Below are positions 1-64,000 of a stretch of DNA of 64,000 nucleotides, one piece after another. Source of the DNA: Candidatus Berkelbacteria bacterium RIFCSPLOWO2_01_FULL_50_28 (GTDB lineage: Bacteria > Patescibacteriota > UBA1384 > 2-12-FULL-50-11); NCBI GenBank assembly GCA_001774395.1, contig MEZX01000002.1, positions 160,753 through 224,752 of the forward strand, in the 5' to 3' direction. The position numbers were made by a program, and so were the translations under genes. The notes under the pieces are model-generated. The model made no database searches and was not told the origin of the DNA. It saw only the letters and a program-made list of their open reading frames with translations. Position 1 is the first letter of the stretch. Each line of letters begins with the position of its first letter.

Positions 1-3000
1 AGTAGTAATAGTTAGCTGAGGTTGAGCTAGAGGCGTTGCCGGCGTTATCCACTGTACGCAGGTAGAAGATGTTTGTGCCTGACTGGTACTGACCCTCGGC
101 GTGTTCGTCGTTAGGAAGCGCGATTGAGGTGGTCGTCAGTGGGTTGGAGTCGGTCCAGCTATCTACTGCATCCCCGCCCGTTCGGTACTGGTATTTTAGT
201 ACGCCCGACTGAGCGTCGGAGCCGGCAGAGTAGCTAAAAGTGAACGAATCAGTTGCTGAATATCCAGCCGGGTTGACTGAGATCGAGCCGGGGTTGGTTG
301 GCGCGGTTGAGTCGAATTGGTAGGTAAAGGCTTCCCAAGCGGAACCGGAGATGTTCTGGGCGTTGTCGCGGGTTTTAACCAAGAAGTAGTAAGTCGAGCC
401 GCTCGACATCGCCTCATCGAGGATATATTCGGCACCAGTTTGGAACTGAACCGCCGAGCCGTCGTTAATTATTCCCGAAGTTATGCTCGGGTTAGCTTCT
501 GAATCGGTGCCAAAATAAAGATAGTAACCTTCGACACCTGAACCGCCCGCGTTGTCTGTGCCGGCGTTCCAGCTGAATTTGGGTGCGGCGTAATTGTACC
601 AAGTGCTAGTAACTAGGGTCGAGTTCTCCTCGTCGGAGTCGTAAACGGTCAGGGCATCGGGGTTGGTTGGTGCGGTAGTGTCTTGGTAGTAACTGATAGT
701 GTAGTCGTTGAAAGTGGGGGTATGCAGTCCGTCGGAAGTTAGTGTTACCTCTACGCGGAGATAGGCATTGGCTGGCGAGGCGATCTGGTAGGTGTAAGTG
801 TCGGTACCGGTGGTTCGTTGGGCGTTGGTGACGGCCGTGAGACTACTCCAATCGGCGCCGTCACTGGAGCTCTGGGTCTTAATACTGACGGTCGTATTAG
901 CCGGAGCTGTGTAATTGGCGGTCAAGTTGGCCCATTTATAAACTGAAGTGAGGCTGTGAGCAGTGGATGTATAGCTGCCGGTTTTAGCAAAGCTGGTGGT
1001 CGAGGTCTGTTGAGTATAGGTATAGATGCCGTCGGAGATGGCGTTAGTCCCCTGACCCAAGAAACCGTGCAACTGTTCGCCGTTTTCACCCGACAGATCG
1101 CCACCGGCGCCCCATCCAGCAGGGGCGTTATTGAGAGTTGACCAGGTATTGAGTGTAATATCATAAACATACAAATTCTGTGGTGGTGTGCCGATATTAC
1201 CTCGAGCAAGGTAAATCTTGCCGTCGCTACCTAGTGAAAGTGAGCCACCAGTACTAACAGTACCTGGAGCATCAGCTACCAACGGGTCGCTCCAGGTGTT
1301 GGCACCAACATCGTAACGGTAGAAACTAGCCGTACTACTTCCCCTGGTCATATAGATGTAGCCGCTATTATAAACTAGCGAACCACCCCAGCTGGGTGTG
1401 GACGTCGAACTAGTCATCGTGCTCCAACGCGAGCCAGCTGACCCTTGGGTATCGTAACGGTAGAACTGAGCACCATTGGCGCCACGGGAAAGATAAATAT
1501 AGCGGCTACCATCGTAGACCATGTCTGAGCCAGCATTAAGACTGGCCGGAACTAAGTCGGTTGAGCCGGAGTTGATCTTAACCCAACTATTACTGGAGAT
1601 TGTGTACTTAAAGAAATCTAAGTTGGTTGTACCGGTGGTGGCGTAAATCGTGCCGTTGACGGAGTCGTAAACGAGAGATGCTCCTTGGTTAAGTCCCTCT
1701 GGCACCGGAGCCATCGTCACAACAGTACTACTTGAGCGATCGAAGCGAACAAACTGGCTATCGATATTGCCGCGAGTAGCGTAGTAGTAGTTGCCGTCCC
1801 CCTTGACCACCGAGGCGCCATTTGAAGTTGGGTAGTAAATCGTTCCGGCATATTGGGTGCCAAAAACATTTTGAACAGGTTTTTTCCAGACACCGTTATC
1901 GATATCAAAAATCCAAAAAGCGGTGGTATTAGCTCCTCGAAGGGTGTAGATATTGCGACCGATAATTCGTTGAGCGGCGCCGTAAGAGGTATAAAGCGGC
2001 GGTTCTTGGATAATCGACCAAACATCGTTGACAGTGTCGTATTTCAAAAATGTGCCGCGATTGTTACCGGCTAAACCGTAAACAGCGTTGGTGGTGGCGT
2101 CGTAGTTCAGATTCGCACCGACATAGAATCCAACCGGTGCCATTGTTAGCGGTGTCCAAGTGTTGGTAGAGATAGTGTACTTGGCGAAATAGGAATAGTT
2201 ATTGCCTTGACTGGCGTAAATTGTGTCGGTGCCGTCAAAGGCTAAAGCCGCACCAAGGTAGGTTGTTTGGTTGGCGGTGCCGTTGCCGAAGTTGGCGTTG
2301 GTCAAGTTGGCCCAAGTATTGTTCTGGGTGTCATAGCTCCAAAAAGCATCGTCAGAGTTACCGCGCAGGAAATAAATGTAACGAGAGCCATCGTAAACTG
2401 CCGACGCGCCGTAGTTAGCGGCCAGAGGCAAGTCGGCGGCGGCGGAGTCGTCCCAAGTGCTGGACGAAATAGTGTAACGGGCGAACGACGAGGAACCGTT
2501 GCCGATCCAGCCGTAGAGATAACCGCTCGGCCCTTCAACGACCCCACCGCCGGCGTAAACGTTGCCAAAGTTTGAAGCTCCTTCGGTCGTCCAGGCATTG
2601 CCAGCGACATCGTAGGAGTAAAAAGTGGTCGTATTGTTACCGCGGAAGGTGTAGAGCTTGTTCGAGGATGCAACATAGGCGAACATGCCACCAACATAGA
2701 TACTGGCCGGTGGGGCAATTAATGATTCCTGACCCCAACTACCGGTGGCGGTGCTAAGCTGTAAGTTACCCGAACTCTGAGTGGCACTGACGCTCGTTAG
2801 CGTACCGGTTTCAAAATTGGCTTGACTGGTCATCTGCAGGCTTTGCGGCGGTGTCACCCCGTTATAGACATAGGTGAAGGCGGCATAAGTGCTACTGGCG
2901 TTGTTGTTTTTGTTGTCGACGGCCTTAAGGCGTAAATAATAGGTTCCGGCTGTCATGGCGGTGTTAGCGGTAAAGGTGGCGGTAGTAGCGAGGCTGCCGC

Positions 3001-5407
3001 TGGTGGCTGGGTCGGCATTAACATCGGTGCCGAAATAAACATAATAGCCCTGCAAACCGCTCCCAGCGTCGCTCGCTCCGCTCCAGGTGAAATACGGTGC
3101 CACATGGGGGTAGCTCTGGCCGCTGGTCAGGGCGGTGCCACCAACCTGCTGGGACGATCCGGTGGCGGAGGACGGGTTTGTCGGGGCTGTTTCATCTGAG
3201 GTGTAGGTCACAGTGAAATCATCCAGCGTCGGCGTCACCGTTTTATCAGTTGATGCTGTAAACGTCAGCCGAACCTGAAGATAGCGATTAACGGTTGATT
3301 GGATGTCTGAACCCGAAAGGGCTTGGTAGGAAGTCCAGCTACTGTTATCGGCGCTACTTCTGGTTTCGATTAAAAGCGACGAATCGCTACCAGCAGTTGT
3401 GGTACTGGCGAGCGAGACCCAGGCGGAGACGAAGCTAAAATCAAAGACGGGGCTGGTGTAAGTGCCGCTCGTAGTGTAACTGTTGGCATCGATCGAGTAA
3501 GTCCAGAAGTCAGCCACCCCGTTGCCCCGGACGGCATAAATCGTGCTACCCATCACCGCTAGAGAGGCGCCGTTGTAAGCTCCGACACCCCCTGCCGCCG
3601 CTAGCTGGGTGTTAGCTAGTTTTCGCCAGGAGTCGCCGCTGATGTTGTACTCGTAGAACTTGTCTTTGTAGTAACCAGCCAGCGCGTAAATTTTACCCGA
3701 TTTGTACTCGAGAGAAGCGCCGTAGTAGGCCGGGAACGGGGCGGAAGCGATCTCACTCCAGGTATTAGTGCCAACAGTGTATTTCAGAAATCGGCTAACG
3801 CCGTAACCTGGTAGAGCGTAAATGTCCGTGCCATCACTTACCATACGGCCACCAACATTGGCGACCGATGTTTGCGGTGAGGTCGGCAAGTCGGCGACTG
3901 ATGCATCGTCCCAAGAGTCACCAGAGATCGAATAGCGGTAAAAAGTAGCTGTACCGGCTCCGCGAAGAGCATAGATATAGTCTCCTGACCCGGGGTACAC
4001 CAAGCCGCCACCGTTACCAATCGCTGCCAGGGTGATCGCCAACAGTGACCAGGAATTGCCGGCGATGTCATAGCGTAAGAAGTTGGTATTGTTACCCTGG
4101 AAAAAGTAAAGATAGTTGCCCGCCTTCACCCCAAAGGTGTCGTAATTAAAATTGTAAGTAACTGAAGCGACGATAGCACTGGCCATCAAAGACCAAGTAT
4201 TGGCCGAGGAGTCGTAACGAAGAAGGTTAGCCGTATTTCCCCCTCGCAATAGATAAACGTATTGAGCCCCGTCAGATATTAGATTGCCGCCCGTGCCAAC
4301 GGTATAGGCAACAGAAGAAACTATCGGCTCAGCCGAACCAACCCAGGCGGAGGTGTTCGGGTTCCAGGCCCAGAAAGTTCGGGTTGAAGTGCCACGAAAT
4401 GCGTAGATCCGGTCGGTGCCAGAGACATAAATTAACCCGCCGTAGTTCACTGTTAGCGGTACATCGGTCAGTGCTTCCCAAGTATTGCCGGAAATTGAGT
4501 ACCGATACCAAGTTAAGGTGCCGCCGCTTCGAGCTTTGTAGATGTAGTTGCCAACTACCATTGCGTTACCGTCGGCGTTCATTAGTCCTCCGGCCGTGAC
4601 ATCGGCCACGGCCGCGTCGCTCCAAGTTCCGGCCGCAATATCGTAGCGATAGAAACTCAAGGTATTGTTGCCTCGCCAGGCGTAGATGTAGCCAGCGTTA
4701 TAAACAAGGTCAGCGCCGTTATAAATTGTAGCCGGCGGGCCAGTTAGCGGGTCCCAAGTGTTGGTGCCAATATTGTAACGGTAGAAGTCTTGGGAGTTGT
4801 TGCCACGCAAGAGGTACATATTAGTGCCGTCAAAGGCCAAGCCGCTACCATTGCCAACAACATCCGAGGTCTCGGCTAGCTCGGTCCAGGTATTGGTACT
4901 GATGGTATATTTGGCAAATTTTTTAGTGTAGAGCCCGAAAGTGGCGTAAATGGCGCCGGTTGAGTCGTAGCGCATATCCGACCCAATGCCAACGGCAAAC
5001 GGAGCGTTGGCCATGGCCCGCCAGGTATTTCGGACCGGGTCGTAGCGCCAGAAGTAGGCAAATGATCCGCCGCGCAGAGTATAAATATAAGTGCCGTCGC
5101 TCGAAAAAGCCGATCCAGATTCGATGGTGTCGGGCGGTTCAGCCCAGCTTCTAGCACCCCAAGACCCAGCCGCTTGGAGCTGGAGACGATCCGGTGTTGA
5201 TTCGGTGTCGAGACCGCTCAAGACTCCCAACTCATAATCGGCCTTAGTAGTGACGGTCTGGGTTAAGTTGGCGGCAAAACTGGACGGACTGTAACCGAGG
5301 GTGACAAGTATGATGAACACCGAAAGTAACGCAACCCCCCGTCTGGTCCACGGGTGCGTGGCCAAATAACTGACATGCCGGACTATGTGTCGGTGGTTAA
5401 ATTTCAT
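1..5407 (-). CDS. Giant secreted/surface repeat protein (>1800 aa; its C-terminus runs off the left edge of the window). N-terminal signal/anchor, then more than 30 Kelch-type beta-propeller repeats (consensus ..G.IY..RG.....FYRYD...NTW..L..) with FN3/Ig-like modules (YYVYFGTD...) toward the C-terminus
   Basis: My own translation of the minus strand from the ATG at about 5407 gives MKFNHRHIVRHVSYLATHPWTRRGVALLSVFIILVTLGYS... followed by the repeat units. The frame (end mod 3 = 1) has no stop from 5407 to position 1, which would explain its absence from the complete-ORF track. All listed minus-strand ORFs in 1-5400 lie in other frames. An SD-like GGGGA lies upstream. Confidence 0.75.
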   Translation of the reverse strand, partial: MKFNHRHIVRHVSYLATHPWTRRGVALLSVFIILVTLGYSPSSFAANLTQTVTTKADYELGVLSGLDTESTPDRLQLQAAGSWGARSWAEPPDTIESGSAFSSDGTYIYTLRGGSFAYFWRYDPVRNTWRAMANAPFAVGIGSDMRYDSTGAIYATFGLYTKKFAKYTISTNTWTELAETSDVVGNGSGLAFDGTNMYLLRGNNSQDFYRYNIGTNTWDPLTGPPATIYNGADLVYNAGYIYAWRGNNTLSFYRYDIAAGTWSDAAVADVTAGGLMNADGNAMVVGNYIYKARSGGTLTWYRYSISGNTWEALTDVPLTVNYGGLIYVSGTDRIYAFRGTSTRTFWAWNPNTSAWVGSAEPIVSSVAYTVGTGGNLISDGAQYVYLLRGGNTANLLRYDSSANTWSLMASAIVASVTYNFNYDTFGVKAGNYLYFFQGNNTNFLRYDIAGNSWSLLAITLAAIGNGGGLVYPGSGDYIYALRGAGTATFYRYSISGDSWDDASVADLPTSPQTSVANVGGRMVSDGTDIYALPGYGVSRFLKYTVGTNTWSEIASAPFPAYYGASLEYKSGKIYALAGYYKDKFYEYNISGDSWRKLANTQLAAAGGVGAYNGASLAVMGSTIYAVRGNGVADFWTYSIDANSYTTSGTYTSPVFDFSFVSAWVSLASTTTAGSDSSLLIETRSSADNSSWTSYQALSGSDIQSTVNRYLQVRLTFTASTDKTVTPTLDDFTVTYTSDETAPTNPSSATGSSQQVGGTALTSGQSYPHVAPYFTWSGASDAGSGLQGYYVYFGTDVNADPATSGSLATTATFTANTAMTAGTYYLRLKAVDNKNNNASSTYAAFTYVYNGVTPPQSLQMTSQANFETGTLTSVSATQSSGNLQLSTATGSWGQESLIAPPASIYVGGMFAYVASSNKLYTFRGNNTTTFYSYDVAGNAWTTEGASNFGNVYAGGGVVEGPSGYLYGWIGNGSSSFARYTISSSTWDDSAAADLPLAANYGASAVYDGSRYIYFLRGNSDDAFWSYDTQNNTWANLTNANFGNGTANQTTYLGAALAFDGTDTIYASQGNNYSYFAKYTISTNTWTPLTMAPVGFYVGANLNYDATTNAVYGLAGNNRGTFLKYDTVNDVWSIIQEPPLYTSYGAAQRIIGRNIYTLRGANTTAFWIFDIDNGVWKKPVQNVFGTQYAGTIYYPTSNGASVVKGDGNYYYATRGNIDSQFVRFDRSSSTVVTMAPVPEGLNQGASLVYDSVNGTIYATTGTTNLDFFKYTISSNSWVKINSGSTDLVPASLNAGSDMVYDGSRYIYLSRGANGAQFYRYDTQGSAGSRWSTMTSSTSTPSWGGSLVYNSGYIYMTRGSSTASFYRYDVGANTWSDPLVADAPGTVSTGGSLSLGSDGKIYLARGNIGTPPQNLYVYDITLNTWSTLNNAPAGWGAGGDLSGENGEQLHGFLGQGTNAISDGIYTYTQQTSTTSFAKTGSYTSTAHSLTSVYKWANLTANYTAPANTTVSIKTQSSSDGADWSSLTAVTNAQRTTGTDTYTYQIASPANAYLRVEVTLTSDGLHTPTFNDYTISYYQDTTAPTNPDALTVYDSDEENSTLVTSTWYNYAAPKFSWNAGTDNAGGSGVEGYYLYFGTDSEANPSITSGIINDGSAVQFQTGAEYILDEAMSSGSTYYFLVKTRDNAQNISGSAWEAFTYQFDSTAPTNPGSISVNPAGYSATDSFTFSYSAGSDAQSGVLKYQYRTGGDAVDSWTDSNPLTTTSIALPNDEHAEGQYQSGTNIFYLRTVDNAGNASSSTSANYYY

Positions 5408-5554
5408 CCCCTCTGTAACTCACCATATCGCTCGTCAAGCGCGATATCAACCCCAGGCGGTGAGGCCGTAACAAAGCAATTGTATCTTTCTCGTTAAAAA
5501 TTCTATGGTGGTTTTCAAGCACCCCAAAACTAGGGCAAGACACGGAGGTTGGTA

Positions 5555-6244
5555 ATGTGGAAATTTCTTACGACCCTCGCAATTCTTTTGTTCTTCTCAC
5601 TACCGATGGCCTCGGCGAGTATTCGTCACTCCAAAGTGAAGCATCGGGCACGAACCCAATTCACGGTTTATCGCTTTAGCCGCGAGCTCGACCTGTGGTC
5701 GCCGCAGATCTTCAGCGGTCTAACGGCGGCCGAGGTTAAAGCCAGGACCAAAGCTGACAAGGTGTTCACTTTGGGCTTTCTCGACATCAGGAAAGTCCGT
5801 GGTGGATACACCTACAAGCCGGTCAACCTGCACATCATCGATGGAGCGATCATGGTTCCGGCTTTCTTCCCGAAGGAGAAAGTTCTGGCCGACTTTCCTT
5901 GGGAAGGACCAACGATCTACGATAGCGTTACCCAGTGCCTATCGTACGGTACGCCCACAGCCGCCTGCGGCCTAATGCGGATTCCGCCGGTTCCAACAGA
6001 GAAAACTGGTCGCCGGATCTGGGCGATCAAAGGCAAGAACTTCTTTGTCGTTGAGTACTTCGGTACCCGAGCCGATGGACTGCGCATCGCTCGAAGCTAC
6101 GGTTTCGAGTCTAGCGCTCACAGCGACGGTGGCCACATGGTCAGCGCTCATGCCAGGCATGCTTCGTTTGCCCTAATTTTCAAGGGTAAGCGACCGCTAG
6201 CAATCGCAGGCTTGTTCGACCCGCTTGCAAGTCTGGCACAGTAG
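5555..6244 (+). CDS. Secreted hypothetical protein (about 229 aa) with an N-terminal signal peptide (MWKFLTTLAILLFFSLPMASA)
   Basis: ORF 5549..6244. An ATG at 5555 lies 6 nt after GGAGG; the N-terminus is hydrophobic; no recognisable domain. Confidence 0.6.
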   Translation: MWKFLTTLAILLFFSLPMASASIRHSKVKHRARTQFTVYRFSRELDLWSPQIFSGLTAAEVKARTKADKVFTLGFLDIRKVRGGYTYKPVNLHIIDGAIMVPAFFPKEKVLADFPWEGPTIYDSVTQCLSYGTPTAACGLMRIPPVPTEKTGRRIWAIKGKNFFVVEYFGTRADGLRIARSYGFESSAHSDGGHMVSAHARHASFALIFKGKRPLAIAGLFDPLASLAQ

Positions 6245-6372
6245 GCGCAATTTGAGAGAAAGCTTTCGCTCCTCCTCAAGCAAGGCCCTAGATGGGCCTA
6301 CTGGTCCAACCCGAACCCCTCACCGCGCGCGGTGGGGGGAGGTTTTTGCGGCTCATGTTGACCCCGCACTTT

Positions 6373-6630
6373 TCAACCGTCTTGAAGGCTATGCCCAATA
6401 CGCTTCTTCAATCTGGCGTACGACTGGCCGAATTGTTTGAGTTTCTTTTCTCGATCAAGCGCATCTAGTTTTGAGGCATAGCCCTCAAGGTAGACAATCT
6501 TCCACGGTCGGTAGGGTTTTGTTGCGAGTGACTTACCTTCGTTATGATCTAGCAGTCTTTGCCGCAAGTTGTTCGTTTGTCCGAAGTAAAGCCGCCGTTC
6601 CTTGCCAAGCAGTACATACACCCAATGCAT
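6373..6630 (-). CDS. GIY-YIG nuclease-superfamily small protein (UPF0213/YhbQ-like), 85 aa
   Basis: The N-terminus VYVLLG-ERRLYFGQTNNLRQRLLDHN matches the GIY-x10-YIG and R..H core motifs. Confidence 0.75.
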   Translation of the reverse strand: MHWVYVLLGKERRLYFGQTNNLRQRLLDHNEGKSLATKPYRPWKIVYLEGYASKLDALDREKKLKQFGQSYARLKKRIGHSLQDG

Positions 6631-6671
6631 AAGTTAATTGTAACAACTTGCAACGGTTGAATAGTGCGGGG

Positions 6672-6699
6672 TTGACAAATGTAAAGCAAACTTTACAAT
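6672..6699 (+). promoter_or_regulatory. Sigma70-type promoter for groES-groEL (TTGACA-16-TACAAT)
   Basis: TTGACA at about 6672 and TACAAT at about 6694, about 40 nt upstream of the groES ATG. No CIRCE element was seen. Confidence 0.5.
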
Positions 6700-6739
6700 A
6701 AATGCTACAAATATGAGTAAAAATCCTAAAGGAGGTTCA

Positions 6740-7030
6740 ATGCAACTGCAACCACTTTCCGACCGCTTGGTCGTTAAACCGCTCGATGCGGAAACCGTAT
6801 CGAAATCCGGTATCGTCATTCCCGACACCGCCAAAGAGAAGCCCCAAGAGGGCGAAGTTATTGCTGTCGGACCGGGCCGAGTCGATAAAGACGGCCAGAG
6901 AATTGAGATGGAAGTTAAAAAGGGAGATAAGGTTCTCTTTGGCAAGTATGCCGGAGATGAATTTAAGCTTGATGGAGTTGAATACAAGATTATTAGAGAA
7001 GATGAAGTACTGGGCATCCTGAAAGGATGA
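6740..7030 (+). CDS. groES: Co-chaperonin GroES (10 kDa chaperonin)
   Basis: MQLQPLSDRLVVKPLDAETVSKSGIVIPDTAKEKPQEGEVIAVGPG... is the canonical GroES sequence. AAAGGAGG lies 6 nt upstream of the ATG. The track ORF starts earlier at 6713, but that start has no SD. Confidence 0.95.
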   Translation: MQLQPLSDRLVVKPLDAETVSKSGIVIPDTAKEKPQEGEVIAVGPGRVDKDGQRIEMEVKKGDKVLFGKYAGDEFKLDGVEYKIIREDEVLGILKG

Positions 7031-8842
<1,812 letters not shown>

Positions 8843-8867
8843 GCATCGGCTCACTAGAACGAGAGAA

Positions 8868-8887
8868 GGGCCTAGCGGCCCTTTTTT
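8868..8887 (+). terminator. Intrinsic terminator of groEL (GGGCC-tagc-GGCCC + TTTTTT)
   Basis: A perfect 5-bp GC stem followed by six T residues, 25 nt after the stop codon. Confidence 0.65.
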
Positions 8888-8951
8888 CAAACCCAATTTT
8901 CGTGGGGAGGAGGGGCTTAATTCCGAGGCAGCCCCTACCTCCCCACACCCC

Positions 8952-9033
8952 ATACCCTGCACGGTTCCCACAGGGGTGAGGAGAAAATTCGCCTCCCTTC
9001 CGGAAGGTTCGCGGAGCGAATTGGCAAATTTTG
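8952..9033. repeat. About 82-bp structured palindromic element, copy 1 (copy 2 at 56607-56690, about 85% identical)
   Basis: ATACCCTGCACGGTTCCCACAGGGG...GAAAATTCGCCTCCCTTCCGGAAGGTTCGCGGAGCGAATTGGCAAATTTTG. The inner CCTTCCGGAAGG is a perfect palindrome nested in an AATTCGC/GCGAATT stem. Confidence 0.7.
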
Positions 9034-9048
9034 ATTTATTATTTCCCC

Positions 9049-9062
9049 GCCAAAAGAAAACG
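9049..9062 (+). promoter_or_regulatory. Islet motif copy 1: GCCAAAAGAAAACG (core of TTAACTTCCCGCCAAAAGAAAACGGCTCC)
   Basis: ttccccgccaaaagaaaacgccc lies about 80 nt upstream of the ORF at 9130. Confidence 0.55.
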
Positions 9063-9129
9063 CCCATACCTGGATTTTTACTGCCGCTTCTGATATTATT
9101 CAACAAAATCTTTCCTGAGGAGGAAAAGG

Positions 9130-9672
9130 ATGGAAGGAACGTACATTCACGAGTTTTGGGCTGTCACTGGGTCGTGGTCGCTCTATCACGTGACCGATGA
9201 GTTAAATGATCTTGGATTTCCCAATGTGGAGAAAGTGGGTAGCGTTGGGGTAAGCAAGCTGGAGGTAGGTGCTCGTCTCAAGAACGGCCGGCTCGTTGGC
9301 ATCACCGATTCCGGATTAACGCTCTTTAACCCGGGAAGGAGATCGAATTTTGCCAGTGAGGTTAACGTTCTCCACTGGGGCGGGACGACAACACCTTTTG
9401 TCGGCCTCTTTCTTGACGAAGAGACGGCTCGAGAGTGCCTCAACCTCAATATCATTGGACCTATCTTTGAAGACGAATTCACGAAATGTGCTGGCGAAGT
9501 TGTCAGGGGGATTGCGCAAGGCCATCTTGTTTTCCGACTCGATCCGGCAGTCTGCAAACGTTTCGGATTGAAAGCACTTGAGGTCTGCCCCAGCTGCACT
9601 TGGGCGGGTCTAGACGTTCACAAACACACACTAGAGTGCCACCCTGAAGTGGCCATCGATCGCCGCAAGTGA
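9130..9672 (+). CDS. Hypothetical protein, 180 aa, with a C-terminal Cys/His cluster (CPSCTWAGLDVHKHTLECH)
   Basis: ORF with GAGGAGG 7 nt upstream; no recognisable domain. Confidence 0.5.
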   Translation: MEGTYIHEFWAVTGSWSLYHVTDELNDLGFPNVEKVGSVGVSKLEVGARLKNGRLVGITDSGLTLFNPGRRSNFASEVNVLHWGGTTTPFVGLFLDEETARECLNLNIIGPIFEDEFTKCAGEVVRGIAQGHLVFRLDPAVCKRFGLKALEVCPSCTWAGLDVHKHTLECHPEVAIDRRK

Positions 9673-9695
9673 TATGGTCCTGCTGCTATTCGAAG

Positions 9696-9721
9696 CCCGC
9701 CTGAAAAGGCGGGCGACTTTT
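9696..9721 (+). terminator. Intrinsic terminator (GCCCGCC-tgaaaag-GGCGGGC + gaCTTTTT), immediately followed by islet motif copy 2 (9723-9741)
   Basis: A perfect 7-bp stem plus a T tract 24 nt after the stop. The motif gccaaaagaaaacggctcc follows directly. Confidence 0.65.
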
Positions 9722-9766
9722 TGCCAAAAGAAAACGGCTCCGCTGTGTTTTTGCTACTATTGAACA

Positions 9767-10153
9767 ATGAAGTTTCATCGTCTACTGGGGCTTTTGTTGA
9801 TAATCTTTTGCGCCGGAGTTGTATTGCTAGCTCTTCTGAGCCTAACGACTTTCTCACTCCTTACGATAGTGGCATTTCCCATGATGCTGGAAAATGTTTC
9901 TTCAATCTATCCTGAGGGAGTGGTTTGGTTGATCGTAATATTCGAGCTCATCGTTGGGGCTCTTGCGGGCTGGTATCTCCTTAGAGGAAGACTTCTTGGC
10001 CTCAAGCTGTTCATTGTTGTTGGTGCAGTTGGTATCCTTTTGTATTTGCAACCAACCATACTTAGCAATATCCTTCTAGCCTTGATTTTACTTGGAGTGG
10101 GATTCCTTACATACAGAAGCCTTCTAGACTCACGGCAAGAACCGGGACGTTAG
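9767..10153 (+). CDS. Small integral membrane protein (128 aa, about 4 TM helices)
   Basis: Hydrophobic throughout (LLGLLLIIFCAGVVLLALLSL...). Confidence 0.55.
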   Translation: MKFHRLLGLLLIIFCAGVVLLALLSLTTFSLLTIVAFPMMLENVSSIYPEGVVWLIVIFELIVGALAGWYLLRGRLLGLKLFIVVGAVGILLYLQPTILSNILLALILLGVGFLTYRSLLDSRQEPGR

Positions 10154-10209
10154 CTAGGCTAGTAGGGTTAGGGGAGGGTTCTCTTTCAATCTGAAGATTC
10201 ACTAAAACC

Positions 10210-10223
10210 GCCAAAAGAAAACG
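10210..10223 (+). promoter_or_regulatory. Islet motif copy 3 (aaaaccGCCAAAAGAAAACGactcc), followed by TTGACT-17-TAGAGT
   Basis: The motif and then a sigma70-like promoter lie upstream of the lipoprotein gene. Confidence 0.55.
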
Positions 10224-10295
10224 ACTCCGGGAAAGTCTTGACTTTACCTGAGCAAAGAGGTAGAGTATCAATACTTTGCGAACAGGAGGGTTTGT

Positions 10296-10596
10296 AGTGC
10301 GTAAAGCGTTCTCCTTCATTCTCGTCGCTCTCTTTGTTCTGCTTCTAGCTGGTTGCGCTCCTGGTCCGAATACGGCTATGAGCACACCGGTGCCGAACGG
10401 CGAAGCGGGATTCCTACTCGGTCTGTGGCACGGACTAATCGTTTGGGTGACATTCATCGTATCGCTCTTCAACGATCAGGTCAGCATCTACGAAGTGCAC
10501 AACAACGGTGGATGGTACAACTTTGGCTACATCCTCGGTCTCGGATCTGCGCTCGGTGGTACTGCAACGGCCTCGAGCCGCAGCAACAAGGACTGA
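10296..10596 (+). CDS. Small lipoprotein / membrane protein (about 100 aa) with lipobox LLAGC
   Basis: A GTG start 7 nt after AGGAGGG gives VRKAFSFILVALFVLLLAGCAP. The track ORF begins at a TTG at 10276. Confidence 0.55.
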
Positions 10597-10659
10597 AGAC
10601 CCCATCAAGTCACCGCCCGGAAAAGCTTTCAAACTTTCCGGGCGGTTTTTTAACTTCCC

Positions 10660-10673
10660 GCCAAAAGAAAACG
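10660..10673 (+). promoter_or_regulatory. Islet motif copy 4 (tttttTAACTTCCCGCCAAAAGAAAACGGCTCC), directly after the terminator at 10615-10650
   Basis: A CCCGGAAAG...CTTTCCGGGCGG hairpin with TTTTTT, then the motif, about 70 nt upstream of the NTase gene. Confidence 0.6.
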
Positions 10674-10745
10674 GCTCCTTCTGTATTTATTTACTGGTTT
10701 AGGCTAAAGTACTTCTAACGCACATTAGTGCTACAGGAGAACAAG

Positions 10746-11687
10746 ATGTCCAGATTTTTGCCGTATGAGCTCATTGAGCGGCGTTTCCGGACATCACCGG
10801 AAATGCTGCAAGAATTAGCTGACCGGGTCATGACCCACCCACCGTTCCGAGATGGAACCGCTGTAGTCTTCGGTTCTGTTGCTTGGGGAACACAAACCTG
10901 GCGTAGCGATCTAGATATTGCCATCAACAGCCCGGAGGACGGCCGTGGTTCATTAAGGTATCACTACCCGTATGACTACCACGATGCTTCGGAAGCAGTG
11001 AGAGTGGAAGTCGAAAACGTTTTTAGCCAGAGTCGTGGAAACGTTATCCAGTTCCTCCTTGTTGAAGTGCTTGGGAGCCAAATGGGAGTTGGTAACTATG
11101 ACCATCCGAGAATTTCGCCGTCAACATCTGACCATTTCAAACTATTGGCGAAGGTAAAAGGTGGTCCGTGGTCGAAGTTTAACCGCCGTATCAAGCTGAT
11201 CGGGCGGCGTGATCGAAAGGACGATGTCGTTAAGTACGCTGGCACTATTGCCCGGGTTGCCACCGGCTTCTTTCAGGATGTAAAGGAGGGGCATCGGGTT
11301 AACGTCTTTGACGCTCGCTCGCTTCAGGCCCTGGAAAACTTCCCGAAACAGCTAACAAGGAAACTCCTTGGTCTGTATGAGGCATTGCCGTGCCCAGACA
11401 CGTTCGACAACATCATGCAGACTCTCTCCGAGACGAAGCAAGGTTGGGCACGTCAGCTGTTAGAGCTCTATCAACCGTTCTTTGATATCCACAACTCGTA
11501 CACGAAACTAGTTGATGACATCTTCGACGGCTCAGTAGTGCTCGATGAAGCTGAGTACAACCGGCGATTGGTAAACTACCTCCGACCTATGCCCTTCGCG
11601 CAAGTGGGAGTAACCCTAGGAGAGCTATTCCCTGACTGTTCGTACTGGAAACGAGGCGTCGACCAGCTTCGGTACACCAGGACTTGA
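10746..11687 (+). CDS. Pol-beta-superfamily nucleotidyltransferase-domain protein (313 aa) with an uncharacterised C-terminal helical region
   Basis: VVFGSVAWGTQTWRSDLDIAI matches the hG[GS]x9-13[DE]h[DE]h NTase signature. The ATG at 10746 lies 5 nt after AGGAGA. The track start is a GTG at 10728. Confidence 0.65.
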   Translation: MSRFLPYELIERRFRTSPEMLQELADRVMTHPPFRDGTAVVFGSVAWGTQTWRSDLDIAINSPEDGRGSLRYHYPYDYHDASEAVRVEVENVFSQSRGNVIQFLLVEVLGSQMGVGNYDHPRISPSTSDHFKLLAKVKGGPWSKFNRRIKLIGRRDRKDDVVKYAGTIARVATGFFQDVKEGHRVNVFDARSLQALENFPKQLTRKLLGLYEALPCPDTFDNIMQTLSETKQGWARQLLELYQPFFDIHNSYTKLVDDIFDGSVVLDEAEYNRRLVNYLRPMPFAQVGVTLGELFPDCSYWKRGVDQLRYTRT

Positions 11688-11701
11688 TACGAACGACTAT
11701 G

Positions 11702-11728
11702 GCCTGTCTGAGAATGACAGGCTCTTTT
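11702..11728 (+). terminator. Intrinsic terminator (GCCTGTC-tgagaat-GACAGGC + tcTTTTT), followed by islet motif copy 5 (11738-11751)
   Basis: Stem plus T tract 15 nt after the NTase stop; then TTAACTTCCCGCCAAAAGAAAAAGAGCC. Confidence 0.65.
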
Positions 11729-11838
11729 TAACTTCCCGCCAAAAGAAAAAGAGCCTAACGGCCTTTTTCATACCCCAGACCACTTGACTCTGTCTTCTTG
11801 GTCTGGTAACATGTTGCTGATCGGTACTGGAGGACAGA

Positions 11839-11985
11839 ATGGACCGTTGCCCAAAATGTGGAAAGTTGCTTTGTGATCACACGCCGGCTGAGCGGGGGCA
11901 GACCTCCGAACAGCTCGACGCGCAGATGGAACAAAACCAGCGAGAGCTGGAAGAGCGACAAGCGCCACCCACCAAGGACGACTAG
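11839..11985 (+). CDS. Small zinc-ribbon protein, 48 aa (MDRCPKCGKLLCDHTPAERGQTSEQLDAQMEQNQRELEERQAPPTKDD)
   Basis: Not in the track because it is under 60 aa. AGGAGG lies 5 nt upstream and TTGACT-17-TAACAT further upstream. It is antisense to two overlapping minus-strand track ORFs that are probably spurious. Confidence 0.4.
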   Translation: MDRCPKCGKLLCDHTPAERGQTSEQLDAQMEQNQRELEERQAPPTKDD

Positions 11986-12046
11986 TCCTGGACAACAGGC
12001 GGCCGAGCGATCGGCCGCCTGTAACTTATATTAGTTATGCACTAAC

Positions 12047-13111
12047 ATGGGAGGGCAAATGGAAGAAACGCCAGACCCAATTACCCACGGTACAACAACA
12101 GCCGAAACCCAAGTTCCCGAGTATTTTCGGGCTCCGCTCAAAAATTCTAGTCCGCCCAAAATAGATGTGCCCCCCGTCGTTGATACTGTCGATGTTGTTG
12201 ACATCAATGAAGTGAGCCCTGCGGAACGACTCAAGTATTTTCAGCCTTTGATTGAAGCCGCACTAACTAAGTGCGAACAGGTAGTACAAGAGATGAAAGA
12301 AGCTCATGAGCGAGGTGAAACCTTCGACGGAGGGAAGATATTTGACGCTCGTTCAGAACTGTACGAACTGGCGATGAAAATGTGTGGCTATGAAGCCAGG
12401 AAATCTGACTTGCTGGCAATGCACGATCTGATCCGTCCTCAACGCGGTGAGGTTTCTGTTGACCTGTCCGCCGGCACGGGGTTTCTTACACAGGCCGTAG
12501 AATATTGGACGGGAGCGCGGACTTACGCTGTCGATCCAAGTGAAATTCAACTCCAACACCTAGTTCAGAACTGTGGAGACCAGGTAACGGCGGTCCATGC
12601 TGCTCCGAACGAAACGGACAAGATATTTGCCGACGGAAATATTCCTCATGAAGGAGTAGATGTTGTCACCAGTTTTGGTGGGTGGCATCACGTGGATAAA
12701 GAAAAATTGCCAGAGGCGATGCAAAACGTTGCCGATATGTTGAAGCCAAAAGGACGATTTGTGGTCGGTGATGTGGGGGCAGAAACACCTCTACAGCGAC
12801 ATTTTGATGAAATCGTAACTGACAAATGCTTGACGGGACACGAAATGGGTCAGTTCATGAGCCCGGAGAAGTTGAAAGAACTTGCGGAAAGCGCGGGCCT
12901 GGAATTGGTCAGTGCCGAGATGAAGCCACTGACTTGGGATTTTAATTCAGAAGAAGAAATGGCCTGGTTTTTCAAGGGTCTGCACGCCTATCCCCAGCCG
13001 GTGGAAGAGATTATTCAGGATTTACGCGACACGCTTGGAGTTAAAGAAGAAGACGGCAAATTCAAACTCAACTGGCCAATGCTCTTCTGGGAAATTCGCA
13101 AACCAGAATAA
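12047..13111 (+). CDS. Class I SAM-dependent methyltransferase-like protein (354 aa)
   Basis: Motif I VDLSAGTGFLTQAV. The alternative ATG at 12059 follows GGGAGGG. Confidence 0.65.
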   Translation: MGGQMEETPDPITHGTTTAETQVPEYFRAPLKNSSPPKIDVPPVVDTVDVVDINEVSPAERLKYFQPLIEAALTKCEQVVQEMKEAHERGETFDGGKIFDARSELYELAMKMCGYEARKSDLLAMHDLIRPQRGEVSVDLSAGTGFLTQAVEYWTGARTYAVDPSEIQLQHLVQNCGDQVTAVHAAPNETDKIFADGNIPHEGVDVVTSFGGWHHVDKEKLPEAMQNVADMLKPKGRFVVGDVGAETPLQRHFDEIVTDKCLTGHEMGQFMSPEKLKELAESAGLELVSAEMKPLTWDFNSEEEMAWFFKGLHAYPQPVEEIIQDLRDTLGVKEEDGKFKLNWPMLFWEIRKPE

Positions 13112-13117
13112 CTTCCT

Positions 13118-13131
13118 GCCAGAAGAAAACA
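13118..13131 (+). promoter_or_regulatory. Islet motif copy 6 (variant: aacttcctGCCAGAAGAAAACAgc), in the 23-nt gap between convergent genes
   Basis: Sequence as shown. Confidence 0.45.
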
Positions 13132-13134
13132 GCT

Positions 13135-13899
13135 TTACTTCGTTGTGAGCGTATTCCAGACACCTTTGCAGAATTCGCGTAAGTTATGAGCCATCAACGG
13201 GTCGTGAATTTCAATCAGGTAGTGCGGCGAGCGATTGGTAACGACCATAATAACGTAGTCGCCAACAATCCAAGTGGTAGCGGTGAATTGTTTTACTGAA
13301 GCCCATGGGCGAATCTCTCGTTGTGGGTGCTGGGTAACTACCTTCTCAATGTCGGCTTCATTCGAAAGAAGTTTTGCATATACTTCCTTTGCTGAGGGCT
13401 GTTTCCAAAATACCTCGATCCAATCGAGATAGTTTTCTACAAAAGTAGGGTCCTGGTAGCCCCACCATGTACTATCGACAGTCTTAGCGCTTTCGTTCCA
13501 CGTTGGCGTTTGTTGGAAGAAGAAGCGCGAGATGTCTTCTTGGGTGATGAACTGAATTTTGGGGACTGGGTATTGGGTGGAGCCGGCTTCTTTATTCAGG
13601 GCCTCAATCAGTGGCTGGAGAAGCTTCTTTCTTTCCTCGACTTGGCGAAGTTGGTTGTCGAGGATGGTCGTGAGATTCTTTGGTGCAATTGCAGTTAAGC
13701 GAGCAACCTTTTGGCTTAAATCCTCGGCAATGAGGCCGCGTGTAACTAGTTCCTTGGCAGCGGAGTAGACAGTAGTCCGTTTTATGCCGGATAGATTAGC
13801 TACTTCGGTGTGGGAGACGATCCCTGCTTTCAACACCGTCAAGTAAACTTCGGCCTCAGTGTCGTTGATGCCGAGTATCTTGAGCTGTTCGTTGTTCAT
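13135..13899 (-). CDS. TrmB-family transcriptional regulator (254 aa)
   Basis: N-terminal wHTH: LGINDTEAEVYLTVLKAG..SHTEVANLSGIKRTTVYSAAKELVTRGLI. The promoter TTGACT-17-TAAACT ends 6 nt before the ATG, so the mRNA is near-leaderless. Confidence 0.8.
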   Translation of the reverse strand: MNNEQLKILGINDTEAEVYLTVLKAGIVSHTEVANLSGIKRTTVYSAAKELVTRGLIAEDLSQKVARLTAIAPKNLTTILDNQLRQVEERKKLLQPLIEALNKEAGSTQYPVPKIQFITQEDISRFFFQQTPTWNESAKTVDSTWWGYQDPTFVENYLDWIEVFWKQPSAKEVYAKLLSNEADIEKVVTQHPQREIRPWASVKQFTATTWIVGDYVIMVVTNRSPHYLIEIHDPLMAHNLREFCKGVWNTLTTK

Positions 13900-14013
13900 G
13901 GTCTCAGTTTAACTATTTGTCGAAAGATAGTCAACAAAAGTATCAGTCCAGAAAGAAAAACCGTTGATAAAGTGTTGACATATACTACGCCTCCTGTTAT
14001 AGTGCCGGTTAGT

Positions 14014-14424
14014 ATGTTCATTTATAAAACATCGCTTAAACCCAGCCCCATCCACGGGTTGGGGGTGTTCGCTTGGAAGGGGATCAGAAAAGGGAGTGTT
14101 GTCTATCAACATCGACCCGAACTGGACCAAATCTTCAGCGCCAACGAGTTTGCCAACCTAGATCGGCGCGACCAAGCACTGATTCTCCATTACGGCGGAT
14201 TAGATAAGCGGCTAAACCGCTATCGCTTGCCGTACGACAACCTGCGATTCTTGAACCATTCGGATACGCCGAACCTGGTTTATGTAGTCGCTACCGACCA
14301 GATCGTTGCCCTCCGGGCGATCGCTGCCGGCGAGGAACTTACCCAGAATTATCGCGATTTCGAAGATGGTGTCGAATTTCGAATCGCCAAGTCAGTCAAG
14401 AATCCAAATGAGGAGAAGCAATGA
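14014..14424 (+). CDS. SET-domain protein (putative protein-lysine methyltransferase), about 136 aa
   Basis: GLGVFAWKGIRKGSVV, RFLNHSDTPN (NHSCxPN-like) and EELTQNY (ELxFDY-like) motifs. The internal ATG at 14014 follows TTGACA-17-TATAGT. The track ORF starts upstream at 13810, but that part has no protein-like sequence. Confidence 0.7.
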   Translation: MFIYKTSLKPSPIHGLGVFAWKGIRKGSVVYQHRPELDQIFSANEFANLDRRDQALILHYGGLDKRLNRYRLPYDNLRFLNHSDTPNLVYVVATDQIVALRAIAAGEELTQNYRDFEDGVEFRIAKSVKNPNEEKQ

Positions 14425-15134
14425 AGAATACAACAATATCACTTTTGGTAGCCGTCGTTACGGCGCAGTCGTGGGCTCAGGACAGCCTTCAGGTTTCCTA
14501 CAAATCGGTTCTGAAATCGAGCTACGTCGGTGGTCAGACTGGAATGCGTCTTCACGACGGCCCGGTCACCCAGAATTCGGCCACATTCGCTCGCAAGGGA
14601 ATGTACGCCTACATATGGGTCTGTTCGCCGCTAGACACGCGGTGGAACTCTGACTACGGTAGCGAGATTGACCTCGGCTTCGGTCATGATTTCGCTCTGA
14701 AGAACGGTTGGCGCGTTGATGTGGGTTATGCCTACTACAACGTGATTCCCCTCGAGAACATGCGAGGGGACCTCCACGCGATTAGTGCGCATGTCTACCA
14801 GACTCGGGGTGTAATCAGGTCGTTTGCCAGGCTTGAGCAGGATGTCGCCCAGAATCCTTCGATTCTGCCGGGCGGCTTCACCTACAAGCTAGGTGTGAAT
14901 TGGTCTGCCTCTCCCGAGCTCCGCGCAGAGCTGGCCCTACTTGGTCACGGCCGAGTTTACGGGATTTCGGCGGAGACAGTTAGTGCCGGCACGTGCAGTC
15001 TTACGCTCAACCGAAAACTGAATGGTCTGTCTGTACAGGCTGGGATAACCTTCCAGCGGGCACTGGGCCGTAGCGTCGCTAACGGCGGTGCCGCCCATAA
15101 CGAAACGGTGCTCTGGATCGGTTTCTCTTTCTGA
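14421..15134 (+). CDS. Secreted beta-strand-rich protein (237 aa) with a signal peptide and C-terminal ...WIGFSF (OMP-barrel-like)
   Basis: MKNTTISLLVAVVTAQSWAQD signal peptide; alternating aromatic/hydrophilic pattern; terminal Phe. Confidence 0.6.
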   Translation: MKNTTISLLVAVVTAQSWAQDSLQVSYKSVLKSSYVGGQTGMRLHDGPVTQNSATFARKGMYAYIWVCSPLDTRWNSDYGSEIDLGFGHDFALKNGWRVDVGYAYYNVIPLENMRGDLHAISAHVYQTRGVIRSFARLEQDVAQNPSILPGGFTYKLGVNWSASPELRAELALLGHGRVYGISAETVSAGTCSLTLNRKLNGLSVQAGITFQRALGRSVANGGAAHNETVLWIGFSF

Positions 15135-15154
15135 ATCGCCGAAGTCAATGCAAT

Positions 15155-15182
15155 TGCCCGCCTGAAATACGGCGGGCTCTTT
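15155..15182 (+). terminator. Intrinsic terminator (GCCCGCC-tgaaatac-GGCGGGC + tcTTTTT); islet motif copy 7 follows at 15236-15249
   Basis: Stem plus T tract 20 nt after the stop; then tatttcccACCAAAAGAAAACGGtttta. Confidence 0.65.
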
Positions 15183-15358
15183 TTAATTGCGACGAAAGGT
15201 GATGAAGGAGCAATACGAGCTTGCGACTATTTCCCACCAAAAGAAAACGGTTTTACCTCGCCGTAGCTTGGCGAAGGCGGGCCCCACCAGATTGAATCCC
15301 TATCGGCTTGGGTGTAGAATCTACCCATACTGCGATTACTTCGCAGAGGAGACAGCGA

Positions 15359-16006
15359 TTGAGAAACTTCATCCTCGCACTTTTCGTCATTGTATTGGCT
15401 GGTTGCAGTAACGCTCCCGCGCCAAAAACGACCACAACCAAGACGGGCGACCCGGTTTTCGACAAACACATCACCGAACTCGACAAGGATGTCGTGGAAA
15501 TGGGCGAGGCGGCCGAGGAGCTTACCTGGCTCGACCACCACGTTCAGCCGTTGGTCGATCGTCTGATTGAGACTGGCGATCGAATCGAAAACACGAGCGA
15601 CCAAGCTGAGAAGGCCCGGTTGCGCCTCGAATTCGAACAGATCACCGCTGAGCTCGAGGTCAAGGAAAAAGAACGTGCTCAGCTATTTGGCAAGGAAAAG
15701 CCGAAGGCCGGTGCGTTTCGGTTCGACCTGAAGCCTAAGAGCCACTACGGCCACGTGGCTGGAGTTGGCGACGTGAGTGTCACCGAGGAATCGCGGGTCG
15801 ATCACAAGATCGGGGCGTTCCCAAGGTCAAGTTTCGGCTACATTAGCACCGAGTGGCACTTGACCTCAAGGATCATTAACCTCGACAGGACGTGCTCGAC
15901 AACCATGACACCCAAAGGAGTCGTTCATGTGCGGCGAGCTCTAGGCTGCAATCGGGTGATGTCTAAGGCCGACAAGCTACCAAAGCAAAGTCGGTCGAGG
16001 GGCTGA
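15359..16006 (+). CDS. Lipoprotein (about 215 aa) of unknown function
   Basis: A TTG start 7 nt after GAGGAG gives MRNFILALFVIVLAGCSNAP (lipobox LAGC). The upstream part of track ORF 15308 lacks an SD. Confidence 0.55.
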   Translation: MRNFILALFVIVLAGCSNAPAPKTTTTKTGDPVFDKHITELDKDVVEMGEAAEELTWLDHHVQPLVDRLIETGDRIENTSDQAEKARLRLEFEQITAELEVKEKERAQLFGKEKPKAGAFRFDLKPKSHYGHVAGVGDVSVTEESRVDHKIGAFPRSSFGYISTEWHLTSRIINLDRTCSTTMTPKGVVHVRRALGCNRVMSKADKLPKQSRSRG

Positions 16007-16007
16007 G

Positions 16008-16214
16008 GTGGACACGATCTACACCCTTGTTTGGGCCTTGATACTGCTGGGAGCGTACGCCCAAGCGAGAAACGAGCGGGCCAAACGCGCCGAGGAGGAG
16101 CTTGAGAAATCCGAGGGACTATTCTCGGAATTCAATATCGTTCGGGATCCGGATGCTCCCGAGTACAACCTGGCGGAACTACGAGAATTCCACGACCAAA
16201 ATCGCCCGAGCTAG
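16008..16214 (+). CDS. Small membrane-anchored protein (68 aa), GTG start, abutting the upstream gene
   Basis: N-terminal TM segment then a charged tail; GAGGTG overlaps the upstream stop. Confidence 0.3.
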   Translation: MDTIYTLVWALILLGAYAQARNERAKRAEEELEKSEGLFSEFNIVRDPDAPEYNLAELREFHDQNRPS

Positions 16215-16292
16215 TCTCGGGCAATAATTTATTGTAAAAAATGTGGCTCCGCCGTCTGCCAGTGATGACAGAGAGCGAAGCCGTTGGGAGAG

Positions 16293-17087
16293 CTACCGGA
16301 ACGTAACGTAAAGCGCGTCTTCCGGTATGGTGCCAAGCCCGAGTTCGGGTCGGGGCTTGATGTAGCATCGAGTTTTGCCGATCATAAACGTGCTGATGAA
16401 GTACAGGTTGCCGTGGCCGGCAAACTCCGTGACGTCAACGTACACATCGATCGTCGTTCCCGGGGTAATCGGCGATATGCGGACTGGCTTAGGCAGCACG
16501 AGGTCCTTGGACGTCGGAACGGCCATCAGCGGTTCGATCTCAAGAGTCTCGGGCCAAACGACGCTGCCGTCGTTACCTAACCGCCAGCCTTCATAGGTCC
16601 GGCCATCCTGCTTCTTCGTCGGTAGATCCTTGACCCACGTCATTGAGAAGCCTTCGATTCGGGGCGTGCGCCAGAACTTGTAGAGCGCGAAAAGCCGTTT
16701 GTCTTCCTCACCCGAGGACTGCGCCCAGGTTTGGTACAAGGCCTCCAGACGACCGACGCTTGGCCAGCCGTTTTGGCGATAGCCATCGATCTTGTACAGA
16801 GCCTGGAGGAACTGCGCTCCGCGACTCCCGACCAGCTTGGTCAAGCCGTCGGTCTTGCCGGCGGCAAGCCCTTGAAAGAGCGCTAGCCTCTGGGCGGGTG
16901 TGAGCAATTGGATCTGACCCAAATAGCTCGGAGCTTCAGCCAAAAAGTCGAACGGTTTCTCGCTCTGAGCTTTCGGCTGCCCTTGCGATGAACCAGTCGC
17001 TTGGCTAGATGTGTTGGGAGTTTGGCAGCTGATAACCACCGCCAGCGCTACCAGAAATGTGGCAGTAAGCATTTTGGAAATGAACAT
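16293..17087 (-). CDS. Lipoprotein (about 264 aa) of unknown function, in the GC-rich block
   Basis: The internal start MFISKMLTATFLVALAVVISC is preceded by GGAGGA. The upstream part of the track ORF is an Arg/Ser-rich artefact of high GC. Confidence 0.55.
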   Translation of the reverse strand: MFISKMLTATFLVALAVVISCQTPNTSSQATGSSQGQPKAQSEKPFDFLAEAPSYLGQIQLLTPAQRLALFQGLAAGKTDGLTKLVGSRGAQFLQALYKIDGYRQNGWPSVGRLEALYQTWAQSSGEEDKRLFALYKFWRTPRIEGFSMTWVKDLPTKKQDGRTYEGWRLGNDGSVVWPETLEIEPLMAVPTSKDLVLPKPVRISPITPGTTIDVYVDVTEFAGHGNLYFISTFMIGKTRCYIKPRPELGLGTIPEDALYVTFR

Positions 17088-17214
17088 GAATCCTCCGTTG
17101 CCAAGATTGGCAGAGAAATTGTACCAAGTAGTTGCCAGAAGATCAACCTGCTGGGTAACAAAAAAGCGACCCCTCCCCGTCTGGGAAGGAGCCGCGGTTA
17201 CCGCCGAAGGGCGG

Positions 17215-18669
17215 TTATGGGGCGAAGGCGATGTCCAGCCGGAGCTGGGTCTGGCCTCTGGAATGACCGGAGAGGAACTGACCGAGCCGGATCGATAAGG
17301 TCGTAGCACGACCTTTGATGTTGAGGATCGGACCGAGGAGGAACGTCGGCTTGTTGCCATCGCTGGCAAATGCCGCGCCGCCCAGCCCGTAGCTGAAGCT
17401 CTTGCCGGCACTCCAGGTCAGCCGGATGTTCGGAGCGAGGAAGCCGTTGTGCCCCTTCGCGTCCCGGGTAAAGTACACCGGGCCGGTCAAGGTTGCATTA
17501 CCAAGCTTGATCGCCGCGAATCCGCTGACACCGTAGCTGGTCAACTTGCCCGTGCCCGAGCAATCGGCGAACGGTCCGAGCGTCAGACTGCCGTTTAGCA
17601 ACTTCAGCTTGGTCACGTCCACTGCCAACTCGTAGACGGGGTGAGCTGACGAATAGCCGTAGATCGCGGCGTTTACACCTCCCTTGAACGTCAGGAACAG
17701 GTTTTCGGTGGCTGGCCCACCAACACTCAGATTCCGGCTGTAGTTGAGCTTCACGCGTTGGAGCACAAAGTTGTCGCCCGAGGCGTAAGCTTTGACCTGG
17801 CCAGCCATGACCATCAGCGTTCCGACGAGCGAAACGTAGACGGCCTGCTTGGCGTAGCCGAAGCGAACTCCGAAGCCGGCGTGACGCCAGCTCCCACCCC
17901 AGATGACCTTGAGCATTGCCCAGACCGTCTGCAGTGGTGAAACGGCGTCGAACCGACCCCGGCTGATAAGCTCCAGCACGTGTGTGCGCTTGGCTTCCCA
18001 GTCGATGCTGGTGTCTTCGTCTTCTCGGTAGCCGAGCTGGCGGATCTTGTCCATGAGCGAGCAGCTCTCGTGTGGCTTGTAGACTCCGAGGCCCACTCCC
18101 CAACACAGGCTAGCACCGACAAGCTCGAGCCATTCGGCACGAAACATAACTAGAAGCTGTCGGGGCGTGCGAGCCATCATTGCCAATCGCATCGCCAAGA
18201 TGAGAAAGGCGAGCGGGATGAACATGCACCCGATGACCAGTAAGCTGCCGATCGCTGCCCAGTCCATCCCGAGTGAGCCGTAACGTTGCTCCTGCTCTCT
18301 GGTGAGGTAGGCTGAAAGCCCGCCCATCACCGAACCGGGGATCTTGGTGATCGCGGCCAGCTGGGGTACGGAATCGTTGATGCCAACGGCGTGATCCATC
18401 CGCATTTCGATATCGCGGATGTCCAGAACGGTCTTGGCGTACTGCTCGCCGGTGAGCTCGCCCTTGGCCAGAGCGGCCGTGGCGATCTTGTTGATGCGCG
18501 CTGTGCCCTCCGGGGTGGAGAGCTGTTTCGCGACGTTGGCCGCTTCTCGCTCCTGATAATAGTTGTACCAACCCTTCAAGGGGAGGGCGGTTACGACGAA
18601 TGTGGCCACAATGAGCCACAGTAGCGCCGCGTAAACGGGGCGCTTCAACATACCTTCTGAACATTTCAT
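17215..18669 (-). CDS. Membrane protein (about 484 aa): N-terminal TM helices, beta-rich C-terminal half; GC-rich
   Basis: The start at MKCSEGMLKRPVYAALLWLIVATFVV is preceded by TAGGAGA. The C-terminus ...LRLDIAFAP. Confidence 0.55.
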   Translation of the reverse strand: MKCSEGMLKRPVYAALLWLIVATFVVTALPLKGWYNYYQEREAANVAKQLSTPEGTARINKIATAALAKGELTGEQYAKTVLDIRDIEMRMDHAVGINDSVPQLAAITKIPGSVMGGLSAYLTREQEQRYGSLGMDWAAIGSLLVIGCMFIPLAFLILAMRLAMMARTPRQLLVMFRAEWLELVGASLCWGVGLGVYKPHESCSLMDKIRQLGYREDEDTSIDWEAKRTHVLELISRGRFDAVSPLQTVWAMLKVIWGGSWRHAGFGVRFGYAKQAVYVSLVGTLMVMAGQVKAYASGDNFVLQRVKLNYSRNLSVGGPATENLFLTFKGGVNAAIYGYSSAHPVYELAVDVTKLKLLNGSLTLGPFADCSGTGKLTSYGVSGFAAIKLGNATLTGPVYFTRDAKGHNGFLAPNIRLTWSAGKSFSYGLGGAAFASDGNKPTFLLGPILNIKGRATTLSIRLGQFLSGHSRGQTQLRLDIAFAP

Positions 18670-19000
18670 GGTTTGCGTTCTCCTAAACTGAGAGGTTCGT
18701 GACTGAGCGGCAGGCCACTCAGTAGTCGGCGATAAACGCCTCCTAAAGCTTGCGACTTTGTCGCTCGCTATCGATGCGGGCATTGTAACAGTTAACGGGG
18801 GAAAGTCAAGATGTTAGGGGGTCTTTACAAATCTTGCGGTTAAAGAAGTGCGGCTTCGCCGATCTGCCACTTCTGACAGGGGGCGAGGCCGCAATGTGTG
18901 GTTTGGACGATCGGCTACCAGACTGCTGGCGGCGGCTGGTCGTCGGGTCGGTCCGATTGGGATGGTAGTTTGGACGCTGCCTCGGGGGTGTCGTCGTCGC

Positions 19001-19417
19001 CTAGGAAAAATTCGGTGATGAAAACTTGGTCCGAGCGCAAGCCGTAGACCAGGTGGCTGATGCCTTCAAGGATAACGCCGCTGATCTCGCTCCACTAGAC
19101 AGCTGGCGAGAACCCGATCCCGGGTAAGGTTCGATCCGGAGGTACTCTACGCCAGGCACGGTAGGTAACCACTTTACCAAACCCTGAGTGACGTCCATAG
19201 GACGACGACATGCATCGGGCGGATAAGCGATCCCGTCGCCTGGGCCTTCAACATCTAACGCCTGAACGTTGCTGATCATAGTGTTGACACAGCACTCGGC
19301 GTAGAACGGCACACCCGTCCGGAAGATCACTCTGATGCGTGGCGGGAGAATGACCACAGAGATTCTCAAGGTCGAACTTTCGCCCTGATCGCTGACGGAT
19401 TTGCTTCTTCGACTCAT
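19001..19417 (-). CDS. Hypothetical protein (about 138 aa); possibly a decayed gene
   Basis: Only this ORF is open in 18.8-19.5 kb; the sequence looks protein-like but there is no domain or good SD. Confidence 0.3.
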   Translation of the reverse strand: MSRRSKSVSDQGESSTLRISVVILPPRIRVIFRTGVPFYAECCVNTMISNVQALDVEGPGDGIAYPPDACRRPMDVTQGLVKWLPTVPGVEYLRIEPYPGSGSRQLSSGARSAALSLKASATWSTACARTKFSSPNFS

Positions 19418-19856
19418 CTCTGACCTCCTATGTGCACGGCCCGTTGGCCTCGCGGTCAGTATTGTCAAAGTAACTACTCTCGTCAAGAAAATGGGTCTCG
19501 CATGCGAGGCTTTGGCGTGATATTATCGAATTGCCTGTATGGGTACTCTTGGGAGGACTAATGCCTATGAATGTGCATCGGTTCCGCTGTTAGGGTCCGG
19601 ATTCCTCGGTGTTGCAGGGCAATCGCTCTGCGACGATACGTTCAGAGCGGCGGGTTGAAGGGATGCCCTCACCCGCCGCCGTACTTTTTCTGGGGGCTTA
19701 AATGGCAGGAAACTACGAATCTACACCGACAAAACGAAAGATGATGGCGGTGGGGATTCTTCTCTTTGTCGCCTTGGTCGTATTCGCTCGCGCGATGTCC
19801 GGCTAAGGCCTGATCCAAGCCTTGAGATGGCGGCCCGTGAAACGGCCGCCACATTT

Positions 19857-20369
19857 TTAGGCCGCCGAAACGTTTTCGAGGACGGCAACTTGGTCAAACG
19901 TTGGCGTATTAACGCTGTCTTTGAACACGACGTTCTCCGGAGTGATAGCGACGAGAAATTGTCGCGGTATCAGCCGTTCATTGAACAGTTTTCGGAGCGC
20001 AAAACGGACAATTATGCCGGAGCTTGAATCGAATATAACGTCACACACCCGGCCGAGCGGCGCGCCCGACTCGGTCCTGGCATTCACCCCTAGTACCGGA
20101 CCAGTGCGGTGTCCAATTTCTTCCAGCTCTTTTTGGGGCTCTTGGAGCGCTGTTTCGCCGTCAACAAACGCTGCGCGTCGGTCGAGCGAGAGGATGTCGG
20201 TATAAAGAAGATATTTTTTCTTGCGCGAGGCGATGGATGATCGTTTGCAAACACACGCCACTAAGCCAGCGTGGCGATTATCAAAAACGAGTCGTTGGAC
20301 GCTGCCAAGTAGCGTTCCTCGGCTACTGCGAACGTCTAACCCTAATACTGCGGTCGCCTCAATAACCAT
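19857..20369 (-). CDS. Putative PRC-barrel-domain protein (170 aa, two PRC-like halves)
   Basis: AVLGLDVRSSRGTLLGSVQRLVFDNRHAGLVA and GVNARTESGAPLGRVCDVIFDSSSGIIVRFAL resemble the PRC-barrel pattern. Confidence 0.45.
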   Translation of the reverse strand: MVIEATAVLGLDVRSSRGTLLGSVQRLVFDNRHAGLVACVCKRSSIASRKKKYLLYTDILSLDRRAAFVDGETALQEPQKELEEIGHRTGPVLGVNARTESGAPLGRVCDVIFDSSSGIIVRFALRKLFNERLIPRQFLVAITPENVVFKDSVNTPTFDQVAVLENVSAA

Positions 20370-20521
20370 GTACTTCTAGATTAGCAAAACTCTTGCCGCT
20401 ACTCTACAATAATTGTTAGGGAGGGAACACGTCTAAAGAGCGGCTTTACTTTCGTTATAAGGTTAAAGATGAACACGGCAAGACCCGCGCTGGTCGTGCG
20501 GCGGCGAGTAATGCCTCTCAA

Positions 20522-21634
20522 GTGCGGCGACTTCTGCAAGGGCGCGGCTACACAATAATTGGCATCGTTCAGGAAAAGGGCTTCTTCCAGAATCTGGCCC
20601 TTGGGAAAGTTTCCGCCAAAGATCGCTCTGTGATGTACAAGGAGCTGGCCACGATGCTAAAAGCCGGCGTCAGCATCACCCAGGCAATCGAGATCGTGGC
20701 CGAAACGCCGAACAAAAAATTACAGAAAGTGTTGCGAGAAGTATCGACCAGTTTGGAGAACGGCTTTCCGCTCTCAGTAGCGATGTCGGGGCATCCAAAA
20801 ATATTTCCTATCGTCGAAACAGGAGTGGTGCGAGCCGGTGAAGCAACCGGAAATTTAGTGAAGGTGCTCCAAGAGCTGGCCATCACTACCGAACGCTCGG
20901 CTAATTTTAGCGGCAAGGTGAAAGGCGCAATGATCTACCCGGCCTTTATTGTGGTGGTGATGATTGTGGTTGGAGCGATAATTCTGACCAAAGTTATCCC
21001 GCCGATCAAAGATATCTTCTCTACCCAGGGAGCGGAGCTACCGTTAAGTACGCGGATGCTTATCGCTATGGCAGAAGGGTTGATCAATTATTGGGGCTGG
21101 ATAATCTTGGCTGTCATTTTGTTCGTGGTCATAATCAAACTATTTCTCATTACCAAGCCGGGTAAACGAACCTCGAGCGTCTTGGCTCTGAACTTTCCGG
21201 TTTTTGGCACACTGATGCGCCAGGTTTACTTAGCGCAATTTAATCGGACGATGACGCTGCTGGTGGGTGCGGGCGTGCCAATTATTGAGGCGGTAGAAAT
21301 CGTGACGGACTCGACGACCAACGTCATCTTTCGTGACGCGCTAACTGGTTTAATGCACTCGTTGGAACAAGGCTCGCCAATTTCAGTCTCGCTACAAGGC
21401 AGTAAGTACTTCCCTAAGCTCATGACGCAGCTGCTATTTGTTGGTCAACAGTCGGGCGATTTAGGGGGGACGACCCAAACTCTGGCGGAGTATTTCGAAG
21501 GCGAGGTAGATGTAAAACTGCGAACGTTCTCGTCGCTTCTGGAGCCGTTTATTATTACTATTTTAGGGCTGGCGGTGGGGTTCATTATCGTCTCGGTGCT
21601 GCAACCGATTTACAATTTAAGCTCGGCAATCTAA
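20522..21634 (+). CDS. pilC: Type IV pilus / T2SS inner-membrane platform protein PilC (GspF family). The conserved N-terminus appears to extend upstream to about 20429 with no canonical start codon
   Basis: GspF-domain sequence (YKELATMLKAGVSITQAIEIV...). The in-frame upstream ...ERLYFRYKVKDEHGKTRAGRAAASNASQ matches PilC N-termini. It is preceded by TAG-GGAGGG-aac-ACG. Confidence 0.85.
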   Translation: MRRLLQGRGYTIIGIVQEKGFFQNLALGKVSAKDRSVMYKELATMLKAGVSITQAIEIVAETPNKKLQKVLREVSTSLENGFPLSVAMSGHPKIFPIVETGVVRAGEATGNLVKVLQELAITTERSANFSGKVKGAMIYPAFIVVVMIVVGAIILTKVIPPIKDIFSTQGAELPLSTRMLIAMAEGLINYWGWIILAVILFVVIIKLFLITKPGKRTSSVLALNFPVFGTLMRQVYLAQFNRTMTLLVGAGVPIIEAVEIVTDSTTNVIFRDALTGLMHSLEQGSPISVSLQGSKYFPKLMTQLLFVGQQSGDLGGTTQTLAEYFEGEVDVKLRTFSSLLEPFIITILGLAVGFIIVSVLQPIYNLSSAI

Positions 21635-21663
21635 GCTAAATGATGATGGGAGTACTACATTTG

Positions 21664-22554
21664 ATGGCAAAGCGACGGGGCTTTACACTCATTGAGATGC
21701 TGGTGGTTATTACCATCATTGGCATCCTTATTACCCTGATTGTTGGGGTGATCGGGCCGATACAGCGCAAGAGTCGCGATACCAAAAGAAAGTCGGAGAT
21801 CGCTCTGTTTCTGGGTGGCTTGAACGAATTCAAAGCCGATTTCAAGATTTACCCGAATTTCACCATGTACCTTGGCTCGTACGGCACTTCCGGTAACGGC
21901 GGCGAAAACTCTAACTTTGCTCTCTCCTCGACTATTCCGCAGTGCAACGGCTTGCCGGCTAACGCGGGGCAGACAGCCTCGTTTGCCGATTTGAGCTCGG
22001 TCTTTCCACCAACCACCACCCCAACAGCCGCCCAAATTGACGCTAATCCGGTTATCTTGAAAGAGGGGTCAGTTCTACCGGCTGGCTCGAGTTTCTCTTC
22101 GGTCAATCACTTCCTGGTGTGTTTGCGCTACTTAGACCGAGTTGTGGCTGATGTTAGTAAGACTGGCGCCTTGGGTTATCAGGTTAGATTCTCTTACGAT
22201 TTTTCAGACGTTTTGGTTAGTGCCGAAATGGAGAACGCCAGCGACCCGGACGCCAAGACGCTCTACAACGCCGCGGCGCCAAAACGCTATTACCAAGGTT
22301 CGGGGCTAAATATTCGTCAGCTAGACGAAGATAGCAATATCAGTAGCTTCTACTCCGGTTTATCGGGGACTATCAGCGACGGAATGTATCTGTATCAGTG
22401 CCTGAAAAAAGCCCTTCCAGCAGGAGAAGCGATAATAACCGATGACCGTTCTGGCTCCACTTACGATCCGATTATCTACTCTGGTAGCGCTTGGGCAAAA
22501 AATACTGCCTGTCAAGATGCTTCAGGAGGGCTGAATGTCGTCCGTGCGTACTAA
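21664..22554 (+). CDS. Prepilin-type (class III signal peptide) pilin/pseudopilin, about 296 aa
   Basis: MAKRRGFTLIEMLVVITIIGILITL (G|FTLIE prepilin peptidase site). Confidence 0.75.
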   Translation: MAKRRGFTLIEMLVVITIIGILITLIVGVIGPIQRKSRDTKRKSEIALFLGGLNEFKADFKIYPNFTMYLGSYGTSGNGGENSNFALSSTIPQCNGLPANAGQTASFADLSSVFPPTTTPTAAQIDANPVILKEGSVLPAGSSFSSVNHFLVCLRYLDRVVADVSKTGALGYQVRFSYDFSDVLVSAEMENASDPDAKTLYNAAAPKRYYQGSGLNIRQLDEDSNISSFYSGLSGTISDGMYLYQCLKKALPAGEAIITDDRSGSTYDPIIYSGSAWAKNTACQDASGGLNVVRAY

Positions 22555-23863
22555 AAAACGGTCCGGTTATTCCCTCATTGAGATGATGGTTGTTTTGGGG
22601 GTTATTGTGATGATCGGCATCGTTAGTCTGCCGAACATTTTTTCGCAGAACGAACGCGCCAGCCTGGACAGCAGCGCCCAGATGATCCGTCAGGTAATAA
22701 TTGACGCCTACACTCGATCGCTGGCGCCGACACGCAACGACGAATCTCGAACAGGGCAGATCTACCAAGTAGCGTTTGGCAACTTTATAACCGGTCAGCC
22801 GAAACAACAGGGCGAATTCTTCGAGGTCAGCGGTAATACCGGCACCAATAAGGTGTGGCTTGAACGGGGCCTGGCGCGCTGCGACTCTGGCGACGTACAG
22901 GGAGCGTTCTCGACTTTAAAGTCAATTACCCTGCCGCGCGGGATATTTGTCTCCAGCTTCTTTCCTAGTGATCAGCCTAACACCGAAGCAAAGTCGGTGA
23001 TCCGCTTTAGTGCTGGGGTAGAGGGCTTTCAATGCGGTAGCTACACCAAGCCCAACATCAAATCAGACAACTACCGCAACGATTTCGGATGGACTGGTGA
23101 GGATAAGAGCTTGAATCAAAAGGCCTACGCTCGTTACTTGGTAATTGAGCTTAGCGCCAACAAGATTCCCGAACACCGCTACGTTATTATGGACCGTCTA
23201 ACGAAAGAGGTTTCGGCGGTTAATTCCAACCCGCAGAGCTACTTTGCCTCGGATGGGGATAGCGCTGTACCGAAGTGGACGAGTATCAGTAACGATGACG
23301 ATATGACGCTTTCGATCGAGTGTCGAGCCAACGATGCCGATATGCTGCTGACCTTCAAACGGGCCGAAGATCGTCCTAGTGCCACCGAGAACCCCGATCC
23401 GAACCTAGCAGTTTACTACGACATCGACTGGGATTTGCATAACGGCTCTGGCTACGTGCCGCTTTCACTTAAATATTTCTACGATCTTGGCCGTAATGAG
23501 GTTAAGTTCAGTTTTACCACAACTGCCATGTCGGTTGCTTCTCGTCCCGCAAAAATTGGCATTCAGCTCAAAGCCCAGGACGAATTTGCAAATATGCAGC
23601 TGGAGAGCACTCCAGCCGATCCGCTACTACGCTGGTGGCAGAAAGATTTCATCCCTTCCTGCGGGGATCTGCCGGTAACAGAGGTGGAGGAATCCCCACC
23701 TAGCCCAATTCCACCGCAAGGTGACCCGGGCGGTGAAGCTCTGTCGTGCGGCCCGACTGCTTGGCAGCCGCACAATTGGCTTCTTGGTATTGCTTCAAAA
23801 CTTGGGTTGGTGGAGCGGACTTTTGCGCTTGTTGAAAGTGCATGTGACGATGTGGCGCTATGA
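22535..23863 (+). CDS. Prepilin-type minor pilin-like protein, 442 aa
   Basis: KRSGYSLIEMMVVLGVIVMIGIV; overlaps the upstream gene by 20 nt. Confidence 0.75.
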   Translation: MSSVRTKKRSGYSLIEMMVVLGVIVMIGIVSLPNIFSQNERASLDSSAQMIRQVIIDAYTRSLAPTRNDESRTGQIYQVAFGNFITGQPKQQGEFFEVSGNTGTNKVWLERGLARCDSGDVQGAFSTLKSITLPRGIFVSSFFPSDQPNTEAKSVIRFSAGVEGFQCGSYTKPNIKSDNYRNDFGWTGEDKSLNQKAYARYLVIELSANKIPEHRYVIMDRLTKEVSAVNSNPQSYFASDGDSAVPKWTSISNDDDMTLSIECRANDADMLLTFKRAEDRPSATENPDPNLAVYYDIDWDLHNGSGYVPLSLKYFYDLGRNEVKFSFTTTAMSVASRPAKIGIQLKAQDEFANMQLESTPADPLLRWWQKDFIPSCGDLPVTEVEESPPSPIPPQGDPGGEALSCGPTAWQPHNWLLGIASKLGLVERTFALVESACDDVAL

Positions 23864-24324
23864 TGAACACTAAACAACGCGGTTTTTCATTAATTGAGGT
23901 TCTTTTTGCCGTGTCGTTTTTGGTAATGGTGGGGGTAGCGATGGCAACGCTCAACGCTACCGCTAGTCGGTTGATTACTGGCACGGAAATCCGAGTGGAG
24001 GCCCAAGCGCTCAACGAACAGGCCCTAGCGTTCGTGGCGTTGCAAAGACGCACTATGGGCTCGGAATTTGCAACTAATTATTCTGGCTGTATCACTGGCA
24101 CAAAAGGGCCTAAAACTTGTTATGTATACTGTCCGCCAACACAGGTAGATGTCAGCTGCACCCTGACGCCGACCCGCAAGGCGACAACGCTTGGCATCAA
24201 CAAACTGCAATACGTTCCGTCTGTGCTCATTAAGACAACGGGTACAAAATATACTGTTATTGCTACTACCTCCTGGGGTAGCGGTATCAACCGTCAGATA
24301 ACGGCTAGCCAGCTGATCCAATGA
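23860..24324 (+). CDS. Prepilin-type minor pilin-like protein, 154 aa
   Basis: QRGFSLIEVLFAVSFLVMVGVAM; ATGA overlap with the upstream gene. Confidence 0.75.
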   Translation: MMNTKQRGFSLIEVLFAVSFLVMVGVAMATLNATASRLITGTEIRVEAQALNEQALAFVALQRRTMGSEFATNYSGCITGTKGPKTCYVYCPPTQVDVSCTLTPTRKATTLGINKLQYVPSVLIKTTGTKYTVIATTSWGSGINRQITASQLIQ

Positions 24325-25865
24325 GTCTTACAAGAAAAGGCAGTTTTACCCTCGTTGAGCTGATCGTTAGCGTCGCCTTGTTTATGGTTGCCATCACCGT
24401 GGCGCTTTACGCGACCGTTGGCACTCACGGTATCATTGCTCGCACGGAAGCTCGAGCGGTTGTGGCCGAGTCGAGTCGTTCGGTAAGCGACGCTATCCGG
24501 CGAATTACGGTTAACGCCCCAGTTGGGGGGATTGATTTGGTAGGCGGTCTGCAAAGCGGCGGCTATCCGGGTCTGCGCGCGCGGTCGTTTGCCAGCGGGG
24601 AATCGAGCAACATCTGTAGCATTATCGGCCGAGCCTTGGTTACCGTCGACAGTACGGGGAAAGAGCTTTTCGCCCTTGATCAAACGGGCTCAGCGATGGC
24701 GACTTGGATTTATGGCGTTGATGATGCCGGTCTCTGCCCAGCTCCTGGAACAAGCAGCCGTCTTCTCTTTCAAAATCGCCTGACCAACCGACAGACCAAG
24801 GTCACGAGCTTTTCGACGCAGCTACTCTCCATGAACTGTCAGAGCGGCTGTAGTACCAAGGAGCAGCTTCGTTATGTTCTGACTGTCGAAGAAAATACGG
24901 CCCTCGCTGGTCGGGCGTCGGAAACACGGCGGCCAAGCGTTCAGATTTCGGGTAGCGTCCCAATTGGATTAGTTGATGAGACTGTCGGCCTGCCGAACAT
25001 CGTGACGTCCGATCTGCCAGACGGTATCGTGGAAACAGCTTACAGCCAGACCTTAGTGGCGGGCGGCGGGACAACGCCGTACGCTTGGACACTGGTGTCT
25101 GGTGCACTGCCGAGCAATCTAACTCTCTCAAGCATCGGCGTAATCAGTGGCACGCCGCAAGCCGGCACGCAGGGTACTTACAATATCACCGTTCGGGTCA
25201 CTGACGATAACAGCAAAACCGATGATCAGTCCCTGATACTCCAAGTTAGCCCGGTTAACGGCGGTCCGCAACTGACCATTATAACTAACTCGCCGCTTAC
25301 TAATGGGACAGTAGGAACAGCTTACTCGGCCACGCTTCAAGGGGCTAATGGTAGCCAGCCGTATTCGTGGAGTAACCCGGGCGGCGGTTTACCAACTGGT
25401 CTAAGCCTAGCCTCTTCAACAGGCGTAATTAGCGGTACGCCAACGGTGGCTAACAACTACAGCTTCGTTATCCGCCTAACCGATAGCCAGCCGAGCTTTG
25501 TCGAGAAGACATTTAACATTCTGATTAGTGCGGGTAACCAACCGTTAACCATTACCACCACCTCCCCGCTGCCCAACGCCACGGCAACTTGTGCGTATTC
25601 ACAGCAGCTCTCAGCTACTGGAGGAACTCCGGGTTACAGCTGGGCTTTCGACGGTGTTTTGCCAATTCAACTTTCCTGGCTATCTATCAGTGCGGGAGGC
25701 CTACTAACTGGAACACCAACGATGGCAGGCGGGCCGTACACCTTTAGTGTACAAGTAACAGATTCGGGTACTCCAGTACCTGGTACCCAAACCAAGAGCT
25801 TCAACCTAACAATCGACCCGCTGTTGATGTCCTGTGGGGGCACTGGGGAAGAAGAGTTAGGATGA
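24321..25865 (+). CDS. Prepilin-type pseudopilin carrying four tandem putative-Ig (He_PIG/dystroglycan-type) repeats, 514 aa
   Basis: N-terminal KGSFTLVELIVSVALFMVAITV, then 4 units of about 95 aa (...PY.W.....LP.GL.L.S.TGVISGTP.......F.V.VTD...). Confidence 0.75.
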   Translation: MSLTRKGSFTLVELIVSVALFMVAITVALYATVGTHGIIARTEARAVVAESSRSVSDAIRRITVNAPVGGIDLVGGLQSGGYPGLRARSFASGESSNICSIIGRALVTVDSTGKELFALDQTGSAMATWIYGVDDAGLCPAPGTSSRLLFQNRLTNRQTKVTSFSTQLLSMNCQSGCSTKEQLRYVLTVEENTALAGRASETRRPSVQISGSVPIGLVDETVGLPNIVTSDLPDGIVETAYSQTLVAGGGTTPYAWTLVSGALPSNLTLSSIGVISGTPQAGTQGTYNITVRVTDDNSKTDDQSLILQVSPVNGGPQLTIITNSPLTNGTVGTAYSATLQGANGSQPYSWSNPGGGLPTGLSLASSTGVISGTPTVANNYSFVIRLTDSQPSFVEKTFNILISAGNQPLTITTTSPLPNATATCAYSQQLSATGGTPGYSWAFDGVLPIQLSWLSISAGGLLTGTPTMAGGPYTFSVQVTDSGTPVPGTQTKSFNLTIDPLLMSCGGTGEEELG

Positions 25866-28800
25866 CGACAAAAGGTAGCTCCGGCTCGGTGCTACTGCTC
25901 ACAGTGATGGTCCTGGCGGTTTTGACCACGACGACTTTCGGGGCGATCGCCGTGCGTTTTGATCAGCTTGCCGCAACGGATAAATTAACCAACTCAGCGG
26001 TTGCTAAACTGGCCGCTGACTCGGGTCTAGCCCAGCTGCGTGATAAGTTGATCAACAATCAGCCGGTCAGCCAGGCCTACTCTTACAACATCGAAACAGC
26101 CCAAGAGAATCAGATAGCCACAACCGCCGGCTATCGACCGAACCCCAGATCGTCGTACGCCACCTACGAACCAGCCAAAACTTCGCTGCCGCGCTGTATC
26201 GCCGCCGCCGTGCTGGATCCTTGGGTAAACAGCGGCAAGTATCTGTCGAAAGACGTTGCCAGCCCAACGCTAATTTTCTACTACGCCAACATCGTTAACG
26301 ACACGCCGTTGGGTATACTGCCAGCCAACGCGAACCTTTCAGTGAACGACAAGAAGATTCCGATCTCCGACGTCACCAGTATGGGTCACTTTTACAATCC
26401 GTTCGCGCCGTTGAACGCTACCCAAGATTCGCCCAGCTACTGGACGATCAAACTCGGTGGGCCGGACGACCAGTTCTTGACCCAGAAGGCCTCAAACAAC
26501 GTCGACTCGCTTTTCCGCGGCCTTGACGTCCTCTATAGCTATTATCTGCCCAGGCTGACTGACTCGGGTATCGCCGCGGGCGGCTCCCAGACGGGGTTAG
26601 ATCGAATTGATAGTGCTGATCTTACCGGTTTATTTGAAGACACGATTCGCAATAATAACTTCAAAGTTTGGCTTGACGCCTCAATTTCCGATACTTATCT
26701 CTACCAGTACGGATTAGGCGATCTGTTTGTTGCGAATTCGCAGTACCGCATAAAGTGGATGCAGCCCTCGCTCTGGAACGACTTGCCAGAAGCGGATGTG
26801 GCTGTGCCTTATAAATCAGACGATCTGGGCGCCTCGACGGTCTCGTGGACAAAGAAAGGCTTGCCGCTCCTGACGCCAGGAGCAGACATCGGCGGTTGGG
26901 GGGTATCTATCTTACGCGGCGCTTCTTCGTTTTCGTTTGTGCGCTTGAGCAGTGCCAGTAACGGCGTTGCTTTTAGCCCCGGTCAGACCATCGACGGGTT
27001 TGTTTACGGCGGCCTTGACGGTCTGCGGCTCAATTCACGCCTCAGCCTGCAGCTATTTACCAAAGTTGGCGGTCACGTCTCTTTGAAAAGTCGCGCTCAG
27101 GACCAAGGGAAACTTTACGGGGCTACCGTTACTCAGATTGGATCGGTCACTGCGCAAAATATCGCCATTAAGTTAAAACTAAGCAGCAACGACTACGAGA
27201 CGCCGACGCTCTCCTATTCCAGTGCTTACCCGACCGGCTCAATGATCGGCACAATCGCCTTGCTTGCCGCGCCGCAGTTCTCGACTAACAAGTCTCTCTC
27301 CTCGGCGACAGTCAAGGCCGATGGGGACGGCATAAATGCCAACATTACGGTGCAGAGTAACGGTAACTGCGTTGCTGTCGCGGGCAGCTTTACCGCCTGT
27401 CCGGCGGTGGGGGATCTTATCGGCCTGTCAAAATCTGGCCAAGATCCGCTTTGGGGGATGGTTGAGACGGTTAGTTTTACTGGTACAAACCTCGGTAGTT
27501 TTACGATAGACAAATTGCGACGGGGGCCAAAACCTACCCGCCATCAAGCAGTGACGTACTATACAGCCAACTCTAACCCGCGTATCGCCTACTTCGGCGG
27601 CGCGATCGATATGAACGATTACGACGGCGGTTACGCTTCAGAGAGTGCGGAACTGTGGATTTACGACCCAGAAGGCGACAGTTGGAGCTATCCGAATAAC
27701 CCTGGTGGCACGCCACCGGGACCGCGCGCCGGCGCTTCGATGGTCTACGATAACGTCAACGGTCGCTTGGTGGTTGTTGGTGGCTACTATCACGAGGCAG
27801 TGACTCCCGATGCCAACCCGGCCTTTGACTGTGAGATTAGCCAGCAGTCGTGCTTGTACACTAACCGGCCTCATTTTCGTATCGCCAAACGAATAGTTAA
27901 CGACGTCTATGCCTACAATATCGCCGGTAATTCCTGGGAGAAGATGAACTACACCTTTACCGGCGCGGCCCAAAAGATTGAGAACGGTGTCACCTACACC
28001 GCTCGAGTGGTCTCAACGCTGGCCAATCGAAGCGGGTTAGAAGGCTGGCGCCAGACGACGCTGATGGAGAACGCCTCGCCGCAGACTATCAACATTAACG
28101 GCGCGGCGACTAATATTGTTGTTAAGCCGTCCGCGGCCGGGCTGGCAATCGGGGACGAGCTGTATCTTTCCGGAAAGCTCACCGTTAGCGCCGCCTCATT
28201 CACTGCCTGGGGGAGGATAACCGGCATCAATTACGCCGCCAACAGTATCACCGTTACCGTGCGCGGCTATAAAAAAGCTGCTCCCACCGATCCAAACACA
28301 GTGACACTGAGTGATCTTTCGATGCAGGTCTTAAGTCGTCTCGGAAACGGCAACGGTCAAACTTGTACAGGAGTTGTTACTACCTCTTACTCTTGCAATT
28401 TCAGTAATATCACTGGTTTTGCCGTTGGCGACCAAGTGGTTCTGGAGAGATATGTTGGATCAGAAAATTTAACAGATGTTTTAAGCGGTTTTATCAGCTA
28501 CACCTCGGGTACGTCAGCCTATTTTGTGGCCGACGAACGCGACAGCGCCATCTTAGATTTCGCCGATCAGTCTCTGGGTCGCCCTAGCGGCGGCACGGCC
28601 GTCGCCTTCCCTGTTGGGCGTTACGGGGCAACGCTTGGGCAGGATCCAACTGCTGGCGACACAGATAAAGCGCTGTTGTATCAAGGGGCGTCGAAGAATT
28701 TTGCTGCTAATTTGCGTTTTAACGATGTCTGGCAGGCCAAATTCAACGCTGGCACTGGCACCGGCAGTATTGCCTGGACGCTGTTCAATTTGCAGAATCC

Positions 28801-30964
28801 CCAAGGGCCGAATACCGATTCTGGATACTATATTCAGAATATCCGTTCGTCGTACTTTGCTAATGTCTTCACAAGCTCCGTTGCGGCCGAGAACCCGGGG
28901 ATGGTCAAAGACTTGGATTACACCGATCCGCGGACTGAACAGCACTATGTAGCGTGGGATGAGACTAAAAACTGGACTTTGAAACTCGACACGACGGGGC
29001 AGGAGAGTCTATCCAGCGGCCAACTTGTGCCAGGCGCCCAGATTATTATTGAGCGCCAGAGCTTGGTTGCTGACGGAGCTCAGCCGCGCGGTCGTGAAGT
29101 TTTCCACGGTTACATCGTCAGTAACTTTGGCGGCTCTTATGACAGCACCAAGATAGTGGTGCGCCACAACCCGTCTTACGCCGACGACAAAGGTCTGCTC
29201 GGAGATTCAGCCGCTTCTAAAATCTCTATCTATTCCTATCTGCCAACGACCGCCCCGATCCGTAAACAGAGCGATTCGAACTGGCTAACCGCCGCGTGGG
29301 ACGGGACAACGAAGAGTTTCACTGTTAGCTCAAGCGACATCAACCTTAACGAAATCCCACCAGTTGGAGCTCTGATTCAATCCTGGAAAAACCCCAACAG
29401 CAGTGCCACGATCGATGCGACGCTCTTTGTGGTGAAGGGCCGTACTTACAGCTACAACCTCGGGGCGCATCAGTTCCGATTCGATGTGGATACCATCAAG
29501 CTCTCCACGCCTCTCCCAATTGCCTTCGGTAGCAACCAGGTGGTCGGAGATGCTAATAGTGCCCGGGTTATGTCGCTTGGTGATCAAAATATGCCTTGGG
29601 ACAGCTGGGCTGCACCGGACTGGGCGACAGACGCTTCTGCCAATAATCGCTGGGTTATCCGTCGTTCTGCCACGGGAAACCCGGGTTACGCGCCAGGTCC
29701 GCGCCAAGCAGCCGCTCTAGGGTCGTATTTCGATGGCACAAATTCGCAACTCTATATGGCTGGGGCTAGCTTCGGTCCGACGTCGACAGTTTGGAAAAAA
29801 TCCAACGCTGGCAAGACTACTTATACTAGCGACACTGCCTGGTCGTTTCTCAAGACATCGCCGAACAACGACAACGGTTTACCCAGTTTGTGGGGCTCCT
29901 CGATGATTGTTTACCGGTTCAATAGCCAAACAAAAGCGGTTTATTTCAACGGTAAGTTGAAGTACGACAACGGCCGTAACGATTACGGTCGCACCGTTGG
30001 GGCTCGTATCTTGGGGCGGCCGGACTTGAATCGCTGGGGAACCGAATCCAACGGCGGTTACCAGAACAGTGACAATACTTTTTATCTGGACGACACTAGC
30101 TCAACGCTTGATTCGGCCGGGTTTGTTAGTAGTATTTACAACAACTTCCCCACAACCGCTCCAACATCGGTCAAAGATAGTTTTCGCCTCAAGGGATACG
30201 GAATTACGCCAACATCGCAAGGCGGTTGGAGCACCGGCAAAGCGGTCTGCCCGTACTTGGGTCAGAAATGCGACGGCGGTAACGATTACAGCCCGCTTTT
30301 GGGCAGCCTGGGAACGCTCGGCCGCAGCTCCAGTAACAGCAGCGCCTACGGCGGCTACGGTTGGGGCTCGAGTCGAGCGGTTCTGAACCCTGGTTCGGCA
30401 TTCTTGAGCCAAGGTGGCAACGCGAGCGCGATTCTCTCCGGGCCAACATTCTCTGGCAACATCACCAACGGTCGTTGGGAGCAGGACGGTTACGCACCGT
30501 ATCTCTGTGACTCGCAAGTCGGCTGCGGCAATTACTATCAATCGAACTACGGCTCGCTGGCAACTAATTTCCAGAGCGATAAGACGATAATGTTTGCTGG
30601 TTACACTAAACTGATCGGCGGCGGTAAGGGCGGAGCGATTCTGGTCACGCCAGCCGGCGTCGGCACAGGGTTTCTAACCAAATCCGGCATACTTGGTGGC
30701 GCGAGTGATCGTTGGTACTCGTACTGCGCCGCCAGCGACACTACTGTTGATGGCAGCGATAACTACACCTGTAACACCAAAGCAACGCGCTATTTGCCCT
30801 GGTTGCCGGACATCGAAGATATGCTTTTCCTGATGAACGCCGCGGTAAAGTTGGCCTCGGCCGACAGCTACAAAGTCACCGGTTACTACGGCAACGCCCG
30901 TCGGGCCTATATTGTCACTTCCGTTACCGGCGAAGATGCGAAGGTTCAGGAAATAACGCCGTAA
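25862..30964 (+). CDS. Giant pilus-associated protein (1700 aa) with a PilX-like N-terminal TM segment; Gly/Thr/Asn-rich, beta-rich. A putative tip adhesin by analogy to PilY1
   Basis: MTTKGSSGSVLLLTVMVLAVLTTTTFGAIAV; 4-nt overlap with the preceding pseudopilin; no catalytic motifs seen. Confidence 0.8.
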   Translation: MTTKGSSGSVLLLTVMVLAVLTTTTFGAIAVRFDQLAATDKLTNSAVAKLAADSGLAQLRDKLINNQPVSQAYSYNIETAQENQIATTAGYRPNPRSSYATYEPAKTSLPRCIAAAVLDPWVNSGKYLSKDVASPTLIFYYANIVNDTPLGILPANANLSVNDKKIPISDVTSMGHFYNPFAPLNATQDSPSYWTIKLGGPDDQFLTQKASNNVDSLFRGLDVLYSYYLPRLTDSGIAAGGSQTGLDRIDSADLTGLFEDTIRNNNFKVWLDASISDTYLYQYGLGDLFVANSQYRIKWMQPSLWNDLPEADVAVPYKSDDLGASTVSWTKKGLPLLTPGADIGGWGVSILRGASSFSFVRLSSASNGVAFSPGQTIDGFVYGGLDGLRLNSRLSLQLFTKVGGHVSLKSRAQDQGKLYGATVTQIGSVTAQNIAIKLKLSSNDYETPTLSYSSAYPTGSMIGTIALLAAPQFSTNKSLSSATVKADGDGINANITVQSNGNCVAVAGSFTACPAVGDLIGLSKSGQDPLWGMVETVSFTGTNLGSFTIDKLRRGPKPTRHQAVTYYTANSNPRIAYFGGAIDMNDYDGGYASESAELWIYDPEGDSWSYPNNPGGTPPGPRAGASMVYDNVNGRLVVVGGYYHEAVTPDANPAFDCEISQQSCLYTNRPHFRIAKRIVNDVYAYNIAGNSWEKMNYTFTGAAQKIENGVTYTARVVSTLANRSGLEGWRQTTLMENASPQTININGAATNIVVKPSAAGLAIGDELYLSGKLTVSAASFTAWGRITGINYAANSITVTVRGYKKAAPTDPNTVTLSDLSMQVLSRLGNGNGQTCTGVVTTSYSCNFSNITGFAVGDQVVLERYVGSENLTDVLSGFISYTSGTSAYFVADERDSAILDFADQSLGRPSGGTAVAFPVGRYGATLGQDPTAGDTDKALLYQGASKNFAANLRFNDVWQAKFNAGTGTGSIAWTLFNLQNPQGPNTDSGYYIQNIRSSYFANVFTSSVAAENPGMVKDLDYTDPRTEQHYVAWDETKNWTLKLDTTGQESLSSGQLVPGAQIIIERQSLVADGAQPRGREVFHGYIVSNFGGSYDSTKIVVRHNPSYADDKGLLGDSAASKISIYSYLPTTAPIRKQSDSNWLTAAWDGTTKSFTVSSSDINLNEIPPVGALIQSWKNPNSSATIDATLFVVKGRTYSYNLGAHQFRFDVDTIKLSTPLPIAFGSNQVVGDANSARVMSLGDQNMPWDSWAAPDWATDASANNRWVIRRSATGNPGYAPGPRQAAALGSYFDGTNSQLYMAGASFGPTSTVWKKSNAGKTTYTSDTAWSFLKTSPNNDNGLPSLWGSSMIVYRFNSQTKAVYFNGKLKYDNGRNDYGRTVGARILGRPDLNRWGTESNGGYQNSDNTFYLDDTSSTLDSAGFVSSIYNNFPTTAPTSVKDSFRLKGYGITPTSQGGWSTGKAVCPYLGQKCDGGNDYSPLLGSLGTLGRSSSNSSAYGGYGWGSSRAVLNPGSAFLSQGGNASAILSGPTFSGNITNGRWEQDGYAPYLCDSQVGCGNYYQSNYGSLATNFQSDKTIMFAGYTKLIGGGKGGAILVTPAGVGTGFLTKSGILGGASDRWYSYCAASDTTVDGSDNYTCNTKATRYLPWLPDIEDMLFLMNAAVKLASADSYKVTGYYGNARRAYIVTSVTGEDAKVQEITP

Positions 30965-31190
30965 GTGAAGGACTGCGCCCTCAAACCAATTTTTGTGGGG
31001 AGGAGGCTCCCACACCTTTTTTGCAGAGGACAAGGGGCCTACTTGCGAAGCGGCCCCCTATCCTCTGCACTCCAACCCCTGCCCGCTTCACCTTAGCGGC
31101 GGACAAGGTGAAAAACCGCTCACGGACCTGCTGTGGGTCAGGCTCGCGGTTTTTCGGTATTGATAAGCGGGATACACTGTCGGTTTTCGA

Positions 31191-32075
31191 TTATTTGTAT
31201 TCGTGCTGGGCGATTTCGTAGTGAAGTTTTATGCGGTCGTCCCAACTGCGGCCGCGTAGGTCAACAGAGTGCGGTACTTCTTTTATTTCGCCCTTGCTGT
31301 CACGGCGAATAATGCCAACATTGTAGTAAACCATCGGTGTTTCCTCGGCAGTTTTCTTGACGTAATCGGGATGTTTCTCGCCGTAGACGCCGCGCAAGAA
31401 ATCTTCTGTGCTCATGGCCGGGAAAACGTTCGTGTACACGACCGATGGATTGCCGTCGATATACTTGCCGATGTAGCGCGCAAATGCAGGGTCCTTATCG
31501 TCGCCTAGGCACATTTGGTTGAAGAAGATAACTCCACCATCAGCCAGGTGGTGGTTGGCGATCTGGAGCTGATTTTTGAACTCATCCTGACCATCACTGC
31601 CGCCGCGAGCGTGTTGGGGAATTTTGTCGCGAATCGCTTCCGGATAAAGATGATACGGCGGGTAAAGGCCGATGACCTTGGCTGATTTGGGTGGAAAGCT
31701 ATCTTCGCTATAGAGCTCATGCTTCACCTCGAATCGAACGTCATTGAGCTTGGCATTTTCTTGGGCTTGCTCAATTGCTCGGGCACTTTTATCAAGCGCT
31801 ATAACCTTGCTGCCAGGGAAATGTTTGCTAACGAGAATTGAAAACACGCCGCTACCGCAGCCGATATCCAAGAAGTCGATCGAGCCGTTAGAGTCTTGCA
31901 GCGCTTTGGCAATATAAGGCTTAGAAAACTCCCAAGTGAACGGCTGCTCCTCGTAAAACACCGCCATCACGTTATCGCTCTGGTCGGTGCGTTTGCGGTT
32001 AATTGGATCAACTTTTAGTTTAATGCCGGCAAACTCGACATTTTCATCGAACATATTGGGGTTACTAATTGCCAT
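31191..32075 (-). CDS. SAM-dependent methyltransferase (294 aa) with motif I LDIGCGSGVF and a PPY motif
   Basis: FLDIGCGSGVFSILV and GLYPPYH. The [NDS]PP[YF] motif is typical of amino-group (N6-A/N5-Gln-type) methyltransferases. Confidence 0.7.
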   Translation of the reverse strand: MAISNPNMFDENVEFAGIKLKVDPINRKRTDQSDNVMAVFYEEQPFTWEFSKPYIAKALQDSNGSIDFLDIGCGSGVFSILVSKHFPGSKVIALDKSARAIEQAQENAKLNDVRFEVKHELYSEDSFPPKSAKVIGLYPPYHLYPEAIRDKIPQHARGGSDGQDEFKNQLQIANHHLADGGVIFFNQMCLGDDKDPAFARYIGKYIDGNPSVVYTNVFPAMSTEDFLRGVYGEKHPDYVKKTAEETPMVYYNVGIIRRDSKGEIKEVPHSVDLRGRSWDDRIKLHYEIAQHEYK

Positions 32076-32892
32076 TTTCTCCTTTTGTTACGTTATATTT
32101 CTCTGCTGCATCCCACGCTAAACGCCAAATCGCCATCAACATATCCGCAACGTCTTTACTTTCAATGACTGCGGCTAGTAGATTCTTCTTGTATATAGAA
32201 ATGTAGACCTTACCCGCTTTGGGATGCACGGTGATCGATCCAGTAAAAGGAAATCTGTCACGAGGGATATATCGGCTTATCCGTAAGGGATTATTCTCAT
32301 TTTCTTGGACTCTACCGTCGCGATGGGTGTAAATAACGTTAGACTTCGTACCACGTTCTTCCCGCGGTTTTTCATGAACTTCGCCGTAGTTGGGGAAGGC
32401 ATCTTTTAACTCGTCTAAAGCAGTAAACGAAAAAATCTCCATATCCGGATCGGTGCTTGCGCTTGTGCGCATAGTCTTCTGTCCCTCGAGACCTTCGTAG
32501 ATACGGATAACCGGACGATTCTTGGACATTCGAAACAATGCCGCTAGCTGAGGAATAACGGTACCAATCCTCTCTTCGTCTTGTGCCAGTCGCTGCTTTT
32601 GTGTTTCTAAGAGTTTCTTTAGGTTCTCGGGCGATTCGGCACTGTATAGTGTCTTTTTGCCCAATTCTCGATGAGAAGCTAGCCCCTTCTTGCTAAGCTC
32701 GCCCAAGATAAAGTATGCCGTGGGGCGGTTAATGCCGGACTTTGTTGCGATGTTTTGGACAGAGCTTTCGCCAAGCTCTAATGCAGCGAGGTAGACCCTA
32801 GACTCCTTCTCGCTCAATCCGGCACTTGTCAGCATCTCTTCCATTCCTATTTGTATATTAACTTTTTTGCCATCGGTTTTCTTATAACGCAT
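32065..32892 (-). CDS. TrmB-family transcriptional regulator (about 275 aa)
   Basis: LSEKESRVYLAALELGESSVQNIATKSGINRPTAYFILGELSKKGL. Start chosen at M18 (32892) because TTGACA-17-TATAGT ends about 6 nt upstream, making the mRNA leaderless. Alternative starts are 32844 and 32943. Confidence 0.75.
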   Translation of the reverse strand: MRYKKTDGKKVNIQIGMEEMLTSAGLSEKESRVYLAALELGESSVQNIATKSGINRPTAYFILGELSKKGLASHRELGKKTLYSAESPENLKKLLETQKQRLAQDEERIGTVIPQLAALFRMSKNRPVIRIYEGLEGQKTMRTSASTDPDMEIFSFTALDELKDAFPNYGEVHEKPREERGTKSNVIYTHRDGRVQENENNPLRISRYIPRDRFPFTGSITVHPKAGKVYISIYKKNLLAAVIESKDVADMLMAIWRLAWDAAEKYNVTKGENGN

Positions 32893-33233
32893 CTTAACGT
32901 AACTATAATCTAACCTTTGAAATATGTCAAGGGCTATTGACAACTATTGTACAATATGCTATTATCCCCTTTGAAGCTTAACAATAGGTTGTCAATAGAA
33001 ACTGACTTTTCGCCGATAGGGACCACGGCAGAGGCGCTCCTACCCGCAAGGGATGTGAGCGATGCTCGTTTGAGCGGTACGCCGCCCTAAAGACTTTTAG
33101 TTGGTACTTGTCGATCCTTGTGAGCCCACATTCCTTGAATAGCGATTATTAATCACTAGAAAGGGATATTCAGCACCTAACCGTGCTGACATGTAAGGGA
33201 AATAACCTTTACATATCAGTGCGGTTAACGGCT

Positions 33234-33369
33234 GGGGGCGAACGGGTTCGACAGAGACCCAAGTGCGTGGTTAGGGCGTGGTAGCCCAACTCGGAAAAAC
33301 GGCTCAAGAAAGACCGAGCATCACGTAGCAAGTCTTTGGAACTGGGTTCGATTCCCAGCGCCTCCACCA
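33234..33369 (+). ncRNA. ssrA: Miniature tmRNA (ssrA)-like RNA: canonical tmRNA 5' and 3' tRNA-like halves only about 136 nt apart; no identifiable tag reading frame or pseudoknots
   Basis: 5' GGGGGCGAACGGGUUCGACAGAGACCCAAGUGCG resembles B. subtilis GGGGACGUUACGGAUUCGACAGGGAU. 3' GGAACUGGGUUCGAUUCCCAGCGCCUCCACCA resembles GGACGUGGGUUCGACUCCCACCGUCUCCACCA. A G3-U70 pair is present and CCA is encoded. Confidence 0.5.
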
Positions 33370-33548
33370 GATTCGTTTCAACCGGTCGCCGACAAATAAA
33401 GGCGGCCAGCGGCTACCCCCTCCGGGTTTAGGGGTAGCAGTGGGCGGTTATGTAACCCACTGCCTAGGATCACCGCCAAGGTGATCTGACGACTTAGGGA
33501 ACCAAAACTTGGCGAAAGAGAGTCCGTATACTCTCAGGTTCCCGCCTC

Positions 33549-33610
33549 GGATCCGGCTCGAGGCCCGTGCTCGAGCCTGAAATTGAGGGAATTGTCCCTT
33601 GCACTTTACA
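33549..33610 (+). promoter_or_regulatory. Cassette-upstream element A (hairpin GGCTCGAGG-cccgtg-CTCGAGCC + CTGAAATTGAGGGAATTGTCCCTTGCACTTTACA)
   Basis: Member of a 5-copy family (A-E) confined to 33.5-35.6 kb. Confidence 0.6.
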
Positions 33611-33734
33611 AATAGAAAGTTGATAGAGCTTCGGCAAAACTATCCGTTAGTCAGACGACGTTAAGTCCGGCCCTCAGTCGAACGAGTAGCAATACTTGGA
33701 CGAGGATGTATTTCAAGGGAACAGTGAAAGTAAT

Positions 33735-34319
33735 ATGAAAAACCTGACAACTGCCTTGGCCTTCGCCGTTGCCTCGATCGTTTCTGCTCAGACCTCGTTG
33801 GTTTGGGTGGACAGCGCCAAGGGGGGTTCGCCCTCCGTAACAGCTGCCTTCTTCGCGAAGGACGGTTGGGAGGTCTGGGCGTTCGGGGCGAATAACCCCA
33901 AAACGCTCGACCTGGAACTGGGGCGCCTCTTTCCTTGGGGAAAGAAGGTGCTGGTTGGCGGGTACGTTGCCGTTTGGCCGGATTCAAACAGGACCTTCGG
34001 GATACCGTTTGTGATGGTCAACGACAAGGTGCTTGGAGGCCACTTGTGCCTCAAGCTAGGCTGTTACCTGCCGTTAAACGGTGGGCCAACTATCCTTTTC
34101 TCCGATGAGAGTTCGCTCTTGTGGGAGGCCAAAAAAGGGTTAAGTTGGGGGCCGATTCTCTCCTACGTTCAGGTCGACGGTGGTAAGCCAATCGCAAGAT
34201 TGGGACTGTCACTGCGCCTGACGAAGGGGGATGAAACCCTGGAGCTTAGCTGCCAACCGGTTTACTTATCTGGGGACGGGGAAACCCGCTTCCGGATCGG
34301 TATTACCCACCGGTTCTAG
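33735..34319 (+). CDS. Secreted beta-rich protein (about 194 aa), signal peptide, C-terminal ...GITHRF (OMP-like, resembles the 14421 product)
   Basis: MKNLTTALAFAVASIVSAQTS; internal start of track ORF 33696. Confidence 0.55.
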   Translation: MKNLTTALAFAVASIVSAQTSLVWVDSAKGGSPSVTAAFFAKDGWEVWAFGANNPKTLDLELGRLFPWGKKVLVGGYVAVWPDSNRTFGIPFVMVNDKVLGGHLCLKLGCYLPLNGGPTILFSDESSLLWEAKKGLSWGPILSYVQVDGGKPIARLGLSLRLTKGDETLELSCQPVYLSGDGETRFRIGITHRF

Positions 34320-34461
34320 CTCGCTGACCGAGTACGGTTGGGCGCTGAATCGCGCCTTGGAGCTGCATAAAGGAGCGGCAGATCGGGCAGAAACAAGACG
34401 CAAAGAAGTGTGATGGAGGTTCCCTATTGTTAGCCTCCTGCGTCGCCCAGTAATGTTTCAG

Positions 34462-34524
34462 TTTTCATCCACGGCCGGATTCATCCGGCCTGAAATTGAG
34501 AGCTGAAAGGTTCTCGCACATTTT
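34462..34524 (+). promoter_or_regulatory. Cassette-upstream element B (hairpin GGCCGGAT-tc-ATCCGGCC + CTGAAATTGAGAGCTGAAAGGTTCTCGCACATTTT)
   Basis: About 85% identical to element E. Confidence 0.6.
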
Positions 34525-34557
34525 ACAGGGTAGCGACCAACGCCAGGAGAAAAATAC

Positions 34558-34782
34558 ATGACAAGCATCCTCGCCATCCTCGTCGCGATCATTCTGGCAG
34601 TTGGGAACACAGTGCTGATGGGCTCGGCCCTGATAGCGCTCCAGCATGGCCGGTTTGGTCTTCTGCTCGTTGCGCTGATGGTGCTGTTCGTCTCCGGCGA
34701 ACTGATCATCAAGCCCCTGTTTCGACTTGTGGGCGAACAGGGAGTGCGAAAGCACTTGGCTAAGCGCAACAAGGGAGAGTAG
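34558..34782 (+). CDS. Small 2-TM membrane protein (74 aa)
   Basis: MTSILAILVAIILAVGNTVLMGSALIALQHGRFGLLLVALMVLFVSG...; SD CCAGGAGA. Confidence 0.55.
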   Translation: MTSILAILVAIILAVGNTVLMGSALIALQHGRFGLLLVALMVLFVSGELIIKPLFRLVGEQGVRKHLAKRNKGE

Positions 34783-34822
34783 CCCTCGTATTACTCACGT
34801 TTCAGCAATTGAAACGCCCTTT

Positions 34823-34886
34823 GATCCGGCTCGAGGCCTGTGCTCGAGCCTGAAACTAAGGGCTGAAAAGCTCTAATTTGCACATT
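34823..34886 (+). promoter_or_regulatory. Cassette-upstream element C (hairpin GGCTCGAGG-cctgtg-CTCGAGCC + CTGAAACTAAGGGCTGAAAAGCTCTAATTTGCACATT)
   Basis: About 80% identical to element A. Confidence 0.6.
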
Positions 34887-34898
34887 CCAGGAGGCAAG

Positions 34899-35114
34899 AT
34901 GCGTGTAATACTTAAGGTTTACCATGACTGCGGCAGTGATATCAGTACAGTCGAGTTTGATCTCGACGATCTGGTCAGAACACTCAACGCTGGCGGGACC
35001 TTCGAGGTCAAGGCAATGTGCGACGATTTGCACAGTAGGAGACTGGGCCTCCGATATAGCTTGGGACACGAGAATCATACGGGCAAATTTGTTGTTGTGC
35101 CCAGGAAAAGCTGA
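34899..35114 (+). CDS. Small hypothetical protein (71 aa; MRVILKVYHDCGSDISTVEFDLDDLVRTLNAGG...)
   Basis: AGGAGG lies 4 nt upstream of the ATG at 34899. The track ORF starts at 34878 without an SD. Confidence 0.5.
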   Translation: MRVILKVYHDCGSDISTVEFDLDDLVRTLNAGGTFEVKAMCDDLHSRRLGLRYSLGHENHTGKFVVVPRKS

Positions 35115-35127
35115 ACCACAACCTTCA

Positions 35128-35180
35128 TATCCGGCTTGAGCCGTCTCGAGCCCGAAATTGAGAGCTGAAAAAGCTAAGGA
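35128..35180 (+). promoter_or_regulatory. Cassette-upstream element D (hairpin GGCTTGAGCC-gt-CTCGAGCC + CGAAATTGAGAGCTGAAAAAGC, running straight into the SD)
   Basis: Truncated variant lacking the TTGCACAT block. Confidence 0.55.
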
Positions 35181-35190
35181 GAACATTAAA

Positions 35191-35478
35191 ATGGCGACAA
35201 TCATTGCCAACGAACAGTTGACCAAGACTCTAGAACCGCTTCTTGAAGATGTCGATGCGATCTATGTGGATACCCACTCATCGACGGGTCAGATTGACGA
35301 GGAACGAATAAGCCAGGCTGCAGAGCTGGCTCGCAGGGGAAAACGAGTTGTCCTTTTCGGATGGTTCGCCGAGGCCGAGGTGGGTAGTAAAATCGCCCCG
35401 TGTATGACCTACCAGAACGCGGTCTATGCCCGTTTACCGCTTTCGATCGACCAGATGCGGGAACTGGGCAAAGGATGA
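35191..35478 (+). CDS. Small hypothetical protein (95 aa; MATIIANEQLTKTLEPLLEDVDAIYVDTHSSTGQ...)
   Basis: AAGGAGA lies 8 nt upstream of the ATG. Confidence 0.5.
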   Translation: MATIIANEQLTKTLEPLLEDVDAIYVDTHSSTGQIDEERISQAAELARRGKRVVLFGWFAEAEVGSKIAPCMTYQNAVYARLPLSIDQMRELGKG

Positions 35479-35489
35479 TGTCGTCTCAA

Positions 35490-35550
35490 CTTTCATCCAC
35501 GGCCGGATCTTTCCGGCCTGAAAATGAGAGCTGAAAAGTTCTTGCACATC
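35490..35550 (+). promoter_or_regulatory. Cassette-upstream element E (hairpin GGCCGGA-tctt-TCCGGCC + CTGAAAATGAGAGCTGAAAAGTTCTTGCACATCC)
   Basis: Family member upstream of the REC-zinc-finger gene. Confidence 0.6.
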
Positions 35551-35568
35551 CAACTACAGGTGAAATAA

Positions 35569-36291
35569 ATGCGTATTTTAGTGGTAGAAGATTCCGAACT
35601 GCACCGCCGCTCCGCTATCAAGACACTCGAGGGCCACGAGCTTACGATCGCCGCCAACTACAAGCAGGCTGTCAATTGCTTGGGAGGCGCCACGGCCAAC
35701 GAGTACGAGCGTCAAGAGAAAGGAGATCCGTACGACGTGCTACTGACCGATATGATGATCGGGAGCGGCGAGACCAATGACGAGGGGACGCACGCCTTCG
35801 GGTTCGTCCTGGCTCTGATAGCCGCCCTGCGTGGGGTTAAGCACATTGCACTGCTCACCGACATTAACCATCACCACGCTGGTCCTAGCCAAGCGCTCGA
35901 CGCGATCGGCCCGGCCTACTACCGCTGCCCGGGAGAATTCGCGCCAAACTTCGAGATCAACGGCGCTAAGGCGATGTTCGTCCACGCCCCGGTGAGGACG
36001 TTTGAGACGCTCAAGAATCAGCCGTGCGAGAATTGTGTTGATCTGGTGGCCGTGAGGTATAGCACCTGCGATTACCCGCCGAGCTGGAAGCCGGGGGAGT
36101 GCCGATACTGTAAAGGCACCGCTTTCTTAGAGGACGACGAAGAGCGCGAGGTTTGCCCCGCTTGCAAAGCTGATCCCGGCAAATGCAGCGATTGCAAAGG
36201 AACCGGCGTGGCCGACCGCAACCTGGTTGGCAAAGATTGGGGAATGGTCCTGAAGGACCTGCTCGGAACGCTACCAACCGACGAGGTGTAG
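35569..36291 (+). CDS. Response-regulator receiver (REC)-like domain fused to a DnaJ-type cysteine-rich (CxxCxGxG) zinc-finger region, 240 aa
   Basis: N-terminus MRILVVEDSE...YDVLLTDMMIG (acidic pocket and putative phospho-Asp). C-terminus CRYCKGTA...CPACKADPGKCSDCKGTGV. Confidence 0.6.
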   Translation: MRILVVEDSELHRRSAIKTLEGHELTIAANYKQAVNCLGGATANEYERQEKGDPYDVLLTDMMIGSGETNDEGTHAFGFVLALIAALRGVKHIALLTDINHHHAGPSQALDAIGPAYYRCPGEFAPNFEINGAKAMFVHAPVRTFETLKNQPCENCVDLVAVRYSTCDYPPSWKPGECRYCKGTAFLEDDEEREVCPACKADPGKCSDCKGTGVADRNLVGKDWGMVLKDLLGTLPTDEV

Positions 36292-36310
36292 CCAATCACC
36301 TCCGCAAACC

Positions 36311-36345
36311 CGCCCTGAAATATGGGCGGGATATTTTTATGCCCT
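36311..36345 (+). terminator. Intrinsic terminator (CCCGCCC-tgaaatat-GGGCGGG + aTATTTTT) closing the cassette array
   Basis: A perfect 7-bp stem plus a T tract 20 nt after the stop. Confidence 0.65.
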
Positions 36346-36501
36346 AACCTGTCTTATCATATATATGCGATAAAGTAGGTTAGGAGCCGTATGCTATATA
36401 TGACATACGGGTGACAGTGAATACTGGAAATGATTGGTGGCTCGGCGTGAGTTATACGCGCAAGTCTCCCTATTCGGTCGAAAGTTGCTTATTCGCTTCG
36501 C

Positions 36502-37053
36502 TCACGCGCGACTATCGTACTGGCCGGTTTCGGTATTAACAGTGATTCTGTCGCCGGTTTTGACAAAAAGAGGAACATTCACGGTGGCGCCAGTTTCCAG
36601 CGTTGCGGGCTTCAGAGCGGCGTTGACGGTGTTACCAGAAACGGCTGGTTCGGTGTAGGTTATCTCCATCTCAACTTTTTTGGGTAGCTTAACGTCGATG
36701 ACTTTATCTTGCCAAAAGAGTAGGTCGATCGGCTGGCCTTCTTTAAGAAACTTAAATCGATCTTCAGGCAATTTTACAGCTTCTTGCTCAAAAGTGTCGG
36801 CAATCATCACTTGGGCTAGCTCGCCCTCGCGATAAAGATATGTCGCGGCACTATACTGCAGCGAAGCCTCTTCGACGCGATCGTTACCCTGAAATGTTTG
36901 CTCGAAGATGGCTTGAGTTAGAAGACTGCGCAATTTGCAGTCGAGCTTGGCCTGTCCCCGACCCTGCTTAATATGGTTAACAAAAACTACTTCGTGCGGA
37001 GCGTCACGAAACAAAATTTTCGAGCCAACTTTCACCTGAGCTAGCGAAAGCAT
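36502..37053 (-). CDS. efp: Elongation factor P
   Basis: 183 aa with EF-P sequence throughout (MLSLAQVKVGSKILFRDAPHEVV...KTGDRITVNTETGQY). Confidence 0.9.
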   Translation of the reverse strand: MLSLAQVKVGSKILFRDAPHEVVFVNHIKQGRGQAKLDCKLRSLLTQAIFEQTFQGNDRVEEASLQYSAATYLYREGELAQVMIADTFEQEAVKLPEDRFKFLKEGQPIDLLFWQDKVIDVKLPKKVEMEITYTEPAVSGNTVNAALKPATLETGATVNVPLFVKTGDRITVNTETGQYDSRA

Positions 37054-37057
37054 CTGA

Positions 37058-37267
37058 CTATCGTTTAGCGAGGGGAAGCAACCCCAGGAAGCGGGCTCGT
37101 TTGACGGCCACGGAAAGCTGGCGCTGATACTTGCTCGAAGTGTTGGTCTCCCGGGCGCTTTTTAGTTTGCCCCAACCTGTGAGGTAGCGGCTAAGTAACT
37201 CGGTGTCGCGATAGTCAATTTCTCTGACCTGGTTTTTGGCAAAATAGCAGTCGATTCTTCGTTTCAT
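37058..37267 (-). CDS. rpsR: 30S ribosomal protein S18
   Basis: EIDYRDTELLSRYLTGWGKLKSARETNTSSKYQRQLSVAVKRARFLGLLP. Confidence 0.85.
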   Translation of the reverse strand: MKRRIDCYFAKNQVREIDYRDTELLSRYLTGWGKLKSARETNTSSKYQRQLSVAVKRARFLGLLPLAKR

Positions 37268-37393
37268 TATTGGTTAATTTCCAATTTACAAGTTTCAATT
37301 TTCACTGAATTTTCAATGTTCCAATTTTCAAACTGGTTATTGATTAATTGAGAATTTATTGAAAACTGAGAATTGATCATTGTAAATTTTTGT
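37268..37393. repeat. AT-rich CAATTTW/GAAAATTG repeat array (family member 2)
   Basis: tccaatttacaagtttcaattttcactgaattttcaatgttccaattttcaaactgg...gaaaactgagaattg. Confidence 0.55.
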
Positions 37394-37861
37394 TTAGAAC
37401 GGTATGTCATCCAGGTTAATTTCTTGGTCGTCTTTTTTCTCGTCAGCTTTTTTAGCACTCTTCGATTCCTTGGCTGGGGAGCTGTCGTCCGAAGAAATGT
37501 CGGCGATGGCGCTAACGGTGCTGGCGTCACCCTTTGGTGCTAGCGGAATGAAGTTTTCGGCGACAATTTCGGTACGGCTACGTTTGGCGCCGTCGTTGCC
37601 TTCCCACGAGTTGGTTTGCAGGCGGCCTTCAACGTAAACTTTTTTACCCTTTGAAAGCATCGAGGCGGTTAGCTCACCAAGCCGTCCCCAAGCCGTAATC
37701 TCGTGATATTGAGTATCTTCCTTGATGTTGCCGTCCTTATCCTTCCAGCGACGATTAGTGGCGACGGCAAACGAGCAGACGGTCTGTCCGCTCGGCAGAG
37801 CGCGTGTTTCGGGGTCACGAGTAAGGTTGCCAACGATAGTGGCTCGGTTAAGGCTAAACAT
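37394..37861 (-). CDS. ssb: Single-stranded DNA-binding protein with the C-terminal DDIPF tail
   Basis: NRATIVGNLTRDPETRALPSGQTVCSFAVATNRRWKDKDG...DDIPF; start at MFSLNRATIV (internal Met of track ORF). Confidence 0.9.
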   Translation of the reverse strand: MFSLNRATIVGNLTRDPETRALPSGQTVCSFAVATNRRWKDKDGNIKEDTQYHEITAWGRLGELTASMLSKGKKVYVEGRLQTNSWEGNDGAKRSRTEIVAENFIPLAPKGDASTVSAIADISSDDSSPAKESKSAKKADEKKDDQEINLDDIPF

Positions 37862-38258
37862 CTCGGGGTTTTCTCGATCTTGACGACATCTTTTTCTCTG
37901 GATCTTCGCGCCAGGTGGTAATGATGAAGCGATTGATCCCACTTTCGTGTCGGAACTCCTCAGTCAGAGCGGCAACATCTTTCCGTTCAAGGGTGAAGAA
38001 TACTGAAACTAAATTCAACTGACGTTTTTTGTTGATTGGAAAAGCCAGCGGCTTTGGCCCCAGATCTTCGGCTTTAACAACCTTCGCGCCAGAGGACTTG
38101 ATGTGACCTTCCAGGATGCTTAAGGCCTTGGCGCTGTCTTCTGTGAGAGCGCTCACGAGGTAGAGCTGCTCTTCGCTGGCGTCTTCGATAGTCTCAATTC
38201 TTTCTTCGGTTTTTTCCATTCTAAGCGATATTGTAGCCAACTTACGGTTGATCTTCAA
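37854..38258 (-). CDS. rpsF: 30S ribosomal protein S6 (with a short N-terminal extension; alternative start 38219)
   Basis: KAEDLGPKPLAFPINKKRQLNLVSVFFTLE...FRHESGINRFII resembles the S6 core EDWGRRQLAYPI; sits in the conserved rpsF-ssb-rpsR order. Confidence 0.75.
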   Translation of the reverse strand: MKINRKLATISLRMEKTEERIETIEDASEEQLYLVSALTEDSAKALSILEGHIKSSGAKVVKAEDLGPKPLAFPINKKRQLNLVSVFFTLERKDVAALTEEFRHESGINRFIITTWREDPEKKMSSRSRKPRDV

Positions 38259-38370
38259 CCCCGCACCTAACAGTTGACGGCATTTTTCTCACTTTTGCCT
38301 AACTTGAAACAGTGAAATTTGGAGATATCTGGCTCCCCGAAGCTGTGGGTGATGCCGGGAGAGCAAAAGT

Positions 38371-39309
38371 TCAACTCTTAAGTGCGGGGTCAAGTGCGTC
38401 GCCTCTTTTTGTGTCGTGAAAACGATGATGGGCTTCGCGCAGGCTACGGTCGGTCACGTGGGTGTAAATTTGCGTCGTCGCGACCGACGAGTGGCCAAGC
38501 AGAGCCTGAACCGAGCGAAGGTCGGCGCCGTTTTGCAGCAAGTCGGTGGCAAAGCCGTGACGAAGTTTGTGCGGGGTGACTGGTTTACTCAAGCCGGCTT
38601 TGAGCGCCAGAGTGTGGAGAATGCGCTGGACGGAACGGGCGGTGAGCGATGTTTTGTTGCTGTCGAGACGGCTATTGGTGTAGTGTCTGATGAAAACAAA
38701 GGGGTTGCTATCGCTGCGTGACTCCAAGTAATCGGCCAAAATCTCGAGCGCCTCGTCGGATAAGAATACCGGTCGAACTTTGCCGCCTTTGCCCTTAACT
38801 GAAAATTCGCCTTTCACTAGGCTGACCTCGTTTCTTTTTAGCGCCACCAGCTCGCTGACCCGTAGGCCCGTCGAAAAGAGGGTTTTAACAATGGCCCGGT
38901 CCCGTTTATCGGTTAATCGTTCGCCCGCAATCGCCGCGTTGAGCCGTTCCATATCATCAGCGCTAATAAACTGAATCTGTCGCTGGCCGGTTTTGCTCAA
39001 CGGTATTTTAGCGATCGAAATTACATTGGCTTCCGACATCGAGAGAAACCGTAGCAGCGAGCGCAGGGCAATTAAGTAATAATTTCGGCTGCTCGGCCCA
39101 AGCGGCGGCGTGTGCTTGGTGGCAAGATGCTCTTGAAACTCTAAAATGTCGTCGCCGCCGATTTTCTCAACATCGATTAGTTTGGCTTCAAGTGCCCAGG
39201 CAGAAAAAGAATTTAGGTAGTGCTCGTAATTGCGCAAAGTGTACGGGGAGTAGTTGCGTCCCACTCGGCAGTAGCGCAGGTATTCCTTAACGGCGCGCGT
39301 GATGGTCAT
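38371..39309 (-). CDS. xerC: Tyrosine site-specific recombinase XerC/XerD family
   Basis: C-terminal ...HKLRHGFATDLLQNGADLRSVQALLGHSSVATTQIYTHV (R..HxxR...Y catalytic signature). Confidence 0.9.
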   Translation of the reverse strand: MTITRAVKEYLRYCRVGRNYSPYTLRNYEHYLNSFSAWALEAKLIDVEKIGGDDILEFQEHLATKHTPPLGPSSRNYYLIALRSLLRFLSMSEANVISIAKIPLSKTGQRQIQFISADDMERLNAAIAGERLTDKRDRAIVKTLFSTGLRVSELVALKRNEVSLVKGEFSVKGKGGKVRPVFLSDEALEILADYLESRSDSNPFVFIRHYTNSRLDSNKTSLTARSVQRILHTLALKAGLSKPVTPHKLRHGFATDLLQNGADLRSVQALLGHSSVATTQIYTHVTDRSLREAHHRFHDTKRGDALDPALKS

Positions 39310-39374
39310 TTCTTAATCTTTCCAGTCTGGTTGGTTTTGCTTTGGGCTAAACATTAGCTACACTTTAACACGGA

Positions 39375-39953
39375 ATGTCACTACTGGACTTGGATTACCG
39401 CCTAACCTTTTCGCTTTTTAACTTTGGCAACTCGAGCGAGTTTGTGAAATATCTGTCGCTTGGCTTAGCGGCAGTTTTTGCCTACGGTCTGCCACTGGTT
39501 CTGATCTGGATGTTCTGGCGCGGCGCCAAAAATAGGATTGATAGCATTAAGCTTTTTTTGCTGGGAATTTTTACTTGGAAAATTTTCAACAGTGCCGTTG
39601 GAGCGTATTATTACAACACTTGGGGATTTCGCGATCGGCCCTTTAGCTTAAACGGCACGGTGGAGCTATTTTTTGAACAACCGCAAAAAGCGTTTCCGTC
39701 CGATCACGCCGCGCTGTTACTGGCGGTCACAGCCGGGTTTTTCTTCTATCGCTACCCCAAATTGGGCTGGTGGTTTTTAGCTGGGACAATTCTGAGTAGT
39801 CTAGGACGAATCACGGTAGGATTTCACTACGTAGGAGACATCTTGGCCGGCTGGGTCGTTGGCCTGGTCGCGGCCGCGTTGTTTATCGCTTTAGACAAGC
39901 CGCTGCACCGCACTCTGGAGCGGTTGCTTACGCGAATCGGTCTGCTAAAGTAG
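39375..39953 (+). CDS. PAP2-superfamily membrane phosphatase (PgpB/BcrC-like), 192 aa
   Basis: PAP2 motifs R-P (FRDRPF), PSDHAA and GRITVGFHYVGDILAG. Confidence 0.75.
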   Translation: MSLLDLDYRLTFSLFNFGNSSEFVKYLSLGLAAVFAYGLPLVLIWMFWRGAKNRIDSIKLFLLGIFTWKIFNSAVGAYYYNTWGFRDRPFSLNGTVELFFEQPQKAFPSDHAALLLAVTAGFFFYRYPKLGWWFLAGTILSSLGRITVGFHYVGDILAGWVVGLVAAALFIALDKPLHRTLERLLTRIGLLK

Positions 39954-39971
39954 AGAGGATTTAAGGGGAGG

Positions 39972-40562
39972 ATGAGCGTAACAAGATTAGCTAATTTTAT
40001 TTCGATTGCTGCCAACCCGGTCCTGCTACTGCTAGGGGCGGTAATGGTGGTTATTAACCATTACGTTGACTCAACCGCCACCTTTTGGCATCACAGCGGT
40101 TACGCGGCACTCCTTTTGGTAGCCCCGGGCGGCTTGTACACAATTTATCTCTGGCGAAAGGTTGGCGAAATTGATCTAGATATCTCGAATCGTGAAGATC
40201 GGATTGTACCGATGATGCTAACAATTCTGGGCGCCGTAGTTGGTACAGCGCTACTGGCGCGCAGCCAAACTACGAGCGCAACGCTGGAAACGATGAGTTA
40301 TGTCTTAGTTGCCCTGCTGATTACCCTTACCACCATTACTCTGGTGTGGAAGATTAGCATTCATACTGCCACCCTGTCGGCCCTTGCCACCTTAATGGCC
40401 TATTTTGGTGGGTTGAATTACACCTATTTCTTTATTCTTCTTATTCCAGTTGCTTGGGCACGAACGGTGTTGCACCAACACACAAAAGCCCAGCTTCTGG
40501 GTGGGGCAATCTGGGGGGCTCTCGTCACCTGGATACTGGCCTGGTTTTTCTCCGGCCGCTAG
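39972..40562 (+). CDS. Integral membrane protein (196 aa, about 5 TM helices)
   Basis: Hydrophobic throughout. Confidence 0.5.
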   Translation: MSVTRLANFISIAANPVLLLLGAVMVVINHYVDSTATFWHHSGYAALLLVAPGGLYTIYLWRKVGEIDLDISNREDRIVPMMLTILGAVVGTALLARSQTTSATLETMSYVLVALLITLTTITLVWKISIHTATLSALATLMAYFGGLNYTYFFILLIPVAWARTVLHQHTKAQLLGGAIWGALVTWILAWFFSGR

Positions 40563-40614
40563 AGCAACTTATTACAGGTTCATATATAGTTCTCTTCTGT
40601 AGAGCTCGAACAAC

Positions 40615-41319
40615 GTGTATAAATTAGTTATGGATAGTAACACTACTTTAGTGGCACAACAAGAAGAGTGGAACAAGGTTGTCAAGGACTTGGAAGGCGA
40701 GAATCTGAAACTTGCTTCATATGACAACACCCTCGTTCCCCTTCTTGGCGACTTAACGGATAAGAATGTTCTTGATTATGGGGCTGGGCCAGGCGTTCTA
40801 GCTCTCGGGTTAAAAAAGCTCGGAGCAAAAATTAAAGTATGGGATATAAATCCCGAAATGCGTAAAAAAGCTAGCGGTAAGATCGGGACAGAGAACACTT
40901 ACCAAAACCTAGAAGACATACCACGAGATCACTTTGATTTTATTATTTGTAATCTAGTACTCTGTATTGTCCCCGAGAGTGAGGTTAGGGCTATTATTGG
41001 TAATATAAAAGAACTATTAAACGAAAATGGGCTGTCATATATCGGGTTCTGCAATCCCAAGATATTCGACATCAAAGAATCAAACCTCGACTTCCGCTTC
41101 CCAACTGGTAATAAATACGATGATAATCACGACTATAAAAAGGTCAAGAAAGAAGGTGGCTACGAGATCATTGAGACTCACAGACCAATTGAGTGGTATG
41201 AAAAGGTTTTTGCCGAATCAGGCTTGGAACTAGTTGATACCCACTTCACTCCTGAATACGAGCTCGAAGGCGAAAAGATTCAAGATTTCGTAATCTTCGA
41301 GCTTCGTCGTAAGCCTTAG
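40615..41319 (+). CDS. Class I SAM-dependent methyltransferase (234 aa), low GC
   Basis: Motif I VLDYGAGPGVLALGL. Confidence 0.7.
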   Translation: MYKLVMDSNTTLVAQQEEWNKVVKDLEGENLKLASYDNTLVPLLGDLTDKNVLDYGAGPGVLALGLKKLGAKIKVWDINPEMRKKASGKIGTENTYQNLEDIPRDHFDFIICNLVLCIVPESEVRAIIGNIKELLNENGLSYIGFCNPKIFDIKESNLDFRFPTGNKYDDNHDYKKVKKEGGYEIIETHRPIEWYEKVFAESGLELVDTHFTPEYELEGEKIQDFVIFELRRKP

Positions 41320-41334
41320 CATCTGTTTGCTCGA

Positions 41335-42291
41335 ATGCTCGAACGAGACAGCTACATGACCGATGAGATGCCTGAGCACCTCGAAGCTGACAAAAGTCGG
41401 TTACTAGATTCAATCGATTCAAGACACGAGGGACTCGATATTGAGCAAGTAAATTACTTTCTCGGCTCATACGGACTTAAGCCCAGGGAGTCTGTCATTT
41501 TCTATGATGAAGATATTGACCAGTTAAAAGAGGTACTTCCAGAGGACCGAAGTTTTCAGACGTTTCTGGATGACGCAAGGGGACGCAGATGTGGCGCCTA
41601 CTTTCCAAGATACCAAACATCCCTTCTTCGTCGGCCCAGGGAGTATGAGGCAACGAATGGTCCAGTAGTAACCGAGGGATTCCTGGTTCATGAACTCAGT
41701 CACTCTACGAGCGAACTCGCTAGCTACAAGATAACTGATTTGGGAGATGAAATAGGCATTAGCGTTCCGCGATGTGGACAAAATGTCAGCGGCGAGGGAA
41801 AGAGTTGGGGAAACTTCTTCGAAGAAGGCTTTGCTGAAATGATGAGAGCCGAATATGTAAAAACTTTCCAAGGGGAAGCAGAAAGGGTAAAACTTCTAAC
41901 TCGGCTGGGCAAACCTTCAGAATCAACCCTTGATGCGTCGATACCATCTTCGTACCGAGATCTAACATATTACATTCCACTCAAGTACGCTTATATAACC
42001 CCAGACAACAATAATGTACAAATAAGCGTCACTACAATGGCTGGCATGGGCTTGGAGCTAATATGCAAGAAGGAGCCTCGGCTCTGGAACGCTCTAATCA
42101 GCGCCCGAAAGGAAATGTCAGGACTACGGGAAGTTCCTAAAATTATCAATGGTTTAAAAAGTGGACTCTATACCGACTTAAGAGCACTGGGATATAGCCG
42201 GGAAGATTTCTCTGATGGCTACAAGAAGATTGTAGACAGTCTGTTCGACGGAAAATTAAGCCTAAACGACCAAGGAGATATTAATATTTAG
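41335..42291 (+). CDS. Hypothetical protein with an HExxH (HELSH) zinc-metallopeptidase-like motif, 318 aa, low GC
   Basis: GFLVHELSHSTSEL. Confidence 0.5.
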   Translation: MLERDSYMTDEMPEHLEADKSRLLDSIDSRHEGLDIEQVNYFLGSYGLKPRESVIFYDEDIDQLKEVLPEDRSFQTFLDDARGRRCGAYFPRYQTSLLRRPREYEATNGPVVTEGFLVHELSHSTSELASYKITDLGDEIGISVPRCGQNVSGEGKSWGNFFEEGFAEMMRAEYVKTFQGEAERVKLLTRLGKPSESTLDASIPSSYRDLTYYIPLKYAYITPDNNNVQISVTTMAGMGLELICKKEPRLWNALISARKEMSGLREVPKIINGLKSGLYTDLRALGYSREDFSDGYKKIVDSLFDGKLSLNDQGDINI

Positions 42292-42346
42292 GTGGTCACT
42301 TTGGCTGAAAGCTACAGTTCTAACATCCTCCACGATTCGGAGGTAG

Positions 42347-43459
42347 CTAGATTTCCAAATCTTTGACCGGTTGCTGAATTGGCGTGCTTGACGCTGTGGG
42401 CGGAGCCGGGGGCGCTTGGAACGGCTTGTTCACGTTGACGCTAGGCGGCGGAGGTGGCGGCGGCGGCAGAGACTCTCCTGGTTCAACGATGGTTTTTGGC
42501 GGACTGTCGAAAGTAATAGTTGATCCCGTAGACACAGCTGGAGCCGGTTTTGGCTGGTCAGTAGTAAAAGGCGTGGCCAGCGGGTTGGGAGGCGGGGGGC
42601 CGAGCGGTGGTTTAGGTAATGAGGGAGCCTCTGGTGGTTTAGGAAAAGCGGGGGCTGTAACGTTCGGGCTGCTAGATAAGGTGTTCGGCGCCAAAGCTGG
42701 TGGAACTGTCGGTAGTGGGGGGATGGGTGGTGTTGTAAAGGCCGGTTTCGGTAGCGGCGGTACTGGCGGCGCGTTCACGGGAGGTGTAAACGGTTGAGGC
42801 GCACTGTTGGCGATAGTTGGCGGCATTGGCGGCGGGGTTGGTGTAGGGGCAAACGCCGGTTTCGGTGGTACTAACGGCCAAGCGGCGGCGGCTTTTGGCG
42901 GGGGTACGGCGGCGGGAGCGGAGCTCGGCACTGAGGGGAACGGAAAGGAGGGTCTGACGGTGTCTTGACCGGTCCAAGACGGATCAACTTTTGGTTTTTC
43001 GATAATCTCTTTTGGCGGCTCAGCAGCGGCTGGTGCGATCTTCGGCTCGTAGTTTACTGGTGGGGTATTGGTAGCCGGCGGCGTGCTAGCAACGATAGTC
43101 GCTGGTAAGGCGACAACCGCGACGTTCCCTTGGGATCTCATCCCGTCGTGTATAGGCGCTGGGGCGTTGAAAATCGGCGCTTTTTCTTGTGGCTTTGGTT
43201 CGGGTCTAGATGGCTGATGATTAGACTTGAAAGCCGGTTTAGGTGGCGCAAAACTGGTCGAGTGACTGTCGGAAACACCGTTGCTTCGGCCGATTAATTC
43301 TTCAAGGTAACTAATGTTGACCAGCGCGATTGTTGGCTTACCGCCCTTTGTGAGGACGTACATGCCTTCTTGGGCCGATTCAATATCAGAAACGAGACGA
43401 CTAAAATTGTCTCTTGCGTCAGTTAACGGCACTATTCTGTCGATTGGTACACTAATCAT
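42347..43459 (-). CDS. Phd/YefM-type antitoxin-fold N-terminal domain fused to an approximately 300-aa proline-rich low-complexity region
   Basis: N-terminus ISVPIDRIVPLTDARDNFSRLVSDIESAQEGMYVLTKGGKPTIALVNISYLEELIG, then PPKPAF/PPxP repeats. Confidence 0.6.
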   Translation of the reverse strand: MISVPIDRIVPLTDARDNFSRLVSDIESAQEGMYVLTKGGKPTIALVNISYLEELIGRSNGVSDSHSTSFAPPKPAFKSNHQPSRPEPKPQEKAPIFNAPAPIHDGMRSQGNVAVVALPATIVASTPPATNTPPVNYEPKIAPAAAEPPKEIIEKPKVDPSWTGQDTVRPSFPFPSVPSSAPAAVPPPKAAAAWPLVPPKPAFAPTPTPPPMPPTIANSAPQPFTPPVNAPPVPPLPKPAFTTPPIPPLPTVPPALAPNTLSSSPNVTAPAFPKPPEAPSLPKPPLGPPPPNPLATPFTTDQPKPAPAVSTGSTITFDSPPKTIVEPGESLPPPPPPPPSVNVNKPFQAPPAPPTASSTPIQQPVKDLEI

Positions 43460-43624
43460 CGTTTGCCTCCGGCAAACTCAGAATTCTCACAGTGTTGCAC
43501 TAGATTCGAAATCATCTTCCCCCTTAATACAACGGTAGCCGACCACTAATTTGGTGTCAAATAATACACCCGTAGCGGCTCCAATATATTCAGTTTAGTT
43601 GATAATTAAGGTACAATCGGCAGC

Positions 43625-44902
43625 ATGAGTACACCACGCATTAGCGAACAAACGCTCGGCAACGGACTGAAGGTAGTTGCCATCGATCTGCCCGGATTCC
43701 ATTCCGTTACCAACTTTTTATGCATTCGTAGCGGCTCACGCTACGAAGATCAAACCAACAATGGGGTGGCTCATTTTCTGGAGCACATGGTTTTCAAAGG
43801 TACCGAAAAATTTCCTGACACATTAAGCGTGGCCCAATCGATCGAAGGAATCGGCGGACATTTTAACGCCTGGACTTCCAACGACCATACCGCCTATTGG
43901 AATACCGTGCCGCACGACGAATGGCAGCGCGGGATCGAAGTGCCGTTTGAGCTGGCATTCCGCCCGTTAATGAGAACAACTGATCTGGAGCGCGAACGCG
44001 GGGTGATAGTTGAAGAAATCAGACGCATGCGCGACGAGCCAGCCAGCTACGTTGACGATATTCTGGGTTCGGTACTTTTTCCCGATAGTAGCCTGGGTCT
44101 TTCCGTGATTGGCACAGAAGAGCGCATCAAAAAAATGACCCTGGAACAGTTCCAAGACTACCGCGCCAAATACTATCACAGCGCTCAGAGCGTCTTTGTC
44201 GTTGCGGGCAATCTTCACGGTAAGGATATCTTTGCCGAAGTTGAGAGACTGACCAAAACGCTTCAGTCCAAACCAGTCACCAAGCCCAGTTTCGTTAGCT
44301 CGCCCAGCAGCAAAGCGGTAAAACTTCATACCAAAAAAACCGACCAGACCCATTTTATGCTGGCCGTAACTGACCCAACTTTGGGGCTGCACGGACCCGA
44401 GCAGTACGTGGCGACAATCCTGAACGCCGTGCTGGGCCAGGGAATGAGCTCCAGATTGTTTTTGAACATTCGTGAACGTCAGGGCTTGGCTTACGCCATC
44501 CGATCGTATTTCTCGCCGTTTGAAGACACCGGGGTAATTCAAATTTACGGCGGGGTAAACACCGAAAAAGTCAGCGCCACGCTGACCGCGTTGGAGCACG
44601 AGCTGAGCCGTCTGCAAAACGAGCCGGTTGGCGCCGACGAGCTATCCAAAGCCATCAGGATGGTCACAGGTTCGTACGATTTGACTGCGGATTCTCCGTC
44701 AGAGCTGGCTCGGTGGTACGGTTCAACCCGTTTAATGGGACTTGACGATAACCTTGAGCAGTCAAAGAAAGAGCTTGAAGCGGTGAGCGCCGAGCAGATT
44801 CAGGAGCTTGCGAAAAAAGTCCTGGGCAAAGAACGCCAAGTTATCGCCGTTATCGGGCCGTACGATGACGACGCCCAGTTCCGAAAATTTCTTAACCTCT
44901 AG
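43625..44902 (+). CDS. M16-family (pitrilysin/insulinase-like) zinc peptidase
   Basis: Inverted zinc motif HFLEHMVFKGTEKFP (HxxEH). Confidence 0.85.
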   Translation: MSTPRISEQTLGNGLKVVAIDLPGFHSVTNFLCIRSGSRYEDQTNNGVAHFLEHMVFKGTEKFPDTLSVAQSIEGIGGHFNAWTSNDHTAYWNTVPHDEWQRGIEVPFELAFRPLMRTTDLERERGVIVEEIRRMRDEPASYVDDILGSVLFPDSSLGLSVIGTEERIKKMTLEQFQDYRAKYYHSAQSVFVVAGNLHGKDIFAEVERLTKTLQSKPVTKPSFVSSPSSKAVKLHTKKTDQTHFMLAVTDPTLGLHGPEQYVATILNAVLGQGMSSRLFLNIRERQGLAYAIRSYFSPFEDTGVIQIYGGVNTEKVSATLTALEHELSRLQNEPVGADELSKAIRMVTGSYDLTADSPSELARWYGSTRLMGLDDNLEQSKKELEAVSAEQIQELAKKVLGKERQVIAVIGPYDDDAQFRKFLNL

Positions 44903-44934
44903 GAAACTAACCCAGCCGGTTATATAATCAAGAT

Positions 44935-45450
44935 ATGAGAATTGAGCAGACACTGGTGTTAATTAAACCCGACGCGATTGAGCGATCGCTCGTGGGACGC
45001 GTCATAACTCACTTTGAACAACGGGGGCTAAAATTACTTGGATTGAAAATGCTAGTTGCTTCTAAGGAATTGGCAAAAAGTCATTACGGGGATTTCGTCG
45101 AGCGCTACACCGTAAAGCTAGGCGCCGAGAAGGCTAATAGCATTATGGACGAGATGGTCGGCTTTTTAACTTCCGGCCCGATTATTGCCATGGTTGTTGA
45201 GGGCATTGGCGCTGTGGCCGTGGTCCGAAAAATAGTTGGCTCTACTTACCCCAGTGAAGCAGCCGCCGGAACGATCCGTGGCGATTTTGCCCACGTTTCG
45301 CAGGATTACGCCAACGCCAAGGGTATTACGGTCAAAAATCTTGTGCACGCTTCGGGCTCACCGGAGGAAGCCGAGATTGAAGTGAAGCTGTGGTTTGCCG
45401 AGAGTGAACTAATTCAGTACGACTCAGTTCACGACCGACACGTTCTCTAG
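44935..45450 (+). CDS. ndk: Nucleoside diphosphate kinase
   Basis: TLVLIKPDAIERSLVGRVITHFEQRG...FLTSGPIIAMVVEG...GTIRGDFA...NLVHASGS (catalytic His). Confidence 0.88.
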   Translation: MRIEQTLVLIKPDAIERSLVGRVITHFEQRGLKLLGLKMLVASKELAKSHYGDFVERYTVKLGAEKANSIMDEMVGFLTSGPIIAMVVEGIGAVAVVRKIVGSTYPSEAAAGTIRGDFAHVSQDYANAKGITVKNLVHASGSPEEAEIEVKLWFAESELIQYDSVHDRHVL

Positions 45451-45452
45451 CG

Positions 45453-46502
45453 ATGACGCCGCTTTACCTTGCGGCCGGAGCTGGTTTTATCCTGTCACTA
45501 ATATTGACCAGTTTTCTGATAAAGTTCTCGTGGAGAACTGGCAAGTTTTTGCCGGAAATTCGGCCGCGCGATGTCCATAAAACTCGGGTGCCACGCGTCG
45601 GCGGCGTAGCGATGGTGGCCGCCTTCCTGGTGGTGACACTTGTGATCCTGCTTTTTTGGCCTGACCTGCTGCATTTTAGCTCCAAAAAGATACTTGGCAT
45701 CGATCGTAACCTGTTGGGATTGATTTTGGGCCTGGTGGTTCTAAGCGCGGTCAACCTGGTAGATGATCTGAGGAGCCTGTCGTGGAGAAAAAAGTTGGCG
45801 ACCCAGATTGTGGCTGCGGTGATCGTCGCCCTGTGCGGCATAAAAATACTCTGGCTGGGACAGTACGCCGCTACACCGCTGCTGGCCAGTGTTTACAGCC
45901 TGACGTTTGTGGCCGTGTGGCTGGTGTTTGTTGGTAACGTTGTTAACTGGTTGGATAGCATCAACGGTTTGGCCGGCGGGGTAAGCGTTATCACCCTCGG
46001 AATAGTGATGTTTTTGAGCCTCTCGCTTCGATCTTCACAGCAACCGGTGGCGCTGGTGGCCGCGGTAACTATTGGGGTGACGCTAGCTTTCTTAATTTTT
46101 AACCTGCGCGGTAAGGTCTTCATGGGAGATACCGGATCGTTCTTCTTGGGATTTGTGATCGGCGTGTTGGCAATTATCTCTGGCGGAAAAGTTGCGACCG
46201 CCGGACTAGTTTTAGCAATCCCTTTTCTCGACGCGATGGTGGTGGTAATCACGCGTCTTATCAATCGCCAGTCTCCGTTTTTGCCCGACAACAAACACCT
46301 TACACACCGGTTGATAAATCTCGGTTGGCCGCGCTGGATGATAGTTGGCTTCTACTACATGTTGAGCCTGTCGTTTGGCTTAGTGGCCTTGAATACCCAA
46401 ATGTCGGGTAAACTTCAGGCCACGCTGGTGGCGGCCCTCATAATGGCGACGCTGGTAGTCGGTTACAATGTTGCGTTGCGACGCCGTGGCTGTAAGTATT
46501 AA
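45453..46502 (+). CDS. Polyprenyl-phosphate N-acetylhexosamine-1-phosphate transferase (MraY/WecA/TagO family)
   Basis: NLVDDL, VNWLDSINGLAGG and FMGDTGSFFLGF motifs; 349 aa, multi-TM. Confidence 0.85.
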   Translation: MTPLYLAAGAGFILSLILTSFLIKFSWRTGKFLPEIRPRDVHKTRVPRVGGVAMVAAFLVVTLVILLFWPDLLHFSSKKILGIDRNLLGLILGLVVLSAVNLVDDLRSLSWRKKLATQIVAAVIVALCGIKILWLGQYAATPLLASVYSLTFVAVWLVFVGNVVNWLDSINGLAGGVSVITLGIVMFLSLSLRSSQQPVALVAAVTIGVTLAFLIFNLRGKVFMGDTGSFFLGFVIGVLAIISGGKVATAGLVLAIPFLDAMVVVITRLINRQSPFLPDNKHLTHRLINLGWPRWMIVGFYYMLSLSFGLVALNTQMSGKLQATLVAALIMATLVVGYNVALRRRGCKY

Positions 46503-46505
46503 GTA

Positions 46506-47021
46506 ATGGAAGAAGAATACTCGTTTAAAGGACAGCGTTCGGATGAGCAAGTGGTGCTGGTTACCAAGCAACATCTGTGGCTCTTGTCGCCGTTAGTTCT
46601 TGTTTGGGCGGTGATAATTGGGTTGATTCTGCTCTTGGTTTGGTGGCAAGGGGCGTCGCGAGTGAGTTCGTATATAACTTTTGGCATCGCCGTGGTTGGG
46701 CTAATTTACAGCTATTACTTTTGGTTTATCTGGAACAACTCCGATTATATTGTGACCAACCAGCGGGTGATCAAAATGGATCAAATTAGCTTCTTCAACC
46801 GGGTTATTTCTGAAGCCGAAATTGACCGAATCCAAGAGATTTCAACCGAGGTGGCGGGGCCGATTCACACCTTACTCAAATTCGGCACGGTCCGTATTAA
46901 AACAGCATCGGACTCCGGCAAAATGGACCTGGACGACTTGACCGACCCGTACTCGGTTCAGCAAGTTATTGTGAGTATCCAGAAAAAAACCCACCCCAAC
47001 CGGCCCCCGCGGATTATTTAG
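46506..47021 (+). CDS. Membrane protein with a bacterial PH (bPH_2/DUF304, YdbS/YdbT-like) domain
   Basis: Two TM helices, then YIVTNQRVIKMDQ... Confidence 0.6.
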   Translation: MEEEYSFKGQRSDEQVVLVTKQHLWLLSPLVLVWAVIIGLILLLVWWQGASRVSSYITFGIAVVGLIYSYYFWFIWNNSDYIVTNQRVIKMDQISFFNRVISEAEIDRIQEISTEVAGPIHTLLKFGTVRIKTASDSGKMDLDDLTDPYSVQQVIVSIQKKTHPNRPPRII

Positions 47022-50000
47022 ACGTTGTCGAGAAAAAGTTGGGCAATCTCTTCGTCTAGATCGGCGCACTTTTCGACAGTCAGTGTTGTGCGGACGGCTT
47101 TAACGAGGCCGTTCTGGGCAACTCGTAGTTCAACCGGGGTTGTGCCAGGGTAGCCCTCTAGGAGTGATTTTAGTTTTGGGACAAGAGAGCGCGCGGCACC
47201 AGAAGGTAGATCGATCATGTAAGTTGAGGGCCCGTTGGGTTTGGCGGGGGAAGAGCCGCCGTTGGGTCGAGCCGCCCTGACTGTGCTCTCTAGCTTCGGT
47301 AGCATCTGCGGGCTGACTTCTTTCAAGTCCCAAACCCTTTCTGCCAAAAGTTTGACGGTGGAATCTTTGTCGGAAATCCGGGCGTCAACGATCACCATTT
47401 TGTCGGTCTGCCAGAGCGTTGGGAATTGGCCTAGAATTGTCGGGAAAACTATCACTTCTAGCTGGCCGGTTAGATCTTCCAGCTCGGCAAATGCCATCTG
47501 AGCCCCAGCTTTGGTGGTAATTTTTTTGAACTGCTGCAGTATTCCCGCTACTCGTACCATCTTGCCTGCCTGCTCGATGCTGAGCGTCGCAATCGGTGTC
47601 GCAAGGCTTGTTAGGGCAGGGAACTGTTTGAGCGGGTGATCGGAAAGGTAAAGTCCAAGTAGCTCCTTTTCCCAAGTTAAATAGGCCGCTTTATCTTCGA
47701 CGGTTGTTGGTAGCACAACAGCGGGCAAGTTCTGCTTATTGACCGCTTCGGCGAAGATACTGAGCTGACCCTCCGTCACTCCTTTGCCGCCGGCCGCGTA
47801 TTTAACCAGTAGCTCTAGAGCTCCGTGAAGATCGCTTCGTTTACCGAATCTGTCGAGCGCTCCGGAGCGCACGAGGCTGTCTAGGACTTTCTTGTTGAGC
47901 GTCGCCCCGTTTCGACTCAGGAAATCTTCCAAGGTTTCGTACGGGCCGTTGGTTTTGCGCTCCCGTACCATGGCCTTGGCCACCGCGGTACCGACGTTCT
48001 TAATGGCCCCGAGTCCAAAACGGATTGCCTTCTTCTCTTTTAGCACGGCAAAGGCGGCGAACGATTCGTCGACGTCTGGCGGCAAAACTTTCAATCCCAT
48101 ATGCTCGCACTCGGAAATTTCAATAGAGAGGCGATCGGTGTTATCTAGGTCACTAGTCATCAGGGCGGCCATAAAACAATCTGGGAAGTGAGCCTTGAGA
48201 TAGGCCGTTTGATAAGCGATAGTGGCGTAGCTGACGGCGTGGCTTTTGTTGAAGCAATACGCGGCGAAGTCTTCGAGCTGTTTCCAAATATCTCGTGCCT
48301 TAGTCTCGACTACCCCGTTTTTGACCGCGCCCGTGATGAATTTTTCTTTCATCTGGGCCATCAATTTTGGTATTTTTTTACCGACTGCTTTGCGCATTGT
48401 GTCGGCTTCCGCCCCCGTGAAACCGCACATGTCTTTGCTCATCCGCATGACTTGCTCTTGGTAGACTGGAATCCCGTAGGTGTCTTTGAGGGCGTCTTTT
48501 GCCAATGGATGCAGATACTCAATTTTTTCTTTGCCGTTTTTGCGATCGATGAAACTCTGAATCCACTGCATCGGGCCGGGTCGGTAAAGCGCTACCATGG
48601 CGACGATATCCTCGAGCTTATTGGGGCGTAGCTCCTTGATGTAGCGTTTCATTCCGCTCGAGTTATGGACAACAAAGCCGTTAGCAACGTAGTTATTGCC
48701 CGGGGTTTCCATTTTTATGTCATACGTCTCTTCAATTCCGGCGGGTTTGATTGCTTTGACGGTGACGTAATCAAATCCTGAGGGAATTCGCGGGCACTCC
48801 CAGGCGACTAGCGTTCGGTACTTGAGGGCGAACTCGGCGAACTTTGTCGTGCTAATTATGACTAACTTGATTGCCGGGTATTGTTTCTGGAATTCTTCCA
48901 TCTTCAGCCGGTCGCCATCGTGTAGCCAGCCCTTAATCTCATAGTAAGTATTTTCGCTTGGAACAAAAAAGTCTGGCGTATAATTGGTGCTTCTACCGTC
49001 TGGTAAGGTGACGGGGAAAGTTTCAGGTTCGTAGTCGTAAGCTAACCCGTTATGAATTAGAACACGGGCAAAATCAGCCTCCCAATTTGAGCGAACATAA
49101 TGTCCTAAGTCCTGCCGAAAACCACCCTTTCTGTGCGGTGGCCTGCGGCCAAACATGTGATTTTTTTCGCCTCTCATTGCTTCGCTCATCCGTAAGCGGA
49201 TCTCTTCTGCTCGCTCGGGCCCGAACTTATCGATGTTTGTTTTTCCGGCCAGACTGCGACTGATCTTTTCGCCCGTTAAAGCCAGTAAAGCGCTACTCTC
49301 CTTTGTTTCCCCAAGATTCCAAGGCTTTCCGCCACTTTCGTAAAAACGGTGTCGGGATTCAGCAATCCGTTGACGCGAAATTGCTTTGCTTGGATTACTG
49401 TAATGGCGTGCCGAACAGGTATAACAGTACTGGCTTTTCCCTTCTTTTTGGCCATCAATTTGCCTTCCGCAGATGTGGCAGGTGTTGTAAATCAGATGCT
49501 TGGCCTTATTCTTGAGTAAGATTTCCTCGCCGTTTATTAACTCGCTTAGCTTCTTCCAACCATCCTTAGTCAAAAAATGATGATCGGCGCTGGCCTTAAT
49601 GAACCAGCCATTAGTAGCGATGAGATTATAGAGTTGCTTTTTGGGACCCTTCAACACGCGCAGGATTTTATTTTTATGGACTTTGCCTTCGTCGAGGTAG
49701 ACTGACTCTAGCCGCTTTTTGTCCTGGGTCGTGTAAAGCTTTTTTATCGTTGTATTTGAGATGATGGTATCGCCCGATAAACATTCAAGCTGAAAGACAC
49801 CTGTTGTCTCGCCCTTGCCAAACAGCTCGAAAGTTTCTTTGTCATTTTCCGGCAGGTTGTAAACGTCAATTTTGTCGCCGTAAACTGCCTCGATTATCTC
49901 GCAGCACTGACGCAAGATGGTGTAGTTGGCCAGTCCCAAAAAGTCCATTTTTAGTAGGCCAATCTTTTCGATCGGGCCCATCGAATACTGGGTAACCTGG

Positions 50001-51610
50001 TGAACATCGCCGCCTTGAGCCTGCTGAACGGGAGCGTAATCCTCGAGCGGATCGTTAGAAATAACAACGGCGCAAGCGTGCTGGGAGGCGTGGCGAATAG
50101 TTCCCTCCAGTTTCATCGCCGAGTCCAAGACCATTTTGGCCTGCGGGTCGTTGTCGTACATCTGTTTTAGTTCTGGCGCCTCGCCGACTGATTTTGCCAG
50201 CGGGGTGTGACGACCCTGAATAGGCGCAGGGACTACTTTGGCGATGGCGTCGACCTGGTTATACGGCACGCCGAGTACGCGGCCAACGTCTCGCACCGCC
50301 GCTCTGGCCATAATCGTCCCGAAAGTGATAATGCCAGCCACATGCCCGTCGCCGTATTTGGCTCGGGCGTAATCGATAATTTCACCGCGGCGAGAATCTT
50401 CAAAGTCCATATCGATGTCAGGCATAGAGATGCGGTTTAAGTCTAAGAACCGTTCGAAGAGCAGATCGTATCGAAGCGGGTCGATGTTAGTGATTTCGAT
50501 AACGTACGAGATCAATGATCCGGCAGCCGAGCCGCGACAGCCGTAATATATCCCTTTTTCTCGGGCAAATTTGGCAAAATCCCAGACGGCCAGAAAGTAG
50601 CCCGGATAGCCCATCTTGTTGACAATCCCCAATTCGTAATCAAGGCGCGAACGAATTTCTGGTGTTACCTCGCGGAATCTCTTAGTTAGTCCTTCTTCGC
50701 AGAGATGTTTTAGGTACGATGCTTCCGTTTGACCCTTGGGCACGGGAAATTTTGGCAGGAGGTTCTGCTCAAGTGGAATGTCTAGGTTCACCAGATCCGC
50801 GATTTTCAGGGTGTTCTCGAGGGCCTGCGGCACGTCGGTGAAAGCCTCGGCCATCTCCTGCGGCGTTTTTAAGGAAAAGTCGCCGGTATAAATCATCCGG
50901 TTACTGTCGCTAACCAATTTCCCGGTTTGAATACACACCAGCTGATCATGAGACACGTGATCGTCAGAGTTAACGTAGTGCGTGTCGTTGGTGACAATCA
51001 ACGGAAATTTCAACTTCTCGGCTACACGTTTCAGATGTTCATTTACCACCTGTTGTTCGGGAATCGACGGATGATCTTGGAGCTCTAGATAGTACGAATC
51101 TTTACCGAACATCTCGCGGTAGGTTTGGATGGTAGTTTCCAGCTCGTCAAAATTTTTGTCTAGAATTAGCCGAGATGTTTCGCTGGCCAAACAGGCCGAG
51201 GAGGCGATCAATCCTTCGCTGTGGCGACTCAAAAAATCTCGATCCACTCGGGGTTTGTAGTAGTATCCCTCCAAGTGGGCGGCGCTGGTGATTTTGATTA
51301 AGTTTTTGTAACCGGCAAGGTTTTTGGCTAGGAGAATCATATGGAACGGCCGCGAGCCGGGTCCGCTGGTTCGGTCGGACATGGCGTGCGGGGCGATGTA
51401 GGCTTCCTGGCCAATAATCGGTTTAAGACCAGCTTTTTTACACTCACTAAAAAATTCTATGGCGCCGTAGAGAACGCCGTGATCGGTCAGGGCCAACGCC
51501 GGCATGCCCAGCTCTTTGGCTCGCCCAACCAACTCCGGCACTTTCCCTAAGCCATCAAGTAACGAGTAATGCGAGTGAACATGAAGATGGACGAAGTTGG
51601 GCTTGGGCAT
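47018..51610 (-). CDS. dnaE: DNA polymerase III alpha subunit (DnaE), interrupted in frame by a 374-aa intein
   Basis: PHP domain (HLHVHSHYSLLDG), the GVFQLE|...|SGMKRYIKELRP junction and ALYRPGPMQ...IDRK; 1530 aa of which about 1156 aa are extein. Confidence 0.97.
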   Translation of the reverse strand: MPKPNFVHLHVHSHYSLLDGLGKVPELVGRAKELGMPALALTDHGVLYGAIEFFSECKKAGLKPIIGQEAYIAPHAMSDRTSGPGSRPFHMILLAKNLAGYKNLIKITSAAHLEGYYYKPRVDRDFLSRHSEGLIASSACLASETSRLILDKNFDELETTIQTYREMFGKDSYYLELQDHPSIPEQQVVNEHLKRVAEKLKFPLIVTNDTHYVNSDDHVSHDQLVCIQTGKLVSDSNRMIYTGDFSLKTPQEMAEAFTDVPQALENTLKIADLVNLDIPLEQNLLPKFPVPKGQTEASYLKHLCEEGLTKRFREVTPEIRSRLDYELGIVNKMGYPGYFLAVWDFAKFAREKGIYYGCRGSAAGSLISYVIEITNIDPLRYDLLFERFLDLNRISMPDIDMDFEDSRRGEIIDYARAKYGDGHVAGIITFGTIMARAAVRDVGRVLGVPYNQVDAIAKVVPAPIQGRHTPLAKSVGEAPELKQMYDNDPQAKMVLDSAMKLEGTIRHASQHACAVVISNDPLEDYAPVQQAQGGDVHQVTQYSMGPIEKIGLLKMDFLGLANYTILRQCCEIIEAVYGDKIDVYNLPENDKETFELFGKGETTGVFQLECLSGDTIISNTTIKKLYTTQDKKRLESVYLDEGKVHKNKILRVLKGPKKQLYNLIATNGWFIKASADHHFLTKDGWKKLSELINGEEILLKNKAKHLIYNTCHICGRQIDGQKEGKSQYCYTCSARHYSNPSKAISRQRIAESRHRFYESGGKPWNLGETKESSALLALTGEKISRSLAGKTNIDKFGPERAEEIRLRMSEAMRGEKNHMFGRRPPHRKGGFRQDLGHYVRSNWEADFARVLIHNGLAYDYEPETFPVTLPDGRSTNYTPDFFVPSENTYYEIKGWLHDGDRLKMEEFQKQYPAIKLVIISTTKFAEFALKYRTLVAWECPRIPSGFDYVTVKAIKPAGIEETYDIKMETPGNNYVANGFVVHNSSGMKRYIKELRPNKLEDIVAMVALYRPGPMQWIQSFIDRKNGKEKIEYLHPLAKDALKDTYGIPVYQEQVMRMSKDMCGFTGAEADTMRKAVGKKIPKLMAQMKEKFITGAVKNGVVETKARDIWKQLEDFAAYCFNKSHAVSYATIAYQTAYLKAHFPDCFMAALMTSDLDNTDRLSIEISECEHMGLKVLPPDVDESFAAFAVLKEKKAIRFGLGAIKNVGTAVAKAMVRERKTNGPYETLEDFLSRNGATLNKKVLDSLVRSGALDRFGKRSDLHGALELLVKYAAGGKGVTEGQLSIFAEAVNKQNLPAVVLPTTVEDKAAYLTWEKELLGLYLSDHPLKQFPALTSLATPIATLSIEQAGKMVRVAGILQQFKKITTKAGAQMAFAELEDLTGQLEVIVFPTILGQFPTLWQTDKMVIVDARISDKDSTVKLLAERVWDLKEVSPQMLPKLESTVRAARPNGGSSPAKPNGPSTYMIDLPSGAARSLVPKLKSLLEGYPGTTPVELRVAQNGLVKAVRTTLTVEKCADLDEEIAQLFLDNV
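48662..49783 (-). mobile_element. Intein in dnaE (residues 610-983; N-terminal Cys, C-terminal His-Asn, +1 Ser) with an internal non-LAGLIDADG homing-endonuclease-like region
   Basis: CLSGDT... to ...NGFVVHN|S. The insert carries a CHICG...CYTC Cys pair, NUMOD3-like repeats (GKPWNLGETKESSALLALTGEKISRSLAG) and a PD-(D/E)xK-like signature (TPDFFVPSENTYYEIKG). Confidence 0.85.
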
Positions 51611-51720
51611 GACTTAATAAGTCATACCAAGCCAGTTATCAATTTACAATTTTCAATTTTCAGTGAATAACTCAATGATTCAATTTTCAAGTTTAGAAAC
51701 GATTCTTGTTGTAACCACTA
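51611..51720. repeat. AT-rich CAATTTW repeat array (family member 3)
   Basis: caatttacaattttcaattttcagtgaataactcaatgattcaattttcaag. Confidence 0.55.
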
Positions 51721-51804
51721 GCGATGTTTTTAGCAAAGTGGGTAGGCATATTTGTTAGTGATCCTGTTCGTGACAGGACTGGCGAAAGCAAACATAATGG
51801 CAGT

Positions 51805-53058
51805 ATGAAAAACGTGCTGGTTGTTGGGGGCGGTGGACGCGAACACGCTCTGGCCTGGAAACTCTCCCAGTCCAATAGGATCGGAAATCTTTTTGTTTCA
51901 CCAGGGAACGCAGGAACCGCGCATCTCGCACAGAATATTCCCATTTCTTCTACTGACATCCCCGCCTTAATCAAATTTGCTAAACAAAACGCAATTGATC
52001 TGACTGTTGTTGGACCAGATAACTCATTGGCCGCGGGAATTGTAGATAGCTTTCAAGCCCACGGCCTAAAGATCTTTGGTCCCACAAAAAAGGCGGCAGA
52101 AATTGAGTGGTCAAAGGTATTCGCCAAGAAACTAATGAAAAAATATAATATCCCGACTGCCAAGTACGCTTCATTCTCGTCATACGAACCAGCACGGCGG
52201 TATATTTCTACAACCTCATTTCCCACGGTCATCAAAGTCGACGGTTTAGCCCTTGGAAAGGGGGTTTTCATTTGCGAAAGCCCCAAAGAAGCGAAGAAAG
52301 CACTAACGGCTATTATGCGAGGTAAGGATTTCGGGAGCTCGGGCACGAAGATTGTCATAGAGGAGTACCTGGAGGGGATAGAAGTTTCAGCTCACGCAAT
52401 CTGCGATGGAAGCAACTTTCTTCTCTTTCCTTTGGCTCAGGACCACAAACGGATTGGGGAGGGCAATACCGGTCCCAACACGGGCGGTATGGGGACAATC
52501 TGCCCAGTGCCTGGGCCGGTTCGCGAAATAAGTGGAATTATCAGAGCGACCTTAGAGGCCCTGCAAAAAGAAGGGCGATATTTCTCGGGCTGCTTGTTTC
52601 CCGGCATAATGCATACTTCTAAAGGCCCAAAAGTTTTGGAATATAACGCCCGCTTTGGCGATCCAGAAACTCAGGTTTATATGCGCCTACTGAAGAATGA
52701 CCTGCTTGAGGTTTTGGAAGCAGCAACCGAAAAGAGGCTGGGAAACGTTAAACTTGAATGGCAAACAGGAGCAGCTGCATGTATCGTACTAGCATCGCTT
52801 GGTTATCCGGGAAAGTACAAGCAAGGTTTTGAGATAGGGGGAATTGAGGAAAGATCGGGTAACGAAACGGTAATTTTTCACGCCGGAACCAAGCTAGACG
52901 GTGACAGAGTTCTCACGGCAGGAGGCAGGGTGTTGAATGTTACTGCAACGGGGGCGAACCTAGGAGAGACCTTGGAATTGGGCTATAAAGCTGCTGGAAG
53001 AGTGTCTTTCGAGGGTAAAGTATTTCGCAAGGACATAGGATTTCAGTTCGGAAGCTAA
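51805..53058 (+). CDS. purD: Phosphoribosylamine-glycine ligase
   Basis: MKNVLVVGGGGREHALAWKL... and the ATP-grasp region; internal Met of track ORF 51724. Confidence 0.9.
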   Translation: MKNVLVVGGGGREHALAWKLSQSNRIGNLFVSPGNAGTAHLAQNIPISSTDIPALIKFAKQNAIDLTVVGPDNSLAAGIVDSFQAHGLKIFGPTKKAAEIEWSKVFAKKLMKKYNIPTAKYASFSSYEPARRYISTTSFPTVIKVDGLALGKGVFICESPKEAKKALTAIMRGKDFGSSGTKIVIEEYLEGIEVSAHAICDGSNFLLFPLAQDHKRIGEGNTGPNTGGMGTICPVPGPVREISGIIRATLEALQKEGRYFSGCLFPGIMHTSKGPKVLEYNARFGDPETQVYMRLLKNDLLEVLEAATEKRLGNVKLEWQTGAAACIVLASLGYPGKYKQGFEIGGIEERSGNETVIFHAGTKLDGDRVLTAGGRVLNVTATGANLGETLELGYKAAGRVSFEGKVFRKDIGFQFGS

Positions 53059-53201
53059 GGGAATAGGGACGGAGAAGCTAACCCATCGGCTTATTTGTTG
53101 TAGCAGAACAGGAGCATAAAAGCCAAGCCACTCGAGAGTATTGTAAAATAGCGATTAAGTGCGATAGTGTCCACAGGAACATAAAGTTCGAGGAGCGTGA
53201 C

Positions 53202-53582
53202 GTGGAAGATGTAAGCACCGTTGGCGGATTTATCGATCTATTGCTCAAGAGAGAGGAAAACCAGTTTGGGATGCTGTCGTCGGTACTCAAGCTGGCGGAG
53301 GCGAATTACGATCCTGGCAACTGGGCACGATGGTTGACACAGCCCTTATGTCCAGAGGAGATCTACCCGCTCTGCGAAGTCATTAACTCGACATACCAGC
53401 GTATTCTGGTCGGTATCGATACAGACGAATGCTACAAGTCGACTATCGAGAACGCCCACCGGCATCAGCTGCTAGTTTTCACCGAAGCGGCAGCTTTGGG
53501 GGTCGAACTCGACAGGGAACGGGTCGACGCTCCGGTTTCAATGAGCGATGCATTGATCCGGGCACAAAGCGTCACTACTTGA
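53202..53582 (+). CDS. Hypothetical protein, 126 aa
   Basis: ORF only; no domain. A GC hairpin (GCCCCGG...CCGGGGC) follows it. Confidence 0.4.
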   Translation: MEDVSTVGGFIDLLLKREENQFGMLSSVLKLAEANYDPGNWARWLTQPLCPEEIYPLCEVINSTYQRILVGIDTDECYKSTIENAHRHQLLVFTEAAALGVELDRERVDAPVSMSDALIRAQSVTT

Positions 53583-53644
53583 TCAATCCTCTTTCGACAT
53601 CTCTCTAAGCCCCGGCGTGTGACCGGGGCACTACTTTCTGTCGG

Positions 53645-53673
53645 TTGACCAACGAAGCAGTTTTCGATATAAT
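53645..53673 (+). promoter_or_regulatory. Consensus sigma70 promoter TTGACC-17-TATAAT for rpmA; the transcript would be near-leaderless (about 5-nt UTR, no SD)
   Basis: TTGACCaacgaagcagttttcgaTATAAT ends 11 nt before the rpmA ATG. Confidence 0.55.
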
Positions 53674-53684
53674 TTTCTCTACTA

Positions 53685-53975
53685 ATGGCGCATACAAAAG
53701 CGAAAGGTTCAACAAGAAATAATCGAGACTCACAGTCGAAACGGCTGGGAGTTAAGGTTTATGGCGGAGAAGCAATTCGTCGTGGCGGCATAATCTTGCG
53801 TCAGCGCGGTAGCAAGTACTACGTCAGCGCCGGAGCGGCCGTATCGGGGGATGACTCCATCTACGCTACCTGCGACGGTCACGTTGTGTTCTCCAGTAAA
53901 AAAGTTAAAAAGTTTGACGGTCGGTTCGTTAGCAAGACCTTCGTTGGCGTTAAAGTTAAGGAAGAAGCGAAATAA
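53685..53975 (+). CDS. rpmA: 50S ribosomal protein L27
   Basis: MAHTKAKGSTRNNRDSQSKRLGVKVYGGE... Confidence 0.9.
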   Translation: MAHTKAKGSTRNNRDSQSKRLGVKVYGGEAIRRGGIILRQRGSKYYVSAGAAVSGDDSIYATCDGHVVFSSKKVKKFDGRFVSKTFVGVKVKEEAK

Positions 53976-54655
53976 TGGATATTGGCGCCATACTAAAAAC
54001 TGTTGAAGCTAGCTCACGGAAAGTAAAAGTCGCCGAAGTGCGTGTTGGCGAAACGGTTAAGGTTCACTACCGTATTAAAGAAGGCAACAAGCTGCGCCTC
54101 CAGATTTTTGAAGGCCTGGTCATCGGCGTAACCAAGCCAAAAACTCTTCAAGGCAGTTTCACGGTACGCAAGGTAATTGACGGCGTTGGCGTCGAACGAA
54201 CTTTTCCGTTCCACTCGCCGCATATAGCCAAGCTTGAACGAATTAAATCTGGCAAGGTGCGTCGGGCCAAGCTGAACTTCGTTCGCGAGTACGCCCTGTC
54301 GCGTCGTTTCAAACTCAAAGATAAAGGCGTGGCTGGTTCAGTTTGGGAAGAGGTCGCTAAGGAACAGCAGGAGATAGCTAAGGAAGAATCCAAAGAGGAA
54401 GCGAGTATCGAAGGGGAACTGGGTGCTGGGAACTTGGAACTGGATGAAGCAAAAAACGAACCAGTCCTTAGCACCGATTCTGAAACCCAGTCCCCAGTAC
54501 CTAGTGCCGAGTCCCCATCTTCCGAGGTTGCCAAACCAGAGGAATCAGCCGACAATAAGACCGATGAGCTATCTGGGCAAAGCGCTGGGGCAGATGGGGG
54601 AGACGCTAGCGGCGAACCTGTTGAAGAAAAAGGGATTGAAAGTCCTCAGGCGTAA
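53975..54655 (+). CDS. rplS: 50S ribosomal protein L19, with an unusual acidic, low-complexity C-terminal extension of about 100 aa
   Basis: L19 core to ...RRAKLNFVREYALSRRFKLKDKG. It then continues in frame through EEVAKEQQEIAKEESKEE...SPVPSAESPSSE...GEPVEEKGIESPQA, overlapping yraN in another frame. Confidence 0.8.
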   Translation: MDIGAILKTVEASSRKVKVAEVRVGETVKVHYRIKEGNKLRLQIFEGLVIGVTKPKTLQGSFTVRKVIDGVGVERTFPFHSPHIAKLERIKSGKVRRAKLNFVREYALSRRFKLKDKGVAGSVWEEVAKEQQEIAKEESKEEASIEGELGAGNLELDEAKNEPVLSTDSETQSPVPSAESPSSEVAKPEESADNKTDELSGQSAGADGGDASGEPVEEKGIESPQA

Positions 54656-54926
54656 TTTTGTGACCCATTTTGGCGAGATCGATATTCTGGCACGTGACGG
54701 CCAGTCTTTAGTAATTGTTGAGGTGAAGACCAAGACCAGCGGCTGGAAGGGTGCGGCAATCGAGATGATCACTCGTACCAAACAGGAAAAACTAATTTTA
54801 CTTGCCCACGAACTGCAGATGAAATATAAAACAAATAATGTTCGGATCGATGTGGTGACTGTCGACGAGGCTGCCGACGTGCCCGTGGTGCGCTATCACA
54901 AAGGAGTAATTGAGTTCAATGGATAA
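54564..54926 (+). CDS. yraN: YraN-family (UPF0102) endonuclease
   Basis: GE.LAA.LL.KKG...GEIDILARDGQSLVIVEVKT...RIDVVTV. Start ambiguous (54564 or 54594). It overlaps the rplS extension. Confidence 0.8.
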   Translation: MSYLGKALGQMGETLAANLLKKKGLKVLRRNFVTHFGEIDILARDGQSLVIVEVKTKTSGWKGAAIEMITRTKQEKLILLAHELQMKYKTNNVRIDVVTVDEAADVPVVRYHKGVIEFNG

Positions 54927-55066
54927 TAATAATTCTCAATTTTCGAATTTACAATTTTCAGTAAATGTCGCAATGATTCAATTCCGAAACATTGAAAATT
55001 GGTTAACTGGTAAATTATTGAAAATTGAAAACTGGCAATTGAAAATTGTTCAAACCGGAGGTTTGA
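54927..55066. repeat. AT-rich CAATTTW/GAAAATTG repeat array (family member 4)
   Basis: ctcaattttcgaatttacaattttcag...cgcaatgattcaattccgaaacattgaaaattgg...attgaaaattgaaaactggcaattgaaaattg. Confidence 0.55.
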
Positions 55067-55070
55067 AGTA

Positions 55071-56585
55071 ATGGCTGAGGAAATACGAGTTAGAATTGCC
55101 CCTTCGCCAACCGGTAAGTTTCACATCGGCACGGCTCGCACAGCATTGTTCAACTATCTGTTTGCCAAAAAACATGGCGGGCAGTTCATTGTGCGCATTG
55201 AAGACACCGACCGTGAGCGTAATGACGATGTTTACGTCAAAGACATTATCGATGGCCTGCTCTGGCTTGGCCTGGGATTCGACGAGGGCCCGCCCTTCCA
55301 TGGGGTCAGGGCGACTCCGAGCAAGGTCGAGGAGCCGGAAGTTGGTGGGCAGTTCGGCCCGTACTTTCAATCGGAAAGGTTGGATCTCTACAAACCGTAC
55401 GTCGAACAGCTGTTAAAGGAACATCTGGCCTATCGCTGTTACTGCACCGCCGAAGAGCTGACGAAAGTACGCGAGGCCGATCAGAAAAAGGGTTTGGCGC
55501 CAAAGTATTCTGGTCGCTGCCGAGATCTTACTGCCTCCGAGATCGATAAGTTTGAACGGGAGGGCAGAGCGTCGGTGATTCGCTTTAGGACTGAGCCAAG
55601 AAAGGTGAAGTTTACCGACTTGATTCGCGATGAGGTGGAATTTGATGCCGAACTTTTTGGTGATTTCGTGATCGTTCGTAGCGACGGAGTGCCACTATTT
55701 AATTTGTCGAATGTTATTGATGATTCCTTGATGAAAATTAGTCACGTCTTACGCGGCGAGGAGCATCTTGCCAACGCCGCCAAACAGATTATGTTGGCAG
55801 AGGCGCTCCGGATTGCAGTGCCAGAGTTCGGTCATCTGCCACTCATTTTTAACCCCGACCGAACAAAGATGAGCAAGCGACGTGACCCGGTGTCGGTGAG
55901 CGATGATTTTCGGGCCAGGGGCTATCTGCCGGAGGCGATGGTTAATTTCATGGCTCTGCTCGGGTGGTCAGGCGAAAACGATCGAGAGATTTATACGTTG
56001 TCCGAATTGGTAGAAGAGTTTGAGCTGGAGCGCGTCGGTAAAAGTCCGTCCATTTTTGATATCGAAAAATTGAAGTGGATGAACGGCTACTACATTCGAA
56101 ACGCCTCGATCGGCGAGGTAGCGTCGGAGGCTCAGAACTTCATCACTGATAAAAAATTGCTCCAGGCAACGCTCGATAAACCAGATTTTTATCTGGAGAC
56201 AGTCGTCCTGGTACGAGATCGGCTCAAGACCTACGCTGAGATCGAAGAAGCAATTGAGCTTTTCTACACGGCACCAAAGTATGACGCTGAGTTGCTGGTG
56301 GCCAAAAAATCTACTGCCAAAAATGCCCAGCTAGCACTGGTTGTCGCCGCGCAAACATTAAAGCAAATTGAGACTTTTTCGCTTGATGAACTGGAGCCGT
56401 CGTTGCGCGGGGCAGCGGCTAGTAACCAGCTGACCGATGGCGAACTGCTTTGGGCGGTGCGAGCGGCGCTATCTGGCAAAGCCGCGTCTCCTGGATGTTT
56501 TGAGTTGCTGGGGATTTTGAATAAAGACGAGTCTTTGAAGCGGATTGCTACGGCGATCAAGAAGCTCAAAGCTTTGAAAAGCTAA
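55071..56585 (+). CDS. gltX: Glutamyl-tRNA synthetase
   Basis: HIGT (PSPTGKFHIGTAR) and KMSKR motifs; SD CCGGAGG. Confidence 0.95.
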   Translation: MAEEIRVRIAPSPTGKFHIGTARTALFNYLFAKKHGGQFIVRIEDTDRERNDDVYVKDIIDGLLWLGLGFDEGPPFHGVRATPSKVEEPEVGGQFGPYFQSERLDLYKPYVEQLLKEHLAYRCYCTAEELTKVREADQKKGLAPKYSGRCRDLTASEIDKFEREGRASVIRFRTEPRKVKFTDLIRDEVEFDAELFGDFVIVRSDGVPLFNLSNVIDDSLMKISHVLRGEEHLANAAKQIMLAEALRIAVPEFGHLPLIFNPDRTKMSKRRDPVSVSDDFRARGYLPEAMVNFMALLGWSGENDREIYTLSELVEEFELERVGKSPSIFDIEKLKWMNGYYIRNASIGEVASEAQNFITDKKLLQATLDKPDFYLETVVLVRDRLKTYAEIEEAIELFYTAPKYDAELLVAKKSTAKNAQLALVVAAQTLKQIETFSLDELEPSLRGAAASNQLTDGELLWAVRAALSGKAASPGCFELLGILNKDESLKRIATAIKKLKALKS

Positions 56586-56606
56586 GGACAAATTTCTAGC
56601 AGGGCC

Positions 56607-56690
56607 ATACCCTGCACGGTTCTCACAGAGGTGTTGTGAAAATTCGCCTCCCTTCCGGAAGGTTCGCGGAGCGAATCGGCGAATTTTCGG
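56607..56690. repeat. About 82-bp structured palindromic element, copy 2
   Basis: ATACCCTGCACGGTTCTCACAGAGGTG...GAAAATTCGCCTCCCTTCCGGAAGGTTCGCGGAGCGAATCGGCGAATTTTCGG. Confidence 0.7.
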
Positions 56691-56737
56691 TATCTATGGT
56701 GACTCGAGAGGTGAGTTTTGATAAACTATCGAAGTAT

Positions 56738-56808
56738 TCCGGGATCGTATAGTGGTAGTACGCTAGGTTCTGGTCCTAGTAACCTTGGTTCGAATCCAAG
56801 TCCCGGAG
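56738..56808 (+). tRNA. tRNA-Gln (anticodon CTG), CCA not encoded
   Basis: Cloverleaf folded by hand: acceptor TCCGGGA/TCCCGGA (U1-A72), anticodon loop TTCTGGT, T loop TTCGAAT. Confidence 0.85.
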
Positions 56809-56878
56809 CAATGAGAAAAAACGAAGAGCGGAGGGGCGAGGATTACCCGTAGGGGTATTCCAAGTCCCGGAGCAATGA
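56794..56878. repeat. Direct duplication of the tRNA-Gln 3' end: A-TCCAAGTCCCGGAGCAATGA at 56794-56814 and again at 56858-56878 (att-site-like scar)
   Basis: 21-22 nt repeated, with a 43-nt spacer; the second copy contains the ATG of the NUDIX gene. Confidence 0.6.
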
Positions 56879-57306
56879 CAAGTACAGATAAAGATACGTA
56901 TTTCGTGGCGGTGAAGCTTTTTTTGCGACAGGGTGATCAGCTGCTCATCACTCACGATATCTTCGGTTCTTGGGATCTGCCGGGCGGGCGACTAAAACCT
57001 GACGAATTTCACAAGCCACTTTCGGATGTTGTGAAGCGTAAAATGGACGAGGAGCTTGGCTCGGATGTCAGTTACGTAGTCGGTGAGCCTCTGGTCTTCT
57101 TTAGGGTTGAGCGGCAAGAACGGGGACGGGCGGTCAGGATATTTGCGATTGGTTACGAAGCTACCTACGAAGGCGGTAAGATTTCCTTGGGCAAGCATCA
57201 CGATCAGATGAAATGGGTTGATGTTGAAATCTTTAAGCCCGAAGATTACTTCAAGGGTGGCTGGTTGCTCGGTGTTCAGGAGTACCTGGAGAAAGTTCGA
57301 GCCTAA
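56875..57306 (+). CDS. NUDIX hydrolase (143 aa)
   Basis: GGRLKPDEFHKPLSDVVKRKMDEELG fits the Nudix box GX5EX7REUXEEXGU loosely. Confidence 0.7.
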   Translation: MTSTDKDTYFVAVKLFLRQGDQLLITHDIFGSWDLPGGRLKPDEFHKPLSDVVKRKMDEELGSDVSYVVGEPLVFFRVERQERGRAVRIFAIGYEATYEGGKISLGKHHDQMKWVDVEIFKPEDYFKGGWLLGVQEYLEKVRA

Positions 57307-57440
57307 CACTCCCGGTGTTCTTCCCCGGCAGCAAATTAAACCCACCTGGCGGTTTCCACCTATTTCAAGTTGGCACGAGCGTACAAATCAAGAACATCTC
57401 TAAAAACCGCAACAGCGGTTTTTAGGTTGAGAGGAGGTTG

Positions 57441-58298
57441 TCAGCCAAGCCTCAAATGCTGCCACTGCGGACTGACTCTGCCTCCGGGGAAGTGGCTTTG
57501 ATCAAGCACGCTGCCCGATAGTGCATCGTGCCCGCGTGTGATCGGATAGTCTGCTGAAACTCGACCGTTGGCGTAAAGATTGACGCTCTCTACTTCAACA
57601 TAATGAACATCCCAGTAGGTAACCTCCATCTGTCCCCACAAGTAGACCGGCATGCCGTAGATGCGTTTCACTTCGACGGCACTTTTGGCAAGCGGGTCGC
57701 CCAGATGTGGCTGACCGTACGGTTCACGCAAGTTTGTCCGTTTAATGCCAAGGTCGCTCAACCGATCAAGAGTTTTTGCCAAGTCATTATCTGCCAGGTT
57801 CTCTGGTCCGAGCACGATGTTGATCTTAACACTCTGCATGTGGCTGGAATTGGCCAATATTTCCTCGAGGCGAGGAGTGACACCCTGCCCCATCATTTCC
57901 TCATAGATCGCCTCGTCAAATGAGGGGATTGAGATACTTGCTTTGTCAAAGAGCTTCCAGTCGTCGAGATGGTTAAGCGCCACAACACCGTTGGTTCGCA
58001 CCCCGAGTACGAGTTCGGGGATGGCGGTTCGCAGTAGCGCGTTAAGCTTGCCGATATTCTGGCAGAGCAGCGGGTCAGTGTTCGAACCGGTGAGATTTAT
58101 TTCGTGGATGTTGTGGTTCAGACACTCATCAACAAACTTCCAGATTCCTCTTAGCGGCCAGCTGGAGAGGTTGTCAAGTGGATCGAGAGCCATCATATGC
58201 TGTCCGATGCAGAAGTAGCAGCTGCGATTGCACGGCCCTGAAAAGTGAATGTTTCCAAACCAGTGGGTAAAGTTCTTGTCCGAGTTAAGGCAGCCCAT
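57441..58298 (-). CDS. Radical SAM domain protein (about 285 aa)
   Basis: CNRSCYFC (CxxxCxxC). The start at MGCLNS is preceded by AAGGAGA. Confidence 0.7.
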   Translation of the reverse strand: MGCLNSDKNFTHWFGNIHFSGPCNRSCYFCIGQHMMALDPLDNLSSWPLRGIWKFVDECLNHNIHEINLTGSNTDPLLCQNIGKLNALLRTAIPELVLGVRTNGVVALNHLDDWKLFDKASISIPSFDEAIYEEMMGQGVTPRLEEILANSSHMQSVKINIVLGPENLADNDLAKTLDRLSDLGIKRTNLREPYGQPHLGDPLAKSAVEVKRIYGMPVYLWGQMEVTYWDVHYVEVESVNLYANGRVSADYPITRGHDALSGSVLDQSHFPGGRVSPQWQHLRLG

Positions 58299-58379
58299 AA
58301 TTCTCCTTGTAAAAGTGCTTCGTGTTACCATTGTGCCAATTCCATAAGTGTAGTTAGCACACTAAGTAACGCGAAAAAA

Positions 58380-59039
58380 TTATAGTGTTATCATCGTCTT
58401 TTGTCTTACTCGGTACAGTCGGGCTGGACGGTGGGCGCCTTCAGTGTCGAAAAGCTTTGTCGACTCAAGTATGTTCATCGTCTCGATATGTTTGCGGAAA
58501 TTCCGCTTATCTAACTTCTTGTTTAGAACCGCTTCATAGACAGCCTGCAGCTCGCTAAGGCGAAACTCATCGGGGAGAAAGGCGTGGGCGATACCTGTGT
58601 ATTCAAGTTTTGCTCGCAGTCGTTTAATGGCATAATTTACGATCACACGGTGGTCGAATGCAAGCTCGGGCAATTTATTTATCCCAAACCACTTCGCCTC
58701 AGATACATCAGTGTCGGCTCGAAGTTGGAGCTTGTAACTAGGGGTAAGTGCATAGTAGGCGACGGTAATAACCCGCTCACGTGGGTCGCGCTTAGGGTCA
58801 CCGAAGGTGTAGAGCTGTTCAAGGAAGACCTCTTTAATACCAGCCTCCTCTTTCAATTCACGTTTTGCCGCAGTCTCCAGCGTTTCGGTTTCCTTCACAA
58901 AACCCCCCGGAATGGCCCAAATCCCCTTAAAAGGTTCAATATCTCTTCGGACGAGTGCTATTTTTAGCTCGTTGTTAATTAGTGAAAAAACCAGTACATC
59001 AACGGTTACAGCCGGGTGTGGGTAGTTCGCAGTAGACAT
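58380..59039 (-). CDS. NUDIX hydrolase with a C-terminal winged-helix-like extension (NrtR-like), 219 aa
   Basis: Nudix box GGFVKETETLETAAKRELKEEAGI. Confidence 0.7.
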   Translation of the reverse strand: MSTANYPHPAVTVDVLVFSLINNELKIALVRRDIEPFKGIWAIPGGFVKETETLETAAKRELKEEAGIKEVFLEQLYTFGDPKRDPRERVITVAYYALTPSYKLQLRADTDVSEAKWFGINKLPELAFDHRVIVNYAIKRLRAKLEYTGIAHAFLPDEFRLSELQAVYEAVLNKKLDKRNFRKHIETMNILESTKLFDTEGAHRPARLYRVRQKTMITL

Positions 59040-59259
59040 CTTAGTGTTATTAATACACTAATTACTGAACGTGTCAAGGCCTGAAATCTCCTGTCTCTCT
59101 AGACTTTGACGATGTCACCCGGTTCCATTCGTTTCGCTTCAATCCAGCCATCGGAAATATTCCGTCGGCTCTTACTCGCGTCCTTCCCCGGTTGCTATCT
59201 TGACTCGACGGACAGATTATTGTAGAGTTTGCTTTATCTCTGATGGGAGGAGAAACGGC

Positions 59260-59415
59260 ATGAAGAAATGTCAAGTGCGAGCTCTAAGTGAGTCCGCGCG
59301 CCTCAAGGCCATGGGCATCACAATGTCCAAGACCAAGGGCAAAAGAGGTAAGAGAAATCGGAGGGTGAGAGAGCAGGATCGAGCCTACCGCAATTCACGT
59401 GGTTCACGTTGGTAG
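59260..59415 (+). CDS. Small highly basic protein (51 aa; MKKCQVRALSESARLKAMGITMSKTKGKRGKRNRRVREQDRAYRNSRGSRW)
   Basis: GGGAGGAG lies 7 nt upstream; TTGACT-17-TAGAGT promoter about 40 nt upstream. Confidence 0.4.
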   Translation: MKKCQVRALSESARLKAMGITMSKTKGKRGKRNRRVREQDRAYRNSRGSRW

Positions 59416-59626
59416 CTCTGATCGACATCGAGGTGTGACAACTGAGCCGCTGCCCCAGGCCTGCCGGAGAACCCGGTGGGCCTCTTCTTAATAGCCGAAC
59501 TCTAACTATACCTGCGGCGGTAAATATCGTTACTGCAAATAACTATGATTGTCCGGTAGCTCAGATGCTTGATCCTCTGAACCGACACTGATATAGTTAC
59601 GCGGTATTCTACGGGGAGGGTTTCAT

Positions 59627-60307
59627 ATGGACATTATCATCCTTGCCGGGGCCGATAAGGCTACCGAGCGAAAGACCAAGTCGGGACACAGCTACCGCGA
59701 TGCCGCGATCATCGCTGTTTCCAAGATCAACGCCAACCGAACGGTGGTCGTGACAAAGTGGACTCTTGGAGCGCTGGGCGGCGGCAACGTAGTCGCTACT
59801 CATGGCGGGTCAAGCCTGGCAGAGAGCCTGGGTAACGGCCTGAAGCAATGTACGACAGCAGACTGGGTACTGATCGTCGCGGCCGACTTGCCCCACATCA
59901 ACGCGACAGCGGTGGAGGACTTCCTCCAAAAGGTCGAACGAGCCTCAAGCACGAACAGCAACTCGGACGTCTTTGTTGGATATGCTTCGATGGAAGACTG
60001 TAGACGCCTCAACCACACCAGCCACCGTTCGATCATTCTGGACGGGGCGGCGGTCAAGCTAGCCAGCGTTTTTCTGGTCCGTCCGCAGGTTCTGATAGAC
60101 CAGAGCGGGGTGATCGGCAAACTCATCGCTAAGCGCAAAAGCGTCCTGGCCATCGGCCTGAAGCTGCTCGGGTTCAAGACAGCCCTGAAGCTCTTGAGAC
60201 AGGGGGCCTTCAAGCTCTCAGAGCTGGAAGCGGCACTGGCAAAGAAGAAAGTCATGGCCAAGGGCATTAGAGTCCAGGCCGAGTTAGCGGTCGACGATGA
60301 CACCTAG
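59627..60307 (+). CDS. Hypothetical protein with an N-terminal MobA/CofC-like nucleotidyltransferase-fold signature (IIILAGADKA...), 226 aa
   Basis: Weak resemblance only; SD GGGGAGGG. Confidence 0.35.
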   Translation: MDIIILAGADKATERKTKSGHSYRDAAIIAVSKINANRTVVVTKWTLGALGGGNVVATHGGSSLAESLGNGLKQCTTADWVLIVAADLPHINATAVEDFLQKVERASSTNSNSDVFVGYASMEDCRRLNHTSHRSIILDGAAVKLASVFLVRPQVLIDQSGVIGKLIAKRKSVLAIGLKLLGFKTALKLLRQGAFKLSELEAALAKKKVMAKGIRVQAELAVDDDT

Positions 60308-60444
60308 GGGTCGTCACGGGGGGCTTCTCTACGGGTCGTCAGGAAATCTGGCGACCTCTTTAATAGTGGATACCACCTCTCCGGCAGCAATTTTCAGGTT
60401 ACTTTTCTCATCTCCACGCACTTCCGGTATTCTGAAATTGAGTA

Positions 60445-63132
60445 ATGGAAAATTTCTGGGCTGTTCCCAAGACAGCCGTTCTTAAAGAGCTCCAGACGGA
60501 CGAAATACACGGCTTGAGTTCGCGTGAAGCTCGCTCGCGGCTGACCAAACACGGATTCAACGAGCTAGCCATCAAAGAGCGCGACACAACCGCGGCCGTT
60601 TTGGGACGTCAGTTTGCCAGCCCGCTCGTGGCAATACTGCTCGTGGCGCTTATATTGAGCCTGTCACAGCAACACGTCACTGACGCCATAATCATTGCGA
60701 TGGTGGTGATGATAAATGCCCTGATCGGTTTTTTCGAGGAGGATCGGGCTCAAGACGTTATTGCCAAGCTACGGCAGATCCTAGCCCCTCATGCCAGAAT
60801 AATTCGCGACTCAACTGAGGAGAAGATTGGGGCACGACTATTGGTAGTGGGAGACATCATTAAGCTTGAGGCGGGCGATCGCGTTCCGGCTGACGTTCGA
60901 ATTATTGGCGGCAGAAACCTACGGGTAAACCAAGCTTCCTTAACGGGCGAGGCGGTGCCAGAGTTTAAACGCGATACTGTGCTGGCCGAGAAGACACCGT
61001 TGGCCGACCGTGACAATATGGCGTTTTTGGGTAGCCTCGTTGTAAGCGGGGCGGCGCTCTGTGTGGTAACGGCTACAGGAATTGGTAGTGAGGTGGGCAA
61101 GATTACCCGAGAGGTTGTCCAGGTTCGTCGTACGCAGAGCGATATTACCCGCAAGCTGAATTATTGGGCTCGTCTCATTGGCATTGTTTCGGTCCTACTC
61201 TCTGCTCTTGCTCTCTTGGTTGGTTTGGGTCGAGGCATCCCTCTGATCGAAATGCTCAAAACTTCAATTTCACTACTCGTTTCTTTGGTGCCCGAGGGGT
61301 TACCGATTGCACTAACGGTTACATTGTCGGTCAGCCTGCGGCGGGTTTTTCGCTCCCGAGCGGTGCTACGTAAACTTAGTTCAGCCGAAACGTTGGGAAG
61401 CGTGACAATAATTTGTGTTGATAAAACTGGAACACTTACCGAAGGGATGATGGTCGCAGAGCGTCTTATTACAGGGGCAAAAGAGTATCTTGTGACGGGT
61501 CGAGGGCTCTCTCTTAGCGGCTCGTTCGTAAGTGAAGGGGAGAAGGTTGACGTCGCTAAGACGCCGGCCTTGAGACTACTACTAGAGCTAGCCTCGCTCT
61601 CCACTACTTCAACGATAAATAAACGAGACCTGCACAGCGATCGAGCCCGAGAGTTATCCGATCCAACCGAGACGGCGCTGGCCGTGGTGGCGGCAAAGGC
61701 GGGCCTTTATGCCTTTGAACAAAACGAAGAGCACCCAGAGGTAATAGAAGTGCCGTTCGACCAGCTGTTGCGATACTCGGTGTCTGTTCACAAAATGGAC
61801 GGCAAAAATCGTTACATCGTAAAGGGCTCGCCAGAGCGGATCATAAAGCTAGCTACTAAACAGCTAACCTCGACGATGTCTGAGGTAAGACTTGACCGTC
61901 AAAGCCGGGAAAAATTGGAACATATTGCCGAGTCCTACGCCGAGACTGGCTACCGGGTGGTGGCGCTAGGTTTTGTCGATAAACGGTCGGTCGAGTCCCA
62001 GCGACCGGAAAAAGTGGACGATCTAACGTTCGTTGGCCTGTTTCTGCTAAGTGATGCCATTCGTTCAACGGTTCCCCAAGCAATCGTGGAAGCCCAGGAG
62101 GCGGGTTTGAAGGTTATGATGATTACTGGTGATCATCTACTAACGGCCGAACACATCGGCGCCCAATTGGGCTTAATTAATGGTGGAAAAGTAATGCATG
62201 CGGACGAGATTAGCGGTTGCGATATGGCCGATGTGAGCATTATCGCCCGCGCCACTCCGTCGTCGAAACTGCTTATTGTTGAAAAACTGCAACGGCGAGG
62301 CGAGATTGTGGCGATGACTGGGGACGGCGTTAACGACGCTCCGGCTTTGAAGAAGGCCGATATCGGTATTGCGATGGGACTGCACGGGACTGACGTGGCG
62401 ATTGAAGCAGCCGATATGGTGTTGTTGGATAACAACTTCGCATCCATAACCGCTGCTGTCAAAGAAGGCAGGCTGATCTGGAACAATCTGCGCAAGATTA
62501 TTTTTCATCTTACCTCAACCAGCTTTGGCGAAGTGGCAATTATTATTCTAGCCTTGATGTTCGGCTGGCCGCTGCCGCTTATGGCCGTGCAAATTCTTTG
62601 GCTCAACCTAGTTACGGACGGCGCAACCTCCATGGCCTTAACGATTGAGCCGGCGGAGACCGATTTGATGCACCAGCGGCCCCGATCACCCGAAGCCAAA
62701 ATTATCGACTCGGGGATGCTATTTAGAATGATCTTGGTATCCTTGGCGATGGCTGGCGTCTCGCTTTGGCTATATTGGGCGTCTCTGCCAAGTGGGGTCG
62801 AGTACGCCCGCAGTACCGTACTAACATTCATGGTTTTTGCCCAAGTATTTAACTTATTCAATGCCCGTTCGGAAACTCGCTCGGTTTTCATATTGAAGTT
62901 TGGCCAAAATCACCTGTTGATTTGGCTAAGCCTGCTCTCGATCGTCCTTCAGTTCATCGCGATCTACTTCCAGCCACTTAGCCAGGCGCTGGGGCTAGTG
63001 CCGTTGACGTGGCAAACAGTGGGCACAGCTGCCCTCCTAGCCAGTTCGATCCTCTGGGTGGATGAAGTGCGCAAGTTAACTCGGCGTCTGTTACTGGTGT
63101 GGGCGAGGCTACAAAACACTTTTACGGCGTGA
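60445..63132 (+). CDS. Cation-transporting P-type ATPase (P2-type; Ca2+/Mg2+-like)
   Basis: DKTGTLT, PEGLP and TGDGVNDAPALKKADIGIAMG motifs; 895 aa. Confidence 0.9.
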   Translation: MENFWAVPKTAVLKELQTDEIHGLSSREARSRLTKHGFNELAIKERDTTAAVLGRQFASPLVAILLVALILSLSQQHVTDAIIIAMVVMINALIGFFEEDRAQDVIAKLRQILAPHARIIRDSTEEKIGARLLVVGDIIKLEAGDRVPADVRIIGGRNLRVNQASLTGEAVPEFKRDTVLAEKTPLADRDNMAFLGSLVVSGAALCVVTATGIGSEVGKITREVVQVRRTQSDITRKLNYWARLIGIVSVLLSALALLVGLGRGIPLIEMLKTSISLLVSLVPEGLPIALTVTLSVSLRRVFRSRAVLRKLSSAETLGSVTIICVDKTGTLTEGMMVAERLITGAKEYLVTGRGLSLSGSFVSEGEKVDVAKTPALRLLLELASLSTTSTINKRDLHSDRARELSDPTETALAVVAAKAGLYAFEQNEEHPEVIEVPFDQLLRYSVSVHKMDGKNRYIVKGSPERIIKLATKQLTSTMSEVRLDRQSREKLEHIAESYAETGYRVVALGFVDKRSVESQRPEKVDDLTFVGLFLLSDAIRSTVPQAIVEAQEAGLKVMMITGDHLLTAEHIGAQLGLINGGKVMHADEISGCDMADVSIIARATPSSKLLIVEKLQRRGEIVAMTGDGVNDAPALKKADIGIAMGLHGTDVAIEAADMVLLDNNFASITAAVKEGRLIWNNLRKIIFHLTSTSFGEVAIIILALMFGWPLPLMAVQILWLNLVTDGATSMALTIEPAETDLMHQRPRSPEAKIIDSGMLFRMILVSLAMAGVSLWLYWASLPSGVEYARSTVLTFMVFAQVFNLFNARSETRSVFILKFGQNHLLIWLSLLSIVLQFIAIYFQPLSQALGLVPLTWQTVGTAALLASSILWVDEVRKLTRRLLLVWARLQNTFTA

Positions 63133-63149
63133 AGGGGTACAATTGGGCT

Positions 63150-63527
63150 ATGAGTAGCCACACGGTGTTGATAGTTGAAGACAACGAAGAATTGCGCCAT
63201 CTCTACAAGGAGGAGTTTAGCCATAATAACTTTGAAGTCTTGGAAGCCGAGGACGGTGATGTTGCCGTTACTAGCGCTGTAACAAACGCGCCCGACGCGA
63301 TTATTCTTGACTTGATGCTACCGCGCCAAGGGGGCATTAGAGTTTTGCGGGTGTTGCGGACGCTGCCAGAGACAAAACATCTGCCGATTGTTATCCTGAC
63401 CGCACTGCCCAATCCAGAGTACAGAGAGCAGACTATCGATAAGGTTCAGGGGTACTTTCTTAAAACTGAAATTCGACCAAAAGATTTAGTTGCCAAAATA
63501 CGCGAGATTATCGACGAGCGGCAGTAA
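63150..63527 (+). CDS. Single-domain response regulator (CheY-like receiver)
   Basis: TVLIVEDNEELRHLY...AIILDLMLPRQGG...; internal Met of track ORF 63099. Confidence 0.8.
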   Translation: MSSHTVLIVEDNEELRHLYKEEFSHNNFEVLEAEDGDVAVTSAVTNAPDAIILDLMLPRQGGIRVLRVLRTLPETKHLPIVILTALPNPEYREQTIDKVQGYFLKTEIRPKDLVAKIREIIDERQ

Positions 63528-63603
63528 GCTGCCTTGTCGTAATTCTCCTTCGTCGAATTATCGACGCACGAGCCGAGATATAGTAGAATTACAGAAGTAT
63601 TTG

Positions 63604-63677
63604 GGTCTCGTCGTCTAGTGGCCAAGGACACCTGGTTCTCATCCAGGAGATCACGGGTTCGACTCCCGTCGAGACCG
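63604..63677 (+). tRNA. tRNA-Glu (anticodon CTC)
   Basis: Acceptor GGTCTCG/CGAGACC, anticodon loop TTCTCAT, T loop TTCGACT; CCA not encoded. Confidence 0.85.
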
Positions 63678-63792
63678 CAATCACCTTGTTCTTTATATCG
63701 AGGCCAAATCTGTTGACTTTATATGATTTAGTTAGTACAGTCACTTAGTATCATTAGTAGCTTAATTCGGAGACGGATCTATACCATAAGGT

Positions 63793-63867
63793 GCCCCGGT
63801 AGCTCAGTGGTAGAGCGCTGCCTAGATAAGGGAGAGGCCAGGGGTTCGAATCCTTTCTGGGGCACCA
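63793..63867 (+). tRNA. tRNA, best fit Ile (GAT), with an atypical anticodon arm (loop TAGATAA, A at position 33, one G.G mismatch in the stem); CCA encoded
   Basis: Acceptor GCCCCGG/CTGGGGC, D arm TAGCTCAGTGGTAGAGC, T loop TTCGAAT. ...GATAAGGGAGAGG resembles Ile-GAT tRNAs. Confidence 0.55.
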
Positions 63868-63918
63868 AGATTTCCCGGGCAAACCACGTTTGCCCATCCG
63901 TCCCTGTCTTAAGTTAGA

Positions 63919-63945
63919 AAGAGAGCCCAGTTGGGCTCTCTTTTG
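63919..63945 (+). terminator. Intrinsic terminator after the tRNA pair (AGAGAGCCC-agtt-GGGCTCTCT + TTTG)
   Basis: 9-bp stem plus a T tract. Confidence 0.55.
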
Positions 63946-64000
63946 ATAAAGCAATGGAGGATGGTCGAAACCATCCTCCATGGGACGTGGCGCTATACAC

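What the first reader, a model, noticed from the sequence alone, without database searches (positions are those of the whole stretch)
20417..20524. pilC appears to lack a canonical start codon: the conserved N-terminus is encoded in frame upstream of the first GTG, behind TAG-GGGAGGG-aac-ACG
The 102 nt between the in-frame stop (20417-19) and the GTG at 20522 translate to GGNTSKERLYFRYKVKDEHGKTRAGRAAASNASQ. That continues ...VRRLLQGRGYTIIGI, the typical PilC/GspF N-terminal segment (F.Y.a.d..G....G...A.....L...G). No ATG, GTG or TTG occurs in this stretch. A strong SD (GGGAGGG) sits 3-4 nt before ACG (20429-31). If that codon were ATG the protein would start MSKERLYFRYK.... This could be a start-codon point mutation giving an inactive or phase-off pilus platform, ACG initiation, or a sequencing error
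Basis: seen in the sequence. Interest (0 to 1): 0.55.

Follow-up and report, generated by a model that had tools for sequence, protein, structure and literature searches.

The report
Conserved ACG start codon on pilC
The pilus platform gene pilC of this Berkelbacteria genome, and of several diverged relatives, has ACG where the start codon should be, so it most likely initiates there at a low rate; a conserved natural ACG start is very unusual in bacteria, and gene callers truncate these genes.

Summary
TAG (20417-19), GGGAGGG (20419-25), AAC, ACG (20429-31), then 30 conserved PilC codons with no ATG/GTG/TTG before GTG 20522.

It is not a sequencing error. Five independent assemblies of this Candidatus Berkelbacteria population all carry ACG.

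It is not a fresh inactivating mutation. Six other diverged lineages (63-72% protein identity, synonymous sites saturated) have ACG at the homologous codon, 4-5 nt after GGAGG and just after an in-frame stop. Other relatives carry CTG (3), ATC (1), TTG (4) or GTG (2) there, or an ATG one codon earlier (6).

The N-terminal codons are under the same purifying selection as the rest of the gene. In an AlphaFold model they form two β-strands and a helix of the N-terminal domain. A GTG start would delete both strands.

A σ70-like promoter, TTAGCA-N18-TACAAT, is conserved 6-9 nt upstream of the SD. No other gene in the window or in 122 kb of related loci shows this pattern.

Best reading: ACG is the real, selected, weak start codon of pilC. 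It probably throttles PilC relative to the pilins downstream. Initiation itself is inferred, not shown. Public annotation (370 or 326 aa) is truncated.

The parts
20381..20386 (+). -35-like hexamer TTAGCA of the putative pilC promoter
   Evidence: Promoter scan. TAGCAAAA is conserved in most relatives in alignment A2. Function is inferred.
20405..20410 (+). -10-like hexamer TACAAT, within the conserved TGCTCTACA[A/C]T motif
   Evidence: It lies 6-9 nt upstream of GGAGG in the relatives, which implies an mRNA that begins at or just before the SD. The transcription start is inferred, not measured.
20417..20419 (+). In-frame stop TAG that bounds the reading frame upstream; also part of the extended SD UAGGGAGGG
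   Evidence: Relatives have TAA/TAG/TGA at or near the same place.
20419..20425 (+). Shine-Dalgarno GGGAGGG; the GGAGG core (20420-24) lies 4 nt before ACG
   Evidence: other genes in the window have GGAGG 4 nt (three genes), 5, 6 (four genes), 7 or 9 nt before ATG. GGAGGG is almost invariant in A2. The region is unstructured.
20429..20431 (+). ACG, the proposed initiation codon of pilC
   Evidence: It is the only one-base neighbour of ATG between the stop and the conserved FRYK motif. ACG is conserved at the homologous codon in L030, L032, L114, L122, L112 and L036. It is identical in 5 independent assemblies.
20429..21634 (+). Full pilC coding sequence (401 codons plus stop)
   Evidence: Relatives are 399-404 aa.
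20432..20521 (+). N-terminal segment missed by annotation (residues 2-31): β1, β2 and the start of α1 of the N-terminal domain
   Evidence: pN 0.13-0.37 against pS 0.63-0.95, the same as the rest of the gene. The AlphaFold model gives strands 6-13 and 19-26 and helix 29-38. Relatives carry Pfam T2SSF_N.
20522..20524 (+). GTG used as the start in public annotation; an internal Val32 codon
   Evidence: 370-aa OGD61128.1/OGD64586.1. It is not conserved as a start: in L032 the next canonical start is 75 codons after ACG, and in L114 66 codons.
21640..22554 (+). First pilin gene, 5 nt after the pilC stop (probable true start 21664, MAKRRG|FTLIE); further pilin-like genes follow to 30964
   Evidence: The order pilC then pilins is conserved in relatives.
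19857..20369 (-). Divergent PRC-barrel gene; conserved upstream neighbour that leaves a 59-nt intergenic region

Best explanation
ACG at 20429-31 is the genuine, evolutionarily maintained initiation codon of pilC. The gene sits first in a pilC-pilin operon behind a conserved σ70-type promoter. Its -10 box lies only about 9 nt from the SD, so the mRNA probably begins at or just before a strong, unpaired SD (UAGGGAGGG). The 30S subunit docks on that SD and places ACG, 4 nt downstream, in the P site. Initiator fMet-tRNA then pairs with a mismatch at the middle base, as measured for ACG in E. coli, where it gives roughly 0.1-1% of AUG and an N-terminal Met. The result is a full-length 401-aa PilC made at a low rate. 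This would suit a low-copy platform protein encoded on the same transcript as abundant pilins. Across the clade this codon behaves like a dial: ACG, CUG, AUC, UUG or GUG at normal spacing, or AUG at a cramped 1-2 nt spacing. Shown here: the sequence anatomy, conservation of ACG, purifying selection on the N-terminus, reproducibility across assemblies, and restriction to this gene. Inferred: the transcription start, initiation at ACG with Met, and the stoichiometry rationale.
For: Anatomy is confirmed. The spacing is normal for this genome.

ACG sits at the homologous codon in six other lineages, while the preceding codon varies (AAC, CCG, ATC, ACT, AAG, GAC, ATA). These occupy at least four separate tree positions (L122 was fetched later and is not in that tree).

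ACG makes up only 26% of Thr codons in these genes, and synonymous sites are saturated. Drift at an ordinary Thr codon therefore would not keep ACG. Where an ATG lies one codon upstream, the codon does drift (ACG, ACA, AAG).

In all 17 lineages without that ATG, the codon at GGAGG+4/5 is one base from ATG.

The N-terminal 33 codons show pN 0.13-0.37 against pS 0.63-0.95, like the rest of the gene. In the model they form β1, β2 and α1 at pLDDT about 80. They are homologous to M. xanthus PilC residues 16 onward.

Five independent assemblies are identical at this site. The 5' region is unstructured. Promoter and SD are conserved.

No other ORF of at least 150 codons in the window or in 122 kb of related loci shows the pattern.

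In E. coli, ACG-initiated sfGFP carries an N-terminal Met, and ACG falls in the 0.1-1% of AUG class (bioRxiv 10.1101/063800).
Against: There is no transcript, ribosome-profiling or proteomic evidence, so initiation at ACG is inferred from comparative genomics alone. In E. coli ACG is a very poor start, and IF3 discriminates against it (established knowledge). A functional PilC level therefore requires either a very low demand or a more permissive initiation apparatus in this lineage. The promoter and transcription start are consensus matches only. The 'throttle relative to pilins' rationale is untested. My sample of relatives was enriched for truncated gene calls, so the frequency of ACG is overstated: the untargeted sets give 5 of 20 loci without a canonical start, two of which are the same sequence (L007 and L038). 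Consensus assemblies cannot exclude a minor T allele in the population.
Confidence: 0.78

Rival explanations
1. Translation starts at the first canonical codon (GTG 20522, as annotated) and gives an N-terminally truncated but functional PilC. On this reading the upstream 102 nt is a 5' leader.
For: GTG 20522 is the first table-11 start recognised by gene callers.
Against: The upstream codons evolve as protein (pN much lower than pS). They form two β-strands and a helix of the N-terminal domain and align to PilC of M. xanthus. The GTG is not conserved: the next canonical start is 75 codons downstream in L032 and 66 in L114. No SD precedes GTG 20522.
Confidence: 0.05
2. The start codon was lost by mutation (ATG to ACG), so pilC is silent: a pseudogene, or a phase-off state that reverts by C-to-T mutation.
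For: ACG is one transition from ATG. Pilus genes are phase-variable in some bacteria (established knowledge).
Against: ACG is kept in seven lineages separated by saturated synonymous divergence, with intact 399-403-codon ORFs and purifying selection throughout. No ATG allele appears in five assemblies of this population. No repeat tract that would drive phase switching was noted in the start region (no repeat search was run). The promoter and SD remain conserved.
Confidence: 0.05
3. The genomic ACG is converted to AUG in the mRNA by C-to-U editing, as at plant organelle start codons. Initiation would then be canonical at the RNA level.
For: Conserved genomic ACG at a start position is exactly the signature of edited starts in plastids and mitochondria (for example PMC12548569, listed). 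It would explain how a poor codon supports a necessary protein.
Against: To my knowledge no site-specific C-to-U mRNA editing system is known in bacteria. Sister lineages use CTG, ATC and TTG at the same codon, and C-to-U editing would not turn these into AUG. That fits direct near-cognate initiation better. No transcript data are available.
Confidence: 0.03
4. Sequencing or assembly error at 20430 (true base T).
For: It would be a single-base difference from ATG.
Against: The sequence is identical in the NCBI assembly and in four other assemblies from different runs and samples (L117-L121). The truncated call P0122 sits on 13 contigs. The same ACG is present in six other species-level lineages.
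Confidence: 0.01
5. Berkelbacteria-type ribosomes or IF3 discriminate start codons less strictly. ACG, CUG and AUC would then be reasonably efficient starts, not throttles, and their use on pilC would be near-neutral drift among acceptable codons.
For: The codon at this position turns over freely among ACG, CTG, ATC, TTG and GTG across the clade. Candidate Phyla Radiation (CPR) bacteria have unusual ribosome composition (established knowledge).
Against: If such codons were generally acceptable they should appear on other genes. None was found among ORFs of at least 150 codons in the 64-kb window or in 122 kb of related loci. Within the ACG lineages the codon is retained despite saturated synonymous change.
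Confidence: 0.08

Closest known systems
AUU start codons of E. coli infC and pcnB
   Same: A conserved near-cognate start codon behind an SD gives deliberately low translation. These are the only confirmed non-canonical starts in E. coli (10.1101/063800).
   Different: Here the codon is ACG, with the mismatch at the middle base, and it is not among the start codons of translation table 11. The gene is pilC. There is no evidence for IF3-linked autoregulation. The codon varies among ACG, CUG, AUC, UUG and GUG across the clade.
ACG initiation in eukaryotic viruses (AAV VP2, Sendai C')
   Same: ACG is used as a weak start to set a low ratio of one protein relative to others from the same transcript (AAV literature listed).
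   Different: Those cases use cap-dependent scanning and leaky initiation, with no SD. This is a bacterial SD-directed site on a probably very short leader.
ACG start codons of plant organelle genes restored to AUG by C-to-U editing
   Same: A genomic ACG is conserved at the start of an otherwise intact, selected gene (papers listed).
   Different: Those cases require organellar editing factors. No such system is known in bacteria, and sister lineages here use CTG, ATC or TTG, which editing cannot convert to AUG.
PilC/GspF inner-membrane platform proteins (M. xanthus PilC 3JC8, T. thermophilus PilC 2WHN)
   Same: Full-length homology (E 4e-55 to 3JC8), two T2SSF repeats, an N-terminal β-β-α-β domain, and pilin genes adjacent.
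   Different: Nothing unusual in the protein. The unusual feature is its start codon and its position as the first gene, directly behind a promoter. No pilB/pilT was found among the ORFs of at least 150 aa that were scanned against Pfam.

Membership tests
PilC/GspF (T2SSF) platform protein | Two T2SSF (PF00482) repeats | tested here: met
   E 1.1e-52, 2 stretches.
PilC/GspF (T2SSF) platform protein | End-to-end homology to a characterised PilC, including the N-terminal segment | tested here: met
   residues 5-401 align to residues 16-416 of M. xanthus PilC (3JC8), E 3.8e-55.
PilC/GspF (T2SSF) platform protein | N-terminal T2SSF_N domain | tested here: inconclusive
   Relatives carry PF28597 in precomputed hits. 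The local Pfam scan reported only T2SSF for the window protein. The AlphaFold model shows a β-β-α-β unit at residues 6-48, pLDDT about 80.
PilC/GspF (T2SSF) platform protein | Genomic association with prepilin genes and an assembly ATPase | tested here: inconclusive
   Pilin genes with the N_methyl motif follow directly. No PilB/PilT-type ATPase was found among the window ORFs scanned. The rest of the genome could not be searched.
Gene with a conserved non-canonical (near-cognate) start codon | No ATG/GTG/TTG between the upstream in-frame stop and the conserved N-terminus | tested here: met
   for the window. The same holds in 10 other lineages.
Gene with a conserved non-canonical (near-cognate) start codon | Near-cognate codon at functional SD spacing | tested here: met
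   GGAGG+4 in the window and +4/5 in relatives. ATG-initiated genes in the window use spacings of 4-9 nt.
Gene with a conserved non-canonical (near-cognate) start codon | The codon is conserved among orthologues beyond what synonymous drift allows | tested here: met
   Seven of seven ACG against 26% ACG among Thr codons, with pS 0.63-0.95. The codon drifts where an ATG lies upstream.
Gene with a conserved non-canonical (near-cognate) start codon | Experimentally determined N-terminus or initiation site | not testable with these tools
   No proteomic, Ribo-seq or reporter data are available.
Pseudogene or phase-off allele | Relaxed selection, disrupted frame, or ON/OFF polymorphism in the population | tested here: not met
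   Intact ORFs and pN much lower than pS. There is no ATG allele in 5 assemblies.
RNA-edited ACG start (organelle type) | U at the site in the transcript, and an editing factor | not testable with these tools
   No transcript data. CTG, ATC and TTG at the same codon in sister lineages argue against it.

The most novel reading that the evidence does not exclude
This Berkelbacteria-related clade of Candidate Phyla Radiation (CPR) bacteria has an initiation apparatus (IF3, the 16S P-site or the initiator tRNA) that accepts ACG, CUG and AUC as bona fide start codons at useful efficiency. Evolution would then use the start codon itself as a graded expression dial on pilC. ACG would in that case deserve a place among bacterial start codons. 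A less likely alternative is that the ACG is edited to AUG in the mRNA, which to my knowledge would be the first site-specific C-to-U start-codon editing in a bacterium.
Probability: 0.15. Interest if true: 0.8.

Novelty: new variant of a known kind. Interest (0 to 1): 0.62.

Why it matters
Bacterial start codons are taken to be AUG, GUG and UUG, with a handful of AUU/CUG exceptions. ACG is not in translation table 11, and the literature searches here found no natural bacterial ACG start.

This is a case where comparative genomics alone makes a strong argument for a conserved ACG start. It also shows a clade in which one gene's start codon moves among ACG, CUG, AUC, UUG, GUG and a cramped AUG. 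That gives a natural series for studying how start-codon strength sets the stoichiometry of a molecular machine.

It also has a practical side. About a quarter of pilC genes in this clade are annotated as truncated (326-379 aa) or given false N-terminal extensions, because gene callers cannot see the start. That could make pilus systems of CPR bacteria look defective.

Tried and rejected
1. RNA element: an Rfam scan of 20200-20700 at E<=1 found nothing. Folding of 20417-20500 is less stable than shuffles (z=+1.3). There is therefore no riboswitch-like or SD-sequestering structure.

2. Upstream ORF coupling: a TTG at 20413 opens a 7-codon out-of-frame ORF ending at TAA 20434-36. It lies upstream of the probable transcription start and has no counterpart in L030 or L032, so I rejected it.

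3. Start one codon upstream: that codon is AAC, CCG, ATC, ACT, AAG, GAC or ATA in the ACG lineages and sits only 1-2 nt from GGAGG. I rejected it for the window.

4. Genome-wide use of near-cognate starts: none was found besides pilC among ORFs of at least 150 codons in the window or in 122 kb of related loci. One weak candidate is an ATT at 56842.

5. A special initiator tRNA: only tRNA-Gln, tRNA-Glu and tRNA-Ile lie in the window. The rest of the genome could not be reached.

6. Literature: six searches for natural bacterial ACG starts, Patescibacteria start codons and pilC start codons found no precedent. A seventh retrieved the E. coli 64-codon measurement used here.

7. dN/dS ratios could not be computed for most pairs because synonymous sites are saturated. 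I report pN and pS instead.

Full report
**Observation.** The coordinates are exact. TAG lies at 20417-19, GGGAGGG at 20419-25, AAC at 20426-28 and ACG at 20429-31. Thirty further codons follow (SKERLYFRYKVKDEHGKTRAGRAAASNASQ) before the first ATG/GTG/TTG, the GTG at 20522. The frame closes at 21632-34. No CTG, ATT, ATC or ATA occurs in frame in the stretch. The product is a PilC/GspF platform protein: Pfam T2SSF at 1e-52 with two repeats, and residues 5-401 align to residues 16-416 of Myxococcus xanthus PilC.

**Origin of the window.** The window comes from Candidatus Berkelbacteria, NCBI GCA_001776125.1, contig MEZU01000012.1. Public annotation starts the gene at the GTG (370 aa; OGD61128.1 and OGD64586.1) or at a later Met (326 aa).

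**Not an error.** The 4.1 kb around the gene, ACG included, is identical in the NCBI assembly and in the Logan assembly of SRR3989342. Over the pilC gene and 130 nt upstream, the Logan assembly of SRR2090153 is identical, an ENA assembly differs by one base far downstream, and a second ENA assembly differs by six bases far downstream. The truncated gene call sits on 13 contigs.

**Relatives.** The protein search returned about 58 clusters at 57-73% identity.
- About a quarter were called short (326-379 aa) or with odd N-terminal extensions.
- I fetched DNA for 22 other distinct lineages and read the start regions.
- All share one layout: a -35-like TAGCAA, a -10-like TGCTCTACA[A/C]T, then 6-9 nt, GGAGGG, one variable codon, and the start position.
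- At that position the codon is ACG in the window, L030 (=L109), L032 (=L110, L111), L114, L122, L112 and L036.
- It is CTG in L007 (=L038), L113 and L116, and ATC in L123.
- It is TTG in L002 (=L010), L115, L008 and L009, and GTG in L003 and L029.
- Six lineages (L001, L004, L005, L006, L034, L035) instead have ATG one codon earlier, only 1-2 nt after GGAGG.
- In those six the second codon is ACG, ACA or AAG.
- So 11 of 23 lineages have no canonical start.
- This set is enriched by my targeted look-ups. In the two untargeted scans the figure is 5 of 20 loci, two of which are the same sequence.
- Among 57 distant PilC loci (45% identity or less) only two lack a canonical start, and among three loci at 45-55% identity none does.

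**Why ACG is the start.**
1. The frame is closed by a stop one to five codons upstream in six of the seven ACG lineages. In the seventh (L122) the only upstream in-frame start lies inside the promoter spacer. Initiation must therefore occur in a very short interval.
2. ACG is the only element shared in that interval. The preceding codon differs in all seven lineages (AAC, CCG, ATC, ACT, AAG, GAC, ATA).
3. ACG lies 4-5 nt after GGAGG. ATG-initiated genes in this window have GGAGG at 4 nt (three genes), 5, 6 (four genes), 7 or 9 nt.
4. The ACG lineages occupy at least four separate positions in a neighbour-joining tree (L122 was fetched later and is not in that tree).
5. Synonymous sites between these lineages are saturated (pS 0.63-0.95), and ACG is only 26% of Thr codons in these genes. 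An ordinary Thr codon would not have stayed ACG. Where an upstream ATG relieves the constraint, the codon does drift.
6. In all 17 lineages without the upstream ATG, the codon at this position is a one-base neighbour of ATG.

**The N-terminus is translated.**
- Over the 33 codons after ACG, pN is 0.13-0.37 against pS 0.63-0.95. This matches the rest of the gene (pN about 0.2, pS about 0.8).
- An AlphaFold2 model built on 55 sequences (mean pLDDT 83.9) gives β1 at residues 6-13, β2 at 19-26, α1 at 29-38 and β3 at 42-48.
- The annotated GTG is residue 32, so a GTG start would remove both strands.
- In L032 the next canonical start is 75 codons after ACG, and in L114 66 codons.

**Specific to this gene.** Among ORFs of at least 150 codons, pilC is the only one in the 64-kb window with a strong SD, a near-cognate codon and a long stretch before the first canonical start. 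The same scan over 122 kb of related loci returns only pilC. The 5' region has no Rfam match. It folds less stably than shuffled controls (z=+1.3), so the SD and start are probably accessible.

**Mechanism (inferred).** The conserved TTAGCA-N18-TACAAT ends about 9 nt before GGAGG. The transcript therefore probably begins at about 20417, with the SD at its 5' end and a leader of about 12 nt. The 30S subunit would dock on the SD, and fMet-tRNA would pair with ACG despite a middle-base mismatch.

In E. coli, ACG-initiated sfGFP carried an N-terminal Met. [quoted passage not shown] It names infC and pcnB (both AUU) as the only confirmed non-canonical starts in E. coli.

pilC is followed 5 nt later by pilin genes, and this gene order holds in the relatives. 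A weak start would let a strongly transcribed operon yield little platform protein and much pilin. The lineages with ATG have it at a cramped 1-2 nt spacing, which is also expected to weaken initiation (established knowledge on SD spacing). This fits selection for low output, but it is untested.

**Rivals.**
- A GTG start is contradicted by the selection and structure evidence.
- A silent or phase-off allele is contradicted by conservation and by the absence of polymorphism.
- C-to-U editing cannot be excluded without transcripts, but it does not explain the CTG, ATC and TTG sister states.
- Generally relaxed start selection in this lineage remains possible, but no second gene supports it.

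**Comparison with known cases and novelty.**
- The protein is an ordinary PilC.
- The start codon is the unusual part. Functionally it is closest to the AUU starts of infC and pcnB, and to ACG-initiated minor products in eukaryotic viruses.
- Six literature searches found no natural, conserved bacterial ACG start and nothing on Patescibacteria or pilC start codons.
- I rate it a new variant of a known kind, with moderate to high interest. The comparative evidence is strong, but initiation at ACG has not been observed directly.

Noticed in passing
L016 and L027 (about 15 codons upstream of the tblastn match start): Two distant PilC genes from 'Bacillota bacterium' MAGs also lack a canonical start before the conserved N-terminus. 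Both read ...GAT ATT GCC AGG TAC AGG TAT after an SD, which suggests an ATT start for pilC in an unrelated lineage.
   Followed up: no
window 33234-33369 (+): An Rfam tmRNA hit (65 bits, above the gathering score) spans only 136 nt yet aligns to the whole 374-position model. ARAGORN called no tmRNA in the window. It may be a strongly reduced or incompletely detected tmRNA gene.
   Followed up: no
window 56815-57306 (+), codon 56842: The ORF directly after tRNA-Gln has its first canonical start 20 codons in, but has GGAGGGG followed 7 nt later by an in-frame ATT. It is a weak candidate for another non-canonical start, or simply not a gene.
   Followed up: no
window 39963-39974 (+): The PAP2-family gene 39972-40562 has its ATG directly abutting GGAGG (spacing 0). 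This resembles the cramped GGAGGG-ATG arrangement on pilC in some relatives.
   Followed up: no
window 21640-21666 (+): The first pilin gene opens with three consecutive ATGs (21640, 21643, 21646). The prepilin leader MAKRRG|FTLIE points to a start at 21664. Public calls disagree (302 against 296 aa).
   Followed up: partly
L122 966-1000; P0005, P0007, P0016, P0021, P0029 N-termini: Some relatives are annotated with false N-terminal extensions. The gene caller picked a GTG or ATG inside the promoter region and read through the SD as 'GG' (for example L122, whose GTG lies between the -35 and -10 boxes).
   Followed up: partly
window 24321-30964 (+): Downstream of the pilins lie a 514-aa pilin-like protein with He_PIG Ig-like domains and a 1700-aa ORF. 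No pilB/pilT ATPase or prepilin peptidase was found among the ORFs scanned.
   Followed up: partly

What the first reader, a model, noticed from the sequence alone, without database searches (positions are those of the whole stretch)
33234..33369. Miniature ssrA/tmRNA-like gene lacking the mRNA-like (tag) domain
Unmistakable tmRNA 5' and 3' tRNA-like halves are only about 136 nt apart. The 5' half is GGGGGCGAACGGGTTCGACAGAGACCCAAGTGCG and the 3' half is ...GGAACTGGGTTCGATTCCCAGCGCCTCCACCA, with a G3-U70 pair. Normal tmRNAs are about 350 nt with four pseudoknots and a tag ORF ending ...AA-stop. The intervening about 75 nt forms only two short hairpins. The only short frame (AQLGKTAQERPSIT*) does not look like a degradation tag. 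Either this is a decayed or deleted ssrA (an island scar) with the functional copy elsewhere, or a reduced tmRNA-like RNA. The 170 nt downstream (33371-33545) holds three further perfect hairpins
Basis: partly seen in the sequence, partly recalled or inferred. Interest (0 to 1): 0.65.

Follow-up and report, generated by a model that had tools for sequence, protein, structure and literature searches.

The report
Conserved miniature tmRNA without a tag
A groundwater bacterium of the Candidate Phyla Radiation carries a 136-base version of the ribosome-rescue RNA (tmRNA) that keeps the tRNA-like part but has no conserved tag-coding frame, and related mini-tmRNAs turn up in other bacteria and in large phages, so it is a working, selected RNA and not a broken gene.

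Summary
Window 33234-33369 (+) is a 136-nt RNA gene that passes Rfam's tmRNA threshold end to end (65.2 bits, cut-off 47). About 282 core positions are replaced by 50 nt, and ARAGORN does not call it. It is not a scar. The relaxed pattern scans recovered 51 copies (43 distinct sequences) of 112-139 nt. They lie in cellular contigs (this Berkelbacteria genome, Saccharibacteria, Chloroflexota) and in phage contigs with tRNA arrays. All six helices covary: 94.7% of cells are paired against 46-54% when partners are slid. Against its closest relative, 11 of 35 pairs changed on both sides and none broke. The interior is P2b plus two hairpins. The second hairpin has a roughly 19-nt loop carrying an A-rich + GCC motif like a tmRNA resume site (29 of 43 interiors against 4.3 in shuffles). 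No stop codon is conserved, so the window's AQLGKTAQERPSIT* frame looks accidental. My best reading is a reduced tmRNA without a tag-coding frame, still alanine-charged and SmpB-dependent, that frees stalled ribosomes without adding a degradation tag. The main rival is a decoy that soaks up SmpB, as proposed for phage DS6A's 83-nt form. I could not test whether this genome also has a full-length ssrA or smpB.

The parts
33234..33369 (+). Mini-tmRNA gene, 136 nt, with CCA encoded.
   Evidence: RF00023 at 65.2 bits against a cut-off of 47, model 1-374. My own model R1 scores 162 bits.
33234..33240 (+). Acceptor stem, 5' strand GGGGGCG. It pairs with 33359-33365 (CGCCUCC) and includes G3-U70.
   Evidence: This helix is 99.7% paired across 47 aligned sequences, and pairs 5 and 6 covary.
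33241..33252 (+). D-loop analogue AACGGGUUCGAC, with no D stem, as in tmRNA.
   Evidence: Rfam alignment. It is nearly identical in L035 and L047.
33253..33258 (+). P2a, 5' strand AGAGAC. It pairs with 33332-33337 (GUCUUU).
   Evidence: Helix 2: all 6 of its pairs show changes on both sides, and 91.7% of cells are paired.
33259..33263 (+). Internal loop CCAAG, opposite GCAA at 33328-33331.
   Evidence: Identical in L035. Also present in the Chloroflexota copies such as L006, L001 and L053.
33264..33271 (+). P2b, 5' strand UGCGUGGU. It pairs with 33320-33327 (AUCACGUA).
   Evidence: Helix 3: 8 of 8 pairs show changes on both sides. Three pairs changed on both sides against L035.
33274..33287 (+). 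Hairpin H1, GGGC-GUGGUA-GCCC. The loop GUGGUA is invariant in the window's closest group.
33290..33318 (+). Hairpin H2: stem CUCGG/CCGAG around the 19-nt loop AAAAACGGCUCAAGAAAGA (33295-33313). The loop carries the A-rich + G(G/C)C resume-like motif.
   Evidence: Helix 5: 5 of 5 pairs show changes on both sides, and 95.8% of cells are paired.
33342..33358 (+). T-arm, CUGGG-UUCGAUU-CCCAG.
   Evidence: 98.7% paired.
33366..33369 (+). Discriminator A plus encoded CCA.
32937..32965 (+). Near-consensus sigma-70-type promoter, TTGACA-17-TATTAT with TG. It is a candidate promoter for the transcript that holds the mini-tmRNA. This is inferred.
   Evidence: 11 of 12 hexamer positions match.
32972..33233 (+). 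Structured leader of 262 nt, including a hairpin of about 22 bp at 33178-33227 that ends 6 nt before the mature 5' end. It is presumed to be removed by RNase P. This is inferred.
   Evidence: Fold z-score -4.84, with 0 of 200 shuffles folding as well. L035 and L047 show no similar hairpin upstream.
33384..33620 (+). Cluster of seven hairpins downstream of the CCA end. Whether it belongs to the RNA is doubtful. It may be a trailer, terminator-like elements or a separate RNA.
   Evidence: (z-score -2.73). It is not alignable with the L035 downstream region. L047 has two intrinsic terminators there instead.

Best explanation
This is a genuine, selectively maintained, reduced tmRNA with no conserved tag-coding frame, carried on the chromosome of a Candidatus Berkelbacteria (CPR) bacterium. 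It keeps everything a tmRNA needs to behave as a tRNA. It has the 7-bp acceptor stem with the G3-U70 alanine identity pair, discriminator A, encoded CCA, a canonical T-arm, the stem-less D-loop analogue and helix P2 with its CCAAG/GCAA internal loop. The pseudoknots and the tag frame are replaced by a 57-nt module made of P2b, H1 and H2. The H2 loop still presents an A-rich stretch followed by GCC/GCG/GGC, like the region that positions the resume codon. The proposed mechanism is inferred, not shown. RNase P and 3' processing would release the 136-nt RNA. AlaRS would charge it. SmpB and EF-Tu would deliver it to the empty A site of a ribosome stalled on a non-stop mRNA. The nascent chain would be transferred to its alanine. 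Because no in-frame stop codon is conserved, the chain would get no canonical degradation tag. Release would then depend on drop-off with peptidyl-tRNA hydrolase, on an ArfB-type factor, or on a few codons read from the H2 loop. The outcome would be ribosome rescue without tagging, as is assumed for the tag-less mitochondrial tmRNAs. What is shown: the RNA, its family, its conserved structure, the conserved loop motif and the lack of a conserved stop. What is inferred: charging, the SmpB partnership and the action on the ribosome.
For: RF00023 matches end to end above its threshold. Pattern scans found 51 copies, 43 of them distinct, of 112-139 nt in genomes, metagenomes and viral contigs, and every one I scanned (18 loci plus the window) passes RF00023's threshold. 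All six helices covary: 94.7% of cells are paired against 46-54% when partners are slid, the covariation score is 0.462 against 0.05-0.07, and 32 of 35 pairs changed on both sides. Window against L035 is 100/136 identical, with 11 double changes, 3 single changes and 0 broken pairs out of 35. The motif AAA.?GC[CG] occurs in 29 of 43 interiors, against a mean of 4.3 and a maximum of 10 in 500 shuffles, and the search pattern did not impose it. No stop codon is conserved. L035 has no stop in any frame from the motif to the T-arm. L047 has none in the GCN frame. In the trio L015/L022/L026 only L015 has the stop. The context is chromosomal and not phage: GroEL, EF-P, S6-SSB-S18, purD, DnaE and aminoacyl-tRNA synthetases are present, and no PHROG hallmark genes lie nearby. 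The organism is named. The relative L047 is also cellular (UvrC) and its copy is followed directly by terminators, so it is a stand-alone gene. [quoted passage not shown]
Against: I could not check whether this genome has smpB or a second, full-length ssrA. Neither is in the 64-kb window, in the 9 kb beyond its 3' end, or in any related locus, and most of the genome is out of reach. The family is rare and patchy: 6 of 185,579 species genomes matched the strict pattern. It is also shared with phages. That distribution fits a horizontally moved accessory RNA as well as it fits an essential rescue RNA. G3-U70 and the TLD consensus were required by my search pattern, so their presence in the relatives is not independent evidence. 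The alignment used for the covariation counts was fitted to the model's structure, which inflates the counts, although the hand comparison does not depend on it. How a ribosome would be released without a stop codon is unknown. A closed interior of about 73 nt may be too small to be threaded as mRNA.
Confidence: 0.5

Rival explanations
1. It is a decoy or regulator. The mini-tmRNA binds SmpB, and possibly AlaRS and EF-Tu, without completing trans-translation. That would dampen the activity of a separate full-length tmRNA. It would be a phage invention, useful for keeping phage proteins from being tagged, that this bacterium acquired or domesticated.
For: Phage DS6A carries an 83-nt TLD-only form. 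According to Hudson et al. 2014 and the 2025 database paper, a similar molecule inhibits endogenous tmRNA in E. coli, perhaps by titrating SmpB. Many family members sit in phage tRNA arrays or beside phage genes: L013, L025, L026, L028, L032, L044/L052 and L007. IMG/VR holds 36 further loci with shorter TLD-only forms, mostly 81-95 nt and up to 108 nt. The distribution in cellular genomes is sporadic. The H1 loop GUGGUA is shared by the window's group and by L013, a phage-like contig (PHROG matches, 11 tRNAs), and also by L019, L020 and L031, whose context is unresolved.
Against: The window copy lies in a non-phage chromosomal setting of a genome of about 0.6 Mb or more, where a self-inhibitor is hard to justify. 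The 112-139-nt class keeps a conserved inner module and a resume-like motif that a pure SmpB sponge would not need, and DS6A lacks both. The window, L035 and L047 show lineage-wide purifying selection in cellular contigs.
Confidence: 0.27
2. It is a real tmRNA with an unusual short tag. The ribosome would resume in the H2 loop (GCU at 33302) or at GCC (33284) and add AQERPSIT or AQLGKTAQERPSIT before the UAG at 33326-33328.
For: An in-frame UAG exists. About 15 of 40 family members have a stop within roughly 10 codons of the motif, for example AR*, AH*, AHA* and AQE*. Two-residue tags are accepted in Fermentibacterota.
Against: That share is what chance gives: about 38% of random frames contain a stop within 10 codons. 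The nearest relative L035 has no stop in any frame, and L047 has none in the GCN frame. In the trio L015/L022/L026 the stop is not conserved. The peptide does not end in a hydrophobic Ala-rich degron. The stop lies inside helix P2b.
Confidence: 0.07
3. It is a decayed ssrA: a pseudogene made by an internal deletion, or a remnant of genomic-island integration.
For: The tmRNA core of about 230 nt is missing. A tyrosine recombinase gene lies 5 kb away at 38371-39309.
Against: Both termini are intact and no 3'-end duplicate exists. The same architecture recurs in 43 distinct sequences with compensatory changes and no broken pairs against L035. The recombinase has the Xer-type domain layout and sits beside the rpsF-ssb-rpsR operon. 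GC content is flat across the region.
Confidence: 0.03
4. It is a tRNA-like processing or punctuation element. The TLD would serve mainly as an RNase P / RNase Z substrate that cuts a long structured transcript (leader 32972-33233, trailer 33370-33620) into separate RNAs, and would not act in translation.
For: A near-consensus promoter lies 270 nt upstream. Both flanks are unusually structured, with z-scores of -4.84 and -2.73.
Against: The flanks are not conserved in L035 or L047, whereas the mini-tmRNA is. tmRNA-specific features (the D-loop analogue, the P2 internal loop, the resume-like motif) are conserved beyond what processing needs.
Confidence: 0.05

Closest known systems
Standard one-piece tmRNA (SsrA; Rfam RF00023)
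   Same: It shares the acceptor stem with G3-U70, the stem-less D-loop analogue GA..GG.UUCGAC, the T-arm, the ACCA end and helix P2 with a CCAAG/GCAA-type internal loop. It also has an A-rich stretch followed by GCN, where a resume codon would sit. It scores above the family threshold.
   Different: It is 136 nt against roughly 350 nt. It has no PK2-PK4, no demonstrable PK1, no conserved stop codon and no degron-like tag. ARAGORN does not call it.
Mycobacteriophage DS6A 'TLD-only' tmRNA, and the phage forms like it in IMG/VR
   Same: Both have no tag-coding frame, an intact TLD plus P2, and occur in phages.
   Different: DS6A is 83 nt, scores 43.2 bits (below the cut-off of 47), and closes P2 with a short loop. 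It has no P2b/H1/H2 module and no A-rich + GCC motif. The window copy is chromosomal in a bacterium.
Mitochondrial tmRNA of jakobids and oomycetes (RF02544), and the roughly 65-bp plastid forms of Mallomonadaceae
   Same: These are reduced tmRNAs with no tag frame. They are thought still to help with non-stop mRNAs together with SmpB (PMC11915505; PMC3590771).
   Different: They are organellar, usually permuted or far shorter, and have no inner module. I made no sequence comparison here.
[quoted passage not shown]
   Same: They are bacterial chromosomal tmRNAs without a recognisable tag frame. The second comes from the same Rifle aquifer genome project.
   Different: The paper gives one sentence, and I could not obtain the sequences. 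The window genome is a Berkelbacteria MAG with other accessions, and my pattern did not hit that species' representative genome. Whether it is the same kind of RNA is unknown.
tmRNAs with 2-residue (Ala-Ala) tags, Fermentibacterota
   Same: The coding capacity is reduced to an extreme.
   Different: Those keep a conserved frame with a stop codon. This family does not.

Membership tests
tmRNA (RF00023, one-piece) | tRNA-like domain: 7-bp acceptor stem with G3-U70, discriminator A, T-arm with the GUUCGANUC loop, and a D-loop analogue without a stem. | tested here: met
   Acceptor and T-arm helices are 99.7% and 98.7% paired across the family.
tmRNA (RF00023, one-piece) | Score at or above Rfam's curated gathering threshold, matched over both model ends. 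| tested here: met
   65.2 bits against 47, model 1-374.
tmRNA (RF00023, one-piece) | Helix P2 linking the TLD to the body. | tested here: met
   P2a and P2b covary: 6 of 6 and 8 of 8 pairs show changes on both sides.
tmRNA (RF00023, one-piece) | Pseudoknot PK1 upstream of the resume codon. | tested here: inconclusive
   H1 occupies the position of PK1. I found no consistent pairing between the H1 loop and downstream sequence when I inspected by eye.
tmRNA (RF00023, one-piece) | Tag reading frame: a resume codon followed by a conserved frame that ends in a stop codon. | tested here: not met
   A resume-like motif is present. No stop or frame is conserved, and L035 has no stop in any frame.
tmRNA (RF00023, one-piece) | Pseudoknots PK2-PK4 or their replacements. 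| tested here: not met
   Only 50 nt stand in for 282 model positions.
tmRNA (RF00023, one-piece) | Partner gene smpB in the same genome. | not testable with these tools
   It is absent from the window, from the 9 kb beyond it and from all loci by tblastn. The rest of the genome could not be read.
tmRNA (RF00023, one-piece) | Aminoacylation with alanine, and binding of SmpB and EF-Tu. | not testable with these tools
   This needs biochemistry. Only the identity elements can be seen in the sequence.
tmRNA without a tag frame / TLD-only (phage DS6A type, organellar type) | Intact TLD and no tag reading frame. | tested here: met
tmRNA without a tag frame / TLD-only (phage DS6A type, organellar type) | Body reduced to little more than the TLD, with P2 closed by a short loop, about 65-85 nt in all. 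| tested here: not met
   The window RNA is 136 nt and has a conserved 57-nt inner module. DS6A is 83 nt and has none.
Two-piece (permuted) tmRNA (RF04321 and relatives) | Gene order with the acceptor piece (3' TLD half with CCA) before the coding piece (5' TLD half). | tested here: not met
   The order here is the standard one. RF04321 gives only 23 bits against 47, over the T-arm and trailer. The supposed downstream 5' half, GGGGUAG, cannot pair with CGCCUCC and lacks UUCGAC.
ssrA fragment left by genomic-island integration | A duplicated 3' part of ssrA beside an integrase, with only one gene end present. | tested here: not met
   Both ends are present, and no second copy of the 3' 25 nt exists at up to 3 mismatches. 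No phage or island genes lie nearby.
tRNA-Ala | Cloverleaf with a D-arm and an anticodon arm. | tested here: not met
   ARAGORN and the Rfam tRNA model make no call here.

The most novel reading that the evidence does not exclude
The 112-139-nt mini-tmRNAs are a distinct, previously undescribed class. In some CPR lineages, and possibly some Chloroflexota lineages, the mini form would be the only tmRNA. Together with SmpB it would perform tag-free ribosome rescue, adding only alanine or a few residues read from the H2 loop. Large phages would carry the same class among their tRNA genes. That would make tagging dispensable in free-living or episymbiotic bacteria, not only in organelles.
Probability: 0.3. 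Interest if true: 0.8.

Novelty: new variant of a known kind. Interest (0 to 1): 0.6.

Why it matters
In bacteria, trans-translation is normally described as rescue plus tagging. Forms without a tag frame are so far accepted only in organelles and in one phage, with a one-line mention of two bacterial groups. This window gives a concrete bacterial example with a defined, covarying structure, and a set of 43 distinct relatives that can be used for experiments. If it is the cell's only tmRNA, ribosome release and proteolytic tagging can be uncoupled in bacteria, and the minimal RNA needed for rescue becomes directly testable. If it is a decoy, it marks a widespread way for phages, and perhaps cells, to switch off trans-translation. 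There is also a practical point. Rfam-based pipelines will label these genes 'tmRNA', while ARAGORN either misses them or invents false tags on them.

Tried and rejected
1. My first genome-contig scan used a pattern with one N too many and found nothing, which wasted a scan.
2. BLAST of the 136 nt against 50,697 phage records found nothing.
3. Permuted or two-piece reading: rejected (and the sequence itself).
4. The downstream hairpins as the 'missing' tmRNA body: there is no second T-arm or acceptor strand, no Rfam hit, and no conservation in L035 or L047.
5. A pseudoknot between the H1 loop or 5' regions and the AAAGCC motif: candidate pairings found by eye were not consistent across relatives.
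6. Looking for smpB with E. coli SmpB by tblastn in the window and in all 55 loci: no hit. Extending 9 kb past the window end found neither smpB nor ssrA.
7. Finding the identity or sequence of '9FT-COMBO-53-11 sp001772805': it is not in the supplements, the taxonomy or other papers.
8. I did not use the search for homologous proteins for SmpB, because its hits cannot be filtered by genome.
9. The MAFFT alignment of nine relatives mis-registered the 5' ends. I therefore built a covariance model from three sequences.

Full report
**The observation**

Rfam's tmRNA model RF00023 matches it from model position 1 to 374 at 65.2 bits (curated threshold 47, E 3.5e-23). The match aligns the acceptor stem, the D-loop analogue, helix P2 and the T-arm, and skips 282 core positions against 50 nt of sequence. 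ARAGORN, which needs a tag frame, reports only three ordinary tRNAs in the 64 kb. A pattern made of tmRNA TLD consensus positions matches once in the window and never in shuffles. The frame AQLGKTAQERPSIT* exists, starting at 33284.

**Organism and setting**

Proteins of the window are identical to proteins of Candidatus Berkelbacteria bacterium RIFCSPLOWO2_01_FULL_50_28 and RIFCSPHIGHO2_01_FULL_50_36. These are Rifle aquifer CPR genomes; the assemblies seen here are GCA_001776175.1 and GCA_001776125.1. The window is ordinary chromosome. It carries GroEL, a type IV pilus / T2SS-F cluster with giant pilin-like proteins, purD, DnaE, EF-P, rpsF-ssb-rpsR, L27, L19 and several aminoacyl-tRNA synthetases.

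The mini-tmRNA lies between a divergently transcribed TrmB-family regulator with a methyltransferase and a secreted 207-aa protein. No PHROG hallmark gene is nearby. GC content is flat. There is no second copy of the 3' end that would mark an integration site.

**Relatives**

A pattern requiring only TLD consensus bases and a 70-100-nt interior found six species genomes: Anaerolineales/Anaerolineae, Chloroflexia, another Chloroflexota, Saccharibacteria and Myxococcota. It also found one viral contig. A slightly relaxed pattern found 43 metagenome contigs. Together these give 51 copies and 43 distinct sequences of 112-139 nt. Every copy I scanned (18 loci plus the window) passes the RF00023 threshold.

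Contexts fall into two groups.
- **Cellular.** The window; L047 (UvrC); L001/L055 (ABC transporter, histidine kinase); L004 (glycosyltransferase); and L002/L027/L036, which are Saccharibacteria and carry FtsK, AlaRS and an rRNA operon a few kb away.
- **Phage.** L013, L025, L026 and L028 sit inside arrays of 4-27 tRNA genes. L013, L025, L026, L032 and L044/L052 have PHROG matches to UvsX-like recombinase, DNA polymerase, helicase or tail fibre proteins.

**Structure**

The window RNA divides as follows (RNA positions, 1 = 33234).
- Acceptor stem: 1-7 with 126-132.
- D-loop analogue: 8-19.
- P2a: 20-25 with 99-104.
- Internal loop: CCAAG opposite GCAA.
- P2b: 31-38 with 87-94.
- Hairpin H1: 41-54, loop GUGGUA.
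- Hairpin H2: 57-85, 5-bp stem and 19-nt loop.
- T-arm: 109-125.
- 3' end: ACCA.

I built a covariance model from the window, L035 and L047. It aligned all the mini forms. On that alignment 94.7% of cells form standard pairs, against 46-54% when the 3' partners are slid by 1-3 columns. The covariation score is 0.462 against 0.05-0.07. In all, 32 of 35 pairs show changes on both sides, including every pair of P2a, P2b, H1 and H2. That alignment was fitted to the structure, so I also compared the window with L035 by hand. The two are 100/136 identical. Of the 35 pairs, 11 changed on both sides, 3 changed on one side and none broke. All unpaired segments are identical or nearly so, except the H2 loop. 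This pattern is that of a functional RNA under purifying selection, and it rules out a decaying pseudogene or an integration scar.

**The interior**

About half of the family shares the full P2b-H1-H2 layout. The Chloroflexota copies lack H1 but keep the CCAAG/GCAA loop and a hairpin like H2. The most conserved unpaired feature is an A-rich run followed by GCC, GCG or GGC in the large loop. The motif AAA.?GC[CG] occurs in 29 of 43 interiors, against a mean of 4.3 and a maximum of 10 in 500 shuffles. My search pattern did not impose this motif. From general knowledge of tmRNA, it looks like the A-rich region and GCN resume codon of standard tmRNA.

**No conserved tag frame**

Reading from that motif, about 15 of 40 sequences reach a stop within roughly 10 codons, which is close to the 38% expected by chance. 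The rest do not. L035, the window's nearest relative, has no stop codon in any frame between the motif and the T-arm. L047 has none in the GCN frame. In the near-identical trio L015/L022/L026 only one member has the stop. The family therefore has no conserved tag frame, and the window's UAG-terminated frame is most simply an accident.

**Flanks**

A near-consensus promoter (TTGACA-17-TATTAT with TG) lies at 32937-32965. The 262 nt between it and the mature 5' end fold unusually well (z -4.84), including a hairpin of about 22 bp that ends 6 nt before G1. Downstream, seven hairpins fill 33384-33620 (z -2.73). Neither flank is conserved. The L035 downstream region does not align, and in L047 the CCA is followed directly by two intrinsic terminators. 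I therefore treat the flanks as lineage-specific and not as part of the RNA. Their role is unexplained.

**What is already known**

The tmRNA database papers record several forms without a tag frame.
- An 83-nt 'TLD only' form in mycobacteriophage DS6A. A similar molecule inhibits endogenous tmRNA in E. coli, perhaps by titrating SmpB.
- Mitochondrial tmRNAs, and plastid tmRNAs of about 65 bp.

I located the DS6A form at JN698994 28478-28560. It scores 43.2 bits, below the Rfam threshold, and consists of the TLD and P2 closed by a short loop, with no inner module. IMG/VR holds 36 further loci with such short forms, mostly 81-95 nt and up to 108 nt, but only two with forms longer than 108 nt. 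The window RNA is thus intermediate between the TLD-only forms and standard tmRNA. I found no description of this intermediate class or of its presence in CPR bacteria.

**Mechanism**

What the sequence preserves is what a tmRNA needs to be processed, charged with alanine, bound by SmpB and EF-Tu and accommodated in an empty A site, plus the element that sets the resume position. What it has lost is what makes a tag. My best explanation (confidence about 0.5) is tag-free rescue in partnership with SmpB. smpB is known to be highly expressed in groundwater Patescibacteria.

The main rival (about 0.27) is an SmpB decoy of phage origin. The DS6A precedent, the phage copies and the sporadic distribution all support it. 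Against it stand the conserved inner module, the chromosomal non-phage context and the small size of the genome.

The two readings are separated by one fact I could not obtain: whether this genome also encodes a full-length ssrA. None is present in the window, in the 9 kb beyond it, or in 134 kb of loci that carry mini forms. smpB was likewise not found by tblastn in any sequence I held.

**Verdict**

The feature is real and its description is accurate. The scar interpretation is refuted and the reduced-RNA interpretation is supported. I rate it a new variant of a known kind, with interest 0.6.

Noticed in passing
window 33384-33620 (+): Seven consecutive hairpins, mostly perfect, lie directly after the CCA end. 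They include 33412-33438, 33437-33463, 33468-33486 and 33555-33577, and the fold z-score is -2.73. There is no Rfam match and no conservation in L035 or L047. They may be terminator-like elements, a trailer or a separate small RNA.
   Followed up: partly
window 32937-33233 (+): A near-consensus promoter is followed by a 262-nt leader that folds far better than shuffles (z -4.84). The leader ends in a hairpin of about 22 bp (33178-33227), 6 nt before the mature 5' end. A second near-consensus promoter on the minus strand (32930-32902) faces the TrmB-family regulator gene.
   Followed up: partly
loci L062-L097 (IMG/VR viral contigs): Thirty-six viral loci (26 distinct sequences) carry TLD-only tmRNA-like genes, mostly 81-95 nt and up to 108 nt, like that of phage DS6A. 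Each is a TLD plus P2 plus a tiny hairpin. This class looks much commoner in phages than the single published example suggests.
   Followed up: partly
L027 8721-10442 (-) and 11652-11787 (-): In the Saccharibacteria-type locus, an alanyl-tRNA synthetase gene (573 aa) lies 1.2 kb from the mini-tmRNA on the same strand. In L002 and L036 the same RNA lies a few kb from the 23S-5S rRNA genes.
   Followed up: no
window 33274-33287; same element in L035, L047, L013, L019, L020, L031: Hairpin H1 (GAGC-GUGGUA-GCUC in L035 and L047) resembles a tRNA D-arm with its GG dinucleotide, even though the TLD already has its own D-loop analogue. Its loop is invariant across cellular and phage-like copies.
   Followed up: no
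L003 4094-4354, L013 1883-2201, L016 2514-3053, L051 1476-2010: ARAGORN anchors on the 3' end of a mini-tmRNA and reports longer 'tmRNAs' with implausible tags, such as APTDTAFILDSLG* and EAAQARALG*. These look like false calls and could mislead automated annotation.
   Followed up: partly
window 47018-51610 (-): The DNA polymerase III alpha gene (1530 aa) carries an intein, according to the precomputed Pfam hits PF14890 Intein_splicing and, weakly, PF05367.
   Followed up: no
window 20522-30964 (+): This stretch holds a T2SS-F / type IV pilus gene, an Ig-domain protein and a 1700-aa protein with a pilin-like N-terminus.
   Followed up: no
L053 6987-7157 (+): A skipping-rope RNA (RF02924, 38.5 bits against 36.7) lies about 3.8 kb from the Chloroflexota mini-tmRNA and tRNA cluster.
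   Followed up: no
L006 6549-7900, L053 2909-4361, L051 1887-2293: In the Chloroflexota copies, the mini-tmRNA is embedded in a conserved tRNA gene cluster (Thr, Tyr, then the mini-tmRNA, then His, Pro/Trp or Trp/Leu/Phe). In L006 the next tRNA starts 17 nt after it. This suggests co-transcription with tRNAs.
   Followed up: no

What the first reader, a model, noticed from the sequence alone, without database searches (positions are those of the whole stretch)
33549..36345. Tandem array of five small gene cassettes, each led by a conserved hairpin-plus-motif element, immediately downstream of the tmRNA-like gene
Five consecutive + strand genes each begin 15-110 nt after a 60-70 nt conserved element placed right after the previous stop codon. 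The products are a secreted OMP-like protein, a 2-TM peptide, two small soluble proteins and a REC-zinc-finger protein. The element is a GC-rich perfect hairpin whose stem occurs as two pairing-preserving sequence variants (GGCCGGAT/ATCCGGCC in B and E; GGCTCGAG/CTCGAGCC in A, C and D). It is followed by CCTGAAATTGAGAGCTGAAAAG(N)TCT(T)GCACAT. The stem sequence changes while the pairing is kept, which suggests structure is maintained at the RNA or cruciform level. There is no U-tract, so it is not a classic terminator. TGAAAT-N17-TTGCAC resembles ECF/alternative-sigma promoter architecture more than sigma70. The family is absent from the other 61 kb. The array starts about 180 nt after the ssrA-like gene, a classic island insertion site, and ends with a strong terminator before efp. 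This looks like a modular, separately regulated cassette system (shared dedicated promoter or shared 5'-UTR riboregulator) that I cannot match to a described system
Basis: seen in the sequence. Interest (0 to 1): 0.8.

Follow-up and report, generated by a model that had tools for sequence, protein, structure and literature searches.

The report
Structured RNA junctions between shuffled gene cassettes
In an uncultured groundwater bacterium (Candidatus Berkelbacteria), every gene of one small operon is preceded by a copy of the same roughly 70-base folded element; related genomes have reshuffled the genes exactly at these elements, so they look like a previously undescribed junction signal for modular gene cassettes.

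Summary
A covariance model finds exactly five copies in the 64-kb window (42-73 bits; next best 14 bits), all on the + strand, one before each of five genes. The window is Candidatus Berkelbacteria (CPR). The same element occurs only in equivalent arrays of related Berkelbacteria, in 7 further loci. Scans of 185,579 species genomes and of JGI metagenomes gave otherwise only chance singletons.

- P1, a GC-rich hairpin of variable sequence.
- A conserved linker, YGAAAYU.
- P2, a second hairpin. Its 5' strand can instead pair with the flank upstream of P1 (P0), giving one long irregular hairpin.

Pairing is supported by compensatory changes (96% of cells paired). There are 27 G-U wobbles against 1 A-C, so the sense strand folds.

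One strong sigma-70-type promoter and one terminator bracket the whole block. The motif spacing varies by 8 nt, and ribosome-binding sites sit 4-15 nt after some elements. Internal promoters are therefore unlikely.

Between genomes, the 5' half of an element follows the upstream gene and the 3' half follows the downstream gene.

Best reading: an intercistronic RNA processing/stability module that doubles as the cassette junction. It is not an integron attC, a terminator or a REP. The mechanism is inferred, not shown.

The parts
32065..32892 (-). TrmB-family transcription regulator gene, divergent from the array. A TrmB gene lies next to every related array.
   Evidence: Pfam PF01978 at 4.4e-14. 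TrmB genes adjoin the arrays in L019, L021, L051 and L056-L060. The start codon follows the gene calls.
32937..32965 (+). Strong sigma-70-type promoter (TTGACA-17-TATTAT with TG) at the head of the locus. It is the only good + strand promoter before the terminator.
   Evidence: 11 of 12 matches. It is conserved in L019 (alignment). Equivalent TTGACA-N17-TAnnAT sites were read in L057 and L056.
32975..33227 (+). Conserved non-coding leader of about 250 nt. It includes the hairpin CAGCAC-N6-GTGCTG and ends in ATCAGTGCGG.
   Evidence: Alignment with L019. The same blocks were read in L056 and L057. No Rfam match.
33234..33369 (+). Mini tmRNA-like RNA of 136 nt. It has an acceptor stem with G3-U70, a T-arm and CCA, but no tag reading frame and no pseudoknots.
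   Evidence: Rfam RF00023 at 65.2 bits, with only 50 nt in place of 282 model positions. ARAGORN is negative. It is conserved with compensatory changes in L056, L057 and L058.
33370..33535 (+). Conserved spacer between the mini-tmRNA and the first element, with no T-tract terminator.
   Evidence: Sequence. Homologous stretches were read in L056 (8008-8200) and L057 (8440-8690).
33536..33608 (+). Element A. P0 flank, P1 GGCTCGAG/CTCGAGCC, linker TGAAATT, P2 GAGGGA-ATTG-TCCCTT, then TGCAC.
   Evidence: Model hit of 45.9 bits although A was left out of the seed. Fold.
33735..34319 (+). Gene 1, 194 aa. It has a signal peptide and is predicted all-beta with a C-terminal Phe. It is the only gene family present in all eight related arrays that carry the element.
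   Evidence: Only 8 homologues are known, all from Berkelbacteria.
34454..34521 (+). Element B. P0 TTTCAGTTTTCA pairs with TGAGAGCTGAAA. P1 is GGCCGGAT/ATCCGGCC and P2 is GAGAGC-TGAAAG-GTTCTC, followed by GCACAT.
   Evidence: 70.3 bits. The minimum-energy fold shows the 12-bp P0.
34558..34782 (+). Gene 2, 74 aa, with two hydrophobic helices.
   Evidence: Homologues occur in L019 and L057 at other positions in the array.
34809..34887 (+). Element C. P0 GCCCTT pairs with AAGGGC (both sides changed relative to GCTCTC/GAGAGC). P1 is GGCTCGAG/CTCGAGCC and P2 is AGGGC-TGAAAA-GCTCT, followed by TGCACAT.
   Evidence: 62.6 bits. Folds.
34899..35114 (+). Gene 3, 71 aa, with a strong AGGAGG ribosome-binding site. 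No homologue in the other arrays.
35118..35186 (+). Element D, the most degenerate copy. P1 is GGCTTGAG/CTCGAGCC with one G-U pair, P2 is reduced to GAGC/GCT(A), and TGCACAT is absent. The AAGGAG ribosome-binding site follows directly.
   Evidence: 42.4 bits although D was left out of the seed. Sequence.
35191..35478 (+). Gene 4, 95 aa, an ORFan.
   Evidence: It is the only member of its cluster among 5.8 billion clusters.
35482..35549 (+). Element E. P0 TCTCAacTTTCA pairs with TGAAAaTGAGA. P1 is GGCCGGA/TCCGGCC and P2 is GAGAGC-TGAAAA-GTTCTT, followed by GCACAT.
   Evidence: 72.8 bits. Fold.
35569..36291 (+). Gene 5, 240 aa. A receiver-like domain is followed by CxxCxGxG zinc fingers and a conserved GKDWG motif.
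   Evidence: Homologue alignment. AF2 model of pLDDT 84.5. Foldseek hits to receiver domains. Weak hits to the DnaJ zinc finger and to antiterminator Q.
36309..36340 (+). Intrinsic terminator that ends the unit (CCCGCCC-TGAAATAT-GGGCGGG plus a T-tract).
   Evidence: Equivalent terminators close the arrays in L014, L019, L056 and L057.

Best explanation
The five elements are copies of a lineage-specific structured RNA module of about 70 nt. The modules lie between the cistrons of one long transcription unit. That unit runs from the promoter at 32937, through a leader, a mini-tmRNA and a spacer, through five element-plus-gene modules, to the terminator at 36309-36340.

Each module can fold in two ways. 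One is a long irregular hairpin, in which P0 (6-12 bp), an internal loop formed by AUCC and YGAAAYU, and P1 (7-9 bp) stack on one another. The other is P1 plus a second small hairpin, P2, which reuses the 3' strand of P0.

Inferred mechanism:
1. The long hairpin forms first, as the RNA is made.
2. A double-strand-specific endonuclease (RNase III-like) cuts it in or next to the conserved linker.
3. P1 stays behind as a protective 3' hairpin on the upstream mRNA.
4. The freed strand folds into P2, a protective 5' hairpin on the downstream mRNA.
5. Each cassette thus becomes its own stable message with its own ribosome-binding site.

The linker is the only sequence shared by all modules. It is therefore also where recombination joins cassettes, and this explains why gene content and order differ between related genomes.

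Shown here: the repeat family, its restriction to these arrays, both helices and the alternative helix, folding of the sense strand, the mosaic junctions, and the single promoter and terminator framework.

Inferred only: co-transcription, cleavage, the identity of the nuclease, and the stabilising role of the hairpins.
For: - Copy number and restriction. The window has five hits of 42-73 bits and nothing else, even with filters off. Copies held out of the seed (A, D, L019 copy 4) were recovered. The family also occurs in L014, L019, L028, L051 and L056-L060, always inside the arrays and always in the gene orientation. The 37-bit pattern scan of 185,579 species genomes gave one real locus (L014, with a single exact match in that whole genome) and 13 chance singletons. 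The 35-bit metagenome scan gave two real contigs out of 33.
- Structure. Over 24 distinct copies, 96.4% of cells pair. Nine of 13 pairs show changes on both sides, no shuffle of 500 reached the observed value, and the slid controls pair at 17-55%.
- Strand. There are 27 G-U cells against 1 A-C, so the + strand is the one that folds.
- P0. It appears in the minimum-energy fold of all 15 copies tested once the P2 3' strand is removed. It pairs in 80% of cells, against 37-48% when slid and 70.5 +/- 2% when partners are permuted (0 of 1000 permutations reach it). RNAalifold independently returns P1 plus the P0 core.
- One transcription unit. There is one strong + strand promoter and one + strand terminator in 32800-36500, and no convincing internal promoter. 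The promoter and leader are conserved in relatives.
- Mosaic junctions. The 5' half of an element is most similar to copies that share its upstream gene (wB with L14_3, 0.89; wA with L57_1, 0.79; wC with L57_2, 0.79). The 3' half is most similar to copies that share its downstream gene (wB, L19_1 and L57_1, 0.81; L19_2 with L57_3, 0.81).
- Variable content. The array contents differ, and only gene 1 is shared by all.
Against: - There is no transcript, 5'-end or 3'-end data, so co-transcription and cleavage are inferred.
- No RNase III gene was looked for or found in the window. The rest of the genome could not be searched.
- P0 is weak in some copies, with only 5 of 9 positions paired in A and L57_3.
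- The distance from the upstream stop codon to the element ranges from about 0 to 146 nt. The distance from the element to the start codon ranges from 4 to 128 nt. Any coupling to translation is therefore not uniform.
- The conserved TGCACAU after P2, and the recurrent GGGUAGCGACC UTR hairpin seen, are not explained by the model.
- The mosaic junctions fit site-specific recombination as well as homologous recombination.
Confidence: 0.4

Rival explanations
1. The element is an RNA operator. A dedicated trans-acting factor binds the conserved linker and P2 on every cistron and co-regulates translation or read-through. The factor could be the receiver-like zinc-finger protein encoded at the end of the array, the adjacent TrmB protein's regulon, or an RNA from the conserved leader or mini-tmRNA. 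P0 and P2 would be the off and on conformers. This works like ANTAR or EutV dual-hairpin control of the eut operon.
For: - The same element stands before every gene, including the gene for the regulator-like protein.
- The two conformers exclude each other, like a switch.
- The linker and the 5' strand of P2 are the most conserved part.
- Protein 5 has a receiver fold. Its Cys-rich C-terminus gives weak hits to antiterminator Q (phrog_127 at E 0.0016; PDB 7ubj at E 0.04).
Against: - The receiver/zinc-finger gene is missing from several arrays that still carry elements (L014/L058, L056, L057, L059).
- The hits to Q are weak and are most simply explained by the zinc fingers. The DnaJ zinc finger scores equally.
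- No terminator lies downstream of P2 for an antiterminator to act on.
- The P2 loop is not conserved in L057 or in A-type copies.
- No significant complementarity between leader and elements was found.
Confidence: 0.2
2. The element is a DNA-level recombination site folded as single-stranded DNA, attC-like. An unidentified recombinase uses it to capture, excise and reorder cassettes next to the mini-tmRNA. This would be an integron-like system without an integron integrase.
For: - Cassette content and order differ between close relatives. Many cassettes are ORFans, and all are co-oriented.
- The junctions fall at the conserved core between P1 and P2.
- Structure is conserved more than sequence, as an imperfect hairpin of about 55-60 nt with an internal loop.
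- In L056 the last 19 nt of the mini-tmRNA are repeated 43 nt downstream, like an att scar.
- A tyrosine recombinase gene lies 2 kb away (38371-39309).
Against: - No RYYYAAC or GTTRRRY boxes flank the hairpin on either strand (read).
- The strand with G-T wobbles is the coding strand, whereas attC folds on the bottom strand. The bottom strand here would carry 27 A-C mismatches.
- The nearby recombinase is XerC/D-like (225 bits). It scores 127 bits against a cutoff of 265 for the integron integrase model. It sits in an rpsF-ssb-rpsR-efp context and is absent near the arrays of L058 and L059.
- Up to 87% identity over 67 nt between copies makes ordinary homologous recombination sufficient.
Confidence: 0.12
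3. Each element is a transcription boundary. P1 ends the upstream transcript, and the downstream conserved motif (TGAAAY ... TTGCAC, or TTGAGA ... -10) is a promoter for an alternative or ECF-type sigma factor. Each cassette would then be separately transcribed.
For: - TGAAAC resembles the -35 box of ECF sigma factors such as sigma-W (established knowledge, not tested here).
- TTGAGA matches TTGACA at 5 of 6 positions.
- The element is always upstream of a gene and co-oriented with it.
- The simple scan reports one weak promoter-like site, at 35165-35192 in element D.
Against: - The TGAAAY to TGCAC distance varies from 22 to 30 nt, because the intervening hairpin loop and inserts vary.
- The supposed spacer shows compensatory base-pair changes.
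- In D and in L051 the ribosome-binding site or start codon lies 4-15 nt after the element. A transcript starting after a -10 box placed at the TGCAC position (absent from D) would lack them.
- There is no T-tract after P1, although this organism uses canonical T-tract terminators at operon ends.
- G-U wobbles on the sense strand indicate selection on RNA.
Confidence: 0.08
4. The elements are neutral or selfish repeats, of the REP, BIME or MITE type. They spread within this locus and have no role in expression.
For: - The architecture is an imperfect palindrome.
- Copies within an array are more alike than expected, for example B and E at 87%. This suggests spread or gene conversion.
Against: - The repeat is not dispersed. 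The other 61 kb hold no copy, and the whole L014 genome gave only the array locus in the pattern scan.
- There is one copy at almost every intergenic junction, always in the gene orientation.
- It has been kept across genomes whose gene 1 proteins are only 58-84% identical, with compensatory changes in three helices.
Confidence: 0.05

Closest known systems
RNase III processing signals between the early genes of phage T7 (Dunn and Studier 1973, cited in PMC3082872); more generally, selective RNA processing and stabilisation by intercistronic hairpins
   Same: - A similar irregular hairpin recurs between successive cistrons of one long transcript.
- It has a lower and an upper helix around an asymmetric internal loop.
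- Cutting such a hairpin would leave a 3' hairpin on the upstream message.
   Different: - Cleavage is not shown here.
- The element has a third strand that allows an alternative 5' hairpin (P2).
- It is chromosomal, in a CPR bacterium.
- It coincides with breakpoints of gene-content variation.
Integron cassette arrays and CALINs (clusters of attC sites lacking an integrase)
   Same: - The array holds small, co-oriented, often ORFan genes.
- The genes are separated by elements conserved in structure rather than in sequence.
- Content and order differ between relatives.
- One promoter sits at the head of the array.
   Different: - There are no R''/R' core boxes.
- The coding strand folds, not the bottom strand.
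- There is no IntI.
- The junction lies in the middle of the element, between two hairpins, not at one end.
- The elements carry 5'-UTR features.
REP/BIME, ERIC and Correia-type intergenic repeats
   Same: - They are transcribed imperfect palindromes in intergenic regions of operons.
- They can affect mRNA stability or be cut by RNase III.
   Different: - Those families are dispersed genome-wide and occur in both orientations.
- This one is confined to a single locus, has one orientation and occupies almost every junction.
ANTAR dual-hairpin leaders, for example in the Enterococcus eut operon controlled by EutV
   Same: - A two-hairpin RNA motif is repeated before several genes of one operon.
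- That operon also encodes a receiver-domain regulator.
   Different: - There are no hexaloops with A1 and G4.
- No overlapping terminator is present.
- No ANTAR domain is present.
- The regulator-like gene is absent from several arrays.
tmRNA genes as integration sites for genomic islands
   Same: - A tmRNA-like gene lies directly upstream of a variable gene block.
- In L056 its 3' end is duplicated.
   Different: - The RNA is a 136-nt tRNA-like domain without a tag.
- The block behind it is conserved as a locus.
- No flanking att repeat occurs in the window.
- No integrase lies inside the block.

Membership tests
Integron attC site / cassette array | Conserved R'' (RYYYAAC) and R' (GTTRRRY) core boxes at the two ends of the hairpin | tested here: not met
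   Reading all five elements and their relatives on both strands finds no such boxes. The conserved core is YGAAAYUGAGRG, in the middle of the element.
Integron attC site / cassette array | The bottom strand, relative to the cassette genes, is the folded recombinogenic strand | tested here: not met
   There are 27 G-T wobble cells on the coding strand against 1 A-C. The bottom strand would carry the mismatches.
Integron attC site / cassette array | An integron integrase (IntI) with attI and Pc next to the array (optional for CALINs) | tested here: not met
   The only tyrosine recombinase nearby (38371-39309) is XerC/D-like. It scores 127 bits against a cutoff of 265 for the integron integrase model.
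Integron attC site / cassette array | Co-oriented cassettes whose content varies between related genomes | tested here: met
   The arrays of the window, L019, L014/L058, L056, L057 and L059 share only gene 1. The order differs between them.
Intrinsic (Rho-independent) terminator | A GC-rich hairpin immediately followed by a T/U-tract | tested here: not met
   P1 is followed by YGAAAYUGAG. The terminator scan finds only 36309-36340 on the + strand.
Sigma-70 or ECF-type promoter | Two conserved boxes at a fixed spacing (+/-1 nt), with the transcription start upstream of the ribosome-binding site | tested here: not met
   The spacing of the candidate boxes varies from 22 to 30 nt. The ribosome-binding site or ATG lies 4-15 nt after the element in D and L051.
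REP/BIME/MITE dispersed repeats | Many copies dispersed through the genome, in both orientations | tested here: not met
   The other 61 kb hold no copy. In scans of 185,579 genomes and of JGI metagenomes only array loci are real hits. Whole genomes of this lineage could not be searched with the model.
ANTAR-responsive dual hairpin | Two hexaloop hairpins with A1 and G4, the second overlapping a terminator, plus an ANTAR-domain regulator | tested here: not met
   P1 loops are 2-10 nt long and variable. The P2 loop is UGAAAA or variable. There is no terminator. No ANTAR hit appears in Pfam for the five proteins.
RNase III processing signal (T7 type) | An irregular double-stranded hairpin of roughly two helical turns with an internal loop, placed between cistrons | tested here: met
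   P0 (6-12 bp), a 2-bp step and P1 (7-9 bp) form around an asymmetric internal loop in all 15 copies folded.
RNase III processing signal (T7 type) | Cleavage by RNase III in vivo or in vitro | not testable with these tools
   No transcript-end data are available.
Any described RNA family (Rfam 15) | A score at or above a family's gathering threshold | tested here: not met
   Only tmRNA and tRNAs pass in the window. At E up to 5, nothing overlaps the elements in 32900-36400.
tmRNA (the neighbouring gene) | A tRNA-like domain: 7-bp acceptor stem with G3-U70, T-arm and 3' CCA | tested here: met
   The Rfam alignment covers both ends of the model. The acceptor pairs were read from the sequence. 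Compensatory changes occur in L058.
tmRNA (the neighbouring gene) | An internal tag reading frame with a resume codon and a stop, plus pseudoknots | tested here: not met
   Only about 50 nt replace 282 model positions. ARAGORN finds no tmRNA. The four-genome alignment shows two small hairpins and no conserved frame.

The most novel reading that the evidence does not exclude
The locus is a cassette-exchange system of CPR bacteria that needs no integron integrase. One bipartite hairpin element would serve two roles. On DNA it would be the recombination junction that lets promoterless ORFan cassettes be gained, lost and reordered behind a tag-less mini-tmRNA. On RNA it would be the processing signal that turns each captured cassette into a stable, translatable message. 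The adjacent TrmB regulator and the receiver/zinc-finger protein would control the whole array.
Probability: 0.15. Interest if true: 0.85.

Novelty: new variant of a known kind. Interest (0 to 1): 0.6.

Why it matters
CPR bacteria make up a large part of bacterial diversity, but very little is known about how they regulate genes.

- **A candidate undescribed RNA family.** It is supported by covariation, has two alternative folds, and is repeated at almost every gene junction of one operon. It gives a concrete, testable case of post-transcriptional operon organisation in this group.
- **A second way to build cassette arrays.** The halves of each element travel with the neighbouring genes. Modular arrays of ORFan genes can therefore arise without the integron machinery.
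- **A handle for finding more loci.** The locus also carries a conserved mini-tmRNA without a tag and a TrmB regulator. These features could be used to search for similar loci in other CPR lineages.

Tried and rejected
- **Viral contigs.** The pattern scan gave no hits.
- **Genome and metagenome scans.** Apart from the Berkelbacteria arrays, all hits were single and failed the covariance model.
- **Sigma-54 and sigma-70 readings of the conserved motif.** Both were rejected by eye. There is no GG/GC spacing and no consistent -10 box, and the promoter scan agrees.
- **attC boxes.** None were found on either strand.
- **Leader or mini-tmRNA pairing with the elements.** RNAduplex z-scores ranged from -2.2 to +1.2 with no recurrent site. 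An earlier run timed out.
- **Protein family searches for the five products.** Pfam, NCBIfam, PADLOC and PHROGs gave nothing above noise, except a weak Q-like hit for protein 5.
- **PDB sequence search with the protein 5 alignment.** All hits had E of 0.02 or worse.
- **AF2 model of protein 1.** It was too poor (pLDDT 36) to use for a fold search.
- **Homologue search for protein 4.** It found only the protein itself.
- **Distant loci L020 (phage-like) and L021.** Both carry homologues of protein 5 but no copies of the element. L021 has a different two-copy 27-nt repeat.
- **Second copy of the tmRNA 3' end in the window.** None was found.
- **Literature searches.** Searches on CPR intergenic repeats, attC in Patescibacteria, and Berkelbacteria tmRNA found nothing relevant.

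Full report
**Source and setting**

The exact protein encoded at 35569-36291 is found on contigs of Candidatus Berkelbacteria bacterium RIFCSPLOWO2_01_FULL_50_28 (GCA_001776125.1), a member of the Candidate Phyla Radiation. The window looks like ordinary chromosome. It holds GroEL, type IV pilus genes, purD, gltX, efp, rpsR, ssb and rpsF.

**Checking the observation**

The sequence shows five similar stretches, one before each of five + strand genes. The 22-mer core matches four times with up to 3 mismatches, against 0.00 expected.

I built a covariance model from seven copies: three from the window and four from relatives. Copies A and D were left out. In the window it finds exactly five hits:
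- A, 33548-33606, 45.9 bits.
- B, 34466-34521, 70.3 bits.
- C, 34821-34885, 62.6 bits.
- D, 35126-35186, 42.4 bits.
- E, 35494-35549, 72.8 bits.

With filters off, nothing else exceeds 14 bits. The tmRNA-like gene lies 179 nt upstream, and a canonical terminator closes the block.

**Anatomy**

It has these parts:
- P1 is the GC-rich hairpin of 7-9 bp. Its sequence varies, and its loop varies in length (2-10 nt) and in sequence.
- A conserved linker, YGAAAYU, follows P1.
- P2 is a second hairpin, GAGRGN-loop-NYYCUY. In copy A and its relatives it reads GAGGGA-AUUG-UCCCUU, changed on both sides. In L057 its loop is entirely different.
- Most copies then carry UGCACAU.
- Several copies add a further small hairpin, GGGURGCGACCNNCGCY, just before the ribosome-binding site.

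Over 24 distinct copies, 96.4% of P1 and P2 cells form standard pairs. Nine of 13 pairs show changes on both sides. No shuffle of 500 reaches the observed values, and sliding the partner drops pairing to 17-55%.

The mispairs are asymmetric, with 27 G-U cells against one A-C. The folded strand is therefore the sense strand. This argues for RNA, or at least for top-strand single-stranded nucleic acid. It argues against a double-stranded protein-binding palindrome or a bottom-strand structure.

**An alternative helix**

Folding each intergenic region showed that the flank 5' of P1 (consensus CAGCUCUCA) is complementary to UGAGAGCUG. That stretch is the end of the linker plus the 5' strand of P2.

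- With the 3' strand of P2 removed, all 15 copies tested fold into the same long irregular hairpin. It consists of P0, a 2x3 internal loop, a 2-bp step (UC with GA), a C-U mismatch and P1.
- In a gapless register, 80% of P0 cells pair. Slid controls pair at 37-48%. Permuting partners among copies gives 70.5 +/- 2%, and none of 1000 permutations reaches 80%.
- Copy C shows the compensation clearly. It pairs AAGGGC with GCCCUU where other copies pair GAGAGC with GCUCUC.
- RNAalifold, run independently on flanked sequences, returns P1 and the P0 core.

P0 and P2 share a strand, so they exclude each other.

**Distribution**

- A 37-bit pattern scanned over one genome from each of 185,579 species gave 14 loci. 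Thirteen are chance singletons in unrelated phyla. One is a Berkelbacteria genome (L014), with a single exact match in that whole genome.
- A 35-bit pattern over JGI metagenomes gave 33 loci. Only two pass the model (L028, L051).
- Loci reached through homologues of proteins 1 and 5 added L019 and L056-L060, all of which carry copies.
- In every case the copies lie in one array of small co-oriented genes next to a TrmB-family gene.
- Homologues of protein 5 in a phage-like region (L020) and in a distant CPR genome (L021) have no copies.

The family is thus restricted both to this lineage and to this locus. That removes the generic promoter or REP objection as far as the available data allow.

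**Transcription framework**

Between 32800 and 36500 the scan finds one strong + strand promoter (32937-32965, TTGACA-17-TATTAT with TG). It also finds its divergent twin for the TrmB gene and a single + strand terminator at 36309-36340. The promoter and a leader of about 250 nt are conserved in L019. I also read them in L056 and L057.

- The TGAAAY to TGCAC distance runs from 22 to 30 nt, because P2 loops and inserts vary.
- The intervening stretch shows compensatory pairing.
- In D and in L051 the ribosome-binding site or start codon follows the element by only 4-15 nt. The element must therefore lie inside the mRNA.

P1 has no T-tract, while operon-end terminators in these genomes are canonical. 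The simplest reading is one transcript of about 3.4 kb with the elements between cistrons. This is an inference. No transcript data exist here.

**Cassette behaviour**

Clustering the array proteins shows that only gene 1 is present in all eight arrays that carry the element. The arrays read:
- Window: gene 1, 2-TM peptide, ORFan, ORFan, receiver/zinc-finger protein.
- L019: a new TM peptide, 2-TM peptide, gene 1, two TM peptides, receiver/zinc-finger protein.
- L057: 2-TM peptide, a 154-aa protein, gene 1.
- L056: a CxxC protein, two others, gene 1.
- L014/L058: CxxC protein, gene 1, a 120-aa protein.

Gene 4 of the window has no relative among 5.8 billion protein clusters.

I split each element at the linker and compared the two 70-nt halves across genomes. 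The 5' half groups with copies that share the upstream gene: wB with L14_3 at 0.89, wA with L57_1 at 0.79, and wC with L57_2 at 0.79. The 3' half groups with copies that share the downstream gene: wB, L19_1 and L57_1 at 0.81, and L19_2 with L57_3 at 0.81.

A cassette therefore runs from a P2 hairpin through its UTR and ORF to a P1 hairpin, and cassettes are joined at the conserved linker.

**Mechanism**

The model I consider most likely links these facts.
1. The long P0-P1 hairpin has the form of a T7-type RNase III signal: two helices around an asymmetric internal loop, placed between cistrons of a polycistronic RNA. The T7 early RNAs are the classic case (Dunn and Studier 1973, cited in PMC3082872).
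2. A cut in the linker would leave P1 as a 3' hairpin on the upstream message.
3. The cut would free UGAGRGC to fold into P2 at the new 5' end of the downstream message.
4. This would explain why one strand has two conserved partners.
5. The linker, being the only sequence common to all modules, is then also the natural site for homologous exchange between cassettes.

The steps shown are the structures, the folded strand, the distribution, the mosaic junctions and the promoter-terminator frame. The steps inferred are co-transcription, cleavage, the nuclease and the stabilising effect.

**Rivals**

- RNA operator for a trans-acting factor. This is attractive because protein 5 has a receiver fold. 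Its Cys-rich tail gives weak Q-antiterminator hits in two libraries. However, that gene is missing from several arrays that keep the elements, and the hits are at noise level.
- attC-like recombination site. This fits the cassette dynamics but fails three defining features: the core boxes, the folded strand and the integrase.
- Separate promoters. This fails on spacing and geometry.
- Neutral repeat. This fails on distribution, orientation and covariation.

**The neighbouring tmRNA-like gene**

It is a conserved 136-139-nt RNA with a full tRNA-like domain (G3-U70, T-arm, CCA). Only two small hairpins stand where the tag frame and pseudoknots should be. It is present at the same place in L056, L057 and L058, with compensatory changes, and absent in L019 and L059.

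In L056 its last 19 nt are repeated 43 nt downstream. The window has no such repeat. The array is therefore not a recent island in ssrA. The mini-tmRNA is part of a conserved locus, and it deserves study in its own right.

**Verdict**

It is a new RNA element family and a new variant of intercistronic hairpin and cassette-array organisation. It is narrowly distributed, and its mechanism remains inferred. Interest 0.6.

Noticed in passing
window 33234-33369; also L056 7808-7946, L057 8224-8359, L058 2688-2823: A conserved 136-139-nt tmRNA-like RNA. It has a complete tRNA-like domain (G3-U70, T-arm, CCA) but no tag reading frame and no pseudoknots. It always lies between a TrmB gene and the cassette array. 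ARAGORN does not call it. Whether these genomes also hold a full-length ssrA could not be checked.
   Followed up: partly
L056 7926-7946 and 7989-8007: The last 19 nt of the mini-tmRNA (ATTCTCGCCGCCTCCACCA) are repeated 43 nt downstream of its CCA end. This looks like an att-type scar of an integration event. The window has no equivalent repeat.
   Followed up: partly
window 32975-33227 and 33370-33535: Two conserved non-coding stretches flank the mini-tmRNA: a leader of about 250 nt behind the strong promoter, and a spacer of about 170 nt. Both are conserved in relatives and have recurring hairpins (CAGCAC-N6-GTGCTG; GGGGTAGCAGTGG). Neither has an Rfam match.
   Followed up: partly
window 36309-36330; L014 about 5253-5232 (- strand); L056 10611-10632; L057 10763-10784: The terminators that close the arrays share the loop YTGAAATAT, which resembles the element linker CTGAAAT. 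In the window the 12-mer CCGCCCTGAAAT matches CCGGCCTGAAAT of element B (family D5). They may derive from an element.
   Followed up: no
window 33735-34319: Protein 1 has a signal peptide, an all-beta prediction and a C-terminal Phe. These are outer-membrane-protein hallmarks, yet CPR bacteria are generally thought to lack an outer membrane. Only 8 homologues exist, all from Berkelbacteria. The AF2 model is unreliable (pLDDT 36).
   Followed up: partly
window 35569-36291: Protein 5 belongs to an unannotated family. A receiver-like domain keeps the Asp positions and a conserved NHH motif. It is followed by a variable number of CxxCxGxG zinc fingers and an invariant GKDWG...VL...L tail. There are weak hits to antiterminator Q (phrog_127; PDB 7ubj). 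One homologue lies in a phage-like region (L020).
   Followed up: partly
L021 6549-6575 and 6949-6975: A distant CPR genome has a comparable locus: a TrmB gene, small genes and a receiver/zinc-finger gene. It carries a different 27-nt repeat (93% identical) before two of the small genes. Element-marked arrays may therefore be more general, with lineage-specific sequences.
   Followed up: no
window 36343-36384: A 42-nt palindrome with 76% complementary arms (CCTAACCTGTCTTATCATATA / TATGCGATAAAGTAGGTTAGG) lies directly after the array terminator, between it and efp.
   Followed up: no
window 33560 versus L003 7980-8038: The sister assembly GCA_001776175.1 carries a single-base difference in P1 of element A (CTCGAG to CTCTAG). 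It breaks one pair and lowers the model score from 45.9 to 38.2 bits.
   Followed up: no
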